Assembly (NCBI GenBank): GCA_001780725.1
Contig: MFIM01000009.1
Span: 656-64,655 of the forward strand
DNA length: 64,000 nucleotides
Direction of reading: 5' to 3'
From: Candidatus Giovannonibacteria bacterium RIFCSPLOWO2_02_FULL_45_28
Lineage (GTDB): Bacteria > Patescibacteriota > Minisyncoccia > UBA11713 > 2-01-FULL-45-33
Part shown: piece after piece, positions 1-64,000 of the stretch
Layout of the letters: every line of letters begins with the position of its first letter
Position numbering within the stretch: position 1 is the first letter of the stretch
Notes under the pieces: generated by a model
The model's database searches: none
Told to the model about the DNA's origin: nothing
The model's input: only the letters and a program-made list of their open reading frames with translations
Made by a program: the position numbers and the translations under genes

Positions 1-228
1 TTTCTTGCGTCTGGCATACTCAAATGCGTTGAGCAAAATTTTGTTTTTTAGCAGCCGCTCACTAAAAGTATTGCAATCCTCTTGTTCTGCTTGTGGCACA
101 CTGCAGGTTACGCGTTCAAGAGCGTGTTCCAACAATGCCGCTTGATCTATTGCCGAATCGTGCGACATAACAATTTGTGGAACAAACAAAACTGCTACTA
201 CCGCAATGCCCATAATAGTAAATTTCAC
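1..228 (-). CDS. partial hypothetical secreted protein (C-terminus beyond window edge)
   Basis: Minus-strand reading from GTG at 228 (ATG also at 213), with GGAGA upstream, gives VKFTIMGIAVVAVLFVPQIV.. which is signal-peptide-like. It runs off the window edge. The + ORF 82..264 is its antisense. Confidence 0.3.
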   Translation of the reverse strand, partial: MKFTIMGIAVVAVLFVPQIVMSHDSAIDQAALLEHALERVTCSVPQAEQEDCNTFSERLLKNKILLNAFEYARRKK

Positions 229-280
229 GTCACTCTCCTTGTTTTTGATCTAAAAATAAGCTAGCATATTGTTGTAAAAC

Positions 281-1459
281 ATGTCAAATAGCCTAAAGAA
301 AAAAGTGTTCGTAGCAATGAGCGGGGGAGTGGATTCGTCCGTGGCAGCTTTGTTGCTCAAAGAAAAAGGCTACGACGTGACCGGGGCGCATATGATTTGC
401 TGGGAGGGCTGCGAGAACAATGAAGACAAGCAAGACGCGATGAGGGTGGCGGCAAAACTCGGCATTCCGTTTTTGGTTTGGGATTTTAAAAAAGAATACC
501 GCGAGGATGTTTTTAATTATATGGTGGGCGAATACGCAGCTGGACTCACGCCGAATCCGGATGTGATGTGCAATAAGGAAATTAAGTTCGGGGTATTTTT
601 GAAAAAAGCGCTGAAAGCGGGGGCTGATTTTATCGCGACGGGACATTATGTACGGCTATGGCCCAGCTTACTTTCTCAAACCGATAATTCGTCGGCTCCT
701 GCGGCCGCCGATTATCTGCATTCTCGTCCCGAGAACTTTTGCTTCGCAAAAGACCAAGCTTCTCGGGACTGCGAAAGCTTTTCGAAAGCAAGCGGGACCA
801 TCGCTCTTCTTTCAGCGAAAGATCGCAATAAAGATCAAAGCTATTTCTTGTGGACTTTGACACAGAATCAGCTCCGACATTGTCTGTTTCCCATCGGCGA
901 TTATTTAAAAAGCGAAGTCCGAAAAATTGCGCTGGAAGCCGGATTGCCGGTAGCTGCGAAGCCGGATTCACAGGGGCTTTGTTTTGTCGGCAAAGTTGAT
1001 TTTCAGGAATTTTTGCGCGGGATTTTGCCACAAAAGACGGGAGAGGTTTTTTCTTCCGACGGGCGAGCGCTTGGAGAACACGAAGGCGCGCATTTCTACA
1101 CAATCGGCCAGCGGCACGGTTTTGCTTTGGGCGGACAGCCGGAACCTGTTTATATTGCGGAGAAAAACATTGCGGCTAACACTTTGGTTGTGGCGCGCGG
1201 TGCGGACGATCCTGTTTTGTATAAAAAAGAATTGGTGGTGGAAAATTTTAACTGGGTAGGCGGAATTCCGAAGATGCCTTTTTCGTGCCAAGCGCGCATT
1301 CGTTATCGCCAGCCGCTCCATAAGGCAACTCTCTATAAACTATCAACTACAAATCATAAACTGATTTTCGACGTTCCGCAGCGGGCAGTCGCTCCAGGCC
1401 AGTCAATAGTTTTTTACACAGAGGCTGGCGAGATGTTGGGAGGTGGTATAATAAAATGA
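281..1459 (+). CDS. mnmA: tRNA-specific 2-thiouridylase MnmA
   Basis: PP-loop SGGVDSS near the N-terminus, plus the conserved ATGHY and NKDQSYFL motifs. Carries a roughly 45-aa low-complexity insertion after ATGHYVR. Confidence 0.85.
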   Translation: MSNSLKKKVFVAMSGGVDSSVAALLLKEKGYDVTGAHMICWEGCENNEDKQDAMRVAAKLGIPFLVWDFKKEYREDVFNYMVGEYAAGLTPNPDVMCNKEIKFGVFLKKALKAGADFIATGHYVRLWPSLLSQTDNSSAPAAADYLHSRPENFCFAKDQASRDCESFSKASGTIALLSAKDRNKDQSYFLWTLTQNQLRHCLFPIGDYLKSEVRKIALEAGLPVAAKPDSQGLCFVGKVDFQEFLRGILPQKTGEVFSSDGRALGEHEGAHFYTIGQRHGFALGGQPEPVYIAEKNIAANTLVVARGADDPVLYKKELVVENFNWVGGIPKMPFSCQARIRYRQPLHKATLYKLSTTNHKLIFDVPQRAVAPGQSIVFYTEAGEMLGGGIIK

Positions 1460-3216
1460 TTATGTCGGCGAGCGAACTTAGAGAAAAATTTTTGGATTTT
1501 TTTAAAGAACACGGACACAAAATCGTGCCATCGTCTTCGTTGATACCCGATGACCCGTCAGTGCTTTTGACTACCGCCGGAATGCAGCAGTTTAAGCCTT
1601 ATTTTTTAGGCAAGGCAGATCCGATAAAGGATTTTGGTGGCAAGCGCGCAACTTCTATTCAAAAGTGTTTTAGAACTTCCGACATAGACGAAGTGGGGGA
1701 CGAATCGCACCTGACTTTTTTTGAAATGCTGGGGCACTTTTCGTTCGGTGATTATTTTAAGAAAGAGACCATCGCGTGGACTTATGAATTGCTGACCGAA
1801 ATTTTTAATATCGCGCCGGAACGGATTTCGGCCACGGTTTTTGCTGGTGATGAAAAAATTCCGTTTGACAAAGAATCATATAATGCATGGGCCGAATTTT
1901 TGCCGTCGGAGCGTATTCGCAAGGGTTCGCGCGCGGATAATATGTGGGGACCGGCTGGACCGGAAGGTCCTTGCGGTGCAGCCAATGAGGTTTATGTGGA
2001 CAATCTTGAGGTGGCTACCCTCGTTTTTATGGAATATTTTTGCGCCAAAGATCAAAGCTTAACGCCGCTTCCGCAAAAGGGTGTTGATGTTGGTTGGGGA
2101 TTTGAGCGACTGGCTATGATAGTTCAAGGCACAAAAACTATTTTTGAAACGGATTTGTTTGAGCCGATTGCGCAACTGATAAAGGATAACTCTGGATCAG
2201 AAGATGTAAAAGGGATACGTATAGTTGCTGATCACGTTCGTGCCGCTACTTTTATGATTGCGGATGGGATTAAACCATCAAATACCGATCGAGGATATAT
2301 CTTGAGAAGATTATTACGGCGTGCTCGGTATTATTATAATTCGCTAGGAGCTTACGATAAAGCGTTAGGAGAACTTGTTGATCATGTGGTTCCTATCTAT
2401 AAAGAAACAAATTACGGATTAAATGGGAAAATACCTATCATCGATGAAATTATTACTTCAGAGGAAATGACATTTTCAGCTCATCTTGGATTTGGAAAAA
2501 AACTATTAGAGAAAATTATTAAGAATGATGGCCGTATTTCTGGAGAAAATGCATTTTTGCTTCATTCTACTTACGGTTATCCATTTGAACTCATACTTGA
2601 TATTGCTAAAGAAAACAATATGGAAGTTGATGAAAATGGATTTCAAGAAAAACAGAAAGCCCATCAGGAAATCTCCCGGGCTGGGGTTGAGAAAAAATTC
2701 GGGGGGCACGGGCTTTTGCTGGACAATGGGGAATTGAAAGCCGCAAACGAAGAAGAATTGAAAAAAGTGACAAGGTTGCACACGGCAACGCATCTTTTGC
2801 AGGCGGCTTTAAGAAAAGTTTTGGGGGAAGGAGTAAAACAAGCAGGCAGCGACATCACTGCCGAGCGCACAAGATTTGATTTTACTTTTGAGAGAAAACT
2901 TACCGACGAAGAAATAAAAAAAGTTGAGGATTCTGTAAATTTCGCAATTTCGCAAAAATACGATGTGCAAAAAAAAGAGATGCCGCATGAAGACGCGATA
3001 AAATCGGGCGCCCTGCATTTTTTTAAGGAAAAATACCCCCCCATGGTCAATGTATATTCGGTGGGCAATTTCAAAACCGACCCGCCGGAAATTTTCTCAA
3101 GAGAGCTTTGCGGCGGCCCGCATGTCAAAAACACCTCCGAAATTGGCCGTTTTAAAATATTAAAGCAAGAACCCGTCGGCTCCGGCCTCCGCCGCCTCCG
3201 CGCAACAGTCTATTAA
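1456..3216 (+). CDS. alaS: alanyl-tRNA synthetase, compact form lacking the C-Ala domain
   Basis: N-terminus ELREKFLDFF and the editing-domain HxxxH (HTATHLL) and CGGPHV motifs are present. Only 586 aa. The start may be the ATG at 1462. Confidence 0.85.
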   Translation: MIMSASELREKFLDFFKEHGHKIVPSSSLIPDDPSVLLTTAGMQQFKPYFLGKADPIKDFGGKRATSIQKCFRTSDIDEVGDESHLTFFEMLGHFSFGDYFKKETIAWTYELLTEIFNIAPERISATVFAGDEKIPFDKESYNAWAEFLPSERIRKGSRADNMWGPAGPEGPCGAANEVYVDNLEVATLVFMEYFCAKDQSLTPLPQKGVDVGWGFERLAMIVQGTKTIFETDLFEPIAQLIKDNSGSEDVKGIRIVADHVRAATFMIADGIKPSNTDRGYILRRLLRRARYYYNSLGAYDKALGELVDHVVPIYKETNYGLNGKIPIIDEIITSEEMTFSAHLGFGKKLLEKIIKNDGRISGENAFLLHSTYGYPFELILDIAKENNMEVDENGFQEKQKAHQEISRAGVEKKFGGHGLLLDNGELKAANEEELKKVTRLHTATHLLQAALRKVLGEGVKQAGSDITAERTRFDFTFERKLTDEEIKKVEDSVNFAISQKYDVQKKEMPHEDAIKSGALHFFKEKYPPMVNVYSVGNFKTDPPEIFSRELCGGPHVKNTSEIGRFKILKQEPVGSGLRRLRATVY

Positions 3217-3230
3217 TAAACCGTTGTTTT

Positions 3231-3276
3231 AAATCTTACCGTTTCACAGCCATAGCGGTCAAGTGGTACAATTTTT
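3231..3276 (+). repeat. 46-nt hairpin plus T-run element, copy 1 (terminator-like, downstream of alaS)
   Basis: aaatcttaccgtttcacagccatagcggtcaagtggtacaattttt; 41/46 identical to copy 2 at 3903..3948. The stem is kept through G-T wobbles. Confidence 0.6.
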
Positions 3277-3293
3277 AATTGTTGTTAATTTGC

Positions 3294-3863
3294 TTATGTT
3301 AAGCTGAAATATTGTTTTAGATGCAATTCATTGTCAATTTGATGGGCGAGTATTGTTCGGACATACGGACGCAGATTGAAAAACTCAATTACAAAATCAA
3401 CTTCACTACCGCATTCAAAAGGATGGACAAAAACGCTTTTTTGTAGTCTATAAAAACCCATGTTTTTTAATGCTTTTGCTAAGGCATCCCGCGCTTTTTT
3501 ATGGCGCTCTGGAATGTCAAACAATATTATGCGCCATTTTTTATCCCATTTTTTCATTTCTGGCACCCTGATTGTGTCTATGTTGTAAGTTGTGGCCCTT
3601 TTGCGTCCTTGTTCTGTCAAAACGATGGTCGTAGTATCGTCTTTGTTTTCTTTAATATCAACAAGGCGCGATCTATACAAATTTCTTATTGTGCGTCTGA
3701 GAGTGTGCTGATTGATTTTCTGCCAATCTTTCTTTATTGTTTCTATGGTGCGCCAATATTGTTTTGGTGATCGAGCAAATCCTAAAACAACCCCTCCCAA
3801 CAACAGCAGCAAAACTTTTTGAGCAGTTGGCCCGAGCCTTTTCTCTAAATATTTTTTTCTCAT
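3294..3863 (-). CDS. PaaX-like putative transcriptional regulator (Cas2-fold C-terminal domain) with N-terminal hydrophobic segment
   Basis: WRIILFDIPERHKKARDALAKALKNMGFYRLQKSVFVHP resembles the PaaX/Cas2-like fold. The family assignment is from memory only. Confidence 0.4.
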   Translation of the reverse strand: MRKKYLEKRLGPTAQKVLLLLLGGVVLGFARSPKQYWRTIETIKKDWQKINQHTLRRTIRNLYRSRLVDIKENKDDTTTIVLTEQGRKRATTYNIDTIRVPEMKKWDKKWRIILFDIPERHKKARDALAKALKNMGFYRLQKSVFVHPFECGSEVDFVIEFFNLRPYVRTILAHQIDNELHLKQYFSLT

Positions 3864-3902
3864 TGATTTATATATTCATATTTACTAGTTGCGTGGCTGT
3901 GG

Positions 3903-3948
3903 AAATCTTACCATTTCACAGCTATAGCGGTCAAATGGTAAGATTTTT
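3903..3948 (+). repeat. 46-nt hairpin plus T-run element, copy 2
   Basis: aaatcttaccatttcacagctatagcggtcaaatggtaagattttt. Perfect 10-bp stem cttaccattt/aaatggtaag followed by a T-run. Confidence 0.6.
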
Positions 3949-4014
3949 GGGATGGTAATTTGGACTGGAGATAGTAATTTTGGGAGTTTTTTTGGGTGAA
4001 CTTGAGGATTTGAA

Positions 4015-4060
4015 GGAAAAAAATGAAAGAAAAAAGCCGGGGCTAAAGATTTGCCTCGGC
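4015..4060 (-). terminator. putative intrinsic terminator for the 4093..4398 gene
   Basis: On the minus strand, hairpin AGCCGAGG..CCCCGGCT followed by TTTTTTCTTTCATTTTTTT. Confidence 0.4.
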
Positions 4061-4092
4061 TGAATTGACCTTTTAATCTCAACCTTATCTGG

Positions 4093-4398
4093 CTATCGGA
4101 TTTTCCTTACAAAGATCCCCGGAAAGTCATTGAAAAGCTTACCTAGTCTATTGTGTGGTTTCACTAACTGAGGATCTATCTTAAACACGAAGCGGAGTGT
4201 GAGCATAATTGTTGCCCTTATCACCACCGCAGCAAACAAACCAGCGATTCCTCCCAAGAGAAATGACTCTGTAAGAAACAGCACGGACATTCCAACCAAA
4301 AGTAGGGTTGGTAGCCACGATTCATCCAACAAGAAACGACTGAATTCAGGGATTGGCTTAAGCTTCCTGGGTTCTTCCTTGTGCTGATTTTTGTCCAT
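4093..4398 (-). CDS. small hypothetical membrane protein (2 predicted TM helices)
   Basis: Strong GGAGGAG RBS 2 nt before the ATG. Hydrophobic segments LLLVGMSVLFL and GGIAGLFAAVVI. Terminator immediately downstream. Confidence 0.5.
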   Translation of the reverse strand: MDKNQHKEEPRKLKPIPEFSRFLLDESWLPTLLLVGMSVLFLTESFLLGGIAGLFAAVVIRATIMLTLRFVFKIDPQLVKPHNRLGKLFNDFPGIFVRKIR

Positions 4399-4493
4399 AA
4401 CTCCTCCGTGTGTGGTTTATTTCCAAGCTGCCGTGTAATTCGCTCGGCAACAAAGCGTTATCTCTGTTTTTTAAGCTAGCACACGACAAAAAT

Positions 4494-4511
4494 CTTGTCA
4501 ATAGTGACAAG
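4494..4511. promoter_or_regulatory. perfect inverted repeat CTTGTCA-ATAG-TGACAAG overlapping a putative -35 upstream of the aminotransferase gene
   Basis: 7-bp arms read directly from the sequence. A TGcTATATT extended -10-like box lies at 4526..4534. Confidence 0.3.
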
Positions 4512-4581
4512 TGGCGTGGTTTTGGTGCTATATTGTTGGTAGAATTTGTCCTGTTTCCGAAAGGATCGGAGGAATTTGAAA

Positions 4582-5895
4582 ATGCGATATTTGGGACCGA
4601 GAACGGCGGCTTATTACGAAAGAATGCGAAAAGTGCTTTTTTCTACAACGGTTGAAGATTATAGACCGGTATTGAAGAAAGGTGAGGGTGTGCGTGTTCA
4701 GGATATTGACGGCAACGAATTTCTTGATTTCACATCGCAAGTTGGCAAGACAAGCACTGGCCACAGACCGGAAGAAGTTGTAAGCGCTATTTGCGAACAG
4801 ACTAAGCATTTAATTGGGGTTATCGCCAACGATTTTCAATTTTCTTGCAAGCACAATACAGGAAGCCTTTTGGGAGAAGAAGTTTCTCCGGTGCGTCTCG
4901 CGGAAGAGCTGATTCGCCTGACTCCGGTGCCTCATCCGAAAAAAGTTATTTTTGATGTTTCCGGCGCGACTGCCGTAAACGCGGCCAGCAAGATTTGTGT
5001 GGCCGCAAAACCCAAGCGCGGTTGGTTCGGAGCTTTCAGGCTTGCTTTTCACGGACGGCACGGATTTAGCTTGGACATTTCCAGTTCCAAACAAATCCAC
5101 AAATTTCTGCATCGGGACGGAATTCCGGTTTTGCGTTTTCCATTCCCAGCTCGCGGAATGCCGTTTGAAAGATATAAAACTGAATTTTTAAATACGATAA
5201 ACGGATACAAAGACGCCATTAACGCCATTTTTGTTGAGATTGTGCAGGGCGAGGGGGGAATAAATATTCCGGAAATTAAGTCTTTGAATATGATCAGGCG
5301 TGAAATTAAGAAAATCGGAGCGCTTTTTGTGGCGGATGAAATTCAAACCGGTTTGGGAAGATGCGGGAAAATGTTTGCGTCAGAATATTTAAACGATCCG
5401 CCGGATATGATAATTCTTTCAAAGGCTCTTGGGGCCGGATTGCCGATAGGCGCGGTGGTTTCCAGATGCGATATTTTGCCGAACGGCGATATTCCAAAAA
5501 GCGCGCACTCCGGAACAATGCCAGCAGACCCTTTGGCTGTGGCCGCGGCGTTAGCCAATCTGCATTTAATTGAGGAAAAATGTCTTGTGCGAAATTCGGA
5601 AAAAATGGGGCGCTATCTTACGGAAAGTCTGCATCGGGTTGCTGATGGCAATCCTGTCGTGGTTGATATTGACAACCTTGGCGGGCTGATGGTGAGAGTT
5701 GAGATGGCATCCAGAGAGGCCGCTGAAAAAGTTATTTGCGCCTGCCTTTCCGAAGAACCCGGGCTTCTCCTTATAGAGGCTGGCCAGAAAACTATCCGCT
5801 TTATGCCCCCGCTAATTGTGACTAAAGAAGAAATTGATTTGGCGCTTTCTATTTTTGCAAAAGCTCTAAATTCACTAAAAAGCCCCCTATGGTGA
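4582..5895 (+). CDS. class III PLP-dependent aminotransferase (acetylornithine/GABA aminotransferase family)
   Basis: DEIQTGLGRCGKMFA and the PLP-lysine context ILSKALGAGLPIGAV. GGAGG RBS 8 nt before the ATG at 4582; the ORF track starts it at 4546. Confidence 0.75.
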   Translation: MRYLGPRTAAYYERMRKVLFSTTVEDYRPVLKKGEGVRVQDIDGNEFLDFTSQVGKTSTGHRPEEVVSAICEQTKHLIGVIANDFQFSCKHNTGSLLGEEVSPVRLAEELIRLTPVPHPKKVIFDVSGATAVNAASKICVAAKPKRGWFGAFRLAFHGRHGFSLDISSSKQIHKFLHRDGIPVLRFPFPARGMPFERYKTEFLNTINGYKDAINAIFVEIVQGEGGINIPEIKSLNMIRREIKKIGALFVADEIQTGLGRCGKMFASEYLNDPPDMIILSKALGAGLPIGAVVSRCDILPNGDIPKSAHSGTMPADPLAVAAALANLHLIEEKCLVRNSEKMGRYLTESLHRVADGNPVVVDIDNLGGLMVRVEMASREAAEKVICACLSEEPGLLLIEAGQKTIRFMPPLIVTKEEIDLALSIFAKALNSLKSPLW

Positions 5896-5938
5896 AGTGG
5901 GGGTTTTTGTTATGCCGGAAATTTGTTACAATATAATT

Positions 5939-7084
5939 ATGGCTTTTGGCTTTTTTAAGAAAGAGGGCGGCAAGACGCATATTTTGGCGATAGATTTGGG
6001 CACCGCCTCCATATCGGCAGCTATGGCTGTCAGGCAAGAAGGTAAAAAAACAGAAGTTTTGAAAGTTTTTAGATATCCAATAGATTTATTTGAATATCAA
6101 ATAGCGGGAGGTGCACAGCTGCCGCATATTTTTAAAGAAGGATTTTTAAGGGTTTTTAAGGACGCCCATGTGATTTCTGACCACTTGGACGTTGTAGCAG
6201 TTGGACTTTCCGACCCGTTTTTTTTGGATAAAAAAAAGCAAAGAAAAGTTACGCGTTCCAATCCGGCCGCGGCGATTACCGCCGAAGAGATAAATTCTTT
6301 GGTAAAAACATCGGAAAGCGAAATCGCGGCGCAAAATTTGGCAATTGTACGGCGGAACATTTTAAATACGCAAGTTAACGGTTATGATGTTAGAAACGCA
6401 TCGGGTTATAAAGGGAAGACTTTGGCAATAGAAATGATGTTTACTTCAATAAGCGCGACCTTGAAAGAATATATAGAGGGCGCGAAAGATAAATTTTTCC
6501 CAAAAAGCGCAATTTCTTATTACTCCGATGCCGCGATTTTCCGCGAAGCGCTGAGGGCCGCTGGAAATCTTTCCGAGCCGCGCATTGTAATTGACATAGG
6601 CGGAGAGGTGACAGGCATTTTCTTGGTCGACGATTTGATGTTTCAACACTACGGCGCGGCCGCTTTCGGCATACGCACCTTGGCGCGGAGAATTGCATCA
6701 TCTTTAAAAATAGATGCGGCAGACACAGATTCTTTGCTGAAAAAATATACAGCCGGCACTTTAGACGATGCCGCTCAAGCGAAAATTTCAAGGATTATCG
6801 CTTCGGCTTTGGCTGATTGGTGGTTGTCTTTGAAAAATACGTTTAAACAATTTGCGGAAACGGCCGCAATGAAGAAAGTAATGCTTTCCGGCGGCGGCGT
6901 TGATTTTCCGGCCTTCCCCACGTTTTTAAAAGAGAATTTTAAAAAAGATTTTAACATTGAAGTTGACGTCCTGATTTTGCGCGCCGAAGTCTTTAAGGAT
7001 TTTTTTGAGATAGCTTCTCAAAATTTGCTTTCCGGCGGCGGCGACATTGTTTTGGCTTCATTAGTTCTTCTTGCGCCATGGTGA
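5939..7084 (+). CDS. actin-like ATPase, PilM/FtsA-like
   Basis: MAFGFFKK..ILAIDLGTASI resembles a PilM N-terminus (M.F..KK..GIDIG.S.K). Likely start is the ATG at 5939. Confidence 0.5.
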   Translation: MAFGFFKKEGGKTHILAIDLGTASISAAMAVRQEGKKTEVLKVFRYPIDLFEYQIAGGAQLPHIFKEGFLRVFKDAHVISDHLDVVAVGLSDPFFLDKKKQRKVTRSNPAAAITAEEINSLVKTSESEIAAQNLAIVRRNILNTQVNGYDVRNASGYKGKTLAIEMMFTSISATLKEYIEGAKDKFFPKSAISYYSDAAIFREALRAAGNLSEPRIVIDIGGEVTGIFLVDDLMFQHYGAAAFGIRTLARRIASSLKIDAADTDSLLKKYTAGTLDDAAQAKISRIIASALADWWLSLKNTFKQFAETAAMKKVMLSGGGVDFPAFPTFLKENFKKDFNIEVDVLILRAEVFKDFFEIASQNLLSGGGDIVLASLVLLAPW

Positions 7085-8370
7085 ACAATAAGGAAAATTT
7101 CAATCCAAATATTGTGCCGTCCAGCGGCAAACGGATTATTTCTGATGTAATTGTAACTCCCCAAAAAGAGATTGCTTCACGGTTTTTTCGCGAGCCCAAT
7201 CCGATTATCAAGCCGCGCGCTCCAAAACGGAGAATTGGGCAAAAGAAAGCATTTTTTTCTTTTATGATTTTGCTTGTTTTTTTGCTTGGTTGGGGGACTC
7301 TGGGCGCGAGGATGGAGGTAATTTTATCGCCAAAAATAGTTGCCGCGCCGGTTGATAAGGCTTTGGCTTTAACTAAAATTCAGGGAAACGGCAAGCTTGT
7401 TTTTAGAACTTTGTCTTTGCCGGACGCCAGGAGCGGCGAGTTTAAGGCTACCGAAAAAAAATCGCAGGAAAGCCGCGCGGAAGGAATAGTGGTTATTTTT
7501 AATAAAGCCAAGGAATCGCAGGTTTTAATAGCCTCTACGAGGCTGGAGTCTTCCGATGGGAAAATTTACCGCATCCCGCGTACCATTGTTGTGCCCGCTT
7601 CAAAGCAGGAGGGCGGCAAAACTATTCCGGGCTCTGTAGAAATTACAGTTATGGCGGATAAAACCGGCAATGAATATAATTTGGGACTTTCAGATTTTAC
7701 CCTGCCGGGACTTAAGGGCTCGCCGAAGTACGAGTTGGTTTTCGGAAGATCCAAAACGGAAATGCGGGGAGGCGCATCCGGCGAACAAACGGTTGTGGGG
7801 AAAAGCGATGTAAAAGAAGCCGCCGCTCAATTATTTTTGCAAGCAGGCCGCGAAGCCGCTAATTTGTTATTAAACAAGATCCCGCCCGGCGAGTTTTTGT
7901 TGCCGCCATCGGCAGAGTATGCCGCTTTAAATGAAAACTTAAATCCGGCTGTCGGCGCGATTGCGGAACGTTTTAAATTTACAATGGAAGGCGAAGTAAA
8001 GGGTGCCACTGTATCGCGCGGCGAGCTTGAAAAAGCGCTTTTTAAAGACAGCCCGGTTGTTTCCGGTTTGGATATTTCCAAGTTGCGAATTAAGAATCTT
8101 GATAAGCTGGATATTAAAATAATAGGTTATAAATTTGAAGCTGCTAATTTCAATGCGCTGATTTCGGGGAAGATGGAGATAGAAGGGGTGGTTGAACCAG
8201 ATGCTGTTAAAAGTTTTTTGGAAGAGCGCGCTGTTTTAGACGCAGATTCGGTTTTAAGCGCTTTCCCGGAGCTTGCCAGAGCCGAGTTAAGGCTGCGGCC
8301 TTTTTTGGCAATGCCCTTTTATCGTTGGCTTCGCAGGGTCCCGACCCGTATTGACATTGTTTTAGAGTAA
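7078..8370 (+). CDS. hypothetical bitopic membrane protein (possible pilus-assembly partner of the PilM-like gene)
   Basis: About 60-aa cytoplasmic N-terminus, one TM (FFSFMILLVFLLGWGTLG), large extracytoplasmic domain. Start overlaps the upstream gene. Confidence 0.35.
   Translation: MVNNKENFNPNIVPSSGKRIISDVIVTPQKEIASRFFREPNPIIKPRAPKRRIGQKKAFFSFMILLVFLLGWGTLGARMEVILSPKIVAAPVDKALALTKIQGNGKLVFRTLSLPDARSGEFKATEKKSQESRAEGIVVIFNKAKESQVLIASTRLESSDGKIYRIPRTIVVPASKQEGGKTIPGSVEITVMADKTGNEYNLGLSDFTLPGLKGSPKYELVFGRSKTEMRGGASGEQTVVGKSDVKEAAAQLFLQAGREAANLLLNKIPPGEFLLPPSAEYAALNENLNPAVGAIAERFKFTMEGEVKGATVSRGELEKALFKDSPVVSGLDISKLRIKNLDKLDIKIIGYKFEAANFNALISGKMEIEGVVEPDAVKSFLEERAVLDADSVLSAFPELARAELRLRPFLAMPFYRWLRRVPTRIDIVLE
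8347..8366 (+). repeat. 20-bp direct repeat, copy 1 (3' end of the 7078..8370 gene)
   Basis: cgtattgacattgttttaga, identical at 8860..8879. Encodes the C-terminal RIDIVLE. Confidence 0.7.
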
Positions 8371-8386
8371 GTGCTATTTTGAGTAT

Positions 8387-8602
8387 ATGACCACGTTAAC
8401 CATTCCGCGGCCGATGATAAAAAGCGACGATTTAGTTGTTTTGGGTCGCAAGGATTTTGAGCGGTTGGCGAAAGAAAACAAAGAGTTGCGTTTGGCGGTC
8501 AAAGCAATCGTAGTTGGGGAATTGGAATTGCGCCACGGCAAGACTCGGACTTTTAAGGATTTCCTGAAGACAGAGTTTCCCAAATATGCCAAAAGTTTCT
8601 AG
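8387..8602 (+). CDS. putative antitoxin of a type II TA pair
   Basis: 71 aa. Overlaps the downstream RelE/ParE-like gene by 17 nt. Confidence 0.45.
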   Translation: MTTLTIPRPMIKSDDLVVLGRKDFERLAKENKELRLAVKAIVVGELELRHGKTRTFKDFLKTEFPKYAKSF

Positions 8603-8855
8603 CTCTCATACGACATCGCATTTTGAAGATCAATTTGAGAAATTACCAAAAAGCGTTCAGAGGATCGCGGTTAAAAAAATTCTCTTATTTGAAGAAAACC
8701 AGTTTCATCCAAGTTTAAATACCCATAAACTAAAAGGCCCATTGGCTAATTTCTGGGCTTTTTCTATAAGTAAGGACTATAGAGTTTTATTTAGGTTTCT
8801 AGAAAATAACGCGGTTATTTATTATGATATTGATACTCATGACATCTATAAATAG
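8586..8855 (+). CDS. RelE/ParE-family type II toxin
   Basis: KLKGPLANFWAFSISKDYRVLFRF..VIYYDIDTHDIYK fits the RelE/ParE pattern (L.G.L..W...I..DYR..........V....I..H...Y). Confidence 0.6.
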   Translation: MPKVSSSHTTSHFEDQFEKLPKSVQRIAVKKILLFEENQFHPSLNTHKLKGPLANFWAFSISKDYRVLFRFLENNAVIYYDIDTHDIYK

Positions 8856-8859
8856 CGGT

Positions 8860-8879
8860 CGTATTGACATTGTTTTAGA
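8860..8879 (+). repeat. 20-bp direct repeat, copy 2 (after the TA pair)
   Basis: cgtattgacattgttttaga followed by agggagttaa, which would encode RIDIVLEGS-stop. Confidence 0.7.
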
Positions 8880-8890
8880 AGGGAGTTAAG

Positions 8891-8911
8891 ATGAAAGCTA
8901 TTCACGTTTAA
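8891..8911 (+). CDS. 6-codon uORF (MKAIHV) translationally coupled to infA through a TAATG overlap
   Basis: AAGGGAG RBS, then ATG at 8891, stop TAA 8909..8911 overlapping the infA ATG at 8911. Confidence 0.3.
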
Positions 8912-9132
8912 TGGCTGCCTTGTCTAAAGATGCGCTTATAAAAGAGGGTCAAGTGATTGAGGCGTTGCCTTCGGCAACGTTCCGTGTTTTGTTGGAAGAC
9001 GGCTCTGAAGTTATTGCGCACCTATCCGGCAAAATGCGGGTTAATTACATTAAAGTGCTGGTAGGAGACAGGGTTTTTGTTCAATTCAGCCCATACGACG
9101 CAACAAAAGGGCGGATTATAAAAAGATTATGA
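8911..9132 (+). CDS. infA: translation initiation factor IF-1
   Basis: [59 protein letters not shown]. Confidence 0.9.
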
Positions 9133-9136
9133 ACTT

Positions 9137-9250
9137 ATGAGAGTAAGAGCTTCGGTAAAACCAAGATGCAATAAGTGCAAGGTCGTACGCAGAAGCGGAC
9201 GAGTTTTTATAACTTGTCCGAATCCGAAGCACAAACAGAGGCAAGGGTAA
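9137..9250 (+). CDS. rpmJ: ribosomal protein L36
   Basis: Missing from the ORF track (37 aa): [37 protein letters not shown]. Confidence 0.85.
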
Positions 9251-9251
9251 C

Positions 9252-9638
9252 ATGGTTAGAATCGCAGGAGTAAATATTCCGGATAACAAAAAGATACCAG
9301 TCGCGCTGTCGTATATTTACGGCGTGGGACAGCCTTTGGCTCTGAAAATTTTAATGTCCGCGAAGGTGGATCCGAAAAGGCGCGCCAAAGATTTGTCGTC
9401 CCAAGAAGTCGGGAGGCTCCGCGACATTATTGAAAAAGACCATAAAGTTGAAGGCGAACTTAGGCGCGAAATAATTTTAAATATTAAAAGATTAAAAGAT
9501 ATTAAGTCGTACCGCGGGCTTCGGCATGCGCGCGGTTTGCCAACCAGAGGCCAGCGGACAAAGACCAATTCGCGCACGAGGCGCGGCAATGTCCGCAAAA
9601 CAATGATGTCTGGCAAACGCAAACTGGAGAAAAAATAA
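9252..9638 (+). CDS. rpsM: ribosomal protein S13
   Basis: [26 protein letters not shown].. Confidence 0.9.
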
Positions 9639-9648
9639 AGGAATTGGC

Positions 9649-9663
9649 CCACGCTCGGCGTGG
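9649..9663 (+). other. hairpin CCACGC-TCG-GCGTGG after rpsM
   Basis: 6-bp stem, 3-nt loop. The same motif class recurs after rpsI. Confidence 0.35.
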
Positions 9664-9820
9664 TTGCCAAACCTTTACCCGCCTAAATTTTTTATAACAA
9701 ATGTATTACAATAAACGATGATAAAACAAATAAACAATCAAACGAGATATATAATGCCCAGTAAAAAATTATGGCGGGTGCTCAATTTTATTAACTCGCT
9801 AAAGCTCGTATAAAATTGGC

Positions 9821-10255
9821 ATGGGAAAAAAACGCATAATTCAAAAAGTTGATCTTACAACCGAAGCCGGCCGCGCTTCGGCAGTTAAGCTTACGCAGAC
9901 AAAAAAGAAAATTTCCGAGGGTACTGCGCACATACTGTCAACTTACAATAATACAATTATTTCGGTTGCGGACCCGAGGGGAGATGTTGTTTTGTCGTCC
10001 AGCGCTGGCGCTTTGGGTTTTTCCGGCGCAAAAAAGGGCACGCCCTATGCCGCAACCAAAGTCGCGGAATTTTTAGGTGAAAAAGCCAAAGCGATGGGAT
10101 TAAAGAATTTGAATATTTTAGTAAAGGGTGTTGGCGCGGGCCGCGATGCGGCTTTAAGGTCGTTGATCGCGCAAGGTTTTGATATTCATTCTATCCGCGA
10201 TATCACGCCGATTCCCCATAATGGTCCGCGCCAGCCTAAACCAAGACGAGTATGA
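9821..10255 (+). CDS. rpsK: ribosomal protein S11
   Basis: GTAHILSTYNNTIISVADPRGDVVLSSSAGALGFSGAKKGTPYAA. An unusual 183-bp AT-rich spacer separates it from rpsM. Confidence 0.9.
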   Translation: MGKKRIIQKVDLTTEAGRASAVKLTQTKKKISEGTAHILSTYNNTIISVADPRGDVVLSSSAGALGFSGAKKGTPYAATKVAEFLGEKAKAMGLKNLNILVKGVGAGRDAALRSLIAQGFDIHSIRDITPIPHNGPRQPKPRRV

Positions 10256-10860
10256 GAAGTATTGCAAATTGTAAAACTTGCAGGAGGCTTGGCATGTCCG
10301 TGTGCGGGCGCGAGAAATGCGCGTTTAAACGCAAGCCCTATCCGCCCGGGGTTCACGGTAAGGCATTTAGAAGAGGGCTGTCCGAATTCGGAGCCGAACT
10401 CAAAGACAAGCAGCGCGTTAAGTTTCTTTACGGCCTTCGTGAACGCCAATTTGAAAATTACGTTCTTTCCGCAATTGCGCAAAGCGCTATGCCGACCGAC
10501 GAAGCAATTGTTGCAAAATTAGAAATGCGTCTGGATAATGTTGTTTACCGTTTGGGGTTCGCAAAAACTCGGGCTGCGGCAAGGCAGTTGGTAAATCACG
10601 GCCACATTACAGTTAACGGCAAACGGGTTAATGCGCCATCATACCAAACAAAAATCGGAGATGAGATTCGTGTGAAGCAATCAAGCGCGCAAAAAGCCCT
10701 GTTTGCAGATTTAAGCACGACGTTAAAAAAATATTCTGCGCCGGCTTGGCTGGAATTAAATAAAACAGATTTTAGCGGCAAGGCGGTTGCGAGGCCGCCG
10801 GCGGGAGATTTTATTAAGTCTTATAATTTAAGTTCAATAGTCGAGTATTATTCGCGTTAA
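10252..10860 (+). CDS. rpsD: ribosomal protein S4
   Basis: RRLG..CGREKC..KRKPYPPGVHG and an S4 domain. Confidence 0.9.
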   Translation: MRSIANCKTCRRLGMSVCGREKCAFKRKPYPPGVHGKAFRRGLSEFGAELKDKQRVKFLYGLRERQFENYVLSAIAQSAMPTDEAIVAKLEMRLDNVVYRLGFAKTRAAARQLVNHGHITVNGKRVNAPSYQTKIGDEIRVKQSSAQKALFADLSTTLKKYSAPAWLELNKTDFSGKAVARPPAGDFIKSYNLSSIVEYYSR

Positions 10861-10877
10861 TTTTTTTAGAAATTTTT

Positions 10878-11780
10878 ATGGATTACGAAATTGTTTTGCC
10901 GTCGCACACCCGAGTTGTTTCTGAAGAGGAACAGAAGGGCACTTATGAAATAGACAGCCTTTATCCGGGCTACGGGCACACATTGGGCAATTCTTTGCGC
11001 CGCATTTTACTTTCTTCTTTGCCCGGCGCCGCGGTGACCAAAGTAAAAATAGAAGGGGCTAGCCACGAATTCACCACACTTCCAGGTATTTTGGAAGACG
11101 TGGTGACGATTTTGCTTAATATAAAACAACTGCGTTTTAAGCTTCACGGCGAAGGTCCTGAAACTGCCACACTGGAAGTCAAAGGCGCCAAAGAAGTGAG
11201 GGGTAAGGATATCAAATGCCCGACGCAACTGGAAGTGTTGAATAAAGATTTGCATATTGCGACACTGACAGAGAAAAATTCGCGTCTCTCAATAGAGTTT
11301 ACTGTTGAGCGTGGCATGGGCTTTGTGCCTTCCGAGGAGCTGATGAAAGACAAGGTGTCCGTGGGCGTGCTGGTGCTAGACGCGATATTTACGCCTATAA
11401 GGCGCGTAACTTACGAAATTGAGAACATGCGCGTCGGCGACCGAACCGACTATAACCGATTGAGGCTTTTTATTGAAACCGATGGCACGCTTTCTCCGCG
11501 GGAAGCCTTAAAATGCGCTTTGGCGGTTATGCGGAAACAAATTGAGCAGATTGAAACTTTTGAAGGCGAGATGGCTGCCATCGGTGCGGAGCAAACCGAA
11601 ACAAAAATGAAATTGTCAGCCAGAACAAGTAAGGCTTTGGCTGCCGCCGGCCTTAGCTCGCCGGAGGCGCTCGCCCAAAAATCGGAGGCAGAAATTAAAG
11701 AACTTGAAGGAATAGGCGATAAAGCGGTTTCTGAAATAAGGAAAGCGTTGGCGAAATTGGGATTAGCATTAAAAGAATAA
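10878..11780 (+). CDS. rpoA: DNA-directed RNA polymerase alpha subunit
   Basis: YGHTLGNSLRRILLSSLPGAAVTKVKIEGASHEFTTLPGILEDV. Confidence 0.9.
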   Translation: MDYEIVLPSHTRVVSEEEQKGTYEIDSLYPGYGHTLGNSLRRILLSSLPGAAVTKVKIEGASHEFTTLPGILEDVVTILLNIKQLRFKLHGEGPETATLEVKGAKEVRGKDIKCPTQLEVLNKDLHIATLTEKNSRLSIEFTVERGMGFVPSEELMKDKVSVGVLVLDAIFTPIRRVTYEIENMRVGDRTDYNRLRLFIETDGTLSPREALKCALAVMRKQIEQIETFEGEMAAIGAEQTETKMKLSARTSKALAAAGLSSPEALAQKSEAEIKELEGIGDKAVSEIRKALAKLGLALKE

Positions 11781-11790
11781 GCAACTGACT

Positions 11791-12129
11791 ATGGCGCGCA
11801 AATTCCACCGTGAAAAAAAACAAAGGCGGGCGCTGCTCAAAAGCCTTGCGGTGGCTTTGATAATGAAAGGCAAGATTAGAACTACGCTGGCGCGGGCTAA
11901 AGAACTCCGTAGCACTGTTGAAGGACTGGTGACGCATGTCAAAAGGCATGCTGCTCCTGGCGCAGAATACCGCGAAATCAGAAAATTTTTACCTAAAGCC
12001 GCAGCCGGAAAATTAGTAAAAGAAATAGCGCCTAAACATAAAGACAGGAACGGCGGATACACAAGGATTATTAAATTGCTCCCGCGCTCGGGAGACGCGG
12101 CGAAAATGGCTTTTATAGAGTTCGTATAA
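11791..12129 (+). CDS. rplQ: ribosomal protein L17
   Basis: Position after rpoA; basic, 112 aa, GGYTRIIKL. Confidence 0.9.
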   Translation: MARKFHREKKQRRALLKSLAVALIMKGKIRTTLARAKELRSTVEGLVTHVKRHAAPGAEYREIRKFLPKAAAGKLVKEIAPKHKDRNGGYTRIIKLLPRSGDAAKMAFIEFV

Positions 12130-12136
12130 AAAATTT

Positions 12137-12496
12137 ATGAGCAAAGACATAATGATTGACGCTAAAGGGAAAAGATTGGGAAGGATAGCTTCTGGGACGG
12201 CTTTTGCTTTGCGCGGAAAAACCAAAGCTGATTTTTTGCCGCATAACACTGTTTTGCCCAAAGTGGTTGTAAAAAACGCCGACGCAGTTGATTTTTCCGA
12301 AAAAAAGCTGAAAGAGAAAAAATTTTGGAGATATTCAGGTTATCCCGGCGGAATGAAGCTCAAAAGCGCGCATGAAGTTGCTCAAAAAGACAAACGCGAA
12401 GTTTTGCGCCGCGCCGTTTTGGGGATGTTGCCGCATAACCGCTTGAGAAAAATTATGATTAAAAATTTAATAATTTACCATGGCGAAGACAAATAA
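12137..12496 (+). CDS. rplM: ribosomal protein L13
   Basis: IDAKGKRLGRIAS.., 119 aa. Confidence 0.9.
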   Translation: MSKDIMIDAKGKRLGRIASGTAFALRGKTKADFLPHNTVLPKVVVKNADAVDFSEKKLKEKKFWRYSGYPGGMKLKSAHEVAQKDKREVLRRAVLGMLPHNRLRKIMIKNLIIYHGEDK

Positions 12497-12926
12497 GGAA
12501 AAACCCGCCCAGCCGCCAGCGAGGTATTTTGAAGCGGTCGGCCGCAGGAAAACTTCCGTTGCCCGCGTCAGGCTTTTTTCCGCAAAAGGCGGAAAGGAAA
12601 AAGAGCCAATTGATATCAATGTCAATAACAGGCCTCACACTTCTTATTTCCCGACTCCGACACTCAAAAAAATCGCAGAGGAAGCTTTGCGGGCCGCGCA
12701 CGCCGATGGCAGTTACCGGGTTTCCGCCAAAATTTCGGGCGGGGGAATCCATTCGCAGGCGGAAGCCATGCGCCATGGCATTTCCCGCGCGCTTTTAAAA
12801 ATTGATTCGGAGAACAGAAAAATTTTAAAACCGTTGGGATTCCTAAAACGCGATCCGCGAATGAAAGAACGCCGCAAATTCGGCCTCAAAAAAGCAAGAA
12901 AGGCCCCGCAATGGGCGAAACGCTAA
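12480..12926 (+). CDS. rpsI: ribosomal protein S9
   Basis: GRRKTSVARVRL.. and a C-terminal ..KKARKAPQWAKR. Overlaps rplM by 17 nt. Confidence 0.9.
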   Translation: MAKTNKEKPAQPPARYFEAVGRRKTSVARVRLFSAKGGKEKEPIDINVNNRPHTSYFPTPTLKKIAEEALRAAHADGSYRVSAKISGGGIHSQAEAMRHGISRALLKIDSENRKILKPLGFLKRDPRMKERRKFGLKKARKAPQWAKR

Positions 12927-12954
12927 GCGTTTCGATTGCCACGCTGAGCGTGGC
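12917..12954 (+). other. tandem small hairpins after rpsI (CGAAACGC-TAA-GCGTTTCG and GCCACGC-TGA-GCGTGGC)
   Basis: Read directly. The second matches the CCACGC-N3-GCGTGG motif after rpsM. No T-run follows. Confidence 0.35.
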
Positions 12955-13020
12955 GAAGAGATAGCTCTTGACACGGCAACCTTTAATATGCTATCTCTGA
13001 TTTAGAGGAGGTGAAAAAAT

Positions 13021-13206
13021 ATGTCAAACCCGGTTGATAGAGTCGCGGCGGCAATTTCTAAGGTATGCCGCCAAAAAGAGAAAGAGGCGGAGAGGATGTC
13101 GCAGGCCAACGAACCTGTGAACATTGTGGACGGAAGTTATTTTAAAAAGCTTGAAGCAGAGCTTCAGCTTGCATGCCGCACAGCTCTTGAGCACGAAAAG
13201 GAGTAA
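13021..13206 (+). CDS. hypothetical small protein
   Basis: Strong GAGGAGG RBS; 61 aa. Confidence 0.45.
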   Translation: MSNPVDRVAAAISKVCRQKEKEAERMSQANEPVNIVDGSYFKKLEAELQLACRTALEHEKE

Positions 13207-13208
13207 AA

Positions 13209-13619
13209 ATGGCTGATTGGAGAGATGGAATAACTTTTCCGATGCCAAGAATCTACGTTCCAGACGAAGATTTTATCGGCAAAAAAGTTACATTGCGCAG
13301 ATGTGAATTTCATGATCATTTGGATCCGGCGGAGGGGTACACCAGAGAAGAAGTCAGTTTGACTGGGAATTGCAATTGCGAATTAAAAGGCAAGCCTCTG
13401 ACTATTACTGGAATGAAAGAAACGCTTCGTGCAAACTTTTATCACAGCACTTGCTATACAGTCGCGGAATCTCAAAACTTGGTTCACGAATTTGAATTTT
13501 CTGATGAAGATGAAAAGCCTGAAGTAATTACTGGATATATTATTGAAGGAGAGCCAAACAAATTTCTTACAGCAGGATTTAATTATGCCGAGAAAAAAGA
13601 TGTTGCCGAGGGCTGTTAA
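13209..13619 (+). CDS. hypothetical Cys/His-containing protein
   Basis: AAGGAG RBS and a 3-nt gap to the upstream ORF. CEFHDH..CNCELKG could bind metal. Terminator downstream. Confidence 0.5.
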   Translation: MADWRDGITFPMPRIYVPDEDFIGKKVTLRRCEFHDHLDPAEGYTREEVSLTGNCNCELKGKPLTITGMKETLRANFYHSTCYTVAESQNLVHEFEFSDEDEKPEVITGYIIEGEPNKFLTAGFNYAEKKDVAEGC

Positions 13620-13682
13620 CCTGGGAAGAGCTCCGAGAAAAAATTCTTATAAAGTAAAGCTGTAAAACCCGCCAAAACCAAA

Positions 13683-13710
13683 AGCGCCCGATTAGGGCGC
13701 TGTTTCGTTG
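13683..13710 (+). terminator. intrinsic terminator candidate
   Basis: AGCGCCC-GATT-AGGGCGCT stem followed by GTTTCGTTG. Confidence 0.45.
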
Positions 13711-13716
13711 CTAAAT

Positions 13717-13745
13717 TTGCAATAGAAACCGTTTAGGTGTTTATA
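13717..13745 (+). promoter_or_regulatory. sigma70-like promoter for hrcA (-35 TTGCAA, 17-nt spacer, -10 TTTATA)
   Basis: Boxes read directly. CIRCE starts 4 nt downstream of the -10. Confidence 0.5.
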
Positions 13746-13748
13746 GCG

Positions 13749-13775
13749 TTAGCAGTCTTGTATTGAGAGTGCTAA
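13749..13775 (+). promoter_or_regulatory. CIRCE operator (HrcA binding site)
   Basis: TTAGCAGTC-N9-GAGTGCTAA against the consensus TTAGCACTC-N9-GAGTGCTAA: one mismatch. Confidence 0.8.
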
Positions 13776-13803
13776 TTTGTTAAGATGGATATAATTCAAA
13801 TCA

Positions 13804-14541
13804 ATGCCACTTTTAGACAGCCGAAAAGAGGATATTTTGGGGTTTGTTGTGCGGGATTTTGTCCGGACGGCTTTTCCGGTTTCTTCCAATGCCGTGTTCG
13901 GAGGTTTGAGGCTGGAGGTAAGTCCGGCTACCATCCGTAATATTATGCTGGAGCTGGACGATATGGGATATCTTTACCAGCCGCACACTTCCGCGGGCCG
14001 CGCCCCCACGGAAAAAGGGTATCGCTACTTTACTCTGCATTTAATGTCTGTAAAACAGCCGGAAGTTGAAATGAGGACGCGGCTGGATAAAATTGTTGAG
14101 AATATGGAGCGGGAAACAGACTCGGCTTTTGAGGAGCTTTCGCGCGCGCTGTCCAGCCATCTTAAACTTTTTTCCGGAATTGGCCTTTTGGATGAAGATG
14201 AAAAAATTTTTGGGAAAGGGCTTTCCGAAGTTTTCCGCGCTCCGGAGTTCGCAGAGCCAAACTTGGCCGCGGAATTCGCAGATTTTGCGGAAAACATTGA
14301 AGAAAATTTGCTGGATTTAAACAGGCGCGGAGTAACAGAGCATGATCTTGAGCCGACTTTCCATGTTAGCGGTTTCGGGATGGCAAGCGTGTTTTTTGAC
14401 GATGACGAGTTTGGCAGATGCGCTGTTTTTTCAGCAGGACCCAAAAGGATGAATTACGAAAAATCTGCTTCCGTATTAAAATACACGGCAAAAGATATTA
14501 AGAGTAAAAATAAAAAAAATGCCAGACGAAGAAATAATTGA
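13804..14541 (+). CDS. hrcA: heat-inducible transcriptional repressor HrcA (short, 245 aa)
   Basis: N-terminal wHTH ..SPATIRNIMLELDDMGYLYQPHTSAGRAPTEKGYRYF. Confidence 0.8.
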   Translation: MPLLDSRKEDILGFVVRDFVRTAFPVSSNAVFGGLRLEVSPATIRNIMLELDDMGYLYQPHTSAGRAPTEKGYRYFTLHLMSVKQPEVEMRTRLDKIVENMERETDSAFEELSRALSSHLKLFSGIGLLDEDEKIFGKGLSEVFRAPEFAEPNLAAEFADFAENIEENLLDLNRRGVTEHDLEPTFHVSGFGMASVFFDDDEFGRCAVFSAGPKRMNYEKSASVLKYTAKDIKSKNKKNARRRNN

Positions 14542-15028
14542 AAACGAAGTTGTAGAAGAGGAGGGGCTGGGCGATAAATTAAAAAAGTTGCGCGAAGAAT
14601 TAAAACTTTGCCACAAAGAAAAATCGGAGTATCTAGCGGGCTGGCAGAGGGCGAAGGCGGATTTTATAAACGCAAGAAAAGACGAAGAAAAAGCCAGAGC
14701 AGAATTCGCCAAATTTGCCGCGGAGAAAGTTTTAGGGGAGATGCTGGCTGTAGCTGATTCGCTGCTTGCCCGCCACAGCTTTAGCGAAGGCGGGGAGGAT
14801 CCGATTTACAATCAATTGCTTGATATTTTTAAAAAAGAAGGCGTTGAGCCGATTGAGGCGCTCGGTAAAGGGTTTGATCCGCTTTATCATGAAGCTTTAG
14901 AACAGGTTGAGGTTCCCCAAAAAGAAAAAGACGGGACGGTTTTGGAAGAGATGCAAAAAGGGTACACTATTTATAACAGGGTTCTGCGGCCAGCTAAAGT
15001 AAAAATCGGAATTTATAAAAATATATGA
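14519..15028 (+). CDS. grpE: nucleotide exchange factor GrpE
   Basis: RAKADFINARKD.., VLGEMLAVADSL, and a C-terminal beta domain. Confidence 0.85.
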   Translation: MPDEEIIENEVVEEEGLGDKLKKLREELKLCHKEKSEYLAGWQRAKADFINARKDEEKARAEFAKFAAEKVLGEMLAVADSLLARHSFSEGGEDPIYNQLLDIFKKEGVEPIEALGKGFDPLYHEALEQVEVPQKEKDGTVLEEMQKGYTIYNRVLRPAKVKIGIYKNI

Positions 15029-16095
15029 ATAAAGAGGAAACAACTAAATATATTCCGGAAGAATCAGAATCAAAAATAAATGTTGATTTTGACGCGCTTA
15101 TTGCGGAATGCGACAGATTGCGAAGCGTGCCCAAAATGTCGCCGAAAGAAATTCATTATGTCTTGAAACAATATGAAAAAATCAATTCCGAATCAGTGGA
15201 CACCGCATTTGAAGCGGACAAAAAATTACTTTCTTTAGTGGTGGATAGGATAGCAAAAGAATGCGGAGAGACAGGATCTTTGTCTATTTATGATAACGCA
15301 ATTCAGCTTATAACCAAAAAATCCATTAAGAAGTTTGAAGAAATATTTGCGGAAAGCCCTCTTACGTCTGCAGTGTTTTTCCCTACTATGGGCGCCATTG
15401 GCTTCAGAGGGGCGGATGCCATGCGGTTACACAATCCAGGCTATTTGATTTACTCATTGGCGTCTTTTGGATCAGTCACGCAATTACAAAGTTTGCATCA
15501 CGAGTTTATTCATAGCAAACAAAGTTTTTTGCCCGAAGAAGAGGCGCTAATAGCTTTAAAAAATGACTTAAACGAATCGTGTTGGCATATTGCATATTAT
15601 GTGTCTCGAGCTTTATTGGGCTTAGGCCAAACAAAAGCCCAAAGAGGAATCGGGCGATTGAAAGAAAAGATTGCCGCAAAAGAAGAATTGGCGGAAACAC
15701 ATGCGTATATAGGAACTGCCAGACGAGATAATTTACAACTTTCATTTTCTGATTTTTTGAGAGACATGCAAACCGGCTACAGCTTCGGCGGGGAACCGAA
15801 AGAGATTGACCGGCTCATTTTAGCCAATTTTGAAGTAAAACGCCTTTATGCGCTTGGTCTTTCTGATGAGGAAATCGGCTTGCTGGTTCGCGACGCCAAG
15901 TGGGATTATAAAAAGAGGCGCTACGATATTTTAGATGAAAAAGCCGCGCAGATTATGAAAGAAAAGGATTTGGACGAGGAAGATGTTGACAACTTGGTTT
16001 TGGCAGACGACCTAAGGCGGCAAATTTTTATAAACAAAACGCAACTTATCGCGCAAGATGAATTAAAAAAGGCCGTAAAAAACTTGCAAAAATAA
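15025..16095 (+). CDS. hypothetical HExxH-motif protein (putative zinc metallopeptidase) embedded in the chaperone operon
   Basis: ATGA overlap with the grpE stop. LHHEFIHSKQ is an HExxH motif, with further Glu residues downstream. Confidence 0.5.
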   Translation: MNKEETTKYIPEESESKINVDFDALIAECDRLRSVPKMSPKEIHYVLKQYEKINSESVDTAFEADKKLLSLVVDRIAKECGETGSLSIYDNAIQLITKKSIKKFEEIFAESPLTSAVFFPTMGAIGFRGADAMRLHNPGYLIYSLASFGSVTQLQSLHHEFIHSKQSFLPEEEALIALKNDLNESCWHIAYYVSRALLGLGQTKAQRGIGRLKEKIAAKEELAETHAYIGTARRDNLQLSFSDFLRDMQTGYSFGGEPKEIDRLILANFEVKRLYALGLSDEEIGLLVRDAKWDYKKRRYDILDEKAAQIMKEKDLDEEDVDNLVLADDLRRQIFINKTQLIAQDELKKAVKNLQK

Positions 16096-16131
16096 TTATT
16101 AAATTATTAAAAAATTAATTAAAACAAAACT

Positions 16132-18012
16132 ATGAGTAAAATTTTAGGAATAGACTTGGGGACGACTAACTCGGCGATGGCGATTGTTGAGGGGGGTGTC
16201 CCGAAAATATTGGAAAACGCGGAAGGGGCGCGGACAACGCCTTCAATTGTGGCGTTTTCAAAATCGGGAGAAAGATTGGTCGGGCTTTTGGCGAAAAGGC
16301 AGGCGGTGACCAATCCCAGAAACACTATTTTTTCGGTAAAACGCTTAATCGGAAGGAAAGCGAGCGATGCGGAAGTGAAACGCGACAAAACCTTGCTCCC
16401 TTATGAGATTAAGGAATCCGCTAACGGCGGGGTGGAGGTTAAGATCAATGAAAAGTGGTACCGGCCGGAAGAGGTCTCCGCAATGATTTTGGCTAAATTA
16501 AAAGCGGACGCGGAGGCGAAACTCGGAGAAAAAATTGAAGATGCAATAATTACCGTGCCGGCTTATTTTGACGATTCGCAGAGACAAGCGACTAAGGCGG
16601 CCGGCGAGATTGCCGGGTTTAAAGTAAAAAGAATTTTAAACGAGCCGACCGCGGCTGCGCTGGCTTACGGCCTCAATAAAAAGCGGAACGAAAAAATCGT
16701 GGTTTATGATTTTGGCGGCGGGACTTTTGATCTGTCTGTTTTGGAGATCGGTGACGATACAATAGAAGTCCGCGCAACCGGCGGAGACACTCATTTGGGC
16801 GGGGATGATTTTGACCAAAAAATAATCCAGCATATCGCCGCGGAATTTAAAAAAGAATCGGGCATTGACGTAACTAAAGATGTTTTGGCGCTTCAGAGGC
16901 TGAAAGAGGCCGCGGAAAAAGCCAAGCATGAACTTTCAACCGCAATTGAGACGGAAATAAACATCCCATTTATCACATCCGACGCCTCCGGGCCGGTGCA
17001 TCTTCAGCAGAAAATGGCGAGAGCCAAACTGGAGGATTTGGTGCGCGACTTTTTGGATAAATCTTTTGAGATTACAAAAAATGTCGTTCGGGAAGCGAAA
17101 TTTGAACTAAAAGACATTGATGAAATTGTGTTGGTGGGCGGACAGACAAGGATGCCCGCAATTCAGGAAGGAATTAAAAAACTTTTTGGCAAGGAAGCTA
17201 ACCTTTCCATTAACCCGGACGAAGTTGTTGCTGTTGGAGCGGCGGTTCAGGGTGGAATTTTGCAAGGGGACGTAAAAGACGTTTTGCTTTTGGACGTGAC
17301 CCCTCTTTCTTTGGGAATTGAAACCTTGGGAGGCGTTATGACAAAAATTATTGAAAAAAATACGACGGTGCCGGTTGCGCGTTCGCAGGTTTTTTCAACT
17401 GCGGCTGACAACCAAACCTCGGTTGAAATCCATGTTTTGCAGGGCGAGCGCGAGATGGCTGGCGACAACAAAACTCTGGGACGGTTCATTTTGGACGGAA
17501 TCCCGCCTTCTCCGAGGGGTATGCCGCAAGTTGAGGTATCTTTTGACATTGACGCCAACGGCATTTTATCGGTGAAAGCTAAGGACAAAGCCACAAACAA
17601 AGAGCAGTCCATCCGCATAGAGGCCTCCACGGGGCTTTCTAAAGACGAAATTGAAAAAATGAAGAGAGACGCCGAGGCGCATGCGGACGAAGATCGCCAG
17701 AAAAAAGAGCTGATTGAATCCAAAAATCGCGCGGATGCGCTGGTTTATACAGCGGAGAAATCTTTGCGAGACGCGGGGGACAAAGTTGAACAGGCGATAA
17801 AAGACGAAGTTAATCAAAAAATAGAAGCGCTTAAAAAAGCGAAAGAGGGAAACGATATTTCCGAAATCCGCAACGCCGAAACCGCTTTGGCACAATCCCT
17901 CTCAAAGATAGGAGAAGCGATGTATAAGCAGGGCGGCGCGCAAGGCGAAAAACCCGAAGAAAAAGGCCCGGACATTAAAGATGCCGATTTTAAGGAGGAG
18001 GGCGATAAGTAA
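16132..18012 (+). CDS. dnaK: molecular chaperone DnaK (Hsp70)
   Basis: [25 protein letters not shown], and a C-terminal EEVD-like acidic tail. Confidence 0.95.
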
Positions 18013-18015
18013 ATT

Positions 18016-18588
18016 ATGAAACGAGTTTTTATAGTTCATGGTTGGGATGGCTATCCGGAAGAGGGATGGTTTCCGTGGCTTAAAAAAGAACTTGAGTCGA
18101 AAAACTTTAAGGTTTTTGTTCCGCAACTTCCTGATTCCGCAAATCCGAGGATTGAGAAATGGGTTCCAGCTCTTGCGGGCACCGTTGGTGTTGCGGATGA
18201 GCAGACCTGTTTTGTTGGGCATAGTATTGGTTGCCAAACCATCGCTCGATATCTAGAAACCTTGTCTGAAGGACAAAAAGTTGGGGGCGCGGTGTTTGTT
18301 GCTGGTTTTTTTGAGCGAGTGAATCTTGAAGAAGATTTTAATGTGCAAGAAACTAGCCGCTTATGGCTTAAAGCGCCGCTTGATTTTAGTAAAGTGAAAT
18401 CGCATTTACCAAAAAGTATTGCCATTTTTTCTGATAATGATCCGTATGTTCCGCTCGATAACCAAAATGATTTTCGAGAAAAATTAGGTTCGGAGATTAT
18501 TGTAGAGAAATCAAAGGGTCATTTTAGCGGCCCGAGCGACGGCATTACTAAATTGCCAGTTGTTTTAGAATCTGTTTTGAAATTATGA
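18016..18588 (+). CDS. alpha/beta hydrolase, YdeN/RBBP9-like serine hydrolase
   Basis: GHSIG nucleophile elbow (CFVGHSIGC); 190 aa. Wedged between dnaK and dnaJ with 3-4-nt junctions. Confidence 0.55.
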
Positions 18589-19661
18589 AAGACTATTACG
18601 AAATTTTGGGGGTGGGGAAAAATGCGTCTCAAGACGAGATTAAGCGCGCGTACAGAAAGTTGGCGCATGAGCATCACCCCGATAAAAAAGGGGGGGATGA
18701 GAAAAAGTTTAAGGAGATAAACGAGGCTTATCAGATTTTGGGAGACGAGCAAAAACGCCAGCAGTATGATAGGTTTGGCAAGACTTTTGCCGGAGGCGGC
18801 CAATCCGGCTTTTCCGGATTTGAAGGCTTTGACTTTTCAAATTTTGGAGGTGGGTTTAACGCGGACCTAGGCGATATCTTCGAAGATTTTCTTGGCGGGC
18901 TTGGCGGATTTTCCGCCCGAGGCGGACAAGGGCGCAGGCGCGAACGGGGCAGCGATATTTCTTTGGGTATTGACGCATCGTTTCAGGAATCCGTTTTCGG
19001 CGGGAGACGGAGCGTTGTTATTGAAAAAACTTCAAAATGTGAGATCTGCGGCGGCAACGGCGCAGAACCCGGAACTAATCTGAAAAAGTGTGCGACTTGC
19101 CAAGGCACAGGTACCGTCCGCGAGATGCGGCGTTCGCTTTTCGGAGCGTTTACAGCGCTTTCGGAATGTTCTCATTGCCGCGGCAGGGGAGAATCACCGG
19201 AACGCGCATGCAAACATTGCCGCGGAGCCGGGATTTTAAGAAAATCCCAAGGCGTGGAAATTATGATTCCTCCGGGCATTCGCGACGGAGAAGCAATCAA
19301 ACTTACAGGTTTAGGAGAAGAAGTTCAAAGAGGACAAGCAGGAGATCTTTATGTTAGGATTCACGTTTTACCGCATCATATTTTCAGGCGCGAGGGGTAC
19401 GATATTTTGATGGATTTGCATCTGCCGCTTTCAAAAATGCTTTTGGGCGGAGAAGAAATGATAGAAACACTGGAAGGAAAAATTTCGGTGCGTATTCCGG
19501 AGCTTTCCAAAGTGGGAGATTTTCTGCGTCTTCGCGGAAAGGGGGTTCCAAGGGGCAGGGGAAGAGGGGATTTGTTAATAAGGCTTTTTCCCAAGCTTCC
19601 CAAAAAGCTCACGCCGCGGGCAAAAGAAATACTTTCGGATTTGGAGAAAGAGGGGTTATAA
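18585..19661 (+). CDS. dnaJ: co-chaperone DnaJ
   Basis: J-domain with HPD (HHPDKK), a G/F region, and four CxxCxGxG zinc-finger repeats. Confidence 0.9.
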
Positions 19662-19669
19662 TGTAACTT

Positions 19670-20158
19670 ATGGCATACTTATCTTTATTGAAAAACCCGG
19701 CGTGGGATATGGTGTTTGTTTTTATGCTGGTTGCGGCAGGATTTTTTTGGGGCATTTCCGGCGGCAAGAAAAAAATGGCGATGGGTATTGTTGCGATTTA
19801 CGTTCTTACGGCTCTCTTCCCGTTTGTGTCGGTTGATTACCTTGCTTCCGGGCGCGCGCCAAACGAAGCCTTTATGTTCGGGGCAGGAGCGTTTTTGATT
19901 CTTTTGGTTCTGCTGGCGTTATTTTTGCTGCGCGCTTTCCGCGGCGTTTGGAAAGAAGACGGCGCTTGGTGGGAAATTCTGGTTTTTGCGATTTTGGCAG
20001 CTGGGTTTTTAATGACTTCCCTGATCGGTCTTGCCCAGCCGTCTATCGCAAAAAATAATTTTTTAAACCTTTCTCCATTAACTCTCAAACTCTTCGCCGA
20101 CCCAATCATCGCCAAATGGTGGACAATCCTCCCGATTTTCGGCGTGATGTTTTTGTAG
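19670..20158 (+). CDS. hypothetical polytopic membrane protein
   Basis: 4-5 hydrophobic helices; no recognisable motif. Confidence 0.4.
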   Translation: MAYLSLLKNPAWDMVFVFMLVAAGFFWGISGGKKKMAMGIVAIYVLTALFPFVSVDYLASGRAPNEAFMFGAGAFLILLVLLALFLLRAFRGVWKEDGAWWEILVFAILAAGFLMTSLIGLAQPSIAKNNFLNLSPLTLKLFADPIIAKWWTILPIFGVMFL

Positions 20159-20246
20159 CGCACGAATGTCGGCACTAGCTAGTTTTGCGGCCCAAATAGA
20201 AAATAAAAACAAAATCTGCCGGCTCCGATTCCCGCTGAAGTTCTCT

Positions 20247-20348
20247 TTATTGGCGCTTGTTTTTGGAGATTATGGTAGGCAAAGCCATCAGAACAATGGT
20301 CAAAGCAATGATAGCCCCGATAAGATAAATGATGAGCATGCTATTCAT
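20247..20348 (-). CDS. possible 33-aa hydrophobic peptide (MNSMLIIYLIGAIIALTIVLMALPTIISKNKRQ)
   Basis: Single TM-like peptide. No clear RBS. Confidence 0.2.
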   Translation of the reverse strand: MNSMLIIYLIGAIIALTIVLMALPTIISKNKRQ

Positions 20349-20470
20349 ACTTATATTTTAGCTGATAACCAACCGTGCTTCAGATAATTTTAATCCCATA
20401 GAATTTTATTCTAGCGCCTTGCTAACAACAGTCAAATAAATAGCCTCTCGCGCGTGTGGATAAACCCGTT

Positions 20471-20480
20471 GGGGGGGGGG
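20471..20480 (+). repeat. G10 homopolymer spanning the -35/spacer of the promoter of the 20503 gene
   Basis: gggggggggg read directly. Sits inside TTGGGG(-35-like)..17 nt..TGATACAAT. Confidence 0.85.
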
Positions 20481-20487
20481 CGTTATA

Positions 20488-20496
20488 TGATACAAT
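20488..20496 (+). promoter_or_regulatory. extended -10 (TGATACAAT) 6 nt upstream of the ATG; leaderless transcript likely
   Basis: Read directly. No Shine-Dalgarno sequence before the ATG at 20503. Confidence 0.45.
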
Positions 20497-20502
20497 GAAT
20501 TT

Positions 20503-22869
20503 ATGGTGAATTTTCGGATAAAATTAGCTTTGTTTTTAGTGATTTTCCTCTCTCTCTCTCTCGCACAGGCCAATGCCGCTTTTGACTTTTCTTTTGCCAA
20601 TCTTTCTCAATCCAACTCTCTTGCCTCCGTATGGGAAAATGTAAAAGACGACATACAAGACTCATGGGAAAACATAAAAGAGTGGCTACTTCCCGCTCCG
20701 CCGCCCCCATCAACCCCGCCAGGCGAGCAAAAACCGTCGCCCTCATCAACGCGCGGGAAAACATCCAATGTTGAATCCCCAAAAACATCGGATGTTGAGG
20801 AGCGCGTTTTCCCGGGCAACGATTTCGAAGAAGAAAGCAAGACAATCACATCTGAACAACCTCTCGCAACCGAGCGCGCTCCGGAACGCGTCACAGTTTC
20901 CACTAACGGAATTACAGAAGCTCGTCTTTTGCAGTCGCTCAATGCCTTGCGCGAAGAGCTATTGGATCGCTTCTCGCAGATTATCGTCTCCGCGCCCGCG
21001 CCGCTTACATTTCATGGTCCTGCGGAAACAACGCCTGCTTCCGTCGCTATGCTGGCTTTATCCCAAAGAATCAACAACCTATCCGGCAGTTCCAATTCCC
21101 CGCTTACCATCTCCGGAGCAACTTTCTCCGGCTCCAATACTTTTAGCCTTACGGATGCCGATGTTCCCGACGGCATCACTGCTTCCAGCTATCTCCCGCT
21201 TTCCGGAGGCACGCTCTCGGGCGCGCTTACCGGAACCAATCTTACTCTCTCCGGCAACCTCACCGTTTCCGGAGCTCAAACTCTTTCCGGCGCCATCACT
21301 ATTCCCTATCTCACCGCGACCTCCACCACCCAGCCCTCCACTTTCGCCTACAACGTCGGCATCGGGACGACGAGTCCGTGGGGGTTATTATCAGTACATC
21401 CCGACGGGATTACCGGTCCCGCTTTTGTGGTCGGTTCATCAACTGCAACAAACTTTATCGTAACTAACGGCGGCAACGTCGGGATTGGGACGACGAGTCC
21501 GACGGCGCTATTGCATGTGGCGCATACCACCGATATTAGTAAAACCTTAATTAACGCAACTTATCTCGGTTTCTCCAAATTTAAGTTGAGATACGATGAG
21601 GGTTCTAATTACCACATTTTGGAAATCTTTAACAGCACGCTTGCTGGGTTTGGTATTACTCTTAATGCAACAGATTGGACCAGTCGCACTGTGACAATAC
21701 GGGGACATATTGATGCTTCGATACCGCTGACCGTTCAATCTAATGACAACACTCCATCACTTGACATTTTCCAGGTGCGCAGGAGTGGCACTCTAATAGA
21801 CCTTGTGGTTAATTCAAGCGGCTTTGTAGGCATAGGCACATCCACCCCAAATTGGCTCCTGCAGGCGGCTGGAACGCGTCCGTTTTTTACCCTCTCCGAC
21901 ACCGCGGCGGGAACGGATTTGAAACATTGGTATTTGTCATCTCAAGGCGGCAATCTGTATGTGGGCACCACCACCGATGCCTATGCCACCACCACCAATT
22001 ATCAAGCATTGACTATATTAAATAACGGCAACGTCGGCATCGGGACGACGAGTCCATGGCGCACCTTTTCGGTGGCGGGGACGGTGGGATTCTCTTCTAC
22101 CCTAACTTCTTCTGCAACGGGAGATTACCTTTGCATAAATACCGACACATACGAGGTCTCAAGAGGCGCGGGAAGCATCTGCACCACTTCTTCCGAAAGA
22201 TACAAAGAGAATTTTGAAGAACTCGCCTACGGACTGGATTCCGTACTCAAACTTCACCCAATCTCATTTGAATACAAGCCCGAGCTTAATATCGGCCCAG
22301 GCCGCAGAATCGGTTTCACTGCCGAGGAAGTGATTAATGTCATTCCCGAAGCGGTTGTGCTTGATAAAGAAGGTCTGCCCAGCGGGGTTGAATACGAAAA
22401 ACTAACCGCGGTTTTGGCAAAAGCCATACAGGAGCTTTACCAAAAAATTATCTCGCTTTTTGATAAAGACAAGGAGCAAGATCAGCGCATCGCTGAGCTT
22501 GAAGCGCGTATAAATGCTCTGGAGGGAGGAGCGCCGGCGGCGGATACCTCCGCCTCCGCCGAGGCTTCGGCGGACAAGGAACCCCCGACCATCACCATCA
22601 ACGGCAACAATCCCGCGAGAATAGAAGTCGGCGCGGCATACAGCGACCTTGGCGCAACCGTCACTGATAATGTCAATGACAATCTCGGTATTGAAATGTT
22701 TGTCGGAGAAACGCCCATGGAGCAGGCATATATTGATACGAGCGAACCGAATACTTACCACATCACTTACCGCGCAACCGATCAGGCGGGTAATGTCGGC
22801 GAGGCGGTGCGTACGGTGGAGGTGTATAGCCAAGCGACAACAACTTTATCCGAAATCCCGTCTCCGTAA
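20503..22869 (+). CDS. secreted tail-fibre-like surface protein with peptidase S74 intramolecular-chaperone domain and C-terminal Ig-like (DUF5011-like) domain
   Basis: Signal peptide MVNFRIKLALFLVIFLSLSLAQANA; Pro-rich linker; three-to-four GNVGIGTTSP repeats; SERYKENFEEL..LHPISFEYKP..GFTAEEVINVIPEAV..AIQELYQKI matches the intramolecular-chaperone domain; PPTITINGNNPARIEVGAAYSDLGATVTDNV..HITYRATDQAGN is Ig-like. Confidence 0.7.
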   Translation: MVNFRIKLALFLVIFLSLSLAQANAAFDFSFANLSQSNSLASVWENVKDDIQDSWENIKEWLLPAPPPPSTPPGEQKPSPSSTRGKTSNVESPKTSDVEERVFPGNDFEEESKTITSEQPLATERAPERVTVSTNGITEARLLQSLNALREELLDRFSQIIVSAPAPLTFHGPAETTPASVAMLALSQRINNLSGSSNSPLTISGATFSGSNTFSLTDADVPDGITASSYLPLSGGTLSGALTGTNLTLSGNLTVSGAQTLSGAITIPYLTATSTTQPSTFAYNVGIGTTSPWGLLSVHPDGITGPAFVVGSSTATNFIVTNGGNVGIGTTSPTALLHVAHTTDISKTLINATYLGFSKFKLRYDEGSNYHILEIFNSTLAGFGITLNATDWTSRTVTIRGHIDASIPLTVQSNDNTPSLDIFQVRRSGTLIDLVVNSSGFVGIGTSTPNWLLQAAGTRPFFTLSDTAAGTDLKHWYLSSQGGNLYVGTTTDAYATTTNYQALTILNNGNVGIGTTSPWRTFSVAGTVGFSSTLTSSATGDYLCINTDTYEVSRGAGSICTTSSERYKENFEELAYGLDSVLKLHPISFEYKPELNIGPGRRIGFTAEEVINVIPEAVVLDKEGLPSGVEYEKLTAVLAKAIQELYQKIISLFDKDKEQDQRIAELEARINALEGGAPAADTSASAEASADKEPPTITINGNNPARIEVGAAYSDLGATVTDNVNDNLGIEMFVGETPMEQAYIDTSEPNTYHITYRATDQAGNVGEAVRTVEVYSQATTTLSEIPSP
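20548..20562 (+). repeat. (CT)7 dinucleotide tract inside the signal-peptide coding region (encodes LSLSLS)
   Basis: cctctctctctctctc read directly. Confidence 0.8.
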
Positions 22870-22887
22870 AAAATTATTTTTCTATAA

Positions 22888-22969
22888 TCCGCCCACCAGG
22901 AATCGAACCTGGAACCTTCTCCTTTCCGCCAAAGGACGGATCAGCCTCCGGCTGAAAAAGGGAGCTGCT
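22888..22969 (-). pseudogene. tRNA-Lys-derived 3' fragment (D-stem 3' side to acceptor end) carrying a 31-nt insertion in the anticodon loop
   Basis: T-arm and acceptor identical to the intact copy exactly 100 bp downstream. Shares an identical 57-bp segment (22913..22969) with the 5' fragment at 23343..23399. Confidence 0.6.
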
Positions 22970-22987
22970 TATAGAAACAGCGCTTTC

Positions 22988-23060
22988 TCCGCCCACCAGG
23001 AATCGAACCTGGAACCTTCTCCTTAAAAGGGAGCTGCTCTGCCAATTGAGCTATGGGCGG
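22988..23060 (-). tRNA. tRNA-Lys (anticodon UUU)
   Basis: Folded by hand: 7-bp acceptor CCGCCCA/TGGGCGG, D-arm GCTC..GAGC, anticodon loop CTTTTAA, T-arm CCAGG-TTCGATT-CCTGG, discriminator A. No encoded CCA. Confidence 0.85.
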
Positions 23061-23083
23061 AGGAAGCGCTGTGCTTCCACTAC

Positions 23084-23329
23084 TTAGCTTTTTAATATTT
23101 CATCCAAAAACTTTCTGCCAACGCCGGATTTCAAAAAATTTTCACGCTTTCGAGCATTCGTCTTATCGGCACAACTTTCTTGATACACCAACTCAAACGG
23201 CCCGTTTCTTCTCGTGAATTTATTGGAACCATAGTTGTGTTTCTTTAACCTTTCCCCTGGCAATAAATCTGTGCTTCCTACATAACGCTTACCATTTTTT
23301 AAACTTTTTAATACATATATGTACGACAT
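23084..23329 (-). CDS. GIY-YIG nuclease-domain protein (YazA/YhbQ-like, 81 aa)
   Basis: YIYVLKSLKNGKRYVGSTDLLPGERLKKHN...GPFELVY.E is the GIY-YIG pattern. Confidence 0.7.
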   Translation of the reverse strand: MSYIYVLKSLKNGKRYVGSTDLLPGERLKKHNYGSNKFTRRNGPFELVYQESCADKTNARKRENFLKSGVGRKFLDEILKS

Positions 23330-23342
23330 ATTTTCTTAGCGT

Positions 23343-23434
23343 AACCTTCTCCTTTCCGCCAAAGGACGGATCAGCCTCCGGCTGAAAAAGGGAGCTGCTC
23401 TGCCTCCGCCAGCCGGCGGATGAGCTATGGGCGG
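23343..23434 (-). pseudogene. tRNA-Lys-derived 5' fragment (acceptor to variable loop) with a 17-nt hairpin insertion in the D-loop and a 31-nt insertion in the anticodon loop
   Basis: Reverse complement CCGCCCATAGCTCA[TCCGCCGGCTGGCGGAG]GCAGAGCAGCTCCCTTTT[TCAGCC..GGCGGA]AAGGAGAAGGTT aligns to the intact tRNA-Lys apart from the bracketed inserts. Confidence 0.6.
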
Positions 23435-23535
23435 ATGATTTATTTTAACCCTTTTGGCTAATTTGGGCAAGCTTTGCGTTTTCCGTGCGCACTGGTATAC
23501 GCTTGAGGTAGAGAACCTATTAAAATGAGGTTAAA

Positions 23536-24339
23536 ATGAGCCGAAAAAGGATATTAATGTGCGGACCGCCGGAACATTACGGGGTTAAGTACGAGATCAA
23601 CCCGTGGATGAAAAAGAGCAATCAGCCTGATCGCGCAAGGGTCGAAATGCAGTGGCGATCTTTGAAAGACGCTCTTGAAAGAAGCGGCGTTTGGGTGAGC
23701 CTTGTGGGGCAGCTGCCGAATTTTCCTGACATGGTTTTTTCCGCAAATGCCGGAATTTTTAATCGGAACAAAAACACCGTCCTGCTTAGCCGTTTCCGTT
23801 ATCCGGAACGGCAAGGCGAGACGCCGGCTTTCCGTGACTGGTTTTTGTCGCAAGGTTTTAATTTTAAAACTTTACCTTCGGGGATTTTTTTTGAGGGCGA
23901 GGGCGACGCGCTGGTTTTTAAGGATAAGCTTATCTGCGGATACGGCTTCAGGTCTGATGAAGCCGGCGGCGTGCTCGCCGCGGAATTTATGGAGTTGGAG
24001 CCGATTACTTTGCGGCTTATAGATCCGCATTTTTATCATTTGGATACTTGTTTTTGCCCGATTCCGGAAAAGAATTTGATAATGTATTATCCGCCCGCTT
24101 TTGATAGCGCATCATGTTACATCATTGAAACTCTCGGAAATATTATTCGTGTTTCCCAAAAGGACGCGCTTGGTTTTGTTTGCAATGCCGTTGTGTTGGA
24201 TTCCAAACTGATTGCAACACAGGTGAGCTTAGAACTTAAGATTGAGCTTAAAAAACACGGCGTAGAAACAGAAGGAGTCAATCTTTCCGAATTCATTAAA
24301 GCCGGCGGCGCGGCCAAGTGTTTGACATTATTTATATGA
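23536..24339 (+). CDS. amidinotransferase/DDAH-like guanidino-group-modifying enzyme
   Basis: FYHLDTCFCP and a C-terminal GGAAKCLT (Cys nucleophile) suggest the DDAH/amidinotransferase superfamily. Confidence 0.6.
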   Translation: MSRKRILMCGPPEHYGVKYEINPWMKKSNQPDRARVEMQWRSLKDALERSGVWVSLVGQLPNFPDMVFSANAGIFNRNKNTVLLSRFRYPERQGETPAFRDWFLSQGFNFKTLPSGIFFEGEGDALVFKDKLICGYGFRSDEAGGVLAAEFMELEPITLRLIDPHFYHLDTCFCPIPEKNLIMYYPPAFDSASCYIIETLGNIIRVSQKDALGFVCNAVVLDSKLIATQVSLELKIELKKHGVETEGVNLSEFIKAGGAAKCLTLFI

Positions 24340-24374
24340 TGTGTTAAGTCTAAAGAAGGGGGAGGCGGTTCAAA

Positions 24375-25451
24375 ATGCAGAAAAAAATTTTGCTGACTGG
24401 CGGCACGGGTTTCATAGGAAGTCACATTGCTGCAAGATTGCTGCACAACGGATGCTATGTTTATTTTTTGGCAAGGCACGATGTCAGGTTTTCTGCCGAA
24501 GAACGCGTTTTGCGTTCTATGGCACCACTTTCAGCTATGCAGAGAAATCAATACTCGGTTTTGGAGTGTGACATAACATCTGACATTGCGAATATTAGCC
24601 TACAAGATGTGGACGAAGCATGGCATTGCGCGGCATCATTGTCATTTAAAGACGAAGATCGTATAGAAACACTGGCAACGAATGTCGGTGGAACAAAAAA
24701 CCTTCTTGAGCTTTTGGACAAAGTTGGAGTCAAAAGGTTGCATTTTATCAGCACTGCGTACGCATCCGGTCCAAAGTTTAATAACCCTTACGAAGAAAGC
24801 AAATCATTATCTGAAGAGTTGGTGCGCAAGTGGTCTTCAGATTCAAACAGTCAGTTTACTATCTATAGGCCATCTATAATTGTCGGTGATTCTCAAACTG
24901 GCTTTGCTTCTAAATTTGACGGCTATTATACTTGTGCTCGCAGTTTTCATTTGATAAAAAAATTTTTAGGCACGGATTTGAAAAGAAATCCTCGTAATTA
25001 TGATGAATCAGGCGTGTATTTTGATGGCGACATGCTGCATATGCCGGTTGCGTTTCCAGGGCTTCCGGAAACGCTCGTCAATCTTTTACCGGTCGATGTG
25101 GCTGTAAAAAGCATCATTGCTTGTTCTTCCGAAAGCGGCATGTTTTATATCACCAATAACATATCTATCAAGCTCAAAAAGCTTGTGAAAATGAGTATGG
25201 ATGTGCTTGGGATTTGCGATGTGTATGTTGGCGAGGCTCCGACAAACTCCAGCCCCGCTCTTTTGCGGCTCAATACACAAATTAAGCATGCTTCCAAATA
25301 TTATAGTCCTTATGCTTTTTATGGGGATTGCCCGACGTTCAATTGGTCCTCAACAACGCGAGCGCTGGGTAGGCCGATCCATTTTCCGATAACCGAGAAA
25401 TTCATTAGGACAATCCTCGGTTATGCAATAGAGGTCAATTTCAAGGGTTAG
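24375..25451 (+). CDS. NAD(P)-dependent epimerase/dehydratase or reductase (extended SDR)
   Basis: GGTGFIGSH Rossmann motif; YxxxK (YEESK). Confidence 0.7.
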   Translation: MQKKILLTGGTGFIGSHIAARLLHNGCYVYFLARHDVRFSAEERVLRSMAPLSAMQRNQYSVLECDITSDIANISLQDVDEAWHCAASLSFKDEDRIETLATNVGGTKNLLELLDKVGVKRLHFISTAYASGPKFNNPYEESKSLSEELVRKWSSDSNSQFTIYRPSIIVGDSQTGFASKFDGYYTCARSFHLIKKFLGTDLKRNPRNYDESGVYFDGDMLHMPVAFPGLPETLVNLLPVDVAVKSIIACSSESGMFYITNNISIKLKKLVKMSMDVLGICDVYVGEAPTNSSPALLRLNTQIKHASKYYSPYAFYGDCPTFNWSSTTRALGRPIHFPITEKFIRTILGYAIEVNFKG

Positions 25452-25497
25452 CTATTACAAAAGGCTGCCCTTTTTTGTTAGAATAAGAATAACTTAT

Positions 25498-27081
25498 ATG
25501 AATATTTTTGCGCTTTCAGGGTTGTTGACGGTAATGACTGGTTTGCCCATTGCAGCATTTGTTTATTGGGCTGGCAGCGACAGGGTCTCTGACAGAATTT
25601 GGGCGTTTTTTGTTTTGGCGGTAAGCGGTTTTGGTTTTGCCACTTACAAGATTGCGCTTTTGCAGGATGCAGCGGCGGCGCTTATTTGGTGGCGCATCTC
25701 GATGTTTTTTGTGATTTTGATACCTGTATTTTTTTATCATTACATACAGCATTTTTTAGACGTCAAAAATCGCATAGGTCTGTTTTTTATTTACGCAAGC
25801 GGGTTTTTTTTCTTAATTTTCAACTTCACTGATTATTTCGTGAGAGATATGAAGTTTGTTTTCGGATCGTTTTATTACAATACCAATCCAACGCCTTTGT
25901 ACACGGCTTTTGTGTTGTGGCTTTTGGGTATAGTTTTTTATTCGCATTATCGCTTATGGAAAATTTATGGCCGAAGTTCCGGAGAGAAAAAAAATCAGAT
26001 AGCTTATTTTTTTCTTGCTACCGCTGTTGGCTTCAGTGGAGGCGTTACGAGTTTCCTGCCGATATTCGGCACGAATTTCTACCCGTTTTTGAATCTGACC
26101 GTGCCTTTATACCCGATCATAATGACATATGCCATTTTGCGCCATCATCTTTTCGGAATAAAAGTTTTCGCCACAGGCTTGCTGACAGGCGTTATATTAT
26201 TAGTTTTACTGTTTCAAATATTTTTTTCGCAAACGCTAAGCGAATTTATACTGCGCACGCTTTTCTTTCTGATTATTTTTTGGTTTGGAATTTTGCTCAT
26301 TCGCAGTGTTTTGCTGGAAATCCGCACTAGGGAAGAAATTGAGCGGCTGGCAAAAAATTTGGAAGAGGCTAACGCAGAGCTAAAAAAATTTGATGCCGCC
26401 AAATCGGAATTTATTTCTTTGGCCGGACATCAATTGCGCGCGCCTCTTACTGTAATCAAGGGCTATACGTCAATGCTTCAGGAGGGCTCTTTCGGCGAAT
26501 TGAACAAAAAAGCGGTGGAAGCGTTGAATCGCGTGCTGTTGTCTATAAATAACCTCATTAAATTGGTTTCAGAACTTTTGGACCTTTCCAGAATAGAAGC
26601 CGGACAGCTAAAATATGATTTTAAAAAGATGTTTTTAGATGATGTAATTGATGATGCGATAAAAGAACTTGCGGAAATTTCAAAAGAAAAGCGGATAGAT
26701 GTTCAATTTAAAAACGAAAATAATAAAACCTTCAGCGTGTTCGGTGACCCCGCTAAATTATATGAAGTCGTAATAAATTTGCTGGATAATGCTCTTAAGT
26801 ATTCAAAAATTGGTTCGGTGGTTGTGACCCTGCGGCCGCGATCAAAAAGATTGGCGCTTTCAGTCGCCGATAACGGAATTGGAATTCAAAAAGACGATAT
26901 TTCCAAACTTTTTCAAAAATTCGGCAGAACGGAGATGACCAAAAAAGACCAGCCTGACGGCATGGGTTTGGGGCTTTATTTTGCAAAAAGAATCGTGGAC
27001 GATCACAGCGGCCGCATTTGGGTTGAATCTGAAGGGATTGGCAAAGGCAGTACCTTTTTTGTAGAACTTCCTGTAGCATAG
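25498..27081 (+). CDS. membrane sensor histidine kinase (7 TM N-domain, HisKA, HATPase_c), orphan
   Basis: H-box ISLAGHQLRAPLT, N-box LLDNALKYS, G-boxes DNGIGI and GLGLYFAK. No adjacent response regulator. Confidence 0.8.
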   Translation: MNIFALSGLLTVMTGLPIAAFVYWAGSDRVSDRIWAFFVLAVSGFGFATYKIALLQDAAAALIWWRISMFFVILIPVFFYHYIQHFLDVKNRIGLFFIYASGFFFLIFNFTDYFVRDMKFVFGSFYYNTNPTPLYTAFVLWLLGIVFYSHYRLWKIYGRSSGEKKNQIAYFFLATAVGFSGGVTSFLPIFGTNFYPFLNLTVPLYPIIMTYAILRHHLFGIKVFATGLLTGVILLVLLFQIFFSQTLSEFILRTLFFLIIFWFGILLIRSVLLEIRTREEIERLAKNLEEANAELKKFDAAKSEFISLAGHQLRAPLTVIKGYTSMLQEGSFGELNKKAVEALNRVLLSINNLIKLVSELLDLSRIEAGQLKYDFKKMFLDDVIDDAIKELAEISKEKRIDVQFKNENNKTFSVFGDPAKLYEVVINLLDNALKYSKIGSVVVTLRPRSKRLALSVADNGIGIQKDDISKLFQKFGRTEMTKKDQPDGMGLGLYFAKRIVDDHSGRIWVESEGIGKGSTFFVELPVA

Positions 27082-27085
27082 ATTT

Positions 27086-28492
27086 ATGCGGACTCTTACC
27101 AAAGACACAATAAATAAAATAGGCGAGACCGTCATATTGATGGGCTGGGTTGGCGGAAGGCGCGACCACGGCAAGCTTATTTTCATTGACCTTCGGGACA
27201 GGTGGGGGATGGTGCAGATCGTGTTAAGTCCGAAAAATCAGGAGCTTTTAAAATTGGCAGACAAGTTGCGGTCGGAATGGGTAGTGAAAATAGAGGGCGT
27301 TGTTAAAGAGCGACCGGAGGGGATGAAAAATCCGGAACTTGCCACTGGCAACATTGAAGTTGAAGCAACCGGGCTGGAAATCTTGGCGGAAGCCAAAACG
27401 CCGCCTTTTGATGTTGCAAGCGACGGCCGCGAAATAGGGGAGGATAACCGCCTGAAGTACAGATATTTGGATCTGCGGAGGCCGCGTTTGCTAAAGAATT
27501 TATCAGTGCGCGATAAAATAATTTCTTTTATCCGCGATTATCTGCATAAAAAAGATTTTATAGAGGTGGAAACGCCCATTTTGACTAAATCCACGCCGGA
27601 GGGAGCGCGCGACTATGTTGTGCCTTCTCGGCTCCACGCTGGCAAATTTTATGCTCTTCCCCAAAGCCCGCAGCAATATAAACAGCTTTTAATGGTTGCC
27701 GGGCTTGAGCGCTATTTCCAAATAGCTCGGTGTTTCCGAGACGAGGATACAAGAGGCGATCGCCAGCCGGAGTTCACCCAGCTTGATATTGAGATGAGTT
27801 TCGCTGAAGAAAAGGACATTTTGGATTTGGTGGAAAATTTATTTACGGAATTGGCGCGAACGCTTTTTCCAGAAAAACATATCACCGAAATGCCGTTTCC
27901 ACGTCTGCCGTATAAAGAAGTGATGGAAAAATATGGCACGGACAAGCCGGATTTAAGGAAAAACAAGGAAAACAAGGACGAACTGGCCTTTGCTTTTATT
28001 GTTGATTTCCCGATGTTTGAATGGAAGGAAGAGGAAAAAAGATGGGACGCAGTGCATCATCCTTTTACAAAAATAAGATCTGCCGACTGGCGGACCGAAA
28101 TCAAAAAAGAGAACGCCAAAAACCTTATGGCGCATCAGTACGATTTCGTTTTGAACGGCTATGAGATAGGCGGGGGCTCAATCCGCGAACATAGCCCGGA
28201 AATTTTGGAAAAAGTTTTTGAAATTATTGGAAATAAAAAAGAAGATATCCGGCGGCAATTCGGGCACATTCTGGAGGCGTTTGAATATGGCGTTCCACCG
28301 CACGGAGGCATCGCGCCGGGGATTGACCGGATTTGCATGATTTTGGCAGGGGAGCCGAACATCCGCGAAGTAATCGCTTTTCCCAAAACCGGCGACGGCA
28401 GGGATCTCATGATGGATTCCCCCGCGGAACTCACAAAAGAACAGCTCAAAGAGTTGCACATCAAAGCAGAAAAAGAAAAAAATGTAAATTAA
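27086..28492 (+). CDS. aspS: aspartyl-tRNA synthetase, compact form lacking the GAD insertion
   Basis: Class IIb motifs FRDEDTRGDRQPEFTQLDIEMSF and GGGSIREH; 468 aa. Confidence 0.8.
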   Translation: MRTLTKDTINKIGETVILMGWVGGRRDHGKLIFIDLRDRWGMVQIVLSPKNQELLKLADKLRSEWVVKIEGVVKERPEGMKNPELATGNIEVEATGLEILAEAKTPPFDVASDGREIGEDNRLKYRYLDLRRPRLLKNLSVRDKIISFIRDYLHKKDFIEVETPILTKSTPEGARDYVVPSRLHAGKFYALPQSPQQYKQLLMVAGLERYFQIARCFRDEDTRGDRQPEFTQLDIEMSFAEEKDILDLVENLFTELARTLFPEKHITEMPFPRLPYKEVMEKYGTDKPDLRKNKENKDELAFAFIVDFPMFEWKEEEKRWDAVHHPFTKIRSADWRTEIKKENAKNLMAHQYDFVLNGYEIGGGSIREHSPEILEKVFEIIGNKKEDIRRQFGHILEAFEYGVPPHGGIAPGIDRICMILAGEPNIREVIAFPKTGDGRDLMMDSPAELTKEQLKELHIKAEKEKNVN

Positions 28493-28493
28493 T

Positions 28494-28519
28494 AACCACT
28501 ATGATATATCATAGTGGTT
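28494..28519. terminator. 26-bp perfect palindrome, bidirectional terminator between convergent aspS and tnaA-like genes
   Basis: AACCACTATGATATATCATAGTGGTT followed by TGACACGGCCCATTTTTTTATT. Confidence 0.55.
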
Positions 28520-28566
28520 TGACACGGCCCATTTTTTTATTGCGTTTATTCTATAGCCGTTTTCAC

Positions 28567-29931
28567 TTATGGTGTGGGGGTAAATCTTGAAGAAAAATGG
28601 CGCAACATCGGAGCTTCGTAAGTAAATTTTACTCCGCGGATGCGATTTTTGATTTTAAAAATTTTTTCAAAAATGCTTATTACGTAATCCAAATGTTCTT
28701 GCGAATAAACGCGTCGCGGAACGGCGAGCCGCAGAAGCTCCATCCGCGCTTTTTTATTTTCGTGCGTTTTTTGATCTCGCCCTTCCATCACCGACCCTAT
28801 TTCAACAGAGCGAACTCCTCCCTCAATGTATGCGGCGATTGCCAATGCCTGGCCCGGAAATTTATTCCACGGAATATGCGGCAGTGTTTTACCTGCGTCA
28901 ATGTAAACCGCGTGTCCCCCGACGGGCTTTAAAATCGGTATTCCAATTTTTGATAAATTTTCTCCCAAATATTCAACCTGCGAGATTCTATGCTTCAGGT
29001 AATGTTCATCCGTTCCTTCCCAAAGCCCTTGAGCCAGCGCCTCCATATCGCGCCCAGACATACCGCCGTAATGCAAAAACCCCTCCATCAATATTGCCGA
29101 TGGGGCGAGCGCCGAATAAGTTTCTTTGTTTTTAAGCGCGATGAATCCCCCCATATTTACGATGGCGTCCTTTTTTGCGCTCATTAGAGCGCCGTCCGCA
29201 TAGCTCATCATCTCGCGGACGATTTTTCTGATATTTTGATTTTTGTATTTTTTTTCGCGCGCTTTGATGAAATATGCGTTTTCCGCAAATCTTGCTATGT
29301 CAAAAAAGAGCCCGATTTTATATTTTTTTGCCAAGCGCGAAACGGCTTTGATGTTTTTTATTGATTCCGGCTGCCCGCCCACCGAATTGCAAGTGACCGT
29401 AAGCAAAATATAAGCTACGCGGGATTTATATTTTTTGAGCGTTTTTTCCAGCTTTGCCAAATCAACGTTGCCTTTGAACGGACTGCTGAAATCTGCCCGG
29501 TAAGCTTCGCTCACCGTGCAATCTATCGGCAAGCCGCCGCGATTTTCAATGTGCGCGCGGGTCGTATCAAAATGGGCGTTGCCCGGAACTACCATGCCGT
29601 TTTTTACAAAAACGCTGTTAAAAACCTGTTCCGCGCCTCTGCCTTGGTGTGTCGGGATAATGTAAGGGAAACCTAAAATGCTTTTTACGGCATTTTGCAG
29701 ATTTCTAAAACTTGAAGAGCCGGCGTAGGATTCGTCCCCGCGCATCATTGCCGCCCACTGGTTTTCGGACATCGCTCCGGTGCCGGAATCGGTTAGCAAA
29801 TCAATATATACGTCTTCTGAATTGAGAAAAAATAAATTATAGCCCGCCCGTTTTAATTTTTTGATTCTTTCCGCGCGCGAAACCAGTCCTATTGGCTCTA
29901 CCATTTTTGTTTTATACGGCGGCAGGTTCAT
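28567..29931 (-). CDS. tnaA: tryptophanase/tyrosine phenol-lyase family beta-eliminating lyase
   Basis: SEDVYIDLLTDSGTGAMS..AAMMRGDESYAGS..PTHQGRGAEQ and the PLP site SAKKDAIVNMGG. Confidence 0.8.
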   Translation of the reverse strand: MNLPPYKTKMVEPIGLVSRAERIKKLKRAGYNLFFLNSEDVYIDLLTDSGTGAMSENQWAAMMRGDESYAGSSSFRNLQNAVKSILGFPYIIPTHQGRGAEQVFNSVFVKNGMVVPGNAHFDTTRAHIENRGGLPIDCTVSEAYRADFSSPFKGNVDLAKLEKTLKKYKSRVAYILLTVTCNSVGGQPESIKNIKAVSRLAKKYKIGLFFDIARFAENAYFIKAREKKYKNQNIRKIVREMMSYADGALMSAKKDAIVNMGGFIALKNKETYSALAPSAILMEGFLHYGGMSGRDMEALAQGLWEGTDEHYLKHRISQVEYLGENLSKIGIPILKPVGGHAVYIDAGKTLPHIPWNKFPGQALAIAAYIEGGVRSVEIGSVMEGRDQKTHENKKARMELLRLAVPRRVYSQEHLDYVISIFEKIFKIKNRIRGVKFTYEAPMLRHFSSRFTPTP

Positions 29932-29960
29932 GCGGAGAATTATAACACAAAAATAGCGGC

Positions 29961-30530
29961 TTACGAGCCGCTACTGATTTTCTGTTGCGCTTTAAATTCT
30001 TCAAGCTTTTTTATTTTCAGCTTCAAATACCAATTAAATTCAATGCCGTAGATTTTCGGGATGCGCCCATAAAAACTAATGCCGCTATCTGCGCTTATCA
30101 TTTCGGCGGCGAAACGATCGGCCAGAAATTCATCGCTGCTGTTTGCTAGTTGGTGCCAGATTTCGTGTGCCAGCGCGAACTTCAATTCACTCTCTGTAAA
30201 ATTGTCTATTAGCTTCTTACTTAAATAAATTGATTTATGAAAAGGGAATGTCCATGCTGCAATTTTTTCAATTTTTTCAAAAAAGCTAACCCAAACAACT
30301 ATTGGCCGGATCGTTGCGCACTCTTTTTCGTTATAGCGATGCTTAATTTGAGAACAAATTGAGGCAGTTTCTATTTTGAATTTATTTTCGTAATCCTTTG
30401 TTTGCTGGTAATGAAATGGCAATAGATAAGCGTCCGGCCTCAATCCTAAAATGTAGCTCGCAACATCCGCCGTCAAAATAATATAGACTACCAGTATGCC
30501 CACCAAAAGAACTCTCCAGAAATTTTTCAA
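29961..30530 (-). CDS. membrane-anchored HExxH zinc metallopeptidase-like protein
   Basis: N-terminal TM; ALAHEIWHQL is an HExxH motif. Confidence 0.4.
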   Translation of the reverse strand: MKNFWRVLLVGILVVYIILTADVASYILGLRPDAYLLPFHYQQTKDYENKFKIETASICSQIKHRYNEKECATIRPIVVWVSFFEKIEKIAAWTFPFHKSIYLSKKLIDNFTESELKFALAHEIWHQLANSSDEFLADRFAAEMISADSGISFYGRIPKIYGIEFNWYLKLKIKKLEEFKAQQKISSGS

Positions 30531-30621
30531 ATCAGCCCCCTTATTCTATTTTTAGACTAACATACCGCTTTTTAAAAGTCAAGTTTTTTATCGTGATTCT
30601 TTGTTGTAGAATAACCTAATC

Positions 30622-31332
30622 GTGTATCAAATCACTTTGGAAAAATTTTCGGGGCCGTTGGAGGCGCTCTTAAATTTGGTGGAAGAAGAGAAGCTTTCCA
30701 TAAATGAAATTTCGCTTTCGCGTGTGGCGGAGCAGTACATTGCTTATTTGAAATCTTTAGAAGAGATGCCCAAGGAAGAATTGGCGGCGTTTTTGGTTAT
30801 CGCATCTACTTTGATGCTGATAAAGTCCCGGTCGCTCATACCCGGCATTAAGCTGACGGAAGAAGAAGAACAGGATATTAAAGAATTGGAGCGCCGCCTC
30901 AAAACCTATAAATTTTTTAAAGGGCTCTCTCTGCATCTTAAGGATTTAAACCTGCAACAGAGGCATCTTTTCGGGAGGGAGGCTTACGCCGGAATGTCTG
31001 CAGTATTTTTCCCCCCAGAAAAGCTTACCCCCAAAAAAATAAAAGATATTTTAGATGAAATTTTATTGGCTGTTCCAGTCAAAGAAGCTCTACCCGAAGA
31101 ATCTATGTTAAAGACGGTTTCTTTGGAGGAGAAGATGGCAGAATTAAAAAGGCGGCTGGAAGAATTTATGCAATTTAATTTCGATGAATTCAGGAAACAG
31201 CACAAAGAAAAACTAGAGATTATCATAAGTTTTCTTGCTATGCTGGAGTTAATTAAGCAGGGATTTATGATATTTGAACAAAAGAAATTATTTGGTAGTA
31301 TTGAACTCAAAAAGCATGAACGAGCTTTCTAA
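30622..31332 (+). CDS. scpA: segregation and condensation protein A
   Basis: FSGPLEALLNLVEEEKLSINEISLSRVAEQYIAYL is ScpA N-terminal consensus. Confidence 0.75.
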   Translation: MYQITLEKFSGPLEALLNLVEEEKLSINEISLSRVAEQYIAYLKSLEEMPKEELAAFLVIASTLMLIKSRSLIPGIKLTEEEEQDIKELERRLKTYKFFKGLSLHLKDLNLQQRHLFGREAYAGMSAVFFPPEKLTPKKIKDILDEILLAVPVKEALPEESMLKTVSLEEKMAELKRRLEEFMQFNFDEFRKQHKEKLEIIISFLAMLELIKQGFMIFEQKKLFGSIELKKHERAF

Positions 31333-31870
31333 AAAAATAGAGGCGCTGCTGTTTGTTTCAGGGGATGGGATGATTATTTCCCGGCTTGCTTTCATTTTGA
31401 AAAAGAAAGACGAGGAAATTAAAGAGGGGATCGCGGAATTGGAAAAACACCTTTTGGGGGAGCACTCATTTGAAATCTTGAAAGACCAAGACAAGGTGTC
31501 CTTAGTTACCTCAACCGCCGTTTCAAAACTCGTTGAGGATTTTGCCAAAGAAGAGTTTGCGGGGGAGCTTACCCGCGCGGCCCTAGAAACGCTTACTGTT
31601 GTTTCTTACAGAGGGCCGGTCAAGCGCGCGGAAGTTGATTATATTCGCGGAGTCAATTCGTCTTTTATTATCCGCAATTTACTGATGCGCGGGCTGATTG
31701 AGCGCGTTAGGGATCCGAAAGATTCGCGGGCGTACCTTTACCGGACATCGGCGGATTTTTTGAAATTTTTAGGGCTTGCATCTGTCTCCGATCTGCCGGA
31801 ATACGGTGAATATGCGCAAAAATTAGAAGAATTTATTAAAGAAAGCGGAAAAGAAGAGAAAGAACTCTAA
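31316..31870 (+). CDS. scpB: segregation and condensation protein B
   Basis: IEALLFVSGDG.. and a wHTH. Start taken at the ATG at 31316; the ORF track begins at 31274. Confidence 0.75.
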   Translation: MNELSKKIEALLFVSGDGMIISRLAFILKKKDEEIKEGIAELEKHLLGEHSFEILKDQDKVSLVTSTAVSKLVEDFAKEEFAGELTRAALETLTVVSYRGPVKRAEVDYIRGVNSSFIIRNLLMRGLIERVRDPKDSRAYLYRTSADFLKFLGLASVSDLPEYGEYAQKLEEFIKESGKEEKEL

Positions 31871-32746
31871 ATGCAAAGTTTAAATTTAAAAGCCATCGTT
31901 TTAATTTTAGCGGCGCTTGTAATTGTTTTACTTTTACCGGCGGAGCAGCCAAGCGCGTCAAAAAACGATCCTTCGCAACCATCAAAGCCGCCCTCCCCGC
32001 AAATTGAAGCAAAATCTGCCCTGGCGCAGGATTTTCTGACCGGTGAAATTTTGTTTTCTAAAAATTCTGACGCGATTTTGCCGCTGGCAAGCATTACGAA
32101 AATAATTACCATTCTTGCTGTTTTGGATAAATTAGATTTGGACGAAGAAGTTGAAATCAGCTCAAAAGCAGTTTTGACTACGGAGCCAAGCTCTTTACGG
32201 GTAGGAGAGCATATAAAAGTGCGGGATTTGATAACGATGGCAATAGTTGAATCTTCCAACGACGCAACTTACGCTCTTTTTGAGCGCGCTTATAAGAAAA
32301 GCGGGTTGCCGGATTTTGCCGAAGCATGGTTTTTGGATTTGATGCGCCAAAAAGCGGCGGCGCTCGGCGCCCCAAATACGGTTTTTAATAATTTTATCGG
32401 CCTTGACGTCTCGGAGACGCTGTCCGGAGCTTACGGATCCGCGGCAGATTTACTTAAAATAACGCAAGCATCTCTAGATTCGCCAATCTGGCAGTTCGGA
32501 ACAGTCCGCGAAATAATTTCAAAAGAGAGGATAAGGCACGCGCTCAAGCCGACAAATCAACTGGATTCGGATCTTAACCTTTTGGTTGGCGCAAAAACCG
32601 GCTTTACAGACCTCGCCGGCGGCAACCTTTTGGTAATAGTTGAACATCCCATCGGCAATCCCATAGGAATTGTTGTCTTAGGTTCTTCAGAGAAGGGGAG
32701 ATTTGAAGATGTCAAAAAGATTTTGGAGTGGATTAAAAATCAATAA
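31871..32746 (+). CDS. D-alanyl-D-alanine carboxypeptidase (peptidase S11, PBP5/6-like)
   Basis: Signal/TM; SITK (SxxK), SSND (SxN), KTGFT (KTG). Confidence 0.8.
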   Translation: MQSLNLKAIVLILAALVIVLLLPAEQPSASKNDPSQPSKPPSPQIEAKSALAQDFLTGEILFSKNSDAILPLASITKIITILAVLDKLDLDEEVEISSKAVLTTEPSSLRVGEHIKVRDLITMAIVESSNDATYALFERAYKKSGLPDFAEAWFLDLMRQKAAALGAPNTVFNNFIGLDVSETLSGAYGSAADLLKITQASLDSPIWQFGTVREIISKERIRHALKPTNQLDSDLNLLVGAKTGFTDLAGGNLLVIVEHPIGNPIGIVVLGSSEKGRFEDVKKILEWIKNQ

Positions 32747-32821
32747 GGGAGGAGTTTTTTCATCAACCCCACCCTTTACCCTCCCCCCAACCGGCTGTTT
32801 TTTATTCCGACAAATGTTAAA

Positions 32822-33898
32822 ATGAATCCAATGCAGGATACGATTTTGAATATTTATAAAGTTTTGGGGCTGTGGGGGCTGGCATTTTTTATCGGAGTGG
32901 CGCTTACGCCCATTTTGACGCATTATCTTTATAAATATAAAATGTGGCGCAAGGATGCGCGGACGATGGCGCCCGATGGCAGCTCAACGCCGATTTTTAA
33001 CCAGCTTCACAAAGAGCGCGAAACCAAAGCGCCCCGCATGGGCGGGATTTTAATCTGGGTGACGACTTTGATCGTCGCTTTGATTTTTTGGGCGCTTTCG
33101 CGAATTTTCCCCGATCCGCTTTTTGTGAAGCTCAATTTTTTATCCCGCGGGCAAACATGGGTGCCATTGGGCATTTTATTGGCAGGCGCCGCAGTCGGGC
33201 TTTTAGATGATTTGCTTTTGGTTTTCCAAAATGGAACTTACCGCGGAGGCGGGATGACCTTTACGCGGCGTATTTTATTGGTTACTTTGATCGCCATCGC
33301 CGGAGCTTACTGGTTTTATTTTAAGCTCGGAAAAGATTTTGTTTTTATCCCCAGTTTCGGCGATTTTTATTTAGGCGCGGCTTTTATCCCGTTTTTTGTT
33401 TTAGTAATGTGGGCGGTGTTTAGCGGCGGGGTGATTGACGGCTTGGACGGCCTTGCCGGCGGGGTTTTCGCGTCAATTTTCGGCGCATATGCAGGCATAG
33501 CTTTTTTTCAAAACCAGATTAACCTTGCCGCGTTTTGTTCCGTAATTGTCGGCGCGATTTTAGCTTTTTTATGGTTCAATATCCCGCCGGCGCGATTTTA
33601 TATGTCCGAAACCGGCATTATGGCGCTAACTACCGCTCTTACTGTCGTTGCTTTTTTAACAAATGCGGTTGCGGTTCTGCCGCTCATCGCCTTTCCATTG
33701 GTTTTGGAATCCCTTTCGGTAATTATCCAATTGAGCTCAAAGCGGTTTTTTGGCAAAAAAATATTTTTGGTTGCCCCCTTGCATCATCATTTTGAGGCTT
33801 TAGGCTGGCCGCCGGAAAAAGTAACCATGCGTTTTTGGGTTATATCCGTAGTTTTTGCAGTCATGGGTATGATCGTCCAGCTTACTAGTGTGTTATAA
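32822..33898 (+). CDS. mraY: phospho-N-acetylmuramoyl-pentapeptide transferase
   Basis: DDLLLVF, DGLDGLAGG, PLHHHFEALGW. Confidence 0.9.
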   Translation: MNPMQDTILNIYKVLGLWGLAFFIGVALTPILTHYLYKYKMWRKDARTMAPDGSSTPIFNQLHKERETKAPRMGGILIWVTTLIVALIFWALSRIFPDPLFVKLNFLSRGQTWVPLGILLAGAAVGLLDDLLLVFQNGTYRGGGMTFTRRILLVTLIAIAGAYWFYFKLGKDFVFIPSFGDFYLGAAFIPFFVLVMWAVFSGGVIDGLDGLAGGVFASIFGAYAGIAFFQNQINLAAFCSVIVGAILAFLWFNIPPARFYMSETGIMALTTALTVVAFLTNAVAVLPLIAFPLVLESLSVIIQLSSKRFFGKKIFLVAPLHHHFEALGWPPEKVTMRFWVISVVFAVMGMIVQLTSVL

Positions 33899-35450
33899 TA
33901 AAATTACCGTGGCTTTATCTATTTTAATAAAAAACGGCACAGTTATAGACGGGACCGGCAATGCGCCCAAGAAAACTGATGTGGGGATTTCCGCGAATCG
34001 CATAGACGCGGTCGGTGATTTGGGGAGCGCCGCCGCTGACCAAATTATTGACGCAACAAATCTTTATGTTGCGCCGGGTTTTATTGATTTAACCGCGCAC
34101 TCGGATGTTTACGGAACTCTTTTTTCGGTGCCTTCGCAGGAAAGCTTGTTAAGGCAGGGCGTGACCACGATTCTTGTGGGAAACTGCGGCGAATCTCTTG
34201 CTCCCGTGGTCAAAAAAGAATCATTGATGAATCTTGAACGTTGGACTACTGGATTTTCCGTTCCAATAAACTGGAACTCGGTGTCCGAATATTATAAAAA
34301 TATTGAAAATTTGGGGGTTGGGTTAAATGTAGCTACATTGGTTGGGGAAGAGACTCTGAAAAGAAACGCCGGCAATCTTGAGGAAATGATTTTTTTGCTT
34401 GAAGAAGCCATGAAAGACGGCGCTTGGGGCCTTTCAAGCAATTTTTCATTTGCTGAAACCGACGCCGTTGCCGAACTAACAATACTAAATTTGCTTAAAG
34501 TGGTTAAAAAGCACGACGGACTTTACAAAATTCATCTTCGCGACGAAGGTAAGAGCTTTCTTCCTGCCGTTGCCTCGGCTATCGCTTTGGCAAGGACGAG
34601 CGGCGCGCGGACGGTAATTTCCCATTTTAAAGCAATCGGGCGCGGCGCTTGGGGCGATTTTAACAGAGCCTTACGCATGCTGAAAAAAGCCCAAGAAAGC
34701 GGAGTTGATATAGCTTTTGACTTTTTTCCGTACATGCGCACAGGATCAATGCTGGTTTCGTTGTTGCCTTCTTGGGCACGGTATGGCGACAACGAAACGA
34801 TTTTAAAAAGGCTTTACGATCAAAAAACACATTCCGAAATCATAAACGATCTTAAAGCCGCGACCTTGCACGCAGATAAAATTTTTATAGCATCTGCTTT
34901 CAAAGATAAAACGGTTCTCGGCTTGACTTTGGCGGATCTCGCCGGGCGTGCCGGGCTGGCTCCGGAAGAGCTTATTTTAGAGTTGCTGAAGGTGAATGAT
35001 CTCAATGTTTCTATTTTCGGAAAAACAATACACGGCAAAAATCTTTTGTCGGCTGCGAAAGATCCGTCGTGCGCGGTAGCCAGCGATGGCGCTGGTTATG
35101 ACGCGGCTTTTCAGCGTTTAGGAGATTTGGTCCATCCGCGGTCTTTCGGTGCGTATCCCCGTTTTTTTAATCTAATTGCGCCAAAAGCCGGCATTGATCT
35201 TGGGTGGGCGGTTGCAAAAATGACTTCCCGTCCCGCTGCAATGTTAGGCCTGAAAGACAGGGGAATTTTAAAATCAGGATTCATAGCCGACATCGCAATT
35301 TTTCATCCCGAAGAGTTCAAAGATCAAGCTACTTATAAGAATCCTTATAATTACGCTTCCGGACTTCGTTTTTTAATCATTTCCGGCCGGTACGCAATTG
35401 CCAACGGAATTATGGACAGCAAAAGTTGCGGCGTAGTGCTTAAAAAATAA
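33888..35450 (+). CDS. amidohydrolase-family protein (D-aminoacylase-like)
   Basis: IKNGTVIDGTG and VAPGFIDLTAHSD are metal-dependent amidohydrolase N-terminal signatures. Confidence 0.55.
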   Translation: MCYNKITVALSILIKNGTVIDGTGNAPKKTDVGISANRIDAVGDLGSAAADQIIDATNLYVAPGFIDLTAHSDVYGTLFSVPSQESLLRQGVTTILVGNCGESLAPVVKKESLMNLERWTTGFSVPINWNSVSEYYKNIENLGVGLNVATLVGEETLKRNAGNLEEMIFLLEEAMKDGAWGLSSNFSFAETDAVAELTILNLLKVVKKHDGLYKIHLRDEGKSFLPAVASAIALARTSGARTVISHFKAIGRGAWGDFNRALRMLKKAQESGVDIAFDFFPYMRTGSMLVSLLPSWARYGDNETILKRLYDQKTHSEIINDLKAATLHADKIFIASAFKDKTVLGLTLADLAGRAGLAPEELILELLKVNDLNVSIFGKTIHGKNLLSAAKDPSCAVASDGAGYDAAFQRLGDLVHPRSFGAYPRFFNLIAPKAGIDLGWAVAKMTSRPAAMLGLKDRGILKSGFIADIAIFHPEEFKDQATYKNPYNYASGLRFLIISGRYAIANGIMDSKSCGVVLKK

Positions 35451-35457
35451 ATTTAAT

Positions 35458-36555
35458 ATGAGGAAAAATAGATCTTATGATAAAATTTTTTTTGCGCTTT
35501 TCGCATTGCTTCTGATTTTCGGCCTTTTTATATTGGCCTCTGCTTCATTAGGCTTGTCTCAAACCAAATTTGGTTATCCTTATTACTATCTTTTGCATCA
35601 AATTATTTTCGGCGTATTACCAGGAGCCGTTTTGCTTTATTTTGCTTATCGCATCCCTTACAATTTTTGGCGCCGCCGCGCCCTTCTAATTGTGCTCGGC
35701 GGTATTTTTTTGATGTTTTTGGTTTTTGTGCCTTCTTTGGGAATGTATCATGGTGGGGCCCGCCGCTGGATTTCCATAGGCTCATTTTCTTTTCAGCCAG
35801 CGGAGTTTCTTAAATTCGCTTACGTGGTTTATCTTGCCGCTTGGTTGGAATCAAAATCAAAAGCCGTAGGTTCGTTTAAATTCGGACTTTTGCCGTTTTT
35901 AATAATGAGCGCTTTTATCGCGTCTTTTTTGATTTTACAGCCGGATATAGGAACTTTGGGAGTGCTTTTGGCCTCAATAATGGCTATGTTTTTTTTGAGC
36001 GGCGGAAGCTTCAAGCAGCTCGCTTTGCTTTCTTTTATTGGACTGGTTATTATTGGAATACTTGTTTTTTTGGAGCCGTATCGTATGCAGCGCCTGACAG
36101 TTTTTTTAAACCCCAGCCATGATCCGCAGGGCATCGGCTATCAAATTAATCAAGCGCTGATTGCCGCCGGTTCAGGCGGTTTTTGGGGAAGGGGCTTTGG
36201 GCTGTCCCGCCAAAAATTCAGTTATTTGCCGGAGCCGATCGGAGATTCTATATTTGCGGTTGCGGCGGAAGAGCTAGGATTTGTTGGCAGCGCGGTTCTT
36301 TTGGGAGTATTTTTTTTATTTTTCTTGCGCGGCATTTGGGTGACATGGCGCGCTCCTGATTTTTTCGGGAAACTTTTGGGATCTGGTATTTTATTTTTAA
36401 TTATGTTTCAAATTTTAATTAACGTCTCTGCAATCTTGGCCCTTTTGCCACTTACCGGAATACCGCTTCCTTTTGTCAGTTACGGAGGTTCGGCGTTGGC
36501 TGTTAATATGGCGGAAGTCGGCGTGATACTTAATATTTCCAAAACGAGAATATGA
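35458..36555 (+). CDS. ftsW: SEDS-family peptidoglycan glycosyltransferase FtsW/RodA
   Basis: 10-TM protein between mraY and murG with SEDS motifs. Confidence 0.85.
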   Translation: MRKNRSYDKIFFALFALLLIFGLFILASASLGLSQTKFGYPYYYLLHQIIFGVLPGAVLLYFAYRIPYNFWRRRALLIVLGGIFLMFLVFVPSLGMYHGGARRWISIGSFSFQPAEFLKFAYVVYLAAWLESKSKAVGSFKFGLLPFLIMSAFIASFLILQPDIGTLGVLLASIMAMFFLSGGSFKQLALLSFIGLVIIGILVFLEPYRMQRLTVFLNPSHDPQGIGYQINQALIAAGSGGFWGRGFGLSRQKFSYLPEPIGDSIFAVAAEELGFVGSAVLLGVFFLFFLRGIWVTWRAPDFFGKLLGSGILFLIMFQILINVSAILALLPLTGIPLPFVSYGGSALAVNMAEVGVILNISKTRI

Positions 36556-37673
36556 AAATAGTACTTACCGGCGGGGGAACGGGTGGGCACTTTTATCCGA
36601 TTATTGCCGTAGGGCGCGCCCTTAAAAAGGAAGCCGAGGCTGAAAATATTGCCAGGCTTGAAATCTTTTTTGTGTCAGACGATCCGATGGATCTGGATTT
36701 GCTTTTTCGCGAAAATATTAAATTTATAAAAATTCCAGCAGGAAAGATGCGCAGATATTTTTCATTGCGCTATTTCGGCGATACGATAAAAACAATCATA
36801 GGGCTTATCTCGGCTCTTTGGCGGCTTTATCTTTTAATTCCCGATGTGATTTTTGGGAAAGGGGGCTATGCCAGCTTCCCGGCGCTTTTTGTCGCGCGAA
36901 TACTCCGCATACCGGTGATAATCCACGATTCGGATGCCGTGCCCGGACTTGTGAACCAGTGGGCCGGAAAATGGGCGGATCGAATAGCAGTGTCTTTTCC
37001 CGAATCAGCGCGTTATTTTACCGGTAAAAATGTCGCAGTAACTGGAAATCCGATCAGATCGCAAATTGTTGGCGGAAATCTTGAAGAGGCAATTGAGTAT
37101 TTTAAATTGGAAGAAAATTTGCCAACAATTTTGATACTGGGCGGTTCGCAAGGGTCGGAGCGCATCAACGAAACCGCGCTCGCGATACTTGAAGAGGCGG
37201 TAAAAAAATATCAGATTATTCATCAAACCGGAAAGAATCATTTTGCGGATGTTTCCGGGCGGGCAAGGGTTTTGTTGGAAAAAAGCGAGAGTAAAAATCG
37301 CTATCATCCTTGTGGATTTTTGGATGAGGGAGAGCTACGGAATGCTTCGCGGGCCGCGTCAATTGTGGTGGCGCGCGCATCCTCCGGACTTTTTGAAATC
37401 GCAGCTTGGGGCTTGCCGGCAATTTTGATTCCTCTGCCTACGGCCGCTCAAAACCATCAGCGCGAAAACGCTTATACTTACGCAAGATTCGGAGCTTGCG
37501 AGGTGATTGAGGAAACAAACCTTACGCCGCACATTCTTTTGGCTGAAATTGACAAAATTTTAGAGAATCCGGAGCGTGTTAAAAAAATGAAATTTGCAGC
37601 AGCAGGATTTGCGCGTCTTGACGCCGCCGACAAAATCGCAAAAGAAATAATTAAACTAGGGGTTCATGAGTAA
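36552..37673 (+). CDS. murG: UDP-GlcNAc:lipid I N-acetylglucosaminyltransferase MurG
   Basis: LTGGGTGGHFYP at the N-terminus. Confidence 0.9.
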   Translation: MKIVLTGGGTGGHFYPIIAVGRALKKEAEAENIARLEIFFVSDDPMDLDLLFRENIKFIKIPAGKMRRYFSLRYFGDTIKTIIGLISALWRLYLLIPDVIFGKGGYASFPALFVARILRIPVIIHDSDAVPGLVNQWAGKWADRIAVSFPESARYFTGKNVAVTGNPIRSQIVGGNLEEAIEYFKLEENLPTILILGGSQGSERINETALAILEEAVKKYQIIHQTGKNHFADVSGRARVLLEKSESKNRYHPCGFLDEGELRNASRAASIVVARASSGLFEIAAWGLPAILIPLPTAAQNHQRENAYTYARFGACEVIEETNLTPHILLAEIDKILENPERVKKMKFAAAGFARLDAADKIAKEIIKLGVHE

Positions 37674-39027
37674 TAAAACGCGCACAAGATTTGCCCCAAG
37701 CCCGACGGGATTTTTGCATGTCGGGGGGCTTCGCACTGCGCTTTACAATTATCTTTTTGCAAAGCAAAACGGGGGACAGTTTATTTTGCGGATAGAAGAT
37801 ACCGACCGCGCGCGCCTTGCGGAGGGCGCAGAGAAAAATATTATTGAAACACTGCGGATTTTCGGTTTGGATTTTGACGAAGGGCCGATCAGGCAATCAG
37901 AACGTTTGGAGAGATACAAAGAGCGCACCGAAGAGTTGGTAAAGAAAGGCACGGCTTATCCGGATGCGGGCGCCGTTCGTTTCAAAATGGGAAAAGACGG
38001 CGTAACCGAGTTCACCGATATTATCCGCGGCGAGATTCAAATAGAAAATAAAACGCAGGAAGATTTTGTCATTTTAAAATCAGACGGCTACCCGACTTAT
38101 AATCTCGCGCATTTGGTAGACGACCACGATACGGCAATAACGCACGTAATCAGGGGCGACGAATTTATTTCATCAATGCCGAAATATATCGCGCTGCACA
38201 AGGCGTTTGGCTGGGAACTTCCTCAATACGCGCACCTGCCGTTGATTTTGGATAAAAATCGGGCGAAACTTTCCAAAAGGGAGGGGGAGGTGGCGGTTTA
38301 CGATTTTTTGGATAAAGGTTATCTCAAAGAGGCAGTTTTAAATTTCGTCGCGCTTTTAGGTTGGCACCCAAGCAAATCAGACAAAGAGCTTTTTACTTTG
38401 GAAGAACTGATAAAAGAGTTCAAGCTGGAAGATGTCCAGAAAGCCGGAGCTATTTTTGATATTCAAAAACTGGACTGGATGAACGGAGAGTACATTAGAA
38501 AAAAAACGCCGAAAGAGCTGGTTCGGCTAGCGATGCCGTTTTTGGAAAAGGCAAGATTAACTCTCATCCCAACCCCTCCCCCTTACGAAGGGGGAGGGGA
38601 GAGGGGAGGGGGTGGTTCTTCCTTTTTGGAAAAAATAATCGCTTTGGAACAGCCGCGCCTCAAAAAACTCTCGGAACTTCCTGAAAAAATTGATTATTTC
38701 TTTAAAGAACCGGAATATGATGCGGGCATGCTCAAGTGGAAAAAGATGACGAATAACGAAATCAAAAAATCTTTGGAAACTTCAAAAAATATTTTAGAAT
38801 CTCTCAAAGATAAAGATTTCAACAAAGAAAATCTGGAAAAAGTATTTTTAGAAAAAGCTGGAAACTTGTCCGCCGGAAAGGCGGGAGATAGGGGAGAGCT
38901 GCTTTGGCCATTGCGCGCCGCCCTCACTGGCCGCAAAGCCTCCCCCGGCCCGTTTGAAATAATGGAAATTTTGGGGCAAAAAAAATCTATTACGCGTGTT
39001 CAAATAGCTATTGACAAAATAATTTGA
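37666..39027 (+). CDS. gltX: glutamyl-tRNA synthetase
   Basis: FAPSPTGFLHVGG and KLSKR. Contains an in-frame GC-rich palindrome insert encoding PTPPPYEGGGERGGGGS. Confidence 0.9.
   Translation: MSNKTRTRFAPSPTGFLHVGGLRTALYNYLFAKQNGGQFILRIEDTDRARLAEGAEKNIIETLRIFGLDFDEGPIRQSERLERYKERTEELVKKGTAYPDAGAVRFKMGKDGVTEFTDIIRGEIQIENKTQEDFVILKSDGYPTYNLAHLVDDHDTAITHVIRGDEFISSMPKYIALHKAFGWELPQYAHLPLILDKNRAKLSKREGEVAVYDFLDKGYLKEAVLNFVALLGWHPSKSDKELFTLEELIKEFKLEDVQKAGAIFDIQKLDWMNGEYIRKKTPKELVRLAMPFLEKARLTLIPTPPPYEGGGERGGGGSSFLEKIIALEQPRLKKLSELPEKIDYFFKEPEYDAGMLKWKKMTNNEIKKSLETSKNILESLKDKDFNKENLEKVFLEKAGNLSAGKAGDRGELLWPLRAALTGRKASPGPFEIMEILGQKKSITRVQIAIDKII
38573..38599 (+). repeat. GC-rich palindromic micro-element inside gltX (CCCCTCCCCC-ttacgaa-GGGGGAGGGG)
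   Basis: Read directly. Preceded by AACCCCTCCCCC, a motif shared with 32765..32790 and 62744..62760. Confidence 0.6.
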
Positions 39028-39067
39028 ATGGGTATATAATATAAATCAGATACTTAAAGGAGGAAAA

Positions 39068-39250
39068 ATGAAATTCGTGATTTTAGTTGATCAATTGACC
39101 ACCGGGATTAGTTTGCACGGTCCGTATAATACTGAATTGGAAGCCGAGGAGGGACTCAAAAATAAAGGTTTTAAGGAGTTTCTTAACGGGCAATGGGCTG
39201 CTAGAGATGGTGTTAGGGCTTCTGTGTTACCGCTCTGCGCTGCATTTTAA
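39068..39250 (+). CDS. hypothetical small protein (60 aa)
   Basis: Strong AAGGAGG RBS; terminator downstream. Confidence 0.4.
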   Translation: MKFVILVDQLTTGISLHGPYNTELEAEEGLKNKGFKEFLNGQWAARDGVRASVLPLCAAF

Positions 39251-39273
39251 GAAGAAAACAACACTTAGTGTAA

Positions 39274-39305
39274 AGAGGGGTTTCAAGGGCCCCTCTTATT
39301 TTTTA
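39274..39305 (+). terminator. intrinsic terminator
   Basis: AGAGGGG-tttcaaggg-CCCCTCT followed by TATTTTTTA. Confidence 0.55.
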
Positions 39306-39320
39306 TGTTAAAATAGAGCT

Positions 39321-40562
39321 GTGAAGCCGATACTTAAAATCAGTGCTTTTGCGGCACTTTTCGTGCTTATTTTGTCTTTGCCCGCTAAAGCCGCGCCAGA
39401 AGATTTAAAACAGCAAATTGAAGCGAAAAGCCAGGAGATTCAGAAACTGGAAGAGGAAATCAAACAATATCAGGAAAGCATTGATGAGGCCGAGTTCGCC
39501 GCAAAAACTTTGAGCGGAGAAATTAAAAGATTGGATACGGAGATCAAAAAATTAAACGCCCAAATCTCACTTACTCAAAAGAAAATCGCCAAAAAAGAGT
39601 TGGAAATTAAAGAGCTCGGAGAAAATATCACTGGCACTCAAGGCTCAATCAAAAATCGTCAGGAAATGCTCGCAAAAATTTTAGAGGGATTAAACAAAGC
39701 GGAAAGTGACGGCATGCTGGAAACATTTTTGAAATACAGCGCGTTATCGGATTTTTTTGACGAGCTTGAAAGAATACGCACCCTCAATATCGGGATTCGG
39801 CAAAACCACGAGGAATTAAAGACGCTAAAGGCCAATTTGGAAGACCGGAAACAAAAAGCGGAGGCGGCACGTCGTGATCTTAAAAATCTGCAAGCAGATC
39901 TTTTAGCGCAGCGCGAAATTCAAAAAGACGCGAGAGCGGAAAAAAACAGCTTGCTTTCAGCGACAAAAAATCAGGAAGCGGCTTATCAAAAGTTGCTTAA
40001 AGAACGCGAACAAAAGCGCGCCCAAATTTATGAAGAGATCCGTAAGATTGAGGATGAACTGAAAAAACAAATAGATTTCGGAACTCTGCCCTCCTTCGGC
40101 AAAGGCATTTTGCTTTTACCTATTGATGGGGGAGTGTTAACCCAAGGATTCGGCAACACTTCTTTCGCAAGTTACACCGACGTATATGCGAACGGATTTC
40201 ATAACGGCGTTGATTTCAAGGCCAGCATCGGCACGCCAGTGCGCGCCGCAGATGGTGGGGTCGTTAAAGCAACCGGCAACTCGGATCTTCTTTGTCCGCG
40301 CGGATCTTACGGTAAATGGGTGCTTATTGAACACCCGAACAATCTGGCTACGCTTTACGCGCACTTTTCTTTAATTCGGGTGAGTCCGCGGCAGACTGTC
40401 GGCAGAGGTGATATAATTGGTTATAGTGGCAATACCGGCTATGTAACCGGTCCGCACCTTCATTTTACGGTATACGACGCGCGAACCGTACAATTGCGAC
40501 CAAGCCGTATCTGCGGAGTTTTACCTTATGGAGGGTATCTTAATCCGTTAAACTACTTATAA
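39321..40562 (+). CDS. secreted coiled-coil M23 (LytM-domain) peptidoglycan endopeptidase, EnvC-like
   Basis: Signal peptide and long coiled coil. C-terminal GFHNGVDF..YAHFS..GYSGNTGYVTGPHLHF is the M23 HxxxD/HxH pattern. Confidence 0.8.
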   Translation: MKPILKISAFAALFVLILSLPAKAAPEDLKQQIEAKSQEIQKLEEEIKQYQESIDEAEFAAKTLSGEIKRLDTEIKKLNAQISLTQKKIAKKELEIKELGENITGTQGSIKNRQEMLAKILEGLNKAESDGMLETFLKYSALSDFFDELERIRTLNIGIRQNHEELKTLKANLEDRKQKAEAARRDLKNLQADLLAQREIQKDARAEKNSLLSATKNQEAAYQKLLKEREQKRAQIYEEIRKIEDELKKQIDFGTLPSFGKGILLLPIDGGVLTQGFGNTSFASYTDVYANGFHNGVDFKASIGTPVRAADGGVVKATGNSDLLCPRGSYGKWVLIEHPNNLATLYAHFSLIRVSPRQTVGRGDIIGYSGNTGYVTGPHLHFTVYDARTVQLRPSRICGVLPYGGYLNPLNYL

Positions 40563-40563
40563 A

Positions 40564-40821
40564 ATGCGAAATAAAGGCTTTATACAAATTATAATAATAG
40601 GAGCGCTCTTGGTGATTATTTTGAGCCTTTTGGGTGTATCTTTAAGCTCGCTTTTCTCCAACCCGATTCTTAAAGAAAACTTCGGTTTTTTGGGCAAATG
40701 GCTCGCGAAACTGTGGAATAGCTATTTATCCGCGCCATTCCAGTATCTCTGGAGCATTTGGGTTGATCTTATTTGGGAGCCGTTTTTAGACATCCTCAAA
40801 GGGTTAATAAAGAAGAGGTAA
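40564..40821 (+). CDS. small hypothetical membrane protein
   Basis: One TM; Trp-rich C-terminus. Confidence 0.35.
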   Translation: MRNKGFIQIIIIGALLVIILSLLGVSLSSLFSNPILKENFGFLGKWLAKLWNSYLSAPFQYLWSIWVDLIWEPFLDILKGLIKKR

Positions 40822-40824
40822 ACA

Positions 40825-40858
40825 AAAACGTCGTAAAAGGTATAATGGACGACGTTTT
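40825..40858 (+). terminator. terminator-like hairpin
   Basis: AAAACGTCGT..14-nt loop..ACGACGTTTT. Confidence 0.35.
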
Positions 40859-40958
40859 ATATACGCTCGTTTATTCATGTGCTCTCCCCCTTAAGCCGTT
40901 CCAATGTTAGCACAATAATCCTTTTGCCTAATTATTGAGAAGGATTTATAGTTAGATT

Positions 40959-41777
40959 ATGGAAGAAAAACAGCAACAAGCATTATTGCCCAGCTTTGAA
41001 GATTTCAAGCACGAAAATGGCATTGCTTTTTGGTGGGCAAGCGAATTTATGACAATGCTCGGCTACGATGACTACGATTCTTTTAAGAGTAAAGTTGTTG
41101 GTCGGGCCACACAAGCACTTATATCGCTTGGCGTTGATCACTACTCCCAAATAACTCCAGCAAAACGAAAGGTTGGTAGTAATGATGTTGATGATCTAAA
41201 ATTATCAAGGTTTGCTTGCTACATTGTAGCAATGAATGGCAACCCACAGAAAAAAGAGGTTGCACTTGCGCAAGCATATTTTGCCGCAGAAACCCGCAAA
41301 CTAGAACTTTTTTTAGAAGGAAACGAGGATATAGCTCGCTTAATTTATCGAGAAGAATTTACGGCTGGTCAAAAATCTTTAATGGATACTGCCCAAAAAG
41401 CAGGGGTAGAAAATTATGCAGAATTTAATAACGCCGGCTATATAGGTTTGTATAATAAAACCGCTGAACAACTTAAAAGGCAGCGTAATTTACCACAATC
41501 GGATGCAACACGTATACAGGATTACATGGGGAGAACCGAGCTTGCTGCTAACTTGTTTAGGGTTACCCAGACCGAGGAACGTTTAAAACAAGATGAGGTA
41601 AAAACCCAACAAAACGCAAATAAGACGCACCGTAATATTGGTAGACGCATTAGACAAATGGTGGAAGAAAACACAGGAAAATTACCAGAACAATTACCAG
41701 TCCAAAGAAAACTTCCTGAAGTAAAAAAGGAGCTTAAAAAAGCCAAAAAGGCGCTTGAAAAGATTGATAAAAAATAA
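40959..41777 (+). CDS. dinD: DinD-like DNA-damage-inducible protein
   Basis: Collinear similarity (recalled, not searched) to E. coli DinD: LSRFACYIVAMNGNP, MGRTELAANLFRVTQTEERLKQD, QQNANKTH..GRRIRQ. Confidence 0.65.
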   Translation: MEEKQQQALLPSFEDFKHENGIAFWWASEFMTMLGYDDYDSFKSKVVGRATQALISLGVDHYSQITPAKRKVGSNDVDDLKLSRFACYIVAMNGNPQKKEVALAQAYFAAETRKLELFLEGNEDIARLIYREEFTAGQKSLMDTAQKAGVENYAEFNNAGYIGLYNKTAEQLKRQRNLPQSDATRIQDYMGRTELAANLFRVTQTEERLKQDEVKTQQNANKTHRNIGRRIRQMVEENTGKLPEQLPVQRKLPEVKKELKKAKKALEKIDKK

Positions 41778-41877
41778 ATAGAGGCTTCTTTGCTGCTTGT
41801 AGTTAAAACCCACTTATTAAAAATGGTTTTTAATTTTTAGTTAAAACTTTATGGATAGGTTGGAAATATTTTAAAAT

Positions 41878-42489
41878 ATGGCATGGACTAAGAACAAAAT
41901 AAAAGATGGATTTGATAAGTTTTATCAAGAACATGGCCGATATCCTACTGCACTAGAAATTGATGAGTATGCCGATCTTCCTTCTTCTCGCCAGATTCAG
42001 CGTCGTTTTGGCGGGTTACCAAAGTTACGGCAAGAATTGGGATTAGAAACTCTCGATTTTACAAAAGGCAGCATTCGCTCGCAAAAAGCTCAATATATTG
42101 GAAAACGCGGTCTAGATTTTGAAAAAGAAATCAGGAAAGTTTTATTGGAGAAGTTTGGAGAAGTATTTGTACATGAGCAGAAGCCCTTTAATGATTACGT
42201 TGGCAGACTAGATTTTTTTGTCTACGCAAAAAATAACAAGTTCGGCATAGATGTATTTTTTGCGAGCGACATACACAGTTTAATGGGATGCATCAACTAT
42301 AAACAAAGGTTGTATAAGAATTTTACTGATGGACTTATTTTACTTCAGCTTAATCCAGAGATAGATCAACGAATCATAGATCAATGTCTGTCTAATAAGA
42401 AAAACGCTCTTCCATCTAATATTGCTGTTCTATCTTTGGATAAATTTTTAGAATTCTTAAAAACTATACAACCATTACATGTTTTATAA
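41878..42489 (+). CDS. hypothetical protein (possible PD-(D/E)xK-like nuclease fold)
   Basis: HEQK and GRLDFFVY..GIDVF patterns. Weak inference. Confidence 0.35.
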   Translation: MAWTKNKIKDGFDKFYQEHGRYPTALEIDEYADLPSSRQIQRRFGGLPKLRQELGLETLDFTKGSIRSQKAQYIGKRGLDFEKEIRKVLLEKFGEVFVHEQKPFNDYVGRLDFFVYAKNNKFGIDVFFASDIHSLMGCINYKQRLYKNFTDGLILLQLNPEIDQRIIDQCLSNKKNALPSNIAVLSLDKFLEFLKTIQPLHVL

Positions 42490-42684
42490 CATATTCTGCT
42501 TTGCTTTTAATACAAATTTTTTGCAAGGACAATTCTCATCACACCAGCCACCAATGGGAATATGGTTGCCGTCAGTAAATCTTTTTAATTTTGGATGGTG
42601 GCTACGAAAATGGTTACATTCACATAAATCAGATTGCGACCACTGGCCCTTAGGATGTTCCTGCTCCCCATTTTTATTTTCCAT
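42484..42684 (-). CDS. possible Cys/His-rich small protein
   Basis: CxC..HxxxHH..C..CxC spacing; 66 aa. Overlaps an equally plausible + ORF; weak RBS. Confidence 0.2.
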   Translation of the reverse strand: MENKNGEQEHPKGQWSQSDLCECNHFRSHHPKLKRFTDGNHIPIGGWCDENCPCKKFVLKAKQNML

Positions 42685-42762
42685 GTTTTTCTAGCATGAC
42701 ACATATATGCAACCCATGCAAATCATTGCCTTTTTACACCACCCTGCTAATATGGGGTCAAT

Positions 42763-43035
42763 ATGGCACATACAAAAGCTGGGGGGTCTACGCAGAACCT
42801 CCGCGATTCACAACCGAAATATTTAGGAGTAAAGCTTTATGCCGGCGAGAAAGCCAAGCCGGGTGCTATTTTGGTGCGCCAGCGCGGCACCAAATTTATC
42901 CCCGGGAATGGCGCGCGCATCGGAAAAGACGACACTATTTATGCCGTCCGCGAAGGCGTTGTTAAATTTGAGACAAAAAGAAAAATCCGTTTTGACGGCT
43001 CTAAGAGCTCGCTTCACAAAGTATCTGTAGTGTAA
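42763..43035 (+). CDS. rpmA: ribosomal protein L27
   Basis: [32 protein letters not shown]. Confidence 0.9.
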
Positions 43036-43456
43036 TTTCTTCTGTCCCAAGAACAATCTTTGCTTCGTGTTTGCCTGTTGTTTTAATCGGCGTATCAAAT
43101 TTAACCATATCCTCATTTAAATTGACCGGAAGCGGAAATCCGAGAGTTTTTAGCCCGTCCAGAATATCTTTCGCCGATACCGCTGCATACAATTTTCCGT
43201 TCTTGTACGTTTTTTTCTTAATCACTATCCCCCGTTCCGCGATGGCAGCTTTTAAATTATGGAATTCTTCATGTGCGCGCTCACGCTGCACCTTTTTGCT
43301 CTGCTGTTCGGCTGTGCTTTTTTTAAGATTGGCCTCTGTCGCTGGCGCCGCCAAATTTTGCAAAATCAAAAAATTCCGCGCATAACCATCCGAAACGTCT
43401 TTAACCTCTCCCCTATGTCCGAGCTTGACAACGTCTTTTAATAAAATAATTTTCAT
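43001..43456 (-). CDS. rplI: ribosomal protein L9
   Basis: [31 protein letters not shown]. Convergent 35-nt overlap with rpmA. Confidence 0.85.
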
Positions 43457-44706
43457 TTTAATATCTCAATCGCTTTTTCCATTACCGGATCTCTGCCGGC
43501 TTCTATATCTTCCTTGGTTGGTTTGATTTCAATATCCGGCTCAAGCCCCCCTTCCGAGAGCGCCTGCCCTTTCGGTGTCAGCCATTTTGCAACCGTAACT
43601 TTTATTGAGGTGTCTGCGGTCAGCGGCAAAAATTCCTGCACCGATCCCTTGCCGAAAGTTTTTTCCCCTATTAATTTTGCTTTGCCGTAGTCCCGCAAAG
43701 CTCCGGCCAAAATTTCCGAAGCCGAGGCAGAACCCTGATTTACCAAAATTACGATCGGCGTGTCGCCAAAAACATTGTACCCCTTGCTTCGGTGGAGCAT
43801 ATCGCTTGTTTTTTTGCCAAAATCTTCTTTAACCACAACTTCTCCTTGCGGCAAAAACCAGCTCGCTATATCCACGGCGGCTTCCAGAAATCCGCCCGGG
43901 TTGTTTCTTAAATCAATAATCAGCTTGCTTTTATTTTTTTCAACCATTTCGCGCAGGGCGTTTCTAAAACCATTCGGCGATCCCTCCGAAAAATTATAAA
44001 GCCTGATAACAAAAATATCCCCCAAATCTTTTTCCGTTTTTTTCCCGTCCTTTTCCGACACAATCTGTTTTGTCTCCGTACCAATCACCGGTATTTTGAT
44101 AACTCCGCGTTCTATTTCTAAGACGCGGCTTTCGTCTTCGCCGTTTCGCAAGATTGTGAGTTTTACTTTTGTGCCTTTTTGCCCGCGGATTTTACGCACA
44201 GCCTGCTCAATGGTCATGTCCGACGTTATTTCTTCGTTTATTTTAAGAATTTTGTCCCCGGCCCGAATTCCTGCCAAATCCGCCGGCGTTCCCTTAAGTG
44301 GCGCCACTACGGTCAGTATGTCTTTTCTGATTCCTATTTCCATTCCAACGCCCTCAAATTCACCTTTAATTTCGCTTTGGAAAATCTTGGTTTCCTCCGG
44401 CGGAAAAAATACTGTATAAGGATCGCCAAATGATTTTATCATTCCTGCAATTGCGCCGTAGAGCATATCTTGCCGCTTTACTTTGTCTATATCCACATAT
44501 TTGCCCTCCGCAATATTCCATGCATGCCAAAATTGCGAAAAATCAATTTCCTCGCGGTTAGTGCCGATTTGCGGATTTGCACTTAAAATCCCGGCGATTT
44601 TGCTTTCAGCCGGCGTTTTAATGCCAAGATAAAAGCCTAGGGCGAAAACAACCGCCAGCGCTATTATTGCAGTCAAAAACTCGCCAAGTTTCTTAATTTG
44701 CGCCAT
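43453..44706 (-). CDS. ctpA: carboxyl-terminal processing protease (peptidase S41) with PDZ domain
   Basis: N-terminal TM; PDZ ([12 protein letters not shown]); S41 core ([17 protein letters not shown]). Confidence 0.85.
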
Positions 44707-44750
44707 ATCCGCCTATTATCTCAAATTTTTTTTTGTAGTACAATAGACAA

Positions 44751-46178
44751 ATGACGGTATTGCGCCTTTTCAACTTTCTAACGAGAAAAAAGGAGGTTTT
44801 TAGACCGCTTCGCCGAAATGTCGTGGGGTTTTATGCTTGCGGGCCGACGGTTTATAACTACGCGCACATCGGCAACCTCCGGACTTACATTTTTGAGGAT
44901 GTTTTGCGCCGTACATTGGAATACGCAGGATATAAGGTTAAGCACGTGATGAATATCACGGATGTGGATGACAAAATTATTAAAGGCGCAAACGCGACAG
45001 GCAAAAATATTCATACTTTTTCCGAGCCTTATAAAAAGGCGTTTTTTGAAGACATAAAAAAACTTAATATTTTGCCCGCGTGGAAATATCCGGAAGCCAC
45101 AAAACATATCAAAGAAATGGCCGCGCTGATTCTTAAACTTCTAAAATCCAAGCTGGCTTATAAAGCCGAGGGTTCAGTGTATTTTGATGTCTCAAAATTT
45201 AAAAACTACGGCAAACTCTCCGGATTAAAAAAAAGAGAATTAAAAATCGGTGCGCGGGTTGACGCGGATGAATACGAGAAAAACGCCGGAGAAGATTTTG
45301 TTTTGTGGAAAGCAAAAAAAACTGCGGAGCCAAATTGGCCCGCCCGCTTTGCGGGCGAGGCTCGCCCCCTTTGGGGGCGGCCTGGTTGGCATATTGAATG
45401 CTCGGCAATGTCTATGAAATATCTTGGAGCAAGTTTTGATATTCACGCCGGAGGGGTTGATCTATTATTTCCGCACCACGAAAATGAAATCGCCCAATCA
45501 GAGGGTGCGACAAATAAAAAGTTTGTGAAATATTTTTTGGAGGGAGAGCACCTTTTAGCAGACGGCAAAAGAATGGCAAAATCGGCAGGCATTTTTTTTA
45601 CTTTGCGCGATTTAGAAAAAAAAGGCTTCAGCCCCCTCGCCTTCCGGTATCTTGCGCTATCCGCTCACTACCGTTCACAGCTCAATTTTACCTTGGAGTC
45701 GCTGAAAGCGGCGGGAAATTCGCTGGAGAGGTTATGGGGGTTTGTGAGAATGCTTTCCGGAAGTCAGCAAGTTTTTTCGCGCTTAACCCTCCCTCGAAGC
45801 TCGGGGGGCTCCGACGCGTCTCAAAAACTTACTGACTTCCGTCAGCAATTTAGCTCCGCCATTTTCAACGACCTTAATACTTCAAAAGCGTTGGCTGTGG
45901 TATGGAAAATAGTCAACGAATACAACAAAAAGCCAGAAAAATTTAATGTTGGCGCCGTTTTGAGCCTTCTGTATGATTTTGACAAGGTTTTAGGACTCGG
46001 ATTACGCGAGGTGGTACAGGTAAAACCGACAAAAGAAATTTTAGCGCTTTCCAAAGAGCGCGAAAAAGCAAGAAAAGCCGGAAATTTCGCCGTTGCCGAT
46101 GAAATTCGCCGAAAAATAACGGCTATTGGCTGGCAAATCAAAGATACGCCGTCTGGGCCAGAACTTATTCACGCATAA
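44751..46178 (+). CDS. cysS: cysteinyl-tRNA synthetase
   Basis: CGPTVYNYAHIGN, WHIECSAM and a KMSKS-like RMAKSAG. Contains in-frame GC-hairpin inserts (ARFAGEARPLWGRP). Confidence 0.9.
   Translation: MTVLRLFNFLTRKKEVFRPLRRNVVGFYACGPTVYNYAHIGNLRTYIFEDVLRRTLEYAGYKVKHVMNITDVDDKIIKGANATGKNIHTFSEPYKKAFFEDIKKLNILPAWKYPEATKHIKEMAALILKLLKSKLAYKAEGSVYFDVSKFKNYGKLSGLKKRELKIGARVDADEYEKNAGEDFVLWKAKKTAEPNWPARFAGEARPLWGRPGWHIECSAMSMKYLGASFDIHAGGVDLLFPHHENEIAQSEGATNKKFVKYFLEGEHLLADGKRMAKSAGIFFTLRDLEKKGFSPLAFRYLALSAHYRSQLNFTLESLKAAGNSLERLWGFVRMLSGSQQVFSRLTLPRSSGGSDASQKLTDFRQQFSSAIFNDLNTSKALAVVWKIVNEYNKKPEKFNVGAVLSLLYDFDKVLGLGLREVVQVKPTKEILALSKEREKARKAGNFAVADEIRRKITAIGWQIKDTPSGPELIHA
45340..45377 (+). repeat. 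two GC-rich perfect mini-hairpins inside cysS (CGCCCGC-ttt-GCGGGCG and GCCCCC-ttt-GGGGGC)
   Basis: Read directly. Same class as the gltX and GT39 inserts. Confidence 0.55.
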
Positions 46179-46240
46179 TTCACTTTTGATCCACCGACGC
46201 GCTATTGTGTTTAAACATTTAAATATTTAAACTGTAAGCA

Positions 46241-47596
46241 ATGGCCCAAATGCTTTCCCCTTTTACGGTTTCCAGGATGCCTCCTCAAAATATTGAGGCC
46301 GAAATTTCTCTTTTGGGCTCGGTGCTTTTGGACGGAGGCGTCATTGACCGCGTTGTTGATGTGGTGAACGGAGTTGATTTTTATAAAAAAGAACATCAAG
46401 CAATTTTTGACGCGGCTGTGGCACTTTTTCAAAAACAAAAGCCCATTGATGTGCTTACGGTCGGCGTTCAATTAAAAGAACAGGGAAGATTTGACGAAGT
46501 TGGAGGCTCCGGCTACTTGACTACTTTGGTAAACAGCGTGCCAACCGCGTCTAACGCGGTTTATTACGCCGAAATAATCAGAAAGAAAAAGATTCTGCGG
46601 GATTTGATTTCTGTTTCTCACGAAATTTCCCGGATGGGCTACGAAGAGGGCGAGGATGTGGGAATTTTGATGGACGAAGCAGAGAAAAAAATCTTTTCAA
46701 TCTCGGAGCGTTCGCTTATTAAAGGATTTGAGCCTGTTTCTAGCGCGTTAGAAGAAGCGTGGGAGCGCATTGACCGGCTGCACAAAACCCAGGGCGGGTC
46801 TCTGCGCGGCGTACCTACAGGATTTAAGCCTTTGGATAACAAACTTTCGGGACTTCAAAAATCAGATTTTGTTGTTTTGGCTTCACGACCTTCTATGGGG
46901 AAAACTTCTTTCGCCATGGATATAGCTCGCCATGTATCTTTAAATGAAAATATCCCCGTTGGTATTTTTTCTCTTGAGATGTCACGCGATCAGCTGGTTG
47001 ACAGGCTGATTGCCGCCGAAGCCCATGTGGATATGTGGAAATTGCGCACCGGCCAGCTTTCTCCGGACGGCGACGAATTTGACCGCATTCGCGACGCGAT
47101 GGAAAAATTATCCAAAGCCCCGCTTTTTATTGACGACGAGGCCTCAATAAATATTTTGCAAATGCGCGCCAAAGCCAGAAGATTGCAAGCGGAAAAAGGC
47201 CTTGGGCTAATTATAGTTGATTATCTTCAGCTTATGGTGCCGAGGATTCAGTCGGACAGCATGGTTCAGCAAATAACGGAAATCTCGCGCTCGCTCAAAG
47301 CGTTGGCGCGCGAACTCAATATCCCGGTTCTCGCCTTGTCGCAGCTTAACCGCGCGGTGGAATCGCGCCCAAATAAAAAACCGCAGTTGTCGGATTTGCG
47401 CGAATCGGGAGCGATTGAGCAGGACGCTGATGTGGTTATGTTTATTTACCGCGAAGATTTGGTAAAAGAACATTCCGACCGTAAGAACCAGGCGGACATT
47501 TTGATACAAAAACACAGGAACGGTCCTACTGGCGAGGTGGCTTTATATTTCAATCCTGAAAAAGCGAGTTTCTCTGTTTTGGAGAAGGATTTATGA
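46241..47596 (+). CDS. dnaB: replicative DNA helicase DnaB
   Basis: PPQNIEAEISLLGSVL N-domain; Walker A GKTSFAMD; C-terminal RecA-like domain. Confidence 0.9.
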   Translation: MAQMLSPFTVSRMPPQNIEAEISLLGSVLLDGGVIDRVVDVVNGVDFYKKEHQAIFDAAVALFQKQKPIDVLTVGVQLKEQGRFDEVGGSGYLTTLVNSVPTASNAVYYAEIIRKKKILRDLISVSHEISRMGYEEGEDVGILMDEAEKKIFSISERSLIKGFEPVSSALEEAWERIDRLHKTQGGSLRGVPTGFKPLDNKLSGLQKSDFVVLASRPSMGKTSFAMDIARHVSLNENIPVGIFSLEMSRDQLVDRLIAAEAHVDMWKLRTGQLSPDGDEFDRIRDAMEKLSKAPLFIDDEASINILQMRAKARRLQAEKGLGLIIVDYLQLMVPRIQSDSMVQQITEISRSLKALARELNIPVLALSQLNRAVESRPNKKPQLSDLRESGAIEQDADVVMFIYREDLVKEHSDRKNQADILIQKHRNGPTGEVALYFNPEKASFSVLEKDL

Positions 47597-48243
47597 GCCC
47601 CAACTCCTTCAATGACCTAAAAGAGCTTTTAGAAAAACTGCCTGGGATCGGCCCGCGGCAGGCATCGCGTTTTATCTGGGCGATGCTGGATTTTGAGCCC
47701 AAAGAGCGAGAAAACATGGCTAGTTTGATAAACTCGCTGGATCAGCATTTAAAAAGGTGCGGTGAATGCCTCCGGGCTCACTTGGCGACTAAGTCCCCAA
47801 GTGGAGATTTGGCTACAGTTTGTTCTTTCTGCCAGCCAATCTCAAATCGCGATCACTCCAAAATTATGGTCGTAGAGCGCGACAGCGATCTTTTAAATAT
47901 TGAAAAATCAAAAATTTACGGCGGGCTTTACCATGTTTTAGGCGGGGCGCTGGACCTACTGGAAAAAGACGAAGGCGTGCGCAAGAGCATAAAATTTCTA
48001 AAGGTGCGCGCTGAATCAGGCAAGGTTAAAGAAATTATTTTGGCCCTCTCCCCTGTCAAACTCGGCGAGTTCACGGCCGGTTTTATAGAAAAAGTTTTTG
48101 AGCCGTTTTCAAAACCTGCCAGTCCGGCAGGCGGGTCACAAAAGCTGAAAATTTCCCGGCTCGCCCGCGGCCTCGCCACTGGCACAGATCTGGAATACGC
48201 CGACGAGACCACTCTGAAACAAGCTATTGACAATAGAAAGTAG
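47593..48243 (+). CDS. recR: recombination protein RecR
   Basis: LPGIGPRQASRF HhH, C4 zinc finger, Toprim, SRLARGLATGTDLEYAD. Confidence 0.9.
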   Translation: MSPNSFNDLKELLEKLPGIGPRQASRFIWAMLDFEPKERENMASLINSLDQHLKRCGECLRAHLATKSPSGDLATVCSFCQPISNRDHSKIMVVERDSDLLNIEKSKIYGGLYHVLGGALDLLEKDEGVRKSIKFLKVRAESGKVKEIILALSPVKLGEFTAGFIEKVFEPFSKPASPAGGSQKLKISRLARGLATGTDLEYADETTLKQAIDNRK

Positions 48244-48279
48244 GAGTGCTATGCTGGAAAGCAGAAAGGAGGGTCAAAT

Positions 48280-48498
48280 ATGGCTACATTTTTATGTCGT
48301 CGTCATCCAAGACCCAAGAAAGTACCGAAACGTTTTAAGAAAGCACACGAACGTTTTCATGCCCGGGGCAATAAACCCAAAACGTGTAAACCGCGCTCAG
48401 CGGCAGTGAAAGAAAATCTCCGACTGGCAAGAGCCGTGAGAAAACAAACTGGAAGGTTTGTCACAAAAACACTCTTTGAACAGAGCATGAGGGGTTAG
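48280..48498 (+). CDS. hypothetical highly basic small protein (72 aa)
   Basis: AAGGAGG RBS 6 nt upstream; K/R-rich. Function unknown. Confidence 0.4.
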   Translation: MATFLCRRHPRPKKVPKRFKKAHERFHARGNKPKTCKPRSAAVKENLRLARAVRKQTGRFVTKTLFEQSMRG

Positions 48499-48800
48499 AT
48501 GCCCACGATTTTCACTAGTGCCACAGTTTGTCTGTGGCCTTTCTTTTTGCGGTAGCGGGTCTTGGAGTGGTATTTGAAAGTTGTAACTTTGGGCAAACGT
48601 TTTTCGCCTAAAATTTCCGCGCTGACTTTTTTGCCCGCAAGATACGGGCGGCCGATTTCCACACCTTTTTCATCAGCAACTAAAAGAACCTTATCGAAAT
48701 TCCACTTTCCGCTTCCTGTCTCCAACTTCTCAATTTGTATTTTTTGTCCCCCAGAGACAAGATATTGTTTGCCGCCGGTCTCTATTACAGCTAATTTCAT
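48495..48800 (-). CDS. rplU: ribosomal protein L21
   Basis: MKLAVIETGGKQYLVSGGQKI..; 101 aa. Confidence 0.9.
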   Translation of the reverse strand: MKLAVIETGGKQYLVSGGQKIQIEKLETGSGKWNFDKVLLVADEKGVEIGRPYLAGKKVSAEILGEKRLPKVTTFKYHSKTRYRKKKGHRQTVALVKIVGI

Positions 48801-48811
48801 ATTGCTTCAGT

Positions 48812-49849
48812 TTACTCCATCTCCTCCGGTTTGTCCAGAAGTGCCGGCTCGTATTCGCCGCCTCTGCCGGCTATCCGCAAAACATCCTTGTCTATCTTTT
48901 TAAATTCTTTCTGGGCGCTGTTGTAGGCTCCAACTGTTTGCGAAAGGCCTTTGCCTATTTTATTGACAAAATCATCGTAGCTCAAAAGATGTTTGTGTAA
49001 ATTTTCCACCTGTTTTACGATATCCTGCGTTTGCTCGGAAATTTTTTGGTTTTTGAGGCCCTGCAGAACCGTTTGCAAATAAGCAAGAAATGAAGTTGGA
49101 GATACTACAATGACGCGTTTTTGGCCGGCATAATTTATCAGGTTCCTGGTGTCGTCCGCGACTGCCCCAACTTTATTTATAAGAAGATCATAATACACCG
49201 CTTCGGAAGGAATAAACATAAACGCGAAATCCATGGTGTTTTCTTCCGGCTTCACATATTTGGATGTTTCGTCAATGCGGATTTTGAGGTCGGCGACAAA
49301 TGCCTGCTCGTACCTTTTTTTCTCCATAGCATCGCGCGCCTCCAAAATTCTATTATAATTTTCCAGACTGAATTTGGAGTCAATCGGGATTATGCGCTTA
49401 TCCACAAAAACAACCGCGTCAACAATAACGCCGTCAGAAAAAGCATATTGCATTTGGTAGCTCCCCGGAGGCAGCACGTTTTTAAGCACGGTTTCCAGAT
49501 AATATTCGCCTAAAATCCCCCTTTGTTTTGGGTTCTTTAAAATATCCTGAAGATTTTTAAGCTGGTCGGCGAAATTAACTACCTGCCGATTTGTTTCGTC
49601 CAATTTGGTCAGACGTTCCGTCACATTTCTTATAATTTTCGCCGATTCGCTGAATTGGCTTTGCATTATTTTTGTTGACTCCCCCATTTTTTGGTCCATT
49701 GCCTGCCTGATTTCAGCAAGCTGCTGCTGGAGCATCAAAAGCGACTGGCTTTCCTGCGGCGAACTTTGTTTTTTTGAGAAAAAATAAAAAACAACGATTC
49801 CTGCAATCAAACCAAGCACTGCGGCTAAAATTGAAATTAGCTCACCCAT
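48812..49849 (-). CDS. rmuC: DNA recombination protein RmuC
   Basis: N-terminal TM, coiled coil, RmuC C-terminal domain (..VIVVSPTSFLAYLQTV..). Confidence 0.75.
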   Translation of the reverse strand: MGELISILAAVLGLIAGIVVFYFFSKKQSSPQESQSLLMLQQQLAEIRQAMDQKMGESTKIMQSQFSESAKIIRNVTERLTKLDETNRQVVNFADQLKNLQDILKNPKQRGILGEYYLETVLKNVLPPGSYQMQYAFSDGVIVDAVVFVDKRIIPIDSKFSLENYNRILEARDAMEKKRYEQAFVADLKIRIDETSKYVKPEENTMDFAFMFIPSEAVYYDLLINKVGAVADDTRNLINYAGQKRVIVVSPTSFLAYLQTVLQGLKNQKISEQTQDIVKQVENLHKHLLSYDDFVNKIGKGLSQTVGAYNSAQKEFKKIDKDVLRIAGRGGEYEPALLDKPEEME

Positions 49850-49874
49850 ATCAATTTTATAGCATAAATTTACT

Positions 49875-50918
49875 TTAAGGGACAGTTGGCTGGAAATTTT
49901 CGTTGATTATAACGGTTTTGGGCGCGATTTTTATTATTTGACCGTTTTCAAGCTCAACTTCAAACAGCAATCCGCGCATCGTATCTTCCGAAAAATCCTG
50001 ATCAAAAACAAAATTGCCAAGGCTGTAAGCAATATAACTATTTTTATATTGTTCAACCGGCTGGACGACGTGCGGGTGGCTTCCTATTACCAAATCCGCG
50101 CCCGCATCAATTAAACCGTGCGCGATTTCTTTTTGGCGCACGCTCGGCTCTTTGTGATACTCCTCGCCGAAATGCATTGAAATTATAACCAAATTTGACA
50201 TTTCTTTTGCCGATCTTACAGCCATTTCTGCCTCGGACTTGTCATACAAAAATGGCAAATTCACCATTCCTTTTATATCAGACAACGCTAAAAACGCGAT
50301 TTTTGTACCGCGGAGGTTGAGAATTTTTGGCGAATAATCCATTCCTACGCCAATAATGCCAGCGCTTTCTAGGCGTGCCGTGGTGTCTTTTGCCGCTTCT
50401 TCGCCCCAATCCCCGATGTGATTATTGGCCAAAGACAAGATATTGAAACCGGCGAAAGCAAGGGCACTTGTTGTTTTCGGATCCATGCGGAAAGAGTAAG
50501 ACGAACCTTGATTTTGGCCTTTGTCTGATATCGGTCCTTCAAGGTTTCCGAAAAGAACGTTGTATTGCTTCAAGGTCTCTTGAATTTTTTCAAAAGAAAA
50601 AAGAAAATCGCCTCCCCCGTTTTTTAAAATAGATTCTTTAACCCCTCGGTCAAGCATTATATCGCCGACAAATGCCAACAGGGCGCGCTCTTTTTCCAAA
50701 GAATCAAGGGCGGAGGCTAGATTTTGCTTTCTGTAAAAACGGTCGGTCTGAATTTGGCTCAAGTTTTCACGGGCCGACTCCATGCGCTGGTCATTTTGAG
50801 GATAAGCATGGCCAAAAACAATATTTGAGCCGAACCAAACAAAATAAACAGACAAACTTGCCGCAAGCAACGCCTTAAGCGTAAAGACAAGGCCTGTTCT
50901 GTCTAACGTAAAGTTCAT
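49875..50918 (-). CDS. CapA/PgsA-family metallophosphatase-like protein
   Basis: ALLAFVGDIMLDRG..SLANNH..ISMHFGEEY..GSHPHVVQP. Start moved to the internal Met (MNFTLD) to avoid overlapping the pilin gene. Confidence 0.7.
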   Translation of the reverse strand: MNFTLDRTGLVFTLKALLAASLSVYFVWFGSNIVFGHAYPQNDQRMESARENLSQIQTDRFYRKQNLASALDSLEKERALLAFVGDIMLDRGVKESILKNGGGDFLFSFEKIQETLKQYNVLFGNLEGPISDKGQNQGSSYSFRMDPKTTSALAFAGFNILSLANNHIGDWGEEAAKDTTARLESAGIIGVGMDYSPKILNLRGTKIAFLALSDIKGMVNLPFLYDKSEAEMAVRSAKEMSNLVIISMHFGEEYHKEPSVRQKEIAHGLIDAGADLVIGSHPHVVQPVEQYKNSYIAYSLGNFVFDQDFSEDTMRGLLFEVELENGQIIKIAPKTVIINENFQPTVP

Positions 50919-50922
50919 TGTC

Positions 50923-51441
50923 TTAATGATCCGCGTAGAGATTTGGGCTGTAGTTGAACGGTCCACCACACTGTGCTCCGCACCAAGGATTTTCTCCATC
51001 CGTATGGTATGAATAGCATTTTTTGGCGCAGATGTTGTCGTTAGATGGGTCTTCAAGTTGGGTTACCAAATCGTACTTTTGTGGATTCGTAACCGTATAA
51101 TATCCGTAAGCATATGAATAATTGCCTTCTATCCATGGGTCCGAGGCGTTGTTTCGGGGATCTTCCGGCAGAACTCGCAGATAAGGCTTGAGCGCGTCTC
51201 CGAGCTCGTCCCAAGAAGCGTCTGTGCTATAAACCCAGCCAGAAACTGGTGGGTATTCTTGGTAGTCCGAGTAATAAAGCTCAAGCGCTTTTTTAATTTC
51301 CGCGAAGTTGGAAATTCTCTCGGCATCCCTTGCTCTTTTTCGCGCGGTGTTCGCAGAAGTCAAAACAACCGCAAAAATAAGCCCGGCTATGCCTACCACG
51401 ACCATAAGCTCAATCAAAGTAAATCCCCTTTTGTAGTTCAT
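50923..51441 (-). CDS. type IV pilin/pseudopilin (prepilin N-terminal methylation motif)
   Basis: MNYKRGFTLIELMVVVGIAGLI is the class III signal (G/FTLIE). Confidence 0.75.
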   Translation of the reverse strand: MNYKRGFTLIELMVVVGIAGLIFAVVLTSANTARKRARDAERISNFAEIKKALELYYSDYQEYPPVSGWVYSTDASWDELGDALKPYLRVLPEDPRNNASDPWIEGNYSYAYGYYTVTNPQKYDLVTQLEDPSNDNICAKKCYSYHTDGENPWCGAQCGGPFNYSPNLYADH

Positions 51442-51458
51442 AGTTTAATTATAACACA

Positions 51459-52283
51459 CTATCTTCCATAAACCTCACTCAACTTAGCTCTGGTTAATGG
51501 TCCCGCAATTCCAGTAACTTCAATACCGTATTTTTGCTGGAATCTTTCAACGGCTTTTTTAGTCGGCTCGTCGTAATAGCCGGTAATTAATTGCTCCGGA
51601 TAGATGGCAGGATCTTTCATAAGATATTGCTGCAGCAGTTTTACATGTTCTCCGCTTTGGCCTATGGCATATTTGGAGGTGAGCGGTTGGAGCTGTGCGG
51701 AGGTTTTTTCACTTGGTTTTTCTTGCGGTAAAATATCCGGCGTTTTTTCGGACCAGCCTGCCGGATGAGCAGGTTCAACATCCGATGTTGAGGCGGGTGG
51801 TGTTTTCTTAGACGACGGCGCAATTAAATCAAGTGCGGCATTTTTAACGTCTCGTCCCAAAGAAACAACGTAATCACGCCAGGAAAAAATATTGTTTAAA
51901 AACGGCAATGAAAAAGATATTTTTGGTATTTTGATTTCCGGAAACGAAAATTCGGGTAGTGAAAGAGCCACAAGAGCCTTCGCGTAACTATTATTTATAG
52001 ATTTTTCCGCAGAGACAACGGGTAGTTTAATCAGCGGCCATTGCCAGACAATGACGCCGATCAAAAAAAATACCGTGAAAATCGGCATAAAAAATTTTAG
52101 ACCCGCATTTCTCGGCGCCAATGTTTTCTTCGCATCGTTTTGCGCATAGCCCAAAATCGTTTTATCCCATAAATCCACATTTTCATTATAGAGTTTTTTA
52201 AAAAATAAAAAAAGAAAATTTGGTAAAAAATCTGTGGATAAGTCGCGATTATCCACACCCCATGGATTCCTGCCACTAGACAA
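51459..52283 (-). CDS. membrane-anchored protein with C-terminal peptidoglycan-binding domain
   Basis: C-terminal GQSGEHVKLLQQYL..YDEPTKKAVERFQQKYGIEVTGIAG resembles the PG_binding_1 repeat. Confidence 0.5.
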   Translation of the reverse strand: MSSGRNPWGVDNRDLSTDFLPNFLFLFFKKLYNENVDLWDKTILGYAQNDAKKTLAPRNAGLKFFMPIFTVFFLIGVIVWQWPLIKLPVVSAEKSINNSYAKALVALSLPEFSFPEIKIPKISFSLPFLNNIFSWRDYVVSLGRDVKNAALDLIAPSSKKTPPASTSDVEPAHPAGWSEKTPDILPQEKPSEKTSAQLQPLTSKYAIGQSGEHVKLLQQYLMKDPAIYPEQLITGYYDEPTKKAVERFQQKYGIEVTGIAGPLTRAKLSEVYGR

Positions 52284-52315
52284 GCTTTATGCAAGTTTAT
52301 TAAACTTATGCCTAT

Positions 52316-52534
52316 ATGAGTAAGAAATACTTAACAATTAATCAGGCTGCTAAATTAATAGGCGTTACTCCTTTAACGCTGCGCAATTGGGATAACGCGC
52401 GTAAATTTCAGGCGTTCCGGCACCCGATTAATAATTATCGCGTGTATACCCTTGATCAAATTGAGGGCTTGCTAAAAAAACTCGGCATGCCAAAACCGGC
52501 GAAAAAATTAGTTATTCAGGTGCTGGAGGATTAG
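52316..52534 (+). CDS. small MerR/excisionase-type HTH DNA-binding protein
   Basis: LTINQAAKLIGVTPLTLRNWD..YRVYT. Confidence 0.5.
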   Translation: MSKKYLTINQAAKLIGVTPLTLRNWDNARKFQAFRHPINNYRVYTLDQIEGLLKKLGMPKPAKKLVIQVLED

Positions 52535-52543
52535 TAAATTTCC

Positions 52544-52900
52544 GTGTCCCAAAACGACATTAAAATTTTCATAGATTTTTTCCACGGCGCCTGCTTGAAA
52601 ATCCGCAAAGAAAAACCGGTTTTTCAAAGAGGCAAAGACGGAAAGCTTGTAAAAAACGCGTTGAGGACATTTTCCCGGACGCAGCTTGAGATGCTGGCGG
52701 TTTGGTTTTTGGCAAAAAAACACAAACTTGCTCCCGCCATAGGAACGATGTTTTCCAAAAAACTCCTTGAAGAATTGGAGAAAAAAATAAAAAGCCCGTC
52801 GTTTTGGAAAGAATTGGACGAGATTTTTGAAAAACACTATCCAAGACAAATTTCCTTAATAGAGCTAAAAAACAGCAATGATACTGCAAAAAGAAAATAA
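52544..52900 (+). CDS. hypothetical protein
   Basis: Sits between the HTH gene and def. No motif recognised. Confidence 0.3.
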   Translation: MSQNDIKIFIDFFHGACLKIRKEKPVFQRGKDGKLVKNALRTFSRTQLEMLAVWFLAKKHKLAPAIGTMFSKKLLEELEKKIKSPSFWKELDEIFEKHYPRQISLIELKNSNDTAKRK

Positions 52901-53396
52901 GGATTTGCGCAAAGCCGCTGAAAAAGTCACCGATTTAAAGTCTGCTGAAATAAAACATTTGATAGGGCGGATGGCCGAAGCGATGTTTAAAGAGCCTGAC
53001 GGGGTCGGTATTGCGGCGCCACAGATCGGAGAAAGCCTCCGCGTCTTTTTGGTAGCAAAGGATATTTTTGCTCCGTTGCCGGAAAGAGACGGCAAAGAAA
53101 AAAAAGAAAGGCAAAAAGAATATCTAGCGTTTATTAATCCAGTTATGAAAAAATATTCACAGAAAAAATCCAAGGATATAGAGGGCTGCCTATCGGTGCG
53201 AGGATTTTACGGCGAGGTTCAGAGGCCGGAAAAGATTTTTATTGAATATATTGACGAAAGCGGAAAAAAACATGCCAGAGGGGCAAGTGGGCTTTTTGCG
53301 CGCGTAATTCAGCACGAACTGGACCATTTGGAAGGCGTTTTATTTATTGACAAAGCAAAAAACATAAAACGCCTGGATTTTAAACATGAAAAATAA
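52878..53396 (+). CDS. def: peptide deformylase
   Basis: GIAAPQIG, EGCLS, QHELDHLEG. Confidence 0.9.
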   Translation: MILQKENKDLRKAAEKVTDLKSAEIKHLIGRMAEAMFKEPDGVGIAAPQIGESLRVFLVAKDIFAPLPERDGKEKKERQKEYLAFINPVMKKYSQKKSKDIEGCLSVRGFYGEVQRPEKIFIEYIDESGKKHARGASGLFARVIQHELDHLEGVLFIDKAKNIKRLDFKHEK

Positions 53397-54105
53397 AATC
53401 GTTTTCTTCGGCGGCTTTAAAGGGTTTTCTGAAATATATCTCAATGCTCTCAAGAGCGCCGGTTTTGAAATTGTCCCTCGGGCCGAAGACGCGGATTTTG
53501 GCGTGATCGCTTATTACGGCAAGATTATACCGAAAGCCGTTTTGGAGCTTCCCAAGAAAGGCTTTCTGAACGCTCATCCCTCGCTCTTGCCACGCTGGAG
53601 AGGGCCGTCTCCGGTGCAGGCGGCTATTTTGGCCGGGGACAAAACCACCGGCGTTACTATACACATAGCGATTGAGAAGCCCGACGCTGGGCCAATTTTG
53701 GCCCAAAAAGAAATCCCGATACTGCCGCGGGATACTTGTTTAAGCTTAACCGGCAAACTTGCCGAGGAGGGGGCTTCTCTTTTAGTACAGACTGTTAAAA
53801 AATGGCTTTCTGGCGAAATTGTGCCCAAAGAGCAGGATAGTTCCAAGGCTACTTTTACAAAATTGATTAAAAAAGCGGACGGGGAAATAGACTGGTCAAA
53901 ACCGGCAGAATATATAGAGCGGATGGTGCGGGCTTATGATCCGTGGCCGGGGACGTATACTAAGATGAAAAACGGGAGGATTTTGAAGATAAAAAAAGCA
54001 GAAGTTGTAAACGGTGTTTTAAAACCCATCATTGTCCAGCCGGAAGGAAAAAAAGAAATGTCCTGGGAAGCATTTTTGCGCGGCCACCGCGATTGGAAAA
54101 TGTGA
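53386..54105 (+). CDS. fmt: methionyl-tRNA formyltransferase (short form)
   Basis: NAHPSLLPRWRG and a formyl-transferase N-domain; 239 aa. Confidence 0.8.
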   Translation: MKNKIVFFGGFKGFSEIYLNALKSAGFEIVPRAEDADFGVIAYYGKIIPKAVLELPKKGFLNAHPSLLPRWRGPSPVQAAILAGDKTTGVTIHIAIEKPDAGPILAQKEIPILPRDTCLSLTGKLAEEGASLLVQTVKKWLSGEIVPKEQDSSKATFTKLIKKADGEIDWSKPAEYIERMVRAYDPWPGTYTKMKNGRILKIKKAEVVNGVLKPIIVQPEGKKEMSWEAFLRGHRDWKM

Positions 54106-54106
54106 G

Positions 54107-54778
54107 TTAAAAAAGCATTGCTGCGCCTACGGCCACCGCGTTTTTGCCGAAAACGGACTTTGTGTGCCGCACGCCAAGCGCTTTTGCGAATTTGGCCGTG
54201 AAATTTTTTCTTTTTGACACTCCCCCGCCGACAATAACTCTCCTTATTTTATAAATTTTTACGGTTCTGCTTAATTGCTCCGCCAAAAAGTCTATTAAGG
54301 CGCGGTAGTCGCGCCCATCCCTTATTTTCTGGTATTTTTTTTCCCATTGCTCCGGATATTCAAATTTTCTGATTTTTAAAATTTTTCCGTTTTTGCCGAC
54401 GGCGCGCCCGACGCCCGTCCCCAGAGTCAGGAAGAGCGTCCTTTGCGTGTTTTTGTATTCCGCCTGCGCGAAACATCTTGCGTCGTGATCTATTTTTATC
54501 CTCGCGGCCGGAAAAAGAGGTTTGAAATTCAAATTTTTGATATACGATATGTTCGCTGCCGAAATAAAAACTGCGCCTTTGGCAGGACCGGGCACCGCAA
54601 TGCCTATTTTAGTAAAGCGGGCGGAGTGATTCAAAACCAGATTCCTTAGAGTTTTTTTAAACCCTCCCAAATTCTTCGGCGTTTTTACCTCGCGTGCTTT
54701 TATAACCCGCTTGCCGTTCCACCAAACAACTCTGATTTTCGATCCGCCAATGTCTATGCCTAAAACAGATTTTTTCAT
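54107..54778 (-). CDS. ROK/BadF-type sugar kinase-like ATPase
   Basis: LGIDIGGSKIR; ASKHA-fold glycine motifs. Confidence 0.45.
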   Translation of the reverse strand: MKKSVLGIDIGGSKIRVVWWNGKRVIKAREVKTPKNLGGFKKTLRNLVLNHSARFTKIGIAVPGPAKGAVFISAANISYIKNLNFKPLFPAARIKIDHDARCFAQAEYKNTQRTLFLTLGTGVGRAVGKNGKILKIRKFEYPEQWEKKYQKIRDGRDYRALIDFLAEQLSRTVKIYKIRRVIVGGGVSKRKNFTAKFAKALGVRHTKSVFGKNAVAVGAAMLF

Positions 54779-54780
54779 TG

Positions 54781-54851
54781 CTGGGGGGGAAGGATTCGAA
54801 CCTTCGTACCAAGCTCCAAAGGCTTGTGTCCTACCACTAGACGACCCCCCA
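54781..54851 (-). tRNA. tRNA-Gln (anticodon UUG)
   Basis: Folded by hand: U1-A72 acceptor TGGGGGG/CCCCCCA, anticodon loop CTTTGGA, T-arm GAAGG-TTCGAAT-CCTTC, discriminator G. Confidence 0.85.
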
Positions 54852-54883
54852 ATATTTTATTATTTTACTAACATTTTCATTTT

Positions 54884-54912
54884 TTGGCAATCGGGCGTCT
54901 TGGTGATATAAT
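54884..54912 (+). promoter_or_regulatory. near-consensus promoter (-35 TTGGCA, 17-nt spacer, extended -10 TGATATAAT) giving a leaderless GAF-gene transcript
   Basis: ATG at 54920 lies 7 nt after the -10. No Shine-Dalgarno sequence. Confidence 0.5.
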
Positions 54913-54919
54913 AAACATT

Positions 54920-55411
54920 ATGAAACTGGCGCCGATTCCGGAAAATGAAAAAGAGAGGCTTTTGGCGCTGCGGCGCCTCAAGATTTTAGATACCAAGCCG
55001 GACAAGCGACTTGATCTTTTGACGAAGACCGCAGTCAAAAGGTTTGACGTTCCAATTTCAACAATATCCATTATTGATGAAGAAAGGGAATGGTTTAAAT
55101 CCTGCCAAGGATTGCCGAAAAAAGAAGGCGATAGGGCGATCTCGTTTTGCGGGCATGCAATGCTCGCAAAAAATATTTTTATAGTGGAAGACACATTGAA
55201 AGACGAACGGTTTGCGGACAATCCGTATGTAGTCGGGCCGCCCTATTTACGCTTTTACGCCGGCGTGGCGATTTACGAACACAAAAGCGGTCAGCCAATA
55301 GGAGTATTTTGCATAAAGGATACGGAGCCGCGGACAATGTCTCCGGAAGACATAAGTTTTTTGATAAACTTGGCAGAAAAAGCAGAAGATATACTAAACG
55401 GCGAAGCTTGA
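54920..55411 (+). CDS. stand-alone GAF-domain protein
   Basis: DERFADNPYVVGPPYLRFYAGVAIYEHKSGQPIGVFCIKDTEPR. Confidence 0.6.
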   Translation: MKLAPIPENEKERLLALRRLKILDTKPDKRLDLLTKTAVKRFDVPISTISIIDEEREWFKSCQGLPKKEGDRAISFCGHAMLAKNIFIVEDTLKDERFADNPYVVGPPYLRFYAGVAIYEHKSGQPIGVFCIKDTEPRTMSPEDISFLINLAEKAEDILNGEA

Positions 55412-55486
55412 CTTTTTGACGCATGGGTGTTAGTATATACCCACAACATGATACCGCCAAATAAGGCGGTTTTGTGTTGAAAACAC

Positions 55487-55852
55487 ATGAATTACCTTGT
55501 TTTAGCAGTAATTACGGCGCTTGTTGCGTTTCCGCAACAAGCGCACGAACAGGCTCTGCCGGAAGCGCCTGCAGGAATTGCGCAAAGCGCTGCGCCTGAA
55601 ATTTTGGAGAAAATCGCCTTTTGCGAGTCGCAAGGCAGACATTTTGACGAAAACGGTAAAGTGCTCATCGGCGGAATTAACAAACATGACATCGGCAAGT
55701 ATCAGATCAACTCTCTTTACTGGCGCGAACTTGCAGAACGGCTTGGGTACGACATTGAAGCAGAAGAAGGCAACGAGGCGATGGCAATAGAACTTTACAG
55801 AAGATACGGGACTGCGCCGTGGAAGTGGTCAAAGAAATGCTGGAGCGCGTAA
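55487..55852 (+). CDS. small secreted transglycosylase-like (Rpf-type) protein
   Basis: Signal peptide; IAFCESQGRHFDENG..DIGKYQIN..YW resembles the Rpf/lytic transglycosylase core. Confidence 0.5.
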   Translation: MNYLVLAVITALVAFPQQAHEQALPEAPAGIAQSAAPEILEKIAFCESQGRHFDENGKVLIGGINKHDIGKYQINSLYWRELAERLGYDIEAEEGNEAMAIELYRRYGTAPWKWSKKCWSA

Positions 55853-55858
55853 AACAGC

Positions 55859-56902
55859 CTATTTGTAAGTCGCAATCTTAATCAGTGCGAGCTCAAGCGG
55901 CAAATGCGCCGCCGCATCGTCCATTGGTGTGGTAAGCGCTTCTAAAATTTGGCGCAAGGCGTGCTCTGCTACCGGCGATGTGATTTTTTTTCCGTCAATG
56001 AGGGAGGAGAAAGAAGCAATTTCCTCTGCCGCAAATTCGTGTTCCAAAATGTGTTTTGTTTTGGGGTCTAATGCCAAAAAAAGTATCGCCCGAAAGTTGC
56101 GCAGCATCAATTTTCCCAAAAGCGTCGGATCAGTCCCCTGCTCCAAAACCTTGTCCAGCGCGGCAAGCGTTTCCGCGACGTTTTTCCCAAAAGCCGCGCC
56201 CACGATGCGCTCCACACTTTCTTCTTCGGGCGCGCCTAAAATCACGCGCACATCTTTTTCCTCAATCTTTTTTAATCCGCCGCCAACGACTTGAAATAAA
56301 ATATTTTCCGCGTCTCTTAGCGAGCCATCAGCAAAAAAAGCGATAATTTTGAGCGCATCGTCGCTCGCGGAAAACTCCTCCTTGGAGGATATTTTTTTGA
56401 GTTCCCCGACTATTTCCGGAATGGCTATTTTATGGAACGGAAAATGCTGCGTGCGCGATATGATGGTGTCCGGGACTTTTATGAGTTCCGTCGTGGCTAA
56501 GATAAATATCGCGTGCTCCGGCGGTTCTTCCAGTGTCTTTAAAAGCGCGTTAAATGCCTCTTTTGTAAGCATGTGTACTTCGTCAATTATGTAAACTTTG
56601 AAATCGGAACGGAAAGGAACAATGCGCACGGCTTCCCTTAGCGCTCTTGCTTCATCTATTCCGCGCGAAGACGCCGCGTCTATCTCTATAATGTCTTCAT
56701 CGGCGCACCCGGCCTCGCGCGCCAAAATTCTGGCGACGGTGGTTTTCCCGGTGCCGCGCGGACCGGAGAAAAGATATGCATGCGCGATCCGTTTTTGCGA
56801 AACGGCATTTTTTAAAATTTGAATCGTGCTGTTTTGTCCTACTACCTCCTCAAATTTCTGCGGCCTGTATTTGCGATAAAAAACTAGATTATTTTGCGGC
56901 AT
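55859..56902 (-). CDS. dnaX: DNA polymerase III gamma/tau subunit (short, 347 aa)
   Basis: YRKYRPQKFEEVVGQ..HAYLFSGPRGTGKTT and the box VII/sensor motifs. Confidence 0.85.
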   Translation of the reverse strand: MPQNNLVFYRKYRPQKFEEVVGQNSTIQILKNAVSQKRIAHAYLFSGPRGTGKTTVARILAREAGCADEDIIEIDAASSRGIDEARALREAVRIVPFRSDFKVYIIDEVHMLTKEAFNALLKTLEEPPEHAIFILATTELIKVPDTIISRTQHFPFHKIAIPEIVGELKKISSKEEFSASDDALKIIAFFADGSLRDAENILFQVVGGGLKKIEEKDVRVILGAPEEESVERIVGAAFGKNVAETLAALDKVLEQGTDPTLLGKLMLRNFRAILFLALDPKTKHILEHEFAAEEIASFSSLIDGKKITSPVAEHALRQILEALTTPMDDAAAHLPLELALIKIATYK

Positions 56903-57545
56903 ATTTTCTAAACACTATAAATTTAAATCCGGTAAAATTCCAGATTATTACTAAAATTGAAGCAAGAACCTTTGCCAGGTTAAGCCATCTTCCCGGAGTA
57001 AAATAGGCCGGCGCCGGAATATAAGTCGTAATAATTATTATGGAAACTGTGTTTAAAATAAGCCCGCCGACGGTGATGGCGAGGAATTTTGGGAAGTCGG
57101 AGAAAAGCCCGTTAGAGGCCCTCGCTGCAAGCGAGGCAGTCCCGCCTGCAGCTGGACTTGCCTTTAACGTGGTAAACACCCACAGCTTGTTCCACAAATA
57201 CCCGTTAAAAACCGCGATTATAAACCCAGGCATGTTTACCCACCCGACAACAATTCCAGCCGTGATGCCAGTTAAGTTGCTTACAACATTGAGGGTTGTA
57301 AAATCAATCAAAGTGGAGAGAAAGCCGGCGGTAACATATTTTCCGAATTGTTCAAAAAACGGGTAGTAACGCCCCAAAAATCCTCCAAGCCATACTCCAA
57401 ATGCAAAAAAGACCGGAACGCCGACCAAAAAAGCAGCCTCTTTATAAGGAAACGAAATCTCCAAATAAAAAGCCATAACCAGCGCCAAAAGCCCCGTAAA
57501 AAACCCAACCACAGCCCCAATCCAATAATCTTTTTTTGTGATCAT
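56889..57545 (-). CDS. GtrA-like polytopic membrane protein
   Basis: Duplicated 2x GtrA-like halves (..N..WNKLWVF.., ..KFIVFRK). Confidence 0.55.
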   Translation of the reverse strand: MITKKDYWIGAVVGFFTGLLALVMAFYLEISFPYKEAAFLVGVPVFFAFGVWLGGFLGRYYPFFEQFGKYVTAGFLSTLIDFTTLNVVSNLTGITAGIVVGWVNMPGFIIAVFNGYLWNKLWVFTTLKASPAAGGTASLAARASNGLFSDFPKFLAITVGGLILNTVSIIIITTYIPAPAYFTPGRWLNLAKVLASILVIIWNFTGFKFIVFRKYAAK

Positions 57546-59965
57546 AACACCTGATGCCTTTTTCTAATTTCCTCCTCTACTTCTTCGCGGGGGCGGGAAT
57601 ATTTGGAACGCGAGAGCTCTTTTATGCGTTCCGCCGTTTGCGTATTGTCCGCCGTCGCTTGTCTGTAAGGTGGCGTTTTTATGTTGAACGGCTTTGATGT
57701 CTGCCCGTCTATTAAAAGCTTAAGGTAAGCGTTGAAGTTATCAATATTCAGCAAATCCTGCGCGGAAAATACCGGTTGAAACTGCTTTTCCATATATTCC
57801 GCGTCGTCCGAGCCGATGCGGAAAGACAAAATTGATCCGACGTTTCCAAAAACCGCCTTTTTTATCTCTTCTTCCAATTGCCCGATAAATTGGTGCGCAA
57901 TTATAAGATTGAGTTTGTATTTTCTTGCCTCCGAAAGGATGGTGGCAATTGATTTTGTCGTAACGTTTTGAAATTCGTCTATATAAAGATAAAAAGCTCC
58001 GCGTTCCGTTTGCGGCTTGTCCGTGCGGGACAGCGCCGCCATCAAAATTTTCCCTACCATAATAAGGCCCAAAAGGCTGGAATTTAACTCGCCCAATTTG
58101 CCTTTAGAAAGGTTTAAAAGCAAAATCTTCTTTCCGTCCATCACGTCGCGGATGTTAAACGCCGAATGCTCCTGCGCTATAATCGGGCGCATAATTTCAT
58201 TTGCCAAAAAAGTGTCAAATTTGCTTACGATGTAGGGTACCATATTTGCCAATGATTGCTCGCCGCCGGCTTTCTCCGCGATTTGCCGCCAGAAAGTTTC
58301 CACCACGATGTTTTTGGAGCGCGAGAGTTTATGGTCGCGGAAAGATTTGTCGGTCAGAACTCTTTCAATATCCAAAAGAGTGTTGCCGCTTTCCGGATCT
58401 TCCATTACAAGCATCGCGGCGTTCCTGAAATATTGTTCAAACATCGGGCCTCCGGCAATGGACATATTGAAGAGTTTATTAAAAATTTCCAAAAGTTCGT
58501 TGACTATAAGACTGCGCTGTTCCGGAAATCTGGGGTCAAATTCCAGCATATTGAGTCCAATTGGATGCCCCGCGTCCCCGGGATCAAAATAAATGACGTC
58601 CTCCGCGCGCTCTTCGGGTATAAGAGGCAGCACCGACCCGATAAGATCTCCGTGCGGATCAACCACAGCAACCCCATTTCCCTGCTGAATATCCTGAATG
58701 ATCATATTGTGCATAAGGCTGGATTTGCCTGTGCCTGTCTGCCCGATTATATAAAAATGGCGTTCCCTGTCCTCTTTTTTAATATGAACCGGCCGCTCCT
58801 CGCCCCTAAAAGAACTTACACCGAGCATTATGCCTTCTTTGGGTAAATTTATCGGTGCTGCGGCCTCTCTGGCTTTTAGGGTGCGCACCGCAGGCGCAGC
58901 TCTTTTGGAATAAGGCAAATGGTAAACGCTGGCGATTTCTTCAACATTCAGATTTAAAACATGGTTTTCGTCAAATAGCCTGAATGAAAAACGCTCAACC
59001 AGTTTTCGCAGCGCTTTCCCGCCAAGCTCTTTTATTTTAAATTCGCTGCCTTCGGGATTTGTAAACTGGAAAAAACTTGCTCCTAAATTTTTAAGCAAAG
59101 CGTCGGCCCGTTCCGTGGAAGCGGCGGACGCAAGAATGCGAACGTTGCATTCAAACGTTGTTTTGCCGGCTTTCTCTTCAAAAAGCTTGGCCAGCTCCTC
59201 GTCGTATGCGGTTCTTTGGTCTTTGGATTTTTTCTTGCCGGAAAAAATATCCCAAAACACGCTCCAAAATCCGGTTTTACCCAAAACTTCTTTTCGGGAA
59301 ATCCCCTCTTTTAATTTTTGCGCTGCGCTGTGTGCGTGTTTTTTTGTGTTCTCGCTGCCGAATCTTAAAACTATCTGCAAGGCCGCTCCCTCGCCATATT
59401 CTTTAATTTTAGAAAAGGCGGAAGTTATTGTTTCCAAAGGGTCGGCCGCAAGCTTCTGGTAAGTTTTTATCGGTAAAATTTCGGATCCGGAATGCAAAAC
59501 CAAAGCGCCTGCGGTAGCGCCCTCAACGTTAAAAATATTGTAATCCGACACCCTTTCTATTTTGGCCTCCGGAAAGGAGCCGTGAAGCTGGTTTTGGAGC
59601 AGAGATTCATAAATTTTCGGGAACGCAATGTAGAAAAAAATTTCACTCCCGCGGTTGTGAGAAGCGATTTCCATGGCAAAAGACGGATTGCCCCAGAGTT
59701 TGCCTGCAACGCCTTTCTTTTTCGTTTGAACAAGCCCGTTTAAAAGTTGTTCCATTTGCATTATGAAGTTTTTCAACGCTTCCCTTTCATCTACTTTTTG
59801 GGTTCCAACAGCGGTTTCCGGAGCGCTGATTAAATAAAGCGCAAGGCCCAAGCCGGAGCTGACATTGCGGAATTTTTTCGCGCGCCGATAGAAAAAAACG
59901 GAAAACAGCCAAAGCAAAATTGCCAGCAAGATAAAAAATATAATATAAATGGTTGCGGCGTTCAC
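57542..59965 (-). CDS. membrane-anchored VirD4/TraG/TraD-like type IV coupling protein family ATPase
   Basis: N-terminal TM; Walker A YIIGQTGTGKSS; Walker B LYIDEFQN; 807 aa. Confidence 0.5.
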   Translation of the reverse strand: MNAATIYIIFFILLAILLWLFSVFFYRRAKKFRNVSSGLGLALYLISAPETAVGTQKVDEREALKNFIMQMEQLLNGLVQTKKKGVAGKLWGNPSFAMEIASHNRGSEIFFYIAFPKIYESLLQNQLHGSFPEAKIERVSDYNIFNVEGATAGALVLHSGSEILPIKTYQKLAADPLETITSAFSKIKEYGEGAALQIVLRFGSENTKKHAHSAAQKLKEGISRKEVLGKTGFWSVFWDIFSGKKKSKDQRTAYDEELAKLFEEKAGKTTFECNVRILASAASTERADALLKNLGASFFQFTNPEGSEFKIKELGGKALRKLVERFSFRLFDENHVLNLNVEEIASVYHLPYSKRAAPAVRTLKAREAAAPINLPKEGIMLGVSSFRGEERPVHIKKEDRERHFYIIGQTGTGKSSLMHNMIIQDIQQGNGVAVVDPHGDLIGSVLPLIPEERAEDVIYFDPGDAGHPIGLNMLEFDPRFPEQRSLIVNELLEIFNKLFNMSIAGGPMFEQYFRNAAMLVMEDPESGNTLLDIERVLTDKSFRDHKLSRSKNIVVETFWRQIAEKAGGEQSLANMVPYIVSKFDTFLANEIMRPIIAQEHSAFNIRDVMDGKKILLLNLSKGKLGELNSSLLGLIMVGKILMAALSRTDKPQTERGAFYLYIDEFQNVTTKSIATILSEARKYKLNLIIAHQFIGQLEEEIKKAVFGNVGSILSFRIGSDDAEYMEKQFQPVFSAQDLLNIDNFNAYLKLLIDGQTSKPFNIKTPPYRQATADNTQTAERIKELSRSKYSRPREEVEEEIRKRHQVL

Positions 59966-60351
59966 TTGATTTTTCTGGCTTGAAGTAGCTTTTCGTAATA
60001 TTTGTCCGTCAAAGTGTCGTGGAATTCGTCTAGAAGGTGCGGGTTTTTAAGAGAGTTGACGACTTTAAGCGCGGATACAATTCCCTTTGTTAGTGCCAGC
60101 GAAACGAGCTCTTCAATAATGTGCGCGTGTTCCTGCTCCTTAAGGTCGTAGGCGGCTTTTTGGGCGGCGTCATCCGAAATGGAAGGCGTCGGCGGCGGTC
60201 CGCCGGTTGGCGGATGCGCGGCTTCACGTATCGCTTCGCGCACAATCTCTTTTTCGTGCTTTGCCTCGCCGCGTCCGGCAAGCTCCTTTTTTCTGGCCTC
60301 CAGCTGTTCTTCCAGCCATTTTATTTCCTCATGTACGGATTCCTGGGGCAT
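59962..60351 (-). CDS. hypothetical protein translationally coupled to the coupling-protein-like gene
   Basis: 4-nt overlap with the downstream gene start; Pro/Gly-rich middle region. Confidence 0.4.
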   Translation of the reverse strand: MPQESVHEEIKWLEEQLEARKKELAGRGEAKHEKEIVREAIREAAHPPTGGPPPTPSISDDAAQKAAYDLKEQEHAHIIEELVSLALTKGIVSALKVVNSLKNPHLLDEFHDTLTDKYYEKLLQARKIK

Positions 60352-60374
60352 ATTCCTTATGATACAATAAATAT

Positions 60375-62063
60375 ATGCGAGGAGCTACTTTGTGGCTTGT
60401 TATTATTTTACTTATAGCGGTTTTTTTCCGTTTTTACGATTTAAAAAATGTGCCGCCAGGGCTGTGGGCGGACGAAGCAATAAACGGGAATAATGCGGTG
60501 GAGGCGAACTGGAAAGTTTTTTACCCGGAGAATTTTGGCAGAGAAGGCCTTTTTATAAATATTCAATCGTTGTTTGTCACCGCCTTCGGCAACGAGCCGT
60601 GGGTATTGCGCTTGCCTTCGGCGATTTTCGGCGCATTGACCGTGCTGGGGCTTTATTTAATGACACGCGAACTATTTAGCGGAAAGGTTGCGTTGTTCGC
60701 TTCTTTTTTTCTGGCAACTTCTTTTTGGCATATTAATTTTTCCCGCATCGGATTCCGCGCGATTATGGCGCCGTTTTTTTTGGTCTGGAGTTTCTATTTT
60801 TTATTTTTAGGAATGAGAAAAACTGCGACCTTCTCAACACTCGGTGTTGAATCACCAAAAACACAGAGTGTTTTCCCAGTCGCAGTTTTTGCTTTGGCTG
60901 GATTACTTTTTGGCCTCGGCTTTCACTCCTATATTGCTTACCGAATTGCGCCCGTAATCGCACTTTTGCCGCTTTGGAAATTTTATAAATTGCGGTTGAT
61001 TGAAGTCCGACTTCAATCAGTTTCTGATGGAAGTCGGACTTCAATCATTTCTCGCGCTTGCACGCCGTGCCTAATTGGCCTTTTTATTTTCATGGCTTTC
61101 GTTGCCGCTCTTCCTTTGCTTTGGTATTATGCGCAGAATCCGGCGGATTTTTTGGGAAGAACTTCGGCAATATCAATTTTCCGATCACCGAACCCGCTCG
61201 CTCAATTTTCAGAAAATTTTGTAAAAACTCTGGGGATGTTCAATGTTGTAGGCGATTTTAACTGGCGGCACAATCTTGCCGGCTCTCCCCAGCTTTGGTG
61301 GTCAGTAGGAATTTTATTTCTTTTTGGTCTTTTGGTCGCATTGCGCTCCTCAACACTCGGTGTTAAATCCCAAAAAACACCGAGTGTTTTCCCGCGCAAT
61401 GCGTATAATTTTGTTCTGCTTTGGTTTGCAATCATGCTATTGCCAGTCGCTCTTTCCAACGAATCTTTGCCGCATGCCCTTCGCGCCATTGTTTTGATAC
61501 CGCCTGCGATGATTTTTGCCGCTTTGGGGCTGGAACGGATTATTGAAAAATTTAAAACGTGGCTAGAAAAGCAAAAAAACAATTGGCCGAGCAAGCTAAA
61601 CCAGCTTCTTCGCATACAGCGCGAGCTTATTTTATTGCTTTTTGTATTTTTTGCCGCCAATATTGCCCATGCTTATAACGCATACTTTCTTCGCTGGGCT
61701 CCAAATTTTAACGTTTACCAAGCATTTCAGGTCGACATTACGGAAAAGGCTCATTGGCTTAATCAACAGCCAGAAAACATTAAAAAATATGTTATTACTG
61801 ACGCCGTTGATCGTATAGATATAAGCGGCTCTCCAATGTCGCTTCAACCGGTTATTTTTATCACAAATACTTTTTTTGAAAAAGTTCAGAAAGAAAAAAA
61901 TATTTATTATTTTGGCGCAAACAATCTGAGCGGCGTTGATTGCTCCGGCAAATGCGTTATTATCCCGGTTGAATCAAAACCCACAATTTATAAAACCCTG
62001 AAACAAAAAATCCCAGGTTTGCGCTTGGATGCTTCCCCTGGGTTTGTGATTTTTAGAAAATGA
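60375..62063 (+). CDS. GT-C fold glycosyltransferase family 39 (PMT/ArnT-like)
   Basis: N-terminal DE motif (WADEAINGNNA), about 12 TM. Carries three in-frame palindromic inserts. Confidence 0.7.
   Translation: MRGATLWLVIILLIAVFFRFYDLKNVPPGLWADEAINGNNAVEANWKVFYPENFGREGLFINIQSLFVTAFGNEPWVLRLPSAIFGALTVLGLYLMTRELFSGKVALFASFFLATSFWHINFSRIGFRAIMAPFFLVWSFYFLFLGMRKTATFSTLGVESPKTQSVFPVAVFALAGLLFGLGFHSYIAYRIAPVIALLPLWKFYKLRLIEVRLQSVSDGSRTSIISRACTPCLIGLFIFMAFVAALPLLWYYAQNPADFLGRTSAISIFRSPNPLAQFSENFVKTLGMFNVVGDFNWRHNLAGSPQLWWSVGILFLFGLLVALRSSTLGVKSQKTPSVFPRNAYNFVLLWFAIMLLPVALSNESLPHALRAIVLIPPAMIFAALGLERIIEKFKTWLEKQKNNWPSKLNQLLRIQRELILLLFVFFAANIAHAYNAYFLRWAPNFNVYQAFQVDITEKAHWLNQQPENIKKYVITDAVDRIDISGSPMSLQPVIFITNTFFEKVQKEKNIYYFGANNLSGVDCSGKCVIIPVESKPTIYKTLKQKIPGLRLDASPGFVIFRK
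60821..60877 (+). repeat. 57-bp in-frame palindromic element, copy 1, inside the GT39 gene
   Basis: aactgcgacc..CAACACTCGGTGTTgaatcaccaaaaaCACAGAGTGTT..gtcgcagtt: nested inverted repeats. About 90% identical core to 61338..61402. Confidence 0.7.
60997..61047 (+). repeat. tandem 23-nt palindromes (tgattgaagtccgacttcaatca / tgatggaagtcggacttcaatca) inside the GT39 gene
   Basis: Read directly. In-frame, encoding LIEVRLQSVSDGSRTSII. Confidence 0.65.
61338..61402 (+). repeat. 65-bp in-frame palindromic element, copy 2, inside the GT39 gene
   Basis: gcattgcgc..CAACACTCGGTGTTaaatcccaaaaaaCACCGAGTGTT..gcgcaatgc. Confidence 0.7.
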
Positions 62064-63787
62064 ATAAATACGCGAATTATTTAGCAATTTTGATGCTCGC
62101 GATAATGTTTGCGCTGATGTTTGGGTCAAGCATAAATGATTCGGCGATTTTTGATGAGGTGGCGCATATCGGGGCGGGATACACATATTTGAAGTATCAA
62201 GACGGAAGGCTGAATCCGGAGCACCCACCGCTTTTGAAAAGTTTGGCCGCGTTGCCACTTGTGTTTCTGAATTTGAAATTTGACCAAGGACAGCAATTTT
62301 GGACAATAGAAAATGTGAACGATCGGCAATGGCTTGCCGGCAATCACCTTCTATATGAAGCTGGCAACGATGCAGATCAAATTCTTTTTTGGTCGCGATT
62401 GCCAATGATTTTGCTAACTATTCTTTTTGGGTGGATTTTGTTTTGGTGGGTAAAAAGGCGCTATGGAGCGAGAGTGGGATTGCTTACTTTATTTTTCTTT
62501 TCCGTCTCTCCTACTTTTTTAGCGCACGGAAGATATGTTACAACCGATGTCGGAGCCGCATTCGGATTTTTTCTTGGAATCATTTTTTTTCTAAAGTTTT
62601 TGGAAAGGTGGGATTTAAAATCAGCAATTTGGCTAGGTATAGTACTGGGGTTTGCCCTGCTTCTTAAATTTTCGCTTGTTTTATTGCTGCCGGTTTATTT
62701 GATTTTGGGAGTTTTTCGGATATTTCTCGGTCGCAGAAAAGATAACCCCTCCCCCCAACCCACTCCCCTAGGGGGAGTGGGGAATTGGGTGGGGTTCCTC
62801 TCATTATTGGGGACACTTGCTTTCTCCAGCCTCATTGCTTTAGCCATCGTTTGTATCGCTTATATCTCCCAAATCTGGAATTATCCTCATGACCAGCAGA
62901 TAAAAGATTCGCGCTACATTCTTGCGGGCTACCAATATCAATCTTTGGCAAAACTTGATTTTTGGCTTACAGAACACAAGCTAACGCGGCCGCTAGGGCT
63001 TTACTCGCAGGGCTTTTTGATGGTTGCGCGGCGCACTGCCGGTGGAAATACGGCTTACTTTATGGGCGAGGTTTCTTCAAAAGGATGGTGGTCATATTTT
63101 CCGACTCTGGCAATCACAAAAGAACAGCTTGGGTTTTATATTTTAGCGGCGGTGGCGATTTTTTGGGCAATAAAAAAACGAGCAAAGCCGGATTTTGTAA
63201 GTTTATCTGCAATTGTTTTTATAATCTTTTATTGGATTTCTTCAATTTTAAATCCGTTAAACATCGGTGTGAGGCACGTGCTCCCGACTTTTCCGTTTTT
63301 ATATTTTTTAGTGGCGAAAGAATTATCTGAAATAAAACTGAATTTGTTAACCGTAGTTATAATGCTATGGATGATTGTGGAAATAATTCTAGCTTTTCCC
63401 TACTATCTTTCTTATTACAACGCGCTGGGAGGCGGTTTGCAAAACGGCTACAAAATCGCAACTGATTCCAACCATGACTGGGGGCAGGACTTAAAACGCC
63501 TCCGCGATTATGTGGAAAAAAGTAATATTTCAAAAATAAATCTTGATTATTTCGGAGGCGGTTCACCAAAATATTATCTAGGAGAAAAATATGAAGGCTG
63601 GTGGTCATCGCGCGGCGCTCCTCCTGCCGGCTCTTATTTTGCCGTATCGCTTAATTCTTTGACCGGCAACCAAGCCAAACCGATCGGCGATGTGCAGATC
63701 AAGCCGGAAGACACCTATTCTTGGCTCAAAAACAAAACCCCGATTGCTCGGGGTGGAATATCTATTTTGATATTTAAGATAGATTAA
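62060..63787 (+). CDS. second GT-C glycosyltransferase family 39 (ArnT/PMT-like) paralogue
   Basis: DEVAH..GY..HPPLLK N-terminal motif, multi-TM. In-frame GC palindrome insert at 62744..62800. Confidence 0.7.
   Translation: MNKYANYLAILMLAIMFALMFGSSINDSAIFDEVAHIGAGYTYLKYQDGRLNPEHPPLLKSLAALPLVFLNLKFDQGQQFWTIENVNDRQWLAGNHLLYEAGNDADQILFWSRLPMILLTILFGWILFWWVKRRYGARVGLLTLFFFSVSPTFLAHGRYVTTDVGAAFGFFLGIIFFLKFLERWDLKSAIWLGIVLGFALLLKFSLVLLLPVYLILGVFRIFLGRRKDNPSPQPTPLGGVGNWVGFLSLLGTLAFSSLIALAIVCIAYISQIWNYPHDQQIKDSRYILAGYQYQSLAKLDFWLTEHKLTRPLGLYSQGFLMVARRTAGGNTAYFMGEVSSKGWWSYFPTLAITKEQLGFYILAAVAIFWAIKKRAKPDFVSLSAIVFIIFYWISSILNPLNIGVRHVLPTFPFLYFLVAKELSEIKLNLLTVVIMLWMIVEIILAFPYYLSYYNALGGGLQNGYKIATDSNHDWGQDLKRLRDYVEKSNISKINLDYFGGGSPKYYLGEKYEGWWSSRGAPPAGSYFAVSLNSLTGNQAKPIGDVQIKPEDTYSWLKNKTPIARGGISILIFKID
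62759..62781 (+). repeat. GC-rich palindrome CCCACTCCCC-ta-GGGGAGTGGG inside the second GT39 gene, preceded by AACCCCTCCCCCCAACC
   Basis: Read directly. Encodes DNPSPQPTPLGGVGNW. Confidence 0.6.
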
Positions 63788-63790
63788 TAA

Positions 63791-64000
63791 TTAATCATCC
63801 CATCCACGCTCTTTCCATTCATACTCATCAATGCCAATGTTATTGAGGACTTTTGTTTTTAATTCATTGCGTTTGTTCTTCGGGATAAAGCCTCTTTTGC
63901 CTCCTTTCTTACGCCAATATTTCATTATCCGTGAGTCTACATGCTTATATATTTGCTCCACGTAAGTATTAAAGTAGTCACTATAAGCAGTTTCCTTTGC
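63791..64000 (-). CDS. partial hypothetical protein (N-terminus beyond window)
   Basis: Minus-strand frame reads ..YVEQIYKHVDSRIMKYWRKKGGKRGFIPKNKRNELKTKVLNNIGIDEYEWKERGWDD-stop. Confidence 0.3.
   Translation of the reverse strand, partial: AKETAYSDYFNTYVEQIYKHVDSRIMKYWRKKGGKRGFIPKNKRNELKTKVLNNIGIDEYEWKERGWDD

Follow-up and report, generated by a model that had tools for sequence, protein, structure and literature searches.

Hairpin inserts in a broken tRNA-Lys gene, probable repeats of a homing-like cassette with a minimal GIY-YIG nuclease

SegB of phage T4, a GIY-YIG enzyme that has a DNA-binding region and cuts at a defined site, has been linked to the segmental amplification of tRNA loci (PMC2330249, PMC13096335). 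In the REP/REPIN systems (PMC8049555), short GC-rich palindromic repeats are dispersed, mostly solo, and far more numerous than the RAYT genes; the RAYTs are HUH/Y1 enzymes (IS200/IS605-like), and a REPIN is made of two inverted REPs. Mitochondria contain GC-rich palindromic or double-hairpin elements of some 30-45 nt that look mobile and are under selection for structure, among them the GC42 clusters of yeast (PMC4478555). Patescibacteria possess self-splicing group I introns of hundreds of nucleotides, which interrupt full-length tRNA genes in the anticodon loop at 35/36 and escape standard tRNA finders (PMC13011429). Integrative elements targeting tRNA genes extend over kilobases, carry an integrase, usually enter the 3' end of the gene and leave an intact tRNA with a displaced partial copy as a direct repeat. 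Mitochondrial GC clusters and double-hairpin elements insert in intergenic DNA and structural RNA genes. Double-hairpin elements were reportedly described in Allomyces by Paquin et al. in 2000, and GC-rich PstI palindromes flanking tRNA genes are said to have been described in Neurospora by Yin et al. in 1981. Mobile endonuclease ORFs with a replacement gene end sometimes accompany such elements, as in the case of Allomyces atp6-ORF360. No published description of a tRNA-invading module like the one presented below was found in the open-access literature, including the survey of the GIY-YIG superfamily.

The locus lies in a stretch of 64,000 nucleotides of a Candidatus Giovannonibacteria genome, called here the window. 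All parts of the module, which is about 0.55 kb long, are on one strand, the minus strand. At its centre, an intact tRNA-Lys(UUU) (22988..23060) is detected by ARAGORN and reaches 68.5 bits with the Rfam tRNA model. It is enclosed by two pieces of a second, outer tRNA-Lys(UUU), both recognised by segment matches to the intact copy: a 5' part covering tRNA positions 1-48 with two inserts (23343..23434), and a 3' part covering positions 23-73 with an insert of 31 nt (22888..22969). The segments of the 5' part, namely positions 1-14 (23434..23421), 18-36 (23404..23386) and 37-48 (23354..23343), are 100% identical to the intact tRNA (23060..22988), as had been noticed from the sequence-only reading. 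The outer halves overlap by 57 nt, which form a direct repeat (23343..23399 equals 22913..22969) of positions 23-36, the 31-nt insert and positions 37-48.

The 31-nt insert of the 5' part (23355..23385) separates tRNA positions 36 and 37. It is a double hairpin, hereafter hh, written TCAGCC-GGA-GGCTGA followed by TCCGTC-CTTT-GGCGGA (TCAGCCGGAGGCTGATCCGTCCTTTGGCGGA), and an identical 31-mer is found inside the 3' fragment (22925..22955). The 36/37 junction is unambiguous, CTTTTAAGGAGA being restored by no other split. These are the only two hh copies in the window; in shuffled sequence, the expected number of matches is 0. The other insert is a single 16-nt hairpin unit in the D-loop (23405..23420), TCCGCC-GGCT-GGCGGA (TCCGCCGGCTGGCGGA), which replaces ATT (positions 15-17) directly before G18 G19. 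Both inserts had been reported earlier, at the same places, and folding confirms the proposed structures: two 6-bp hairpins for the 31-mer (z = -3.0) and one for the D-loop insert (z = -3.3). The latter had been described as a 17-mer, which corresponds to the 16-mer plus the G at 23404; both descriptions are equally valid.

Between the outer 5' part and the intact tRNA lies an ORF (23084..23329, minus strand) encoding an 81-aa single-domain GIY-YIG nuclease of the Slx1/UPF0213 type (Pfam PF01541, E = 2e-14). Its start codon follows the outer 5' part at a distance of 13 nt. The catalytic domain spans residues 1-68, and the 81-aa protein contains no separate DNA-binding domain for a long target. 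The closest solved structures are 1zg2 and 1ywl, both minimal UPF0213 proteins, followed by SLX1. Residues Y5, Y16, R27, H31 and E63, which we take to be equivalent to I-TevI Y6, Y17, R27, H31 and E75, are invariant among 26 homologues. Judging from the conservation of these catalytic-type residues, the nuclease is probably active. Its family comprises 1,790 clusters at 50% identity (E <= 1e-10), and no relatives were found in phage and plasmid collections.

The acceptor helix of the inner tRNA is lengthened by about 12 bp through its flanks. Pairing and covariation delineate a leader arm, ACAGCGCTTCCT (23061..23072), and a trailer arm, AGAAAGCGCTGT (22977..22988), which starts with the discriminator A73, both on the minus strand. 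Across 8 genomes, 95% of cells are paired, as compared with 37-52% in slid controls, and 14 of the 20 pairs show compensatory changes. This covariation shows selection for pairing around the inner tRNA, which is presumably the functional copy. Just upstream of the outer tRNA start, a promoter-like site (TTGCCC-17-TAAAAT; 23442..23470, minus strand) was recognised by consensus match only; it could drive the whole module, for which such a match is weak evidence.

When the window is aligned with six other genomes, the parts succeed one another in the same order in all seven: outer tRNA 5' part, hh, 81-aa GIY-YIG gene, inner intact tRNA on its leader-trailer helix, hh, outer tRNA 3' part. The hh repeat occupies the same position in all of them. 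The similarity is bounded exactly by the 5' and 3' ends of the outer tRNA, and the flanks beyond are unrelated. An empty site for the window locus was not found; the contigs with the neighbouring gene all share the same structure, the next relative of the 267-aa amidinotransferase-like protein encoded by that gene is 68% identical and lies on a 1.5-kb contig, and no syntenic relative was found. The D-loop hairpin is absent from the outer 5' parts of the six other genomes and can thus be considered as a secondary, lineage-specific insertion. A near-identical hairpin occupies the same D-loop place in a tRNA-Lys fragment of another locus, L030. This 16-mer, TCCGCCGGTTGGCGGA, differs from that of the window by one loop base (two mismatches over the 17-mer), and an exact copy of it is present in the window itself, inside an ORF (60199..60214). 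The 38-nt D-loop insert of L017 is different from the D-loop hairpin of the window.

The association with tRNA genes extends well beyond this module. Among 74 GIY loci from GTDB genomes of many phyla, 63 have an intact tRNA on the same strand, at most 150 nt downstream or 100 nt upstream, and 21 anticodon types are represented. In most of these tRNA-adjoining loci, a fragment of the same tRNA is also found on the far side of the ORF. Strict double hairpins are about 70-fold denser within -260/+360 nt of the GIY ORF than elsewhere in the same loci (1.39 versus 0.02 per kb), and 38 of the 74 loci have at least one in this interval. A hairpin-blind search of the 74 loci and the window, in which inserts were defined as breaks in tRNA homology only, returned 50 inserts, most commonly 30 nt long and nearly all located in the D-, anticodon- or T-loop. 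Their stems differ in a compensatory manner (TCAGCC/GGCTGA, TGAGCC/GGCTCA, CCTGCC/GGCAGG, TGTGCC/GGCACA, TTCGCC/GGCGAA). L014 and L029 each have outer 5' and 3' halves that match one another, with acceptor halves CCGCCCT/AGGGCGG and CCCCCCA/TGGGGG, and that differ from the inner tRNA, which argues for insertion into a resident gene. L030 is mixed, its outer 5' half being of a different type from both the outer 3' half and the inner tRNA. Many related loci, such as L013, are without any 3' half, and tandem units are seen in L048, L083 and L122. In L069, which comes from the cultured Luteirhabdus pelagi, the GIY gene has an intact tRNA-Arg on one side and a tRNA-Arg fragment interrupted by a hairpin on the other.

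In its general form, hh reads TCAGCC-NNN-GGCTGA followed by TCCGCC-NNN-GGCGGA, a conserved nested palindrome. The hairpin unit measures about 15-16 nt and usually occurs as a 30-31-nt hh, that is, one unit followed by its reverse complement. The second hairpin is thus approximately the reverse complement of the first, with a purine-rich loop 1 and a pyrimidine-rich loop 2. As this symmetry is the same on both DNA strands, recognition at the DNA level fits better than recognition at the RNA level. The repeat follows the last anticodon base of a tRNA-Lys fragment in 11 other genomes, with conserved stems and variable loops. A metagenome scan gave at least 120 matches, and matches were also obtained in 10 viral contigs. 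Most copies are solo: of 139 instances, 7 have a GIY gene and 25 have a tRNA at a distance of at most 400 nt. Direct repeats of at least 5 nt surround 21% of the copies, as compared with 2.5% of controls, and none are seen at tRNA sites. The flank consensus is YT before and RA after hh, and the element is palindromic throughout, to be set beside the terminal inverted repeats and fixed-length target-site duplication that serve as criteria for MITEs.

The suggestion that the inserts belong to a family of GC-rich palindromic insertions, also seen inside protein genes, stands in part. Membership in such a family is supported by the conservation at the same tRNA position elsewhere, by the large number of metagenome matches (at least 120) and by the tie to GIY-YIG genes, and it extends well beyond what the window alone could show. 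The link to the hairpins of protein genes is weak, because the window is only modestly enriched in them (14 versus 4.7 expected; 11 units versus 4.3 expected in a second count). In the CysRS gene, a GC-rich double hairpin (45341..45379) overlaps no more than a 5-residue insertion relative to a solved homologue.

It is on the whole probable that the inserts are DNA-level copies of the conserved hairpin repeat of a selfish, homing-like cassette living inside tRNA genes. The resident outer tRNA-Lys gene would have been interrupted by a cassette composed of hh, tRNA positions 37-48, the GIY-YIG gene, a replacement tRNA-Lys on its leader-trailer helix, a spacer, tRNA positions 23-36 and a second hh. 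The 31-mer of the anticodon loop would be a constant part of the module, marking both junctions with the target broken at 36/37, and the D-loop 16-mer, a single lineage-specific unit, would have entered the dead 5' half later. How the cassette spreads is inferred. Since the minimal nuclease is devoid of a DNA-binding domain, it would recognise hairpin or cruciform DNA (hh or the loop-coding DNA of a tRNA gene) rather than a long sequence, and then break it. The break would then be repaired from a cassette-bearing copy, the outer tRNA halves providing the homology arms, and a new tRNA gene would thereby acquire the module. Homology between the outer halves and the inner tRNA is cut by the hairpins into stretches of at most 19 nt, and because of the hairpins recombinational loss would leave a dead tRNA; both effects would stabilise the cassette. 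As in homing cassettes, one and the same insertion is found in a given target gene against unrelated genomic backgrounds, and L014 and L029 bear signs of import. As in REP/RAYT-type systems, the nuclease gene is itself flanked by the repeat. The uninterrupted inner copy of the presumed target and the mixed halves of L030 both fit simple homing poorly. Most hh copies being solo, hh may also spread by another route, and its link to the GIY gene could be one-sided.

In the sequence-only reading, small tRNA introns had been proposed for these inserts. Such introns could be of the bulge-helix-bulge or of a new type, with the halves possibly joined in trans, and their removal would give a second functional tRNA-Lys. 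One insert indeed adjoins the canonical intron site in the anticodon loop, both are cleanly bounded and structured, the surrounding tRNA segments are perfectly conserved, and group I introns do interrupt tRNA anticodon loops at 35/36 in Patescibacteria (PMC13011429). However, folding of the reconstructed gene and of the anticodon arm with its insert predicts a three-way junction, formed by the anticodon stem and two 6-bp hairpins, and not the two 3-nt bulges on either side of a 4-bp helix that define the bulge-helix-bulge; 31 nt fall far short of a group I core, which has conserved elements P1-P9 and typically exceeds 200 nt, and in Rfam, with its Intron_gpI model, the intact tRNA is the sole match (gathering threshold and E <= 1). 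Both interrupted copies are truncated, so that excision from neither could yield a tRNA; they also share 57 nt. Among 241 million metagenome records, no full-length tRNA-Lys was found with the insert between D-arm and T-arm in one piece. Joining in trans cannot be general, given the loci that have no 3' half, and the same 30-mer is also present in non-tRNA DNA, in either orientation. Finally, the intact tRNA sitting between the halves presumably supplies the tRNA-Lys function, and no splicing is therefore needed. The intron interpretation is rejected as extremely implausible. When 190 double-hairpin blocks were excised computationally, a genuine full-length tRNA resulted in a single case, L082, where a tRNA-Val has hh at 8/9 and adjoins an intact tRNA-Val. 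A hammerhead ribozyme was also considered, given the resemblance of CUGAU-CCGCC...GGCGG-AAA to the CUGAUGA...GAAA core, and rejected: C takes the place of both essential bases, G8 and A9, hairpin 1 sequesters CUGA, and no Rfam match is obtained. An assembly artefact, which had been put forward as a possible refutation, has a negligible chance: several contigs do end inside the locus or enter looped copies of the 3' unit, as is typical of repeat-induced graph tangles, the repeats being the point where they break or loop, but at least six contigs from NCBI, JGI and ENA assemblies, produced by different pipelines, are base-for-base identical across the whole locus, and the same architecture is found in unrelated genomes.

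Two further explanations accept the inserts as real and see no nuclease sites in them. They could be neutral products of independent slippage or fold-back insertion in a dead tRNA pseudogene, unrelated to the GIY gene. Non-functional fragments tolerate insertions, the D-loop hairpin is lineage-specific, and unrelated hairpin-rich inserts are found in other fragments (D-loops of L017 and L018, T-loops of L014 and L023). For the 31-mer, such an origin is already contradicted, since 11 other genomes have a nearly identical sequence at this tRNA position and both halves of each module carry it; related double hairpins also accompany GIY genes across phyla and tRNA types with strong local enrichment, and the stems of the window fragments show no decay, which makes the neutral origin very improbable overall. 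Alternatively, in a transcript extending from the outer 5' half over the GIY mRNA and the inner tRNA as far as the outer 3' half, hh might lock the redundant tRNA pieces into inert local hairpins while the leader-trailer helix clamps the inner tRNA for folding or processing (e.g., by RNase III or RNase P), the hairpins being selected as insulators or processing signals. The strong covariation of the leader-trailer helix, the compensatory changes in the hh stems, the promoter-like site ahead of the outer 5' half and the single strand shared by all parts are consistent with this. Yet the nested palindrome is alike on both strands and is found in both orientations relative to tRNAs, 82% of the consensus copies are far from any tRNA or GIY gene, DNA hairpins would conserve pairing equally, and the restriction of the inserts to loops of broken copies is left unexplained. 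Such an RNA-level role appears unlikely as the main explanation; it is compatible with the cassette, the two not being exclusive.

A bolder version of the homing-like cassette can be proposed as a speculative possibility, namely a natural cleave-and-rescue element. A structure-guided, bare Slx1-like GIY-YIG nuclease would break essential tRNA genes and spread with a replacement tRNA, while the hairpins at the junctions would see to it that a tRNA is left dead whenever recombination removes the cassette. This nuclease would also disperse hh in Patescibacteria, Omnitrophota, Bacteroidota, Chloroflexota and other phyla, in analogy to REP/RAYT but with a different type of enzyme. If the cassette interpretation is correct, about 1,800 clusters (50% identity) of proteins annotated as 'hypothetical' or 'GIY-YIG nuclease family' gain a context, namely residence in tRNA genes with a rescue copy, and the recurrent broken tRNA fragments and contig breaks of uncultured bacteria find an explanation. 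It would also define a widespread 30-nt nested-palindrome repeat and provide a natural example, open to testing, of a minimal nuclease that is guided by structure and behaves as a mobile element. This would bear on gene-drive-like 'hostage' strategies and on how homing endonucleases arose from Slx1-like repair nucleases. In annotation, tRNA pieces interrupted by such hairpins should then not be labelled as intron-containing tRNAs.

A close parallel is SegB, whose GIY-YIG gene likewise lies among or inside tRNA genes and is presumed to spread via a double-strand break followed by copying of the gene with flanking tRNA sequence; the amplification linked to SegB recalls the tandem units mentioned above. 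In contrast to this phage enzyme, the nuclease described here is a bare catalytic domain of the Slx1/UPF0213 branch, chromosomal in uncultured bacteria and without relatives in phage or plasmid collections, and its cassette sits inside a split tRNA gene, brings along an entire replacement tRNA and has hairpin repeats at its borders. With REP/REPIN and RAYT, the shared features are short GC-rich palindromic repeats, mostly solo and apparently dispersed, and a nuclease-type gene flanked by them, with what may be the same asymmetry of many repeats for few genes. The enzyme here is a GIY-YIG nuclease instead of an HUH/Y1 one, hh consists of two hairpins in tandem that together make up a nested palindrome, and, unlike REP, it strongly prefers the loops of tRNA genes and has only two copies in the window. 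The mitochondrial elements resemble hh in size, GC content, structure and apparent mobility, in entering intergenic DNA as well as structural RNA genes, and in their occasional association with a mobile endonuclease ORF that has a replacement gene end. These organelle elements show no sequence similarity to hh, have no dedicated Slx1-like nuclease assigned to them and are not systematically nested inside tRNA loops with a rescue tRNA. The group I introns of Patescibacteria are found in the same phylum and the same loop, one position away (35/36 versus 36/37), and both kinds of insertion interrupt tRNA genes and escape standard tRNA finders; here, the insert has 31 nt, no ribozyme core and only truncated halves around it. 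Finally, as with tRNA-targeting integrative elements, an intact tRNA is accompanied by a displaced partial copy as a direct repeat. The present module differs from these in having no recombinase, in breaking the gene in its D-, anticodon- or T-loop, in its small size and in the hairpin repeats that mark its junctions.

The disrupted tRNA-Lys(UUU) gene lies on the minus strand, its two halves being separated by a small nuclease gene and by an intact tRNA-Lys(UUU), hereafter the inner tRNA. The 5' fragment of this outer tRNA consists of positions 1-14 (23434..23421), the palindrome TCCGCCGGCTGGCGGA inserted in the D-loop (23420..23405), positions 18-36 (23404..23386), a first copy of the 31-mer TCAGCCGGAGGCTGATCCGTCCTTTGGCGGA in the anticodon loop (23385..23355) and positions 37-48 (23354..23343). 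A 13-nt spacer leads to an ORF of 81 aa (23329..23084, minus strand), a bare GIY-YIG catalytic domain (Pfam E = 2e-14). It is followed on the same strand by the inner tRNA (23060..22988), whose 12-nt leader and 12-nt trailer are mutually paired and lengthen the acceptor helix. A spacer of 18 nt then separates the inner-tRNA part from the outer 3' fragment (positions 23-73, 22969..22888, minus strand), which holds a second 31-mer identical to the first (chance expectation 0). The outer fragments overlap in a 57-nt direct repeat, which runs from position 23 to position 36, through the 31-mer and on from position 37 to position 48. The sequence-only reading had described both inserts exactly, once read on the minus strand: all outer segments are 100% identical to the inner tRNA, and the 36/37 split alone restores a normal anticodon loop.

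The same locus sequence is present in at least six contigs of different assemblies, and some further contigs end or loop within the repeats. Repeated "trailer + 3' fragment" units, seen at the ends of metagenome contigs L007-L010 and L012, are probably assembly-graph loops arising from duplicated tRNA pieces, real tandem variation being the other reading. A second promoter-like site (TTGGCA-16-AATATT with an upstream TG) is found at 23094..23121 on the minus strand, in the 3' end of the ORF and about 33 nt upstream of the inner tRNA. By its consensus match only, it could allow transcription of the inner tRNA separately from the nuclease gene.

Two proposals had been made from the sequence alone, small tRNA introns and a family of GC-rich palindromic insertions. 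The inserts are not supported as introns. The reconstructed gene, when folded, forms a three-way junction closed by the anticodon stem, with no bulge-helix-bulge, and an Rfam search returned the intact tRNA as its sole match, even at E ≤ 1. A pattern that demanded the insert together with both D-arm and T-arm in continuous sequence gave 0 matches in 241 million metagenome records, the insert alone being abundant. When 190 double-hairpin blocks (plus 1,112 single ones) were each excised in silico and ARAGORN was rerun, a genuine full-length tRNA was restored only at locus L082. There, a tRNA-Val(UAC) (640..755) is interrupted by the double hairpin at 8/9 and follows immediately after a different tRNA-Val(UAC) that is intact; no other complete tRNA gene with the double hairpin was found. 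The 11 other calls after excision were natural tRNA-Ser variable arms or weak fragment calls. Joining in trans is not general, since many modules have no 3' half. The palindromic insertion family is supported, and much extended, by a near-identical double hairpin in 11 tRNA-Lys loci, by related hairpins across the loci of nuclease homologues and by solo copies elsewhere.

Homologues of the GIY-YIG ORF, 65-85% identical, occur across Patescibacteria and Omnitrophota. The comparison set comprised 74 loci from GTDB genomes (L013-L086), in phyla that include Patescibacteria, Omnitrophota, Bacteroidota, Ignavibacteriota, Chloroflexota, Marinimicrobia and Kiritimatiellia, with one locus from the cultured Luteirhabdus pelagi (L069). 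In 63 of these 74 loci, the ORF has an intact same-strand tRNA nearby, no more than 150 nt downstream or 100 nt upstream, and 21 anticodon types are represented among these 63. In most loci, a fragment of the adjoining tRNA is found beyond the opposite end of the ORF, with breaks near position 17-21 or 34-37. The 11 tRNA-Lys loci have this fragment upstream of the ORF, with nearly the same double hairpin as the window (TCAGCC-RRA-GGCTGA + TCCGCC-NNN-GGCGGA) right after the last anticodon base.

Multiple alignment delineates one module common to the window and six genomes, in the order outer tRNA 5' part, double hairpin, positions 37-47/48, nuclease gene, leader, inner tRNA, trailer, positions ~23/27-36, double hairpin and positions 37-73. 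The similarity is bounded exactly by the 5' and 3' ends of the outer tRNA, and the flanks are unrelated. The anticodon-loop insert is a constant part of the module, since it occupies the same position throughout this alignment. The D-loop hairpin of the window is absent from the outer 5' parts of the other six genomes; the D-loop insert at L017 is another one, of 38 nt, and a near-copy with one loop base changed is found in one further fragment, at L030. The D-loop hairpin is thus a single unit that was inserted secondarily. Tandem fragment-plus-nuclease units were seen at L048 and L060, three tandem tRNA-Leu 3' units, each with a double hairpin, at L083 (1811..2054), and four tandem 5' units with the double hairpin at L122 (2480..2790). 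Such arrays of tRNA pieces interrupted by hairpins, which include the nuclease gene at some loci but not at others, suggest that one event recurred in successive rounds or that exchange was unequal.

Inserts were also called without any hairpin assumption, as any gap separating one match to the adjacent tRNA from the next, at the 74 loci and in the window. This yielded 50 cases with a modal length of 30 nt; inserts of other lengths consist of a single 8-bp palindrome (20 nt) or of four hairpins (63 nt). Their sites are, with few exceptions, the D-loop (between 16/17 and 22/23), the anticodon loop (between 34/35 and 36/37) and the T-loop. The stems show compensatory differences from lineage to lineage (TCAGCC/GGCTGA, TGAGCC/GGCTCA, CCTGCC/GGCAGG, TGTGCC/GGCACA, CTCGCC/GGCGAG, TTCGCC/GGCGAA). 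Strict double hairpins reach 1.39 per kb beside the ORF, compared with 0.02 per kb in the remainder of these loci. Hairpin 2 is approximately the reverse complement of hairpin 1, with a pyrimidine-rich loop where that of hairpin 1 is purine-rich, and the 30-mer is therefore a nested palindrome, alike on both strands. Some annotated nuclease proteins (among P0089, P0101, P0111 and those of L024 and L134) have C-terminal tails such as RVSAEGGSASG or SVSAKGGPASGGG, which are read-through translation of a downstream double hairpin, and P0111 has an N-terminal extension resembling a translated upstream tRNA. Such hairpin-derived peptides in databases may mark the repeat.

The 13 nt on either side of the inner tRNA mutually pair in 8 genomes, with sequences wholly different from one genome to another: 95% of cells are paired and 14 of the 20 pairs are changed on both sides. 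None of 500 shuffles (0/500) reaches the observed pairing, and slid registers give 37-52%. The acceptor helix is extended by 12-17 bp in the window (22977..23072, minus strand) and at L014, L017, L019, L023, L025, L029 and L030; L013 has neither the 3' half nor this helix. The helix may act in RNA (as a folding clamp or an RNase III site) or in DNA.

Outer and inner tRNAs can be told apart in some genomes. At L014, the outer halves share a T7-A66 acceptor pair, whereas the inner tRNA has A7-T66. At L029, the outer halves are of the CCCCCCA/TGGGGG type, the inner tRNA is identical to that of the window, and the module-side pieces flanking the double hairpin are of the inner type, as would be expected from donor-copied repair with co-conversion of the flanks. 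L030 is mixed, and in four loci, window included, the two types are (nearly) indistinguishable. The differences at L014 and L029 indicate that the module entered a resident tRNA gene; import is thus shown in at least two genomes.

The double hairpin is also found away from the nuclease. Its consensus 30-mer had at least 120 matches in a metagenome scan and lies on 10 stretches of viral-classed contigs (IMG/VR, L207-L216). Copies lie in tRNA-fragment loops (both orientations), at the tips of other palindromes, among AT-rich short tandem repeats and in tandem arrays, with a flank consensus of YT before and RA after the element. Among the matches listed, a nuclease gene lies at most 400 nt away in 7/139 instances and an intact tRNA in 25/139, and direct repeats of at least 5 nt surround 21% of copies, the shuffled-partner control giving 2.5%, with none at tRNA sites. 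Solo copies in AT-rich DNA with 6-7-nt direct repeats, for example within GATTTTT or AATTCCT pairs, were seen at L092, L104, L107, L139, L140, L154, L163 and other metagenome loci, often within short tandem arrays of the same 7-8-mer. These repeats could be target duplications or footprints.

Within the window, the 16-mer TCCGCCGGTTGGCGGA (60199..60214) equals the L030 D-loop hairpin, one loop base off the window's own, and encodes PPTGGPP in a 129-aa ORF (59962..60351, minus strand). The CysRS gene (44751..46178) contains a GC-rich double hairpin, CGCCCGC-TTT-GCGGGCG followed by CGCCCCC-TTT-GGGGGCG (45341..45379), just upstream of the conserved GRPGWHIEC motif and overlapping an insertion of 5 residues that is absent from the solved homologue 8qhp. 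Coding TCCGCC...GGCGGA hairpins at 18912..18926 (DnaJ G/F region, encoding SARGG) and 22549..22574 (788-aa surface protein, encoding SASAEASA) could be lone family units or could have arisen by chance, the encoded regions being rich in Gly and Ala. Long C/G-tract palindromes occur at 38573..38599 (CCCCTCCCCC-TTACGAA-GGGGGAGGGG) and 62759..62781 (CCCACTCCCC-TAG-GGGGAGTGGG). They may represent a second hairpin family serving as a target for the double hairpin, since a similar palindrome at L097 (cctcccc...ggggagg) holds one in its apex.

The closest solved relatives of the nuclease are the minimal UPF0213 proteins 1zg2 and 1ywl, then SLX1. It belongs to the prokaryotic Slx1-like branch, described as the minimal form of GIY-YIG proteins, one lacking auxiliary domains (PMC1564403). 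The family comprises 1,790 clusters at 50% identity (E ≤ 1e-10), with Y5, Y16, R27, H31 and E63 invariant; phage and plasmid collections contained no relatives. Because there is no DNA-binding domain, structure-specific recognition is a natural guess from what is known of Slx1.

A conserved module, a hairpin repeat at broken loops, the association with a nuclease and import in at least two genomes are the observations on which a mechanism can be built. The nuclease would break a tRNA gene in its loop-coding or hairpin DNA, and repair off a module-bearing copy would install the module, the outer halves acting as homology arms; the inner tRNA would keep the cell alive. The double and secondary hairpins would split the outer-inner homology into stretches of at most 19 nt, and recombination between the two double hairpins would yield a dead tRNA, so that both would favour cassette retention. 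Such a mechanism leaves unexplained the uncut inner tRNA, the spread of solo double hairpins and the direct repeats at some copies.

The inserts thus point not to introns but to a widespread tRNA-gene cassette with a minimal nuclease, apparently undescribed: no description was found in full-text searches of open-access papers, the GIY-YIG superfamily survey included. The cassette differs from the group I introns that interrupt tRNA genes in Patescibacteria (PMC13011429). The double hairpin resembles mitochondrial GC clusters and double-hairpin elements (PMC4478555), although its system is not organellar. By analogy, the module appears to combine homing-cassette-like behaviour with a repeat-nuclease pair of the REP/RAYT kind. 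It would work similarly to the free-standing homing endonuclease cassette of T4 SegB in a tRNA cluster (PMC2330249), but its nuclease has no DNA-binding domain. As in REP/RAYT systems, solo repeats are many and nuclease genes few, each embedded in the repeat, whereas the enzyme is a GIY-YIG nuclease and not an HUH enzyme.

Follow-up and report, generated by a model that had tools for sequence, protein, structure and literature searches.

Three-block C/G repeats inserted in frame in gltX and a GT39 gene of a Candidatus Giovannonibacteria genome, probably dispersed elements of BoxC/PIT architecture

Does the C-tract/G-tract hairpin that interrupts gltX belong to a family of dispersed repeats, or did it arise where it now lies? 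We addressed this question in a 64-kb stretch of DNA from a groundwater Candidatus Giovannonibacteria (the window). An earlier note had described near-identical hairpins at four sites: in gltX (E1), in the second GT39/PMT_2 gene (E2), in cysS and in the spacer after dacB. The hairpin sequences that it located are in place, and the inserts in gltX, the GT39 gene and cysS are all in frame. Our preferred reading, to which we assign a probability of roughly 0.6, is that E1, E2 and a decayed copy in the dacB spacer represent a dispersed short repeat that is defined by its structure, has the BoxC/PIT/TM architecture and is neutral or selfish. The two genes that carry E1 and E2 are of an essential type, and the inserts look like selfish or mutational DNA that they tolerate rather than new machinery.

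The gltX copy and its surroundings are organized as follows:

37666-39027: gltX, which contains E1
38539-38549, plus strand: direct repeat TTTTTGGAAAA, 11 nt, coding for FLEK, to the left of the site
38571-38617, plus strand: E1, about 47 nt, in frame
38571-38582, plus strand: left end of E1, AA followed by the C-block CCCCTCCCCC (pyrimidine arm)
38583-38589, plus strand: loop TTACGAA, an ACG triloop in which TT and AA lengthen the stem
38590-38599, plus strand: G-block 1, GGGGGAGGGG, the Watson-Crick partner of the C-block
38600-38617, plus strand: linker AGA, G-block 2 and the tail TGGTT
38623-38633, plus strand: second copy of the direct repeat, to the right of E1

E1 is therefore ordered as C-block, loop, complementary G-block, 3 nt and mirror G-block. 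G-block 2 (GGGGAGGGGG) is the exact mirror of G-block 1, and the TGGTT tail fits the right-end consensus GGGG(A/T)GGTT(CT). The computed fold has a 12-bp stem (-16.8 kcal/mol). In the GltX protein the insert reads in frame as PTPPPYEGGGERGGGG. The solved GluRS structure 4gri lacks this segment, and an AlphaFold2 model places residues 303-316 between two helices with a pLDDT below 50.

The other members of the family in the window are the following:

62060-63787: second GT39/PMT_2 gene, which contains E2
62744-62796, plus strand: E2, about 53 nt, in frame
62744-62758, plus strand: outer C-block AACCCCTCCCCCC followed by AA
62759-62781, plus strand: inner hairpin CCCACTCCCC tag GGGGAGTGGG, 10-bp stem
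62782-62796, plus strand: linker GAATT and outer G-block GGGTGGGGTT
32765-32792, plus strand: decayed copy AACCCCACCC ttta CCCTCCCCCCAACC, in the spacer 3' of the Peptidase_S11 (dacB-like) gene

The outer G-block of E2 pairs with the outer C-block and roughly mirrors the inner G-block; the whole folds as a nested double hairpin (-19.9 kcal/mol) and is read in the GT39 protein as DNPSPQPTPLGGVGNWVGF. The open reading frames of gltX and the GT39 gene remain open through both copies, which lie in loop-coding parts, and the inserts would be translated as floppy proline/glycine loops. The spacer copy has lost its G arm and forms no hairpin (MFE 0 and -1.2 kcal/mol). At the orthologous site, a related locus (L124) holds an intact C-C-G element, of which the spacer copy is a decayed remnant.

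That these segments are chance low-complexity sequence or an assembly artefact is exceedingly improbable. This explanation draws support from the simplicity of C/G tracts and from fold z-scores of just about -2.5 (-2.5 to -2.8 for E1 and E2, modest because shuffled C/G tracts fold too), but shuffle tests contradict it. A search of the 64-kb window returned exact matches to the leader AACCCCTCCCCC at two positions (38571 and 62744), to which allowing one mismatch added none; 0.23 were expected and a count of 2 was reached in 0 of 100 shuffles, so the motif is not common by chance. The earlier note had reported a shared leader at three sites: it stands at these two, whereas the spacer copy shares other words with E2, namely CCCTCCCCCCAACC (0.01 expected) and, on the opposite strand, GGGTGGGGTT (0.03 expected). 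Despite their unlinked sites, E1, E2 and the spacer copy have exact 10-14-mers in common. Moreover, identical proteins occur on 43 and 48 contigs under four NCBI accessions, which indicates that the elements are real, and orthologous copies are present in other assemblies. The shuffles and the exact shared words uphold the view that E1, E2 and the dacB remnant form one family and are no coincidence.

The genome is not G+C-rich (40-49% G+C), so the C/G elements stand out as sharp local islands. A run scan of the window found C-runs combined with G-runs only at 38573-38612 and 62746-62812; the other cluster of at least three runs, at 19541-19569, consists of G-runs alone. Intact family copies in the window number two, plus the one remnant. 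A general census counted 34 hairpins with 8-bp stems versus about 20 in shuffles, and because this excess is only modest, it is specific families, and not palindromes in general, that carry the signal. Rfam at gathering thresholds gave two tRNAs and nothing else across the whole window, and a c-di-AMP riboswitch alone, unrelated to the element, across 20 element-carrying loci; with no match to it, the element is not a described RNA family.

The window contains several unrelated hairpin families. The hairpins of cysS are:

45341-45382, plus strand: two mini-hairpins, CGCCCGC ttt GCGGGCG and GGCtCGCCCCC ttt GGGGGCG-GCC

This segment folds into two 7-bp mini-hairpins (-22.5 kcal/mol, z -4.1) and encodes in frame the peptide PARFAGEARPLW, which adds 6 aa adjoining the GRPGWHIEC motif. 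The hairpins are present in L124 and absent in L125 and L126, where the site holds the quasi-palindromic GGCCCCGGGCGGCC, taken as ancestral. They have no word in common with E1 or E2 and failed the three-block test. The tRNA-Lys inserts are hairpins with a 6-bp stem, TCCGCC-loop-GGCGGA, a motif with 4 exact occurrences in the window versus 0.06 expected. Judged by sequence, both are families separate from E1/E2. The earlier grouping is narrower than proposed: E1 and E2 share the leader and fold as strong hairpins, the spacer copy does not fold, and neither the cysS hairpins nor the tRNA-Lys inserts, which had been called the same style, belong with them.

These hairpins bear on an origin in place, in which template switching during replication (quasi-palindrome mutation), with the nascent strand copying itself or the opposite strand, perfects a local inverted repeat and nothing moves. 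Such an origin is plausible for the cysS and TCCGCC...GGCGGA mini-hairpins, and those of cysS, which resemble an elaborated GGCCCCGGGCGGCC of L125/L126, may have formed where they are. For E1 and E2 it is unlikely. The coexistence of multiple unrelated hairpin families in the window favours it, as does the behaviour of the gltX site as a slippage hot spot between the 11-nt direct repeats; however, it is opposed by the exact 10-14-mers at unlinked sites, by the identity of the E1 stem and loop in other loci of relatives and in unrelated high-G+C contigs, and by the third block, a mirror (reversed, uncomplemented) copy that neither inverted nor direct duplication can make.

A dispersed family, our preferred reading, is consistent with the turnover of the sites. 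Protein alignment and orthologue DNA showed the E1 insert to be present in some close GltX orthologues and absent from others, and the same was found for E2 among close GT39 orthologues; the aminoacyl-tRNA synthetase alignment, a check that the earlier note had suggested, reveals presence/absence polymorphism, and distant relatives do not conserve the inserts. Family copies occur elsewhere in gltX in L002, and in L254 the GT39 gene has one at a second site. Copies in the dacB spacer occur in L124 and L125, the latter with the exact E1 loop TTACGAA. The gltX site is hypervariable, with a simple tandem repeat in L125, other palindromes in L003 and L126, and a mosaic allele whose breakpoint lies at E1. 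In L124, gltX carries the identical pair of direct repeats around a 21-nt remnant, so the 11-nt repeat is not an insertion scar of E1.

G-rich remnants are found in L124 and L253; both are deletion derivatives, because the linker and some of G-block 1 are still there. For the same reason, we rejected insertion beside a resident GGGGTGGTT target (an 'empty site'), an idea that also fails at the empty Pyrinomonadaceae ValRS sites, which are without 'GVV' codons. The ends of the element, AACCCC...GGGGTT, are inverted repeats. Inspection by eye revealed no target-site duplication at E2, in L254 or L002, or among 39 copies of a soil-metagenome subfamily. No donor copy was found either, and the window and the CPR loci yielded no transposase. 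Of the proposal that the family is mobile or recombinogenic, the dispersed, unstable behaviour is borne out, while a transposase, a target duplication or direct proof of mobility was not found.

We then considered the occurrence of the element beyond this lineage. A search for CCCCTCC-TTACGAA-GGAGGGG, loop included, returned at least 120 metagenome stretches. For this hairpin, a rough estimate of the number expected by chance is a few. The raw count of the genome scan (at least 120) is not above the roughly 110 chance matches that uniform composition would give in 596 Gb and was rejected as evidence; only the structure of the matches counts. Among the matches listed, the stem is complete in 72 of 123, and GGGGNGG lies within 50 nt downstream in 102 of 121 unique copies, compared with 14 of 600 random 50-nt windows. 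The N of those 102 copies is T in 53, A in 47, G in 1 and C in 1. The mirror third block accordingly reads GGGG(A/T)GG, with an A or T interruption in 100 of 102 copies, at what we take to be the mirror position. In most copies compared, the lengths of the G runs also mirror each other, for example 5-A-4 / 4-A-5 in E1.

A near-identical E1 lies in a contig of 65% G+C (L155). In metagenome contigs, the element is in frame in ValRS, MetH, FeoB, RecG and others, with Pfam domains on both sides. The ValRS contig is from Pyrinomonadaceae; some of its ValRS orthologues have the element and others lack it, and one carries inverted dimers, 'SPPYEGG...ATPLLRKEGS', at two sites. The soil-metagenome subfamily (39 copies) has the consensus AAGCT...GGTTCTCT and a second hairpin with visibly covarying stems. 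Viral contigs hold only 6 stretches, so phages are no obvious carrier. The cross-phylum likeness could be partly convergent, C/G-run blocks being low in complexity.

The third block connects the family to a described class. Holder et al. 2015 (PMC4666352) reported repeats of C-stem, loop, G-stem, 3-nt loop and G-stem, with 3610 copies in 262 proteobacterial genomes; E. coli copies were always intergenic and had no transposase near them. The ITxF definition of that study requires Y-R-R blocks with stems of 6-15 nt, at most 1 mismatch, loops of 1-6 nt and a third block compatible with the triads G·G-C, A·A-T and T·A-T. E1 conforms to it as ACCCCTCCCCCTT / ACG / AAGGGGGAGGGGA / G / AGGGGAGGGGGTG, with 13-nt blocks and 1+1 mismatches. 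E2 passes the purine-motif test only if the blocks are 8 nt long, the second loop may reach 7 nt and the purine block may contain a T, and family copies in L002, L254, L124 and L125 pass it formally. A strict three-block scan yielded 1 match in the window (E1) versus 0 in 30 shuffles, and 6 matches in about 135 kb of related loci. The TM_ECO consensus CCCTCNCCC N3-6 GGGNGAGGG N3 GGGNGAGGG, applied as a regular expression, matched 0 of 9 sequences, 7 of them family copies. E1 and E2 are inside ORFs, and the spacer copy is intergenic, as are the BoxC copies.

Kaplan et al. 2016 (PMC5100583) interpreted the BoxC/PIT/TM_ECO repeats as a switch between G-quadruplex and hairpin. The pattern of four G runs of at least 3, spaced 1-7 nt apart, is present in E1, in E2 and, on the minus strand, in the spacer remnant; because the L124 and L125 copies fail it, the G-quadruplex is not what all members of the family share. 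The symmetry suggests that these elements may form triplexes, and the same sequences also fit a G-quadruplex. As far as sequence can tell, the feature that defines the family, beyond the palindrome, is the third, mirror-symmetric G block, and E1 and E2 appear to belong to a very widespread, already described G/C-block class (BoxC/PIT/intrastrand triplex). In the literature we found nothing specific on the motif in CPR or on in-frame PIT elements.

Movement in trans of a REP/REPIN-like miniature element, by a Y1 transposase (IS200/IS605 or RAYT type) that recognizes hairpins, is quite unlikely. The size and palindromic form of the element fit, intragenic REPs are documented (Di Nocera et al. 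2013, PMC3733652), the ValRS dimers are inverted, and in one metagenome locus (L137) a single gene combines the element with a Y1 transposase domain of IS200-like type. Nevertheless, the terminal inverted repeats of the L137 transposase are its own and unrelated to the element, and it also has a direct repeat of 8 bp; a GTAG or CGTC tag is absent from E1 and E2 and was not seen at the subfamily consensus ends (some linker hairpins of the soil-metagenome subfamily contain CGTC), and tblastn with the Y1/RAYT domain gave no match in the window or 8 CPR loci, about 200 kb of the lineage. The lack of a transposase near the E. coli copies (PMC4666352) and the rarity of the element in viral contigs also argue against it.

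A benefit to the host, with the hairpin, triplex or G-quadruplex structure or an SD-like GGAGG core tuning transcription, translation pausing or mRNA stability, or with the Pro/Gly loop serving the protein, is very unlikely. The three blocks show strong conservation of structure, the stems of the second hairpin covary visibly in the soil-metagenome subfamily, and GGAGG lies within the G arms; we also count in its favour that CCTCCTTA (C arm and loop) resembles the 3' end of 16S rRNA. Against it stand presence/absence in close relatives, lineage-specific sites, decay and deletion remnants, the location of the inserts in predicted disordered loops, and earlier work in which the E. coli elements had no promoter, terminator or regulatory effect (PMC4666352).

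Under the preferred reading of a neutral or selfish dispersed repeat, the unit would comprise a pyrimidine C-block, a loop, a complementary G-block, a linker of 2-5 nt and a mirror G-block, with an outer C-block in some copies. New copies would arise by recombination or by some form of copying and insertion, in a process that requires the folded single strand. Where genes are densely packed, the only survivors would be those whose length is a multiple of 3, that are stop-free in the frame used and that fall in surface loops; stop codons should be rare in C/G tracts, which would encode Pro-rich and then Gly-rich peptides. The element would be neutral or selfish for its host and no functional part of the enzymes. 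A bolder version, which we regard as unlikely, makes the three-block unit, a hairpin and a mirror G-block with TT at its end, an active, self-propagating 'nano-element' of many phyla, its triplex or folded single-strand form itself the substrate of an unrecognised kind of copy-insertion with no dedicated transposase nearby, routinely colonizing reading frames in gene-dense genomes (CPR, Pyrinomonadaceae). Such a unit would quite generally supply essential enzymes, for example aminoacyl-tRNA synthetases, with new Pro/Gly loops.

If the preferred reading is correct, BoxC/PIT repeats extend beyond proteobacterial and cyanobacterial spacers to CPR and Acidobacteriota (Pyrinomonadaceae), where they are read through as protein, and non-B DNA repeats are linked with in-frame palindromes of the Rickettsia type. 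The filled, empty and remnant alleles would offer natural material for studying repeat origin and decay. It would also call for caution: where a CPR protein, for instance an aminoacyl-tRNA synthetase, has an 'insertion' peculiar to its lineage, that insertion can be repeat DNA rather than an adaptive domain. In the third block, the strictness with which A or T occupies the mirror position hints that a triple-stranded fold may matter in vivo.

Among known systems, template-switch mutation, from which hairpins reportedly arise (Ripley; Lovett; Loytynoja and colleagues), likewise gives perfect short hairpins in coding DNA without an element, but leaves unexplained why the same words and loops recur at unlinked sites and in other phyla, and why the third block is a mirror and not a complement. 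Rickettsia palindromic elements (RPE), said to have been described by Ogata et al. in 2000 as in-frame palindromic repeats, are alike, as are intragenic REPs, in lying in frame in genes for functional proteins, being present or absent among relatives and adding about 15-30 residues at tolerated positions. E1 and E2 are likewise in-frame insertions absent from orthologues. RPE are 100-150 bp long, whereas E1 and E2 have about 47 and 53 nt and are not known to share sequence with them. The described REP superfamilies are marked by a GTAG or CGTC tag and ties to RAYT genes; the elements have no such tag, and no RAYT gene was found in the window or the CPR loci. The REPIN-RAYT system (Bertels and Rainey; PMC8049555) resembles this family in that its hairpin units are short, form inverted dimers in some lineages and make up intragenomic populations. 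It differs in that the available sequence yielded no RAYT, the elements have no tetranucleotide tag, and REPs do not have a third, mirror block. Relative to BoxC/PIT/TM_ECO, the differences are the unmatched TM_ECO consensus, the in-frame location of E1 and E2 in genes and the CPR host. The likenesses comprise a C-stem, a loop of 3-7 nt, a complementary G-stem, a loop of about 3 nt and a second G-stem that could form G·G-C and A/T·A-T triads; a G/C-rich composition in a genome that is not G/C-rich; multiple dispersed copies, often in inverted pairs, with no mobility gene beside them; and a tie to local instability, matched here by the hypervariable gltX site and its mosaic allele.

The E1/E2-type element, which consists of a C-block, a loop, a complementary G-block, a linker and a mirror G-block, is a real feature of the window, where G+C content is 40–49% and two copies lie inside genes.

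38571–38617, inside gltX (37666–39027): E1, AA-CCCCTCCCCC-TTACGAA-GGGGGAGGGG-AGA-GGGGAGGGGG-TGGTT
62744–62796, inside the second PMT_2/GT39 gene (62060–63787): E2, AACCCCTCCCCCC-AA-CCCACTCCCC-TAG-GGGGAGTGGG-GAATT-GGGTGGGGTT

E1 and E2 translate as PTPPPYEGGGERGGGG and NPSPQPTPLGGVGNWVG, respectively, and most frames of the elements contain few or no stop codons. The 12-mer AACCCCTCCCCC occurs exactly twice in the window, against 0.23 expected with one mismatch allowed (two were reached in 0 of 100 shuffles), and C-runs combined with G-runs cluster only at E1 and E2. As single strands, E1 folds into a 12-bp stem (−16.8 kcal/mol) and E2 into a nested double hairpin (−19.9 kcal/mol); C/G tracts pair after shuffling too, which keeps the z-scores of these folds modest (−2.5 to −2.8). 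The window GluRS and GT39 proteins are identical to those of Candidatus Giovannonibacteria/Parcubacteria bins (GW2011_GWC1_44_10, A3G55), and identical proteins occur on 43 and 48 contigs, respectively, with four NCBI accessions each, indicating that the inserts are not assembly artefacts.

The uniting feature of the family goes beyond a palindrome: the second G block of E1 is an exact mirror of the first, reversed and not complemented, with G-run lengths of 5-A-4 and 4-A-5. A sequence test was applied for a purine-motif intrastrand triplex, that is, a pyrimidine block, a complementary purine block, and a third block giving G*G-C, A*A-T or T*A-T triads. This arrangement was found in E1 (13-nt blocks, one mismatch per layer), more weakly in E2 (8-nt blocks), and in relatives' copies from L002 (10 nt), L254 (12 nt), the L125 spacer (10 nt) and the L124 spacer (9 nt, perfect). 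A stricter three-block scan returned E1 as the sole match in the window, none in 30 shuffles, and six further matches in ~135 kb of related loci. Family membership and three-block symmetry are established.

The earlier note had assigned hairpins in gltX, cysS, the second GT39 gene, the dacB spacer and tRNA-Lys to one mobile or recombinogenic family. That grouping holds for three members, E1, E2 and a remnant in the dacB spacer; the cysS and tRNA-Lys sites represent other kinds of mini-hairpin.

32765–32792, spacer after the Peptidase_S11 (dacB-like) gene: family copy, from words shared with E2 and alignment with L124
45341–45382, cysS: two 7-bp stems with TTT loops (−22.5 kcal/mol, z −4.1)

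The dacB-spacer stretch has two words in common with E2: CCCTCCCCCCAACC and, read from the other strand, GGGTGGGGTT. The orthologous spacer of L124 carries a complete element, AACCCCACCC-TTTA-CCCTCCCC-CAA-GGGGAGGG, to which the window spacer aligns as the left two blocks, its G arm lost. Judged from this alignment, the stretch is a decayed family member; it does not fold as a hairpin and lacks the leader AACCCCTCCCCC that it had been said to share. The cysS hairpins are real and common to the window and L124; compared with solved CysS and with L125 and L126, they add six residues adjoining the GRPGWHIEC motif; they have no word in common with E1/E2 and showed no three-block arrangement, which places them outside the family. 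A second variable CysS region, the linker at 45777–45815, reads TTAACCCTCCCTCGAAGCTCGGGGGGC and is possibly another decayed C/G-block copy; relatives have other hairpins there. The tRNA-Lys inserts belong to a different family, TCCGCC-loop-GGCGGA, with four exact copies in the window against 0.06 expected.

18912–18926, 22555–22574, 23405–23420 and 60199–60214: exact copies of TCCGCC-loop-GGCGGA
38868–38885, gltX: imperfect copy
22987–23061, minus strand: intact tRNA-Lys(ttt)
23084–23329, minus strand: 81-aa ORF between tRNA-Lys fragments

Most of these copies lie inside ORFs; the one in gltX encodes an LSAGKAG loop, and many orthologues are without it. Within 22887–23445, overlapping pieces of another tRNA-Lys copy, two in all, lie on either side of the intact tRNA-Lys; in this other copy, 31 nt are inserted in the anticodon loop (TCAGCCGGAGGCTGATCCGTCCTTTGGCGGA) and 16 nt in the D arm. 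By eye, the 81-aa ORF looks GIY-YIG-like, and the region looks as if a cassette of putative nuclease and clean tRNA had entered a tRNA gene that already bore inserts.

The first GT39 gene (60375–62063) contains two copies of a 45-nt in-frame element, at 60834–60878 and 61350–61394 (STLGVESPKTQSVFP and STLGVKSQKTPSVFP), the latter forming a perfect 13-bp stem (AACACTCGGTGTT-aaatcccaaaa-AACACCGAGTGTT, z −7.3). The L124 CysS hairpins combine nearly the same loop (aaatccccaaaa) with stems of other sequence (KPGFKSPKKPGFF), and in L126 a stem of the same kind bears a different loop, which suggests a third family with covarying stems. A ten-G run at 20471–20480, ~20 nt upstream of the start of a 788-aa ORF (20503–22869) and near a TATGATACAAT box, could be a slippage-prone tract. 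Further structures in the window are as follows.

28494–28519: perfect 26-nt palindrome, AACCACTATGATATATCATAGTGGTT
55517–55544: 12-bp stem, GCGCTTGTTGCG-tttc-CGCAACAAGCGC
60997–61019, first GT39 gene: 11-bp stem

Orthologue comparison for presence or absence, which the earlier note had proposed for aaRS sequences, revealed both states for E1 and E2. It is established that the elements lie in frame and that, among relatives, they have been gained, lost or reduced to remnants. Across GltX orthologues, the E1 site is hypervariable: a GltX of 86% identity is without E1 and has a different palindrome instead, the L003 sequence there is GGACGTCGGACGTCC-actt-GGACGTCCGACGTCC (DVGRPLGRPTS in translation), the C/G-block copy that L001 has there is decayed, and L002 gltX has an intact four-block copy at another position. 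Only GAAGG-AGA-GGGTGATTCT is left in L124, inside the same flanking direct repeats; because it comprises the 3' end of G-block 1, the linker and G-block 2, it is what a deletion left behind. The 11-nt direct repeats (TTTTTGGAAAA, FLEK...FLEK) lie at 38539–38549 and 38623–38633, and relatives' inserts between them are very unlike, being palindromes, a simple tandem repeat, or a remnant. Across this site, the GltX proteins P0001 and P0002 are identical at 265 of 270 residues before and 120 of 168 after, a mosaic that breaks at the element; P0002 is single-source and could be chimeric.

Among GT39 orthologues, only those of the window and L254 (NNPSPQPPPLRGGG) contain E2, and the two filled genes group together on short branches in a neighbour-joining tree. 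GGG-AAG-GTGGTGGGGTT, left at the E2 site of L253, is a remnant, and the L254 gene has a second copy elsewhere with the loop in opposite orientation (PPNPLSFVRRGG). The dacB spacers of L124 and L125 hold one or two intact copies, one with E1's loop TTACGAA.

E1 is additional sequence relative to the solved GluRS 4gri. In the AlphaFold2 model (mean pLDDT 75.5, with residues 192–264 also poorly modelled), residues 303–316 have pLDDT <50 and no secondary structure, between helices 282–295 and 316–331; the small insert LSAGKAG (402–407) behaves likewise.

Scanning one genome per species for AACCCCTCCCCC N0-25 GGGGGAG gave at least 120 stretches, approximately equal to our uniform-composition estimate of ~110 by chance in 596 Gb, so the raw count is not evidence alone. 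Their structure, not their number, counts: among the matches listed, a further GGG completes the stem in 72 of 123, and an inner block lies within 27 of 33 long-gap matches. Those listed include Chloroflexota, Alpha-, Beta- and Gammaproteobacteria, Planctomycetota, Longimicrobium, Ruminococcus, Bacteroidota and others. A metagenome scan for the E1 core and loop (CCCCTCC N0-3 TTACGAA N0-3 GGAGGGG) also gave at least 120 stretches, where our own rough estimate predicts a few. Among the matches listed, GGGGNGG follows within 50 nt in 102 of 121 unique copies, compared with 14 of 600 random 50-nt windows; the N position is occupied by T in 53 copies, by A in 47, by G in 1 and by C in 1, and TT directly follows the block in 78. 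Falling at an apparent mirror position, the A-or-T rule is what a purine-motif triplex permits, and inverted or direct duplication would not produce it. A copy almost identical to E1 lies in L155, a contig of 65% G+C; viral contigs yielded only six stretches with the element, and an Rfam search of the window and element-bearing loci found no family for it. Tandem arrays of three copies were observed in L182 (2273–2379, 43-nt period) and L169 (8432–8603, ~75-nt spacing). The more interesting question is how so small and structurally constrained a unit comes to occur in so many phyla.

In the metagenome loci, elements are depleted from long ORFs, with at least 60 codons on both sides of 28 of 131 elements versus 176 of 360 random positions. 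A subset is in frame with Pfam domains on either side, in ValRS, MetH, FeoB, RecG, two AMP-binding enzymes, a GltD-like oxidoreductase and a PEP-utilising enzyme; the in-frame phenomenon extends beyond CPR. The ValRS contig L173 is from Pyrinomonadaceae (Acidobacteriota), whose ValRS orthologues (891–995 residues) have the element in some cases and not in others, one carrying inverted dimers at two sites. In order, the parts of this subfamily are AAGCT, CCCCTCC-TTACGAA-GGAGGGG, a single T, another hairpin whose stems visibly covary and whose loop is TTCG, GGGGTGGTT, and CTCT; no flanking duplication was seen by eye around its copies. The three-block element with an extra covarying hairpin was observed in frame in housekeeping genes of L173, L206, L203, L159, L202, L190 and L208, encoding SPPYEGGVAAASADGVVLS or, in other frames, other peptides, and housekeeping orthologue lengths in metagenome loci differ by multiples of the element.

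Copying of the element to new sites would depend on a folded single strand; selection would then retain only frame-preserving insertions in loops, and hairpin-mediated deletion may later remove copies. No donor was found, a search of the window and the CPR loci gave no transposase, and no target duplication was seen by eye at the E2, L254 and L002 sites or in the subfamily copies. Template switching in place would account well for the cysS and TCCGCC...GGCGGA hairpins and less well for E1/E2, whose identical words and loops recur at unlinked sites and in other phyla. Separately, an acetyl-CoA-synthetase-like ORF of 956 codons without a stop, on metagenome contig Ga0308176_10009397 (L137, 1753–4620, minus strand), has an in-frame insert of ~265 residues with an IS200-like Y1 transposase domain (HAHVLL...YIVNNP), edged by inverted repeats of ~22 nt and a direct repeat of 8 bp, CACGAACG; a CCCCTCC-TTACGAA-GGAGGGG element is present in this gene too.

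In-frame Rickettsia RPEs are already on record. In-frame REPs have likewise been documented (PMC3733652). Searching the literature with the block sequences brought up the BoxC/PIT/TM_ECO repeats, with the pattern CCCTCNCCC N3-6 GGGNGAGGG N3 GGGNGAGGG and 3610 copies in 262 proteobacterial genomes; cyanobacteria and Thermus have further G/C-rich triplex motifs (Holder et al. 2015, PMC4666352). In E. coli, every copy lies between genes, with no transposase close by, and the repeats form a triplex in vitro and are tied to local genomic instability (PMC4666352); the motif has also been interpreted as a G-quadruplex-hairpin switch (Kaplan et al. 2016, PMC5100583). Although E1 does not match the literal consensus, it is like these repeats in block order and loop sizes, and the E1/E2-type element is a variant of BoxC/PIT repeats and in-frame palindromic repeats.

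Follow-up and report, generated by a model that had tools for sequence, protein, structure and literature searches.

A coupling-protein-like ATPase and its small helical partner as a two-part module in chromosomes of Parcubacteria-group bacteria

Canonical type IV coupling proteins (T4CPs) possess a transmembrane (TM) domain, usually of two helices, which runs straight into the nucleotide-binding domain. Small helical partners have precedents among them, namely CagZ with Cag-beta and the adaptors of DotL. In the plasmid family pWBG4, the protein DetA, termed "VirD4/MobB coupling protein", adjoins the MobC-family relaxase DetB (PMC4993578). For Patescibacteria, a recent survey (Quinonero-Coronel et al., 2025, PMC12102498) counts 5,713 T4CP homologues in 2,918 of 3,035 genomes as against 2,417 genomes with VirB4; 148 of these homologues are near virB4, relaxases are nearly absent, and a MOB_C relaxase is found near a t4cp gene in a few cases (39). 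The survey also reports virB4 beside dnaA/dnaN and VirB3/6/8/TrsD genes, lists VirB4 for Giovannonibacteria GW2011_GWB1_46_20, gives the T4CP homologue of Southlakia epibionticum as non-essential and its type IV secretion system (T4SS) genes as essential, and raises exaptation of the orphan T4CPs as a possibility. In the Southlakia Tn-seq study, the authors could recognise no coupling protein within the T4SS cluster. The epibiotic lifestyle of Saccharibacteria depends to an important degree on type IV pili as well as on T4SS. Orphan T4CP homologues were already reported for Patescibacteria in 2025, and the ATPase described here almost certainly belongs to the class counted in PMC12102498. That account, in its available sections, mentions neither a VirB4-like N-domain, a small partner or its fusion, and the alternation of TM helix and fusion, nor a position in the ribosomal gene cluster or a link to relaxase-adjacent ATPases of plasmids and phages.

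The stretch of DNA analysed here (the window, 64 kb) belongs to a Candidatus Giovannonibacteria chromosome and encodes an 807-aa ATPase (57542..59965, minus strand, GTG start, ORF call), already bearing a UniRef name as TraD DNA-binding-domain protein. All its domains are given on the minus strand, in the order TM helix, VirB4-N-domain-like DUF8128, T4CP-like P-loop domain and C-terminal helical tail. The single TM helix (approximately residues 5-26; 59888..59953; hydrophobicity and model) coincides with the one strongly hydrophobic segment of the N-terminus (Kyte-Doolittle 19-mer score 2.45), residues 3-37 being helical in the predicted structure; the motif RRAKKFR directly after it places the remainder of the protein in the cytoplasm. 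The N-domain of about 310 residues (Pfam DUF8128, approximately residues 40-350; 58916..59848; precomputed PF26449 and Foldseek) is alpha/beta and folds like the N-terminal domain of VirB4. The P-loop translocase domain (approximately residues 379-770; 57656..58831; Pfam and catalytic motifs) contains an all-alpha insert at residues 483-610 and both Walker motifs announced by the earlier note, Walker A GQTGTGKS at residues 408-415 (58721..58744) and Walker B YIDEFQ at residues 661-666 (57971..57991), neither of which varies across 22 homologues. The structures used were AlphaFold models (pLDDT 80 and 79).

The earlier note had assigned this ATPase to the TrwB/VirD4 type, proposed profile searches with TrwB_AAD_bind and T4SS-DNA_transf as a check, and named FtsK/HerA as the family whose recovery would overturn the assignment. 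Both models, together with TraG-D_C, exceed their gathering scores (38.7, 24.0 and 23.6 bits, respectively, with DUF87 at 33.7), and the best sequence matches in a PDB profile search are TrwB (E 2e-7) and DotL (E 2e-3), PDB 8dol (CagZ with Cag-beta) being also among the matches. The protein is consequently coupling-protein-like by these profiles, and its identification as FtsK or HerA proper was rejected. The Pfam T4CP models are common to the window ATPase and to canonical TrwB, TraD, VirD4, DotL and Cag-beta; the former differs, however, in the VirB4-N-fold domain inserted between TM and nucleotide-binding parts, which the label "TrwB/VirD4 type" overlooks, in the lack of relaxase or mating-pore genes nearby, and in scores far under the cut-offs of NCBIfam T4CP models (e.g., 52 vs 366).

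Outside Patescibacteria, the closest relatives are full-length matches without a TM helix, encoded directly before a Replic_Relax relaxase on Bacillota plasmids and in SPO1-like phages, which adds to the evidence for coupling-protein kinship. BLASTP aligns residues 108-765 with the relaxase-adjacent ATPase of a Bacillus plasmid (E 7e-43), hhalign aligns residues 73-723 with the Staphylococcus aureus counterpart (probability 99.3%), and the match to phrog_5156 reaches E 1e-80. The plasmid gene order is ATPase, Replic_Relax, transfer genes and VirB4, and phage Goe9 carries the same ATPase-relaxase pair as gp27.4/gp27.3; from gene order and PMC4993578 we take the S. aureus record to be a plasmid of the pWBG4 family. 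Plasmid ATPases and gp27.4 have the same domain order and catalytic motifs as the window ATPase and are homologous to it in both N-domain and P-loop domain. They differ in being followed by the relaxase inside transfer clusters or phage genomes, whereas the window ATPase is chromosomal and relaxase-less, and in that they lack a TM helix and are longer by about 180 aa at the C-terminus; the small helical partner has no counterpart in the plasmid proteins. The family either derives from these TM-less ATPases, encoded directly before Replic_Relax (MOB_C-type) relaxases, or has an ancestor in common with them. In Patescibacteria it has shed the relaxase and acquired the small helical domain.

This domain is represented in the window by a soluble helical protein of 129 aa (59962..60351, minus strand, ORF call) in which a Pro-rich linker joins a charged N-terminal helix to a conserved bundle of helices at the C-terminus (EHxxxIEEL..KGI.SAL.V...L.NPHLLDEFHD.L), and for which no family was matched in Pfam, NCBIfam, PHROG or PDB. 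Its proposed translational coupling to the ATPase proved tighter than claimed: the TGA stop shares bases with the GTG start of the ATPase (GTGA), and among 80 related loci, all from named Parcubacteria-group (Paceibacteria) lineages or unclassified, a partner homologue is immediately upstream in 71 and fused in frame in 41. A profile search with the small domain over 1.84 billion representative proteins gave 1307 matches. In all of them the domain occupies the N-terminus, either with DUF8128 behind it or as the sole domain, and has no other architecture. Because of this constancy of position, fusion and architecture the 129-aa protein appears to be a dedicated partner of the ATPase, and both the helical partner, previously undescribed, and the partnership itself appear to be new. 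Together the two genes encode a two-part module, the small soluble protein just described and the ATPase with its TM helix, VirB4-N-domain-like domain and T4CP-like P-loop domain.

The module occurs in all 80 sampled relatives and does so among housekeeping genes. Split-type loci have the TM helix in 30 of 30 cases (scores 1.9-3.4) and fused-type loci in none (score at most 1.3), so that membrane helix and fusion are strictly mutually exclusive across the sample, a point that likewise appears to be new; "membrane-anchored" therefore holds for the window's sub-clade but not for fused and plasmid relatives. A neighbour-joining tree rooted on the TM-less plasmid proteins separates the two forms into two clades with one exception. 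Since two cytoplasmic domains with a single TM helix between them are topologically impossible, the cytoplasm must be where both parts work jointly. Genes of the fused clade follow the order secY-adk-map-X-ndk (X, ATPase gene), and this housekeeping slot between map and ndk appears to be a new observation. More than 7558 homologues of the ATPase exist, and those from different named candidate phyla are 47-55% identical.

How this module functions can be put forward tentatively, at somewhat less than even confidence: a domesticated ring translocase with its adaptor, exapted as the coupling ATPase of a T4SS encoded elsewhere, with something other than relaxase-bound DNA as its substrate. Like TrwB, VirB4 and HerA, the ATPase would assemble into a ring on the inner side of the membrane and would spend ATP on moving a polymer substrate or passing it on. 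The VirB4-like N-domain may dock this ring on inner-membrane VirB3/6/8-like parts of the T4SS, while the small protein, by analogy with CagZ-Cag-beta and the DotL adaptors, may bind the ATPase as adaptor or regulator; the partner system could be the chromosomal, relaxase-less one that the 2025 survey lists for a Giovannonibacteria genome, probably the one from which the window stems. Against this reading, T4SS genes are absent from the 64-kb window and from within 8 kb of the ATPase in the 80 loci. We consider it possible, although rather unlikely, that the ring instead serves a housekeeping task independent of any T4SS. It would then work at the membrane on incoming DNA or on that of the cell itself, in segregating or clearing the chromosome at division, in the cytoplasmic stage of DNA uptake or in repair, and the small domain would localise or regulate it. 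T4CPs being commoner than VirB4, dispensable in Southlakia for T4SS-dependent epibiotic growth (PMC12102498) and unrecognisable in its T4SS cluster would fit such a role, as would very strong conservation, a place amid genes for translation, secretion and replication (secY-adk-map-X-ndk or X-GtrA-dnaX), fold relatives that are DNA translocases or helicases (TrwB, HerA, DptH, FtsK) and the ability of plasmid, phage and fused forms to manage without a membrane anchor; against it, the VirB4-type N-domain is known from T4SS ATPases only, and neither NurA, an FtsK gamma domain nor another DNA-binding or nuclease partner was found beside the ATPase in the window. That the protein is the Patescibacteria VirB4 itself, or a second paralogue energising assembly rather than substrate coupling, is improbable: its two-domain layout of about 800 aa is VirB4-like and Foldseek ranks full-length VirB4 (TrwK) at the top for the full-length model (E 3e-13), but it lacks sequence-level membership with TrwK of R388 or the Thermoanaerobacter VirB4 C-domain (PDB 4ag5), matches neither AAA_10 nor CagE_TrbE_VirB in Pfam, gives 3% probability in hhalign with the genuine VirB4 (AAA_10) from the equivalent cluster on a Bacillus plasmid as against 99.3% for the relaxase-adjacent ATPase, and adjoins neither VirB3/6/8/TrsD genes nor the dnaA/dnaN that the survey gives as neighbours of virB4.

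The relaxase-adjacent plasmid and phage relatives and the 39 MOB_C cases of the survey might also suggest that the gene was left behind or is carried by an integrated element, conjugative or mobilisable, and that its product still couples DNA to transfer in the classical way. We regard this as very improbable given flanks devoid of relaxase, integrase, VirB4 and repeats, unremarkable GC content, a chromosomal site stable across whole clades and identity declining in step with taxonomy. The ATPase stop shares bases (ATGA) with the start of a directly downstream gene for a GtrA-family membrane protein with five hydrophobic segments (56889..57545, minus strand; Pfam GtrA_DPMS_TM, E 5e-11), and two PMT_2 (GT-C) glycosyltransferase genes diverge from the run. 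An ATPase energising envelope glycosylation together with this flippase-type protein and the two transferases deserves little credence: in the split clade, exactly the one with the TM anchor, GtrA is downstream in 18 loci and PMT_2 upstream in 13-16, but neither the larger fused clade nor any plasmid or phage relative has such neighbours, and no T4CP-like ATPase is known to us to take part in the transport of lipid-linked sugars. Being present in 18 of 80 loci only, all of the split clade, the GtrA-like gene is a lineage-specific neighbour and not a universal part of the module. The same-strand run is closed by dnaX (DNA polymerase III gamma/tau; 55859..56902, minus strand; Pfam families), which overlaps the GtrA gene by 14 nt, is downstream of the ATPase in 16 of 80 loci and has an operon in common with it, nothing more.

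The earlier note had further joined ATPase and small gene with a type IV pilin into one surface machinery for DNA uptake or host contact. The precursor itself, a pilin or pseudopilin of 172 aa (50923..51441, minus strand), is real: its N-terminus MNYKRG|FTLIELMVV carries the class-III signal, with Pfam N_methyl matched at E 8.8e-8 and NCBIfam IV_pilin_GFxxxE at 27.8 bits (cut-off 16.3). When the entire window is scanned by regex in six frames, this signal occurs once, at 51426 (minus strand), the sole other pattern match (36987) falling within an unrelated plus-strand ORF and having no signal-peptide context. The three ORFs do share 9.4 kb, and type IV pili and T4SS matter for epibiotic Saccharibacteria, but the 6.1 kb between pilin and ATPase hold ten protein genes and a tRNA in mixed orientation, just 1 of the 80 loci has a pilin within 8 kb of the ATPase, even the closest relative (82% identical) having none at the corresponding position, and no PilB/C/M/T, VirB4/B6 or relaxase gene was found in the window, where the note had advised looking for VirB4/VirB6 and PilB/PilC. 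Type IV pilus and type IV secretion system are different machines, and T4CPs, to our knowledge, are not components of the former. A single apparatus is thus hardly credible; the pilin was rejected as part of the module and is a separate type IV pilus subunit gene unrelated to the ATPase. Coordinates and sequence features of all three ORFs were otherwise correct, and their proteins recur on independent public contigs, where the boundaries are identical or almost so; for the pilin, public annotation places the gene-caller start eight codons later, which would remove the signal.

The three ORFs singled out in the earlier note, namely the gene for the ATPase (57542..59965, minus strand, 807 aa), the small 129-aa gene directly upstream of it (59962..60351, minus strand) and a type IV pilin gene (50923..51441, minus strand), were all recovered by ORF calling on the window, which is a chromosomal stretch of Candidatus Giovannonibacteria (Parcubacteria/Paceibacteria) with ribosomal proteins, chaperones, tRNA synthetases and cell-wall genes in its remaining part (Pfam annotation). 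Translational coupling of the small gene to the ATPase gene is borne out, as its TGA stop overlaps the GTG start of the ATPase (GTGA); further downstream the ATG of a GtrA-family gene overlaps the ATPase stop as ATGA, and the GtrA-family gene and dnaX overlap by 14 nt. The ATPase, 100% identical to the NCBI entry ‘UX43_C0002G0070’, is coupling-protein-like by sequence. Its P-loop nucleotide-binding domain belongs to the VirD4/VirB4/HerA branch and has intact Walker A and B motifs, both invariant, and the hidden Markov models proposed for checking it, TrwB_AAD_bind (38.7 versus 20.5, over 48 residues only) and T4SS-DNA_transf (24.0 versus 20.1), scored above Pfam gathering scores together with TraG-D_C (23.6 versus 22) and DUF87. 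NCBIfam models for type IV coupling proteins (T4CPs) match around the P-loop only and all fall far under their cut-offs (e.g., SXT_TraD, 52 versus 366), while among PDB sequences TrwB and DotL match best, ahead of HerA, and neither VirB4 nor FtsK was detected.

Attribution to the TrwB/VirD4 type has the three Pfam T4CP models for it and the NCBIfam cut-offs against it, and the domain layout departs from it: in canonical T4CPs the N-terminal membrane domain directly precedes the nucleotide-binding domain, whereas here ~310 residues of a VirB4-like domain (DUF8128, hereafter N-domain) come after a single transmembrane (TM) helix. Linkage to relaxase or mating-pore genes, typical of T4CPs, is absent from the 64-kb window and was found within 8 kb in none of 80 related loci from different GTDB species (the best 80 of at least 505 matches, i.e., close relatives; ORFs called by a simple longest-ORF procedure). 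The likeness to VirB4 comprises the N-terminal domain and the C-terminal ATPase fold, and the difference lies in the lack of a Pfam AAA_10 or CagE_TrbE_VirB match and of VirB3/6/8 neighbours. Comparison with known folds gave 27.7 for the VirB4 C-domain, 27.1 for DptH, 26.7 for TrwB, 24.5 for HerA, 23.4 for DotL and 16.4 for FtsK, the structures being predictions; the alignment used in the structural work combined shortened search-hit sequences with seven locus rows. In the AlphaFold model alone (pLDDT 80), residues 483-610 between Walker A and B would form an all-alpha insert in the nucleotide-binding domain. The FtsK/HerA class, named at the outset as the reading that would overturn a coupling protein, does not fit: the ATPase shows neither the FtsK/SpoIIIE combination of FtsK_SpoIIIE motor domain, multi-pass N-terminal membrane domain and gamma domain nor the HerA combination of a central domain after a HAS-barrel with a NurA-type partner.

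The small gene is a dedicated partner of the ATPase. In 71 of the 80 loci a homologue of it directly precedes the ATPase; in 41 loci it is fused in-frame to the ATPase N-terminus (905-977 aa), and six further proteins of ~912 aa appear fused as well, with divergence beyond tblastn detection. Fused proteins are all devoid of a hydrophobic N-terminal segment (maximal 19-residue Kyte-Doolittle score at most 1.3), and split ATPases (798-830 aa) all possess one (1.9-3.4), as topology requires if both parts act in the cytoplasm, since a single TM helix cannot separate two cytoplasmic domains. Membrane anchoring of the ATPase, stated in the earlier note, holds for the window protein with its one strongly hydrophobic N-terminal segment but not for the fused or plasmid relatives. 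In neighbour-joining analysis of the conserved core (a simple distance method, no support values, root placed on plasmid relatives), a fused clade lacking the TM helix separates from a split clade having it, with one fused representative (L033) at the base of the latter; with this rooting the split, anchored form of the window looks derived.

The small domain is characterized by a conserved N-terminal helix, F-x-SPEEE-I/L-x-x-L, and a C-terminal helical bundle, …EHD…EL…KGI-x-NAL…NPH-L/I-x-DDFH…. Searches of Pfam, NCBIfam, PHROGs, PDB sequences and PDB profiles returned no family match, only coiled-coil noise, and hhalign gave no match to the plasmid ATPase described below or to its relaxase. 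A word-indexed homologue search found ‘hypothetical’ proteins of Giovannonibacteria only, and a profile search over 1.84 billion representative proteins yielded 1307 matches, 415 of them at E ≤ 1e-10. The domain is N-terminal in all of the 149 top-ranking hits inspected, either alone (~130 aa) or continuing into the ATPase N-domain; the many intermediate lengths stem from contig-end fragments or frameshifted assemblies. One 166-aa hit (P0268) ends in a very hydrophobic stretch (score 3.56), the sole case seen of a TM-like segment after the small domain, and could represent a third architecture or a protein cut off at a contig end.

More than 7558 ATPase homologues were scored, and identity is 47-55% across candidate phyla named Ryan-, Niyogi-, Sung-, Harrison-, Campbell-, Nomura- and Taylorbacteria, organism names being unreliable in many MAG records. 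De novo clustering of neighbours revealed two stable contexts. In the split clade two divergent PMT_2 glycosyltransferases are followed by the small gene, the ATPase, GtrA and dnaX (neighbours in 13-18 loci); in the fused clade the order on one strand is rpsE … secY – adk – map – [fused ATPase] – ndk – … β-CASP RNase, with ndk following the ATPase in 35 loci and map preceding it in 29 (identities confirmed by Pfam). Relaxase, integrase and T4SS genes are missing from either context. The ATPase gene is a vertically inherited housekeeping gene and not a mobile element, a reading rejected on synteny and conservation. In the window the PMT_2 (GT-C) genes stand in tandem (60375..62063 and 62060..63787, plus strand), divergent from the run of small gene, ATPase, GtrA and dnaX, an arrangement kept in 13-16 split-clade loci; together with the GtrA-like gene they suggest that a set of genes for surface glycosylation encloses the ATPase module. 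A few kb beyond them on the same contig, past the right end of the window, a LAGLIDADG homing endonuclease ORF (1624..2049 of locus L001) and an IS200-like Y1 transposase (5172..5828) are located.

Outside Patescibacteria, tblastn of the ATPase against plasmids gave 347 records; twenty matches, from Bacillus, Priestia, Staphylococcus, Streptomyces and haloarchaeal plasmids, reach a query coverage of 80% or more, with identities of 20-30%. On a Bacillus plasmid and on S. aureus pJRA307-1 an ATPase homologue without TM segment (904 and 861 aa, respectively) opens a transfer cluster and is followed directly by a Replic_Relax (PF13814) relaxase, transfer genes and a separate true VirB4 (AAA_10). 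These relaxase-adjacent DUF8128/DUF87 ATPases are homologous to the window protein over its full length, N-domain and P-loop domain included: residues 108-765 align with the Bacillus protein in BLASTP (E 7e-43), the family profile aligns with the S. aureus protein in hhalign over residues 73-723 at a probability of 99.3%, as against 3% with the VirB4 of the Bacillus cluster, and phrog_5156 matches the window protein end-to-end (E 1e-80, residues 80-803). They differ in what lies directly downstream, Replic_Relax on the plasmids and a GtrA-like gene in the window, and no relaxase appears in the related Patescibacteria loci. A review of staphylococcal plasmids describes DetA, the first gene of the pWBG4-family cluster, as a ‘VirD4/MobB coupling protein’ beside the MobC-family relaxase DetB (PMC4993578); judging by gene order, pJRA307-1 is probably a member of this family. 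The same two-domain ATPase is encoded by phage G (gp156) and by Bacillus phage Goe9 (L088, 4743..8280) as gp27.4, in the latter followed by a ‘replication-relaxation’ protein (gp27.3); genomes of SPO1-like lytic phages carry in this pair a module of plasmid-transfer type. On a Sulfitobacter plasmid (L086, 6989..8176) a 395-aa stand-alone P-loop domain without N-domain lies amid transposases and is 35% identical to the window protein, above the full-length plasmid relatives.

According to the available part of a recent survey, 5,713 VirD4-type T4CP homologues occur in 2,918 of 3,035 Patescibacteria genomes, only 148 of them near virB4, and relaxases, mostly of MOB_C type, are found in only 103 genomes (Quiñonero-Coronel et al., 2025, PMC12102498). 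These counts, along with a UniRef label that assigns a TraD DNA-binding domain to the ATPase, mean that orphan T4CP-like genes in Patescibacteria were already known. Our literature search retrieved no publication on DUF8128, none on TraG of Parcubacteria and nothing informative on FtsK in Patescibacteria; within the literature found, including that part of the survey, the VirB4-type N-domain, the dedicated small partner with its fusion, the TM-or-fusion rule, the ribosomal-cluster position and the derivation from relaxase-adjacent plasmid and phage ATPases are apparently undescribed.

By analogy with TrwB, VirB4 and HerA the ATPase would form a ring, in which ATP hydrolysis drives movement or hand-over of a polymer. 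As seen in R388 structures, VirB4 is tethered at the inner membrane through its N-domain, with VirB3 and VirB8 as anchors, and a coupling-type ATPase bearing that N-domain could use a docking site of the same sort; the N-domain is highly conserved, in line with a conserved contact between proteins. As an adaptor or regulator, the small helical protein would bind the ATPase in the cytoplasm. Action of the module with the chromosomal T4SS is quite possible and is our tentative preference. The Tn-seq study of Southlakia described a T4SS cluster without recognisable coupling or relaxase proteins, and the 2025 survey, in its available text, holds that exaptation ‘cannot be ruled out’, as the T4CP homologue of Southlakia is not essential and its T4SS genes are (PMC12102498). 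A translocase working without any T4SS is rather unlikely in our estimation, and the remaining alternatives carry lower weights than these two roles.

Taken to its full extent, the proposal is that the small domain and the ATPase with VirB4-type N-domain constitute a Paceibacteria-specific, universal housekeeping machine derived from a coupling ATPase of plasmid or phage origin that became domesticated, and serving as substrate receptor of a relaxase-less T4SS or as T4SS-free translocase, the small domain being a new adaptor fold and the ATPase lineage an intermediate between VirB4 and canonical T4CPs; as a whole this is doubtful. If true, the receptor reading would supply the long-missing decider of what the essential T4SS of Patescibacteria transports. 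Patescibacteria account for a large part of bacterial diversity and rely on host cells. In the one lineage tested their chromosomal T4SS is essential, and the module may be regarded as a concrete candidate for its coupling step or for a separate core translocase. Experimental handles are offered by the dedicated partner domain (pull-downs or co-folding), by the natural dichotomy of fused and split, soluble and anchored forms, and by clear plasmid and phage ancestors in which this ATPase is paired with a relaxase. The presence of a VirB4-type N-domain on a coupling-type ATPase is also relevant to the divergence of the two T4SS ATPases.

The pilin is a separate feature. Prepilin-signal models support its class III signal (short basic leader, G-1, F+1, E+5 and hydrophobic helix), the precursor starting MNYKRG|FTLIELMVVVGIAGLIFAVV, with FTLIELMVV after the leader; N_methyl matches at E 8.8e-8 and TIGR02532 at 27.8 (cut-off 16.3), scores with GspG- and PilA-specific models are under cut-offs, and six-frame translation reveals no other prepilin signal in the window. 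The earlier note had likened pilin, ATPase and small gene to surface machinery proposed for DNA uptake or host interaction in episymbiotic Patescibacteria; a single apparatus of this kind is rejected on synteny. The interval between pilin and ATPase comprises a PG_binding_1 protein, a MerR-like regulator, a 118-aa ORF, def, fmt, a ROK kinase, tRNA-Gln, a GAF protein, a 121-aa ORF, dnaX and GtrA on both strands, and a pilin homologue lies within 8 kb of the ATPase relative in one of the 80 loci. The accompanying suggestion to look for VirB4/VirB6 and PilB/PilC returned none of them, nor PilD, PilM, PilT or a relaxase, in Pfam searches of annotated genes and unannotated ORFs of the window. The next gene upstream of that for the pilin (51459..52283, minus strand) encodes 274 aa with PG_binding_1 at the C-terminus; both this protein and the pilin went undetected at the corresponding place of the closest locus (L004, 82% identical), so this corner of the chromosome is variable. 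For annotation it follows that ‘pilin plus T4CP’ on one contig should not be taken for a single machine.

Several other ORFs of the window deserve mention. A 121-aa protein with apparent signal peptide (55487..55852, plus strand), conserved only in locus L005, has a ‘CESQG’ motif presumably resembling that of lysozyme-like or Rpf-type transglycosylases; its candidacy as a VirB1-like lytic enzyme was dismissed, with no match in Pfam, NCBIfam, PHROGs or PDB. Overlapping ORFs of 395 and 430 aa (5897..7084 and 7078..8370, plus strand) upstream of infA and rpsM belong to no family and have no PDB sequence match, the first showing only a weak sub-threshold FtsA-like match (E 0.002). The 189-aa product of 3294..3863 (minus strand) combines a PaaX central, Cas2-like domain (E 5e-21) with a weak CRISPR_Cas2 match, no CRISPR context being noticed. 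Adjacent ORFs at 40959..41777 and 41878..42489 (plus strand), with sub-threshold Bro-N and HNH_repeat (homing-endonuclease-associated) matches, look like a mobile-element remnant amid housekeeping genes. Finally, a 788-aa protein (20503..22869, plus strand) with Peptidase_S74 (intramolecular chaperone of tail-spike type) and Bact_surface_Ig-like domains is encoded at a flip of GC skew from about +0.2 to -0.15, beside tRNA-Lys (22987..23061, minus strand), and may be phage-derived or a surface-fibre gene.
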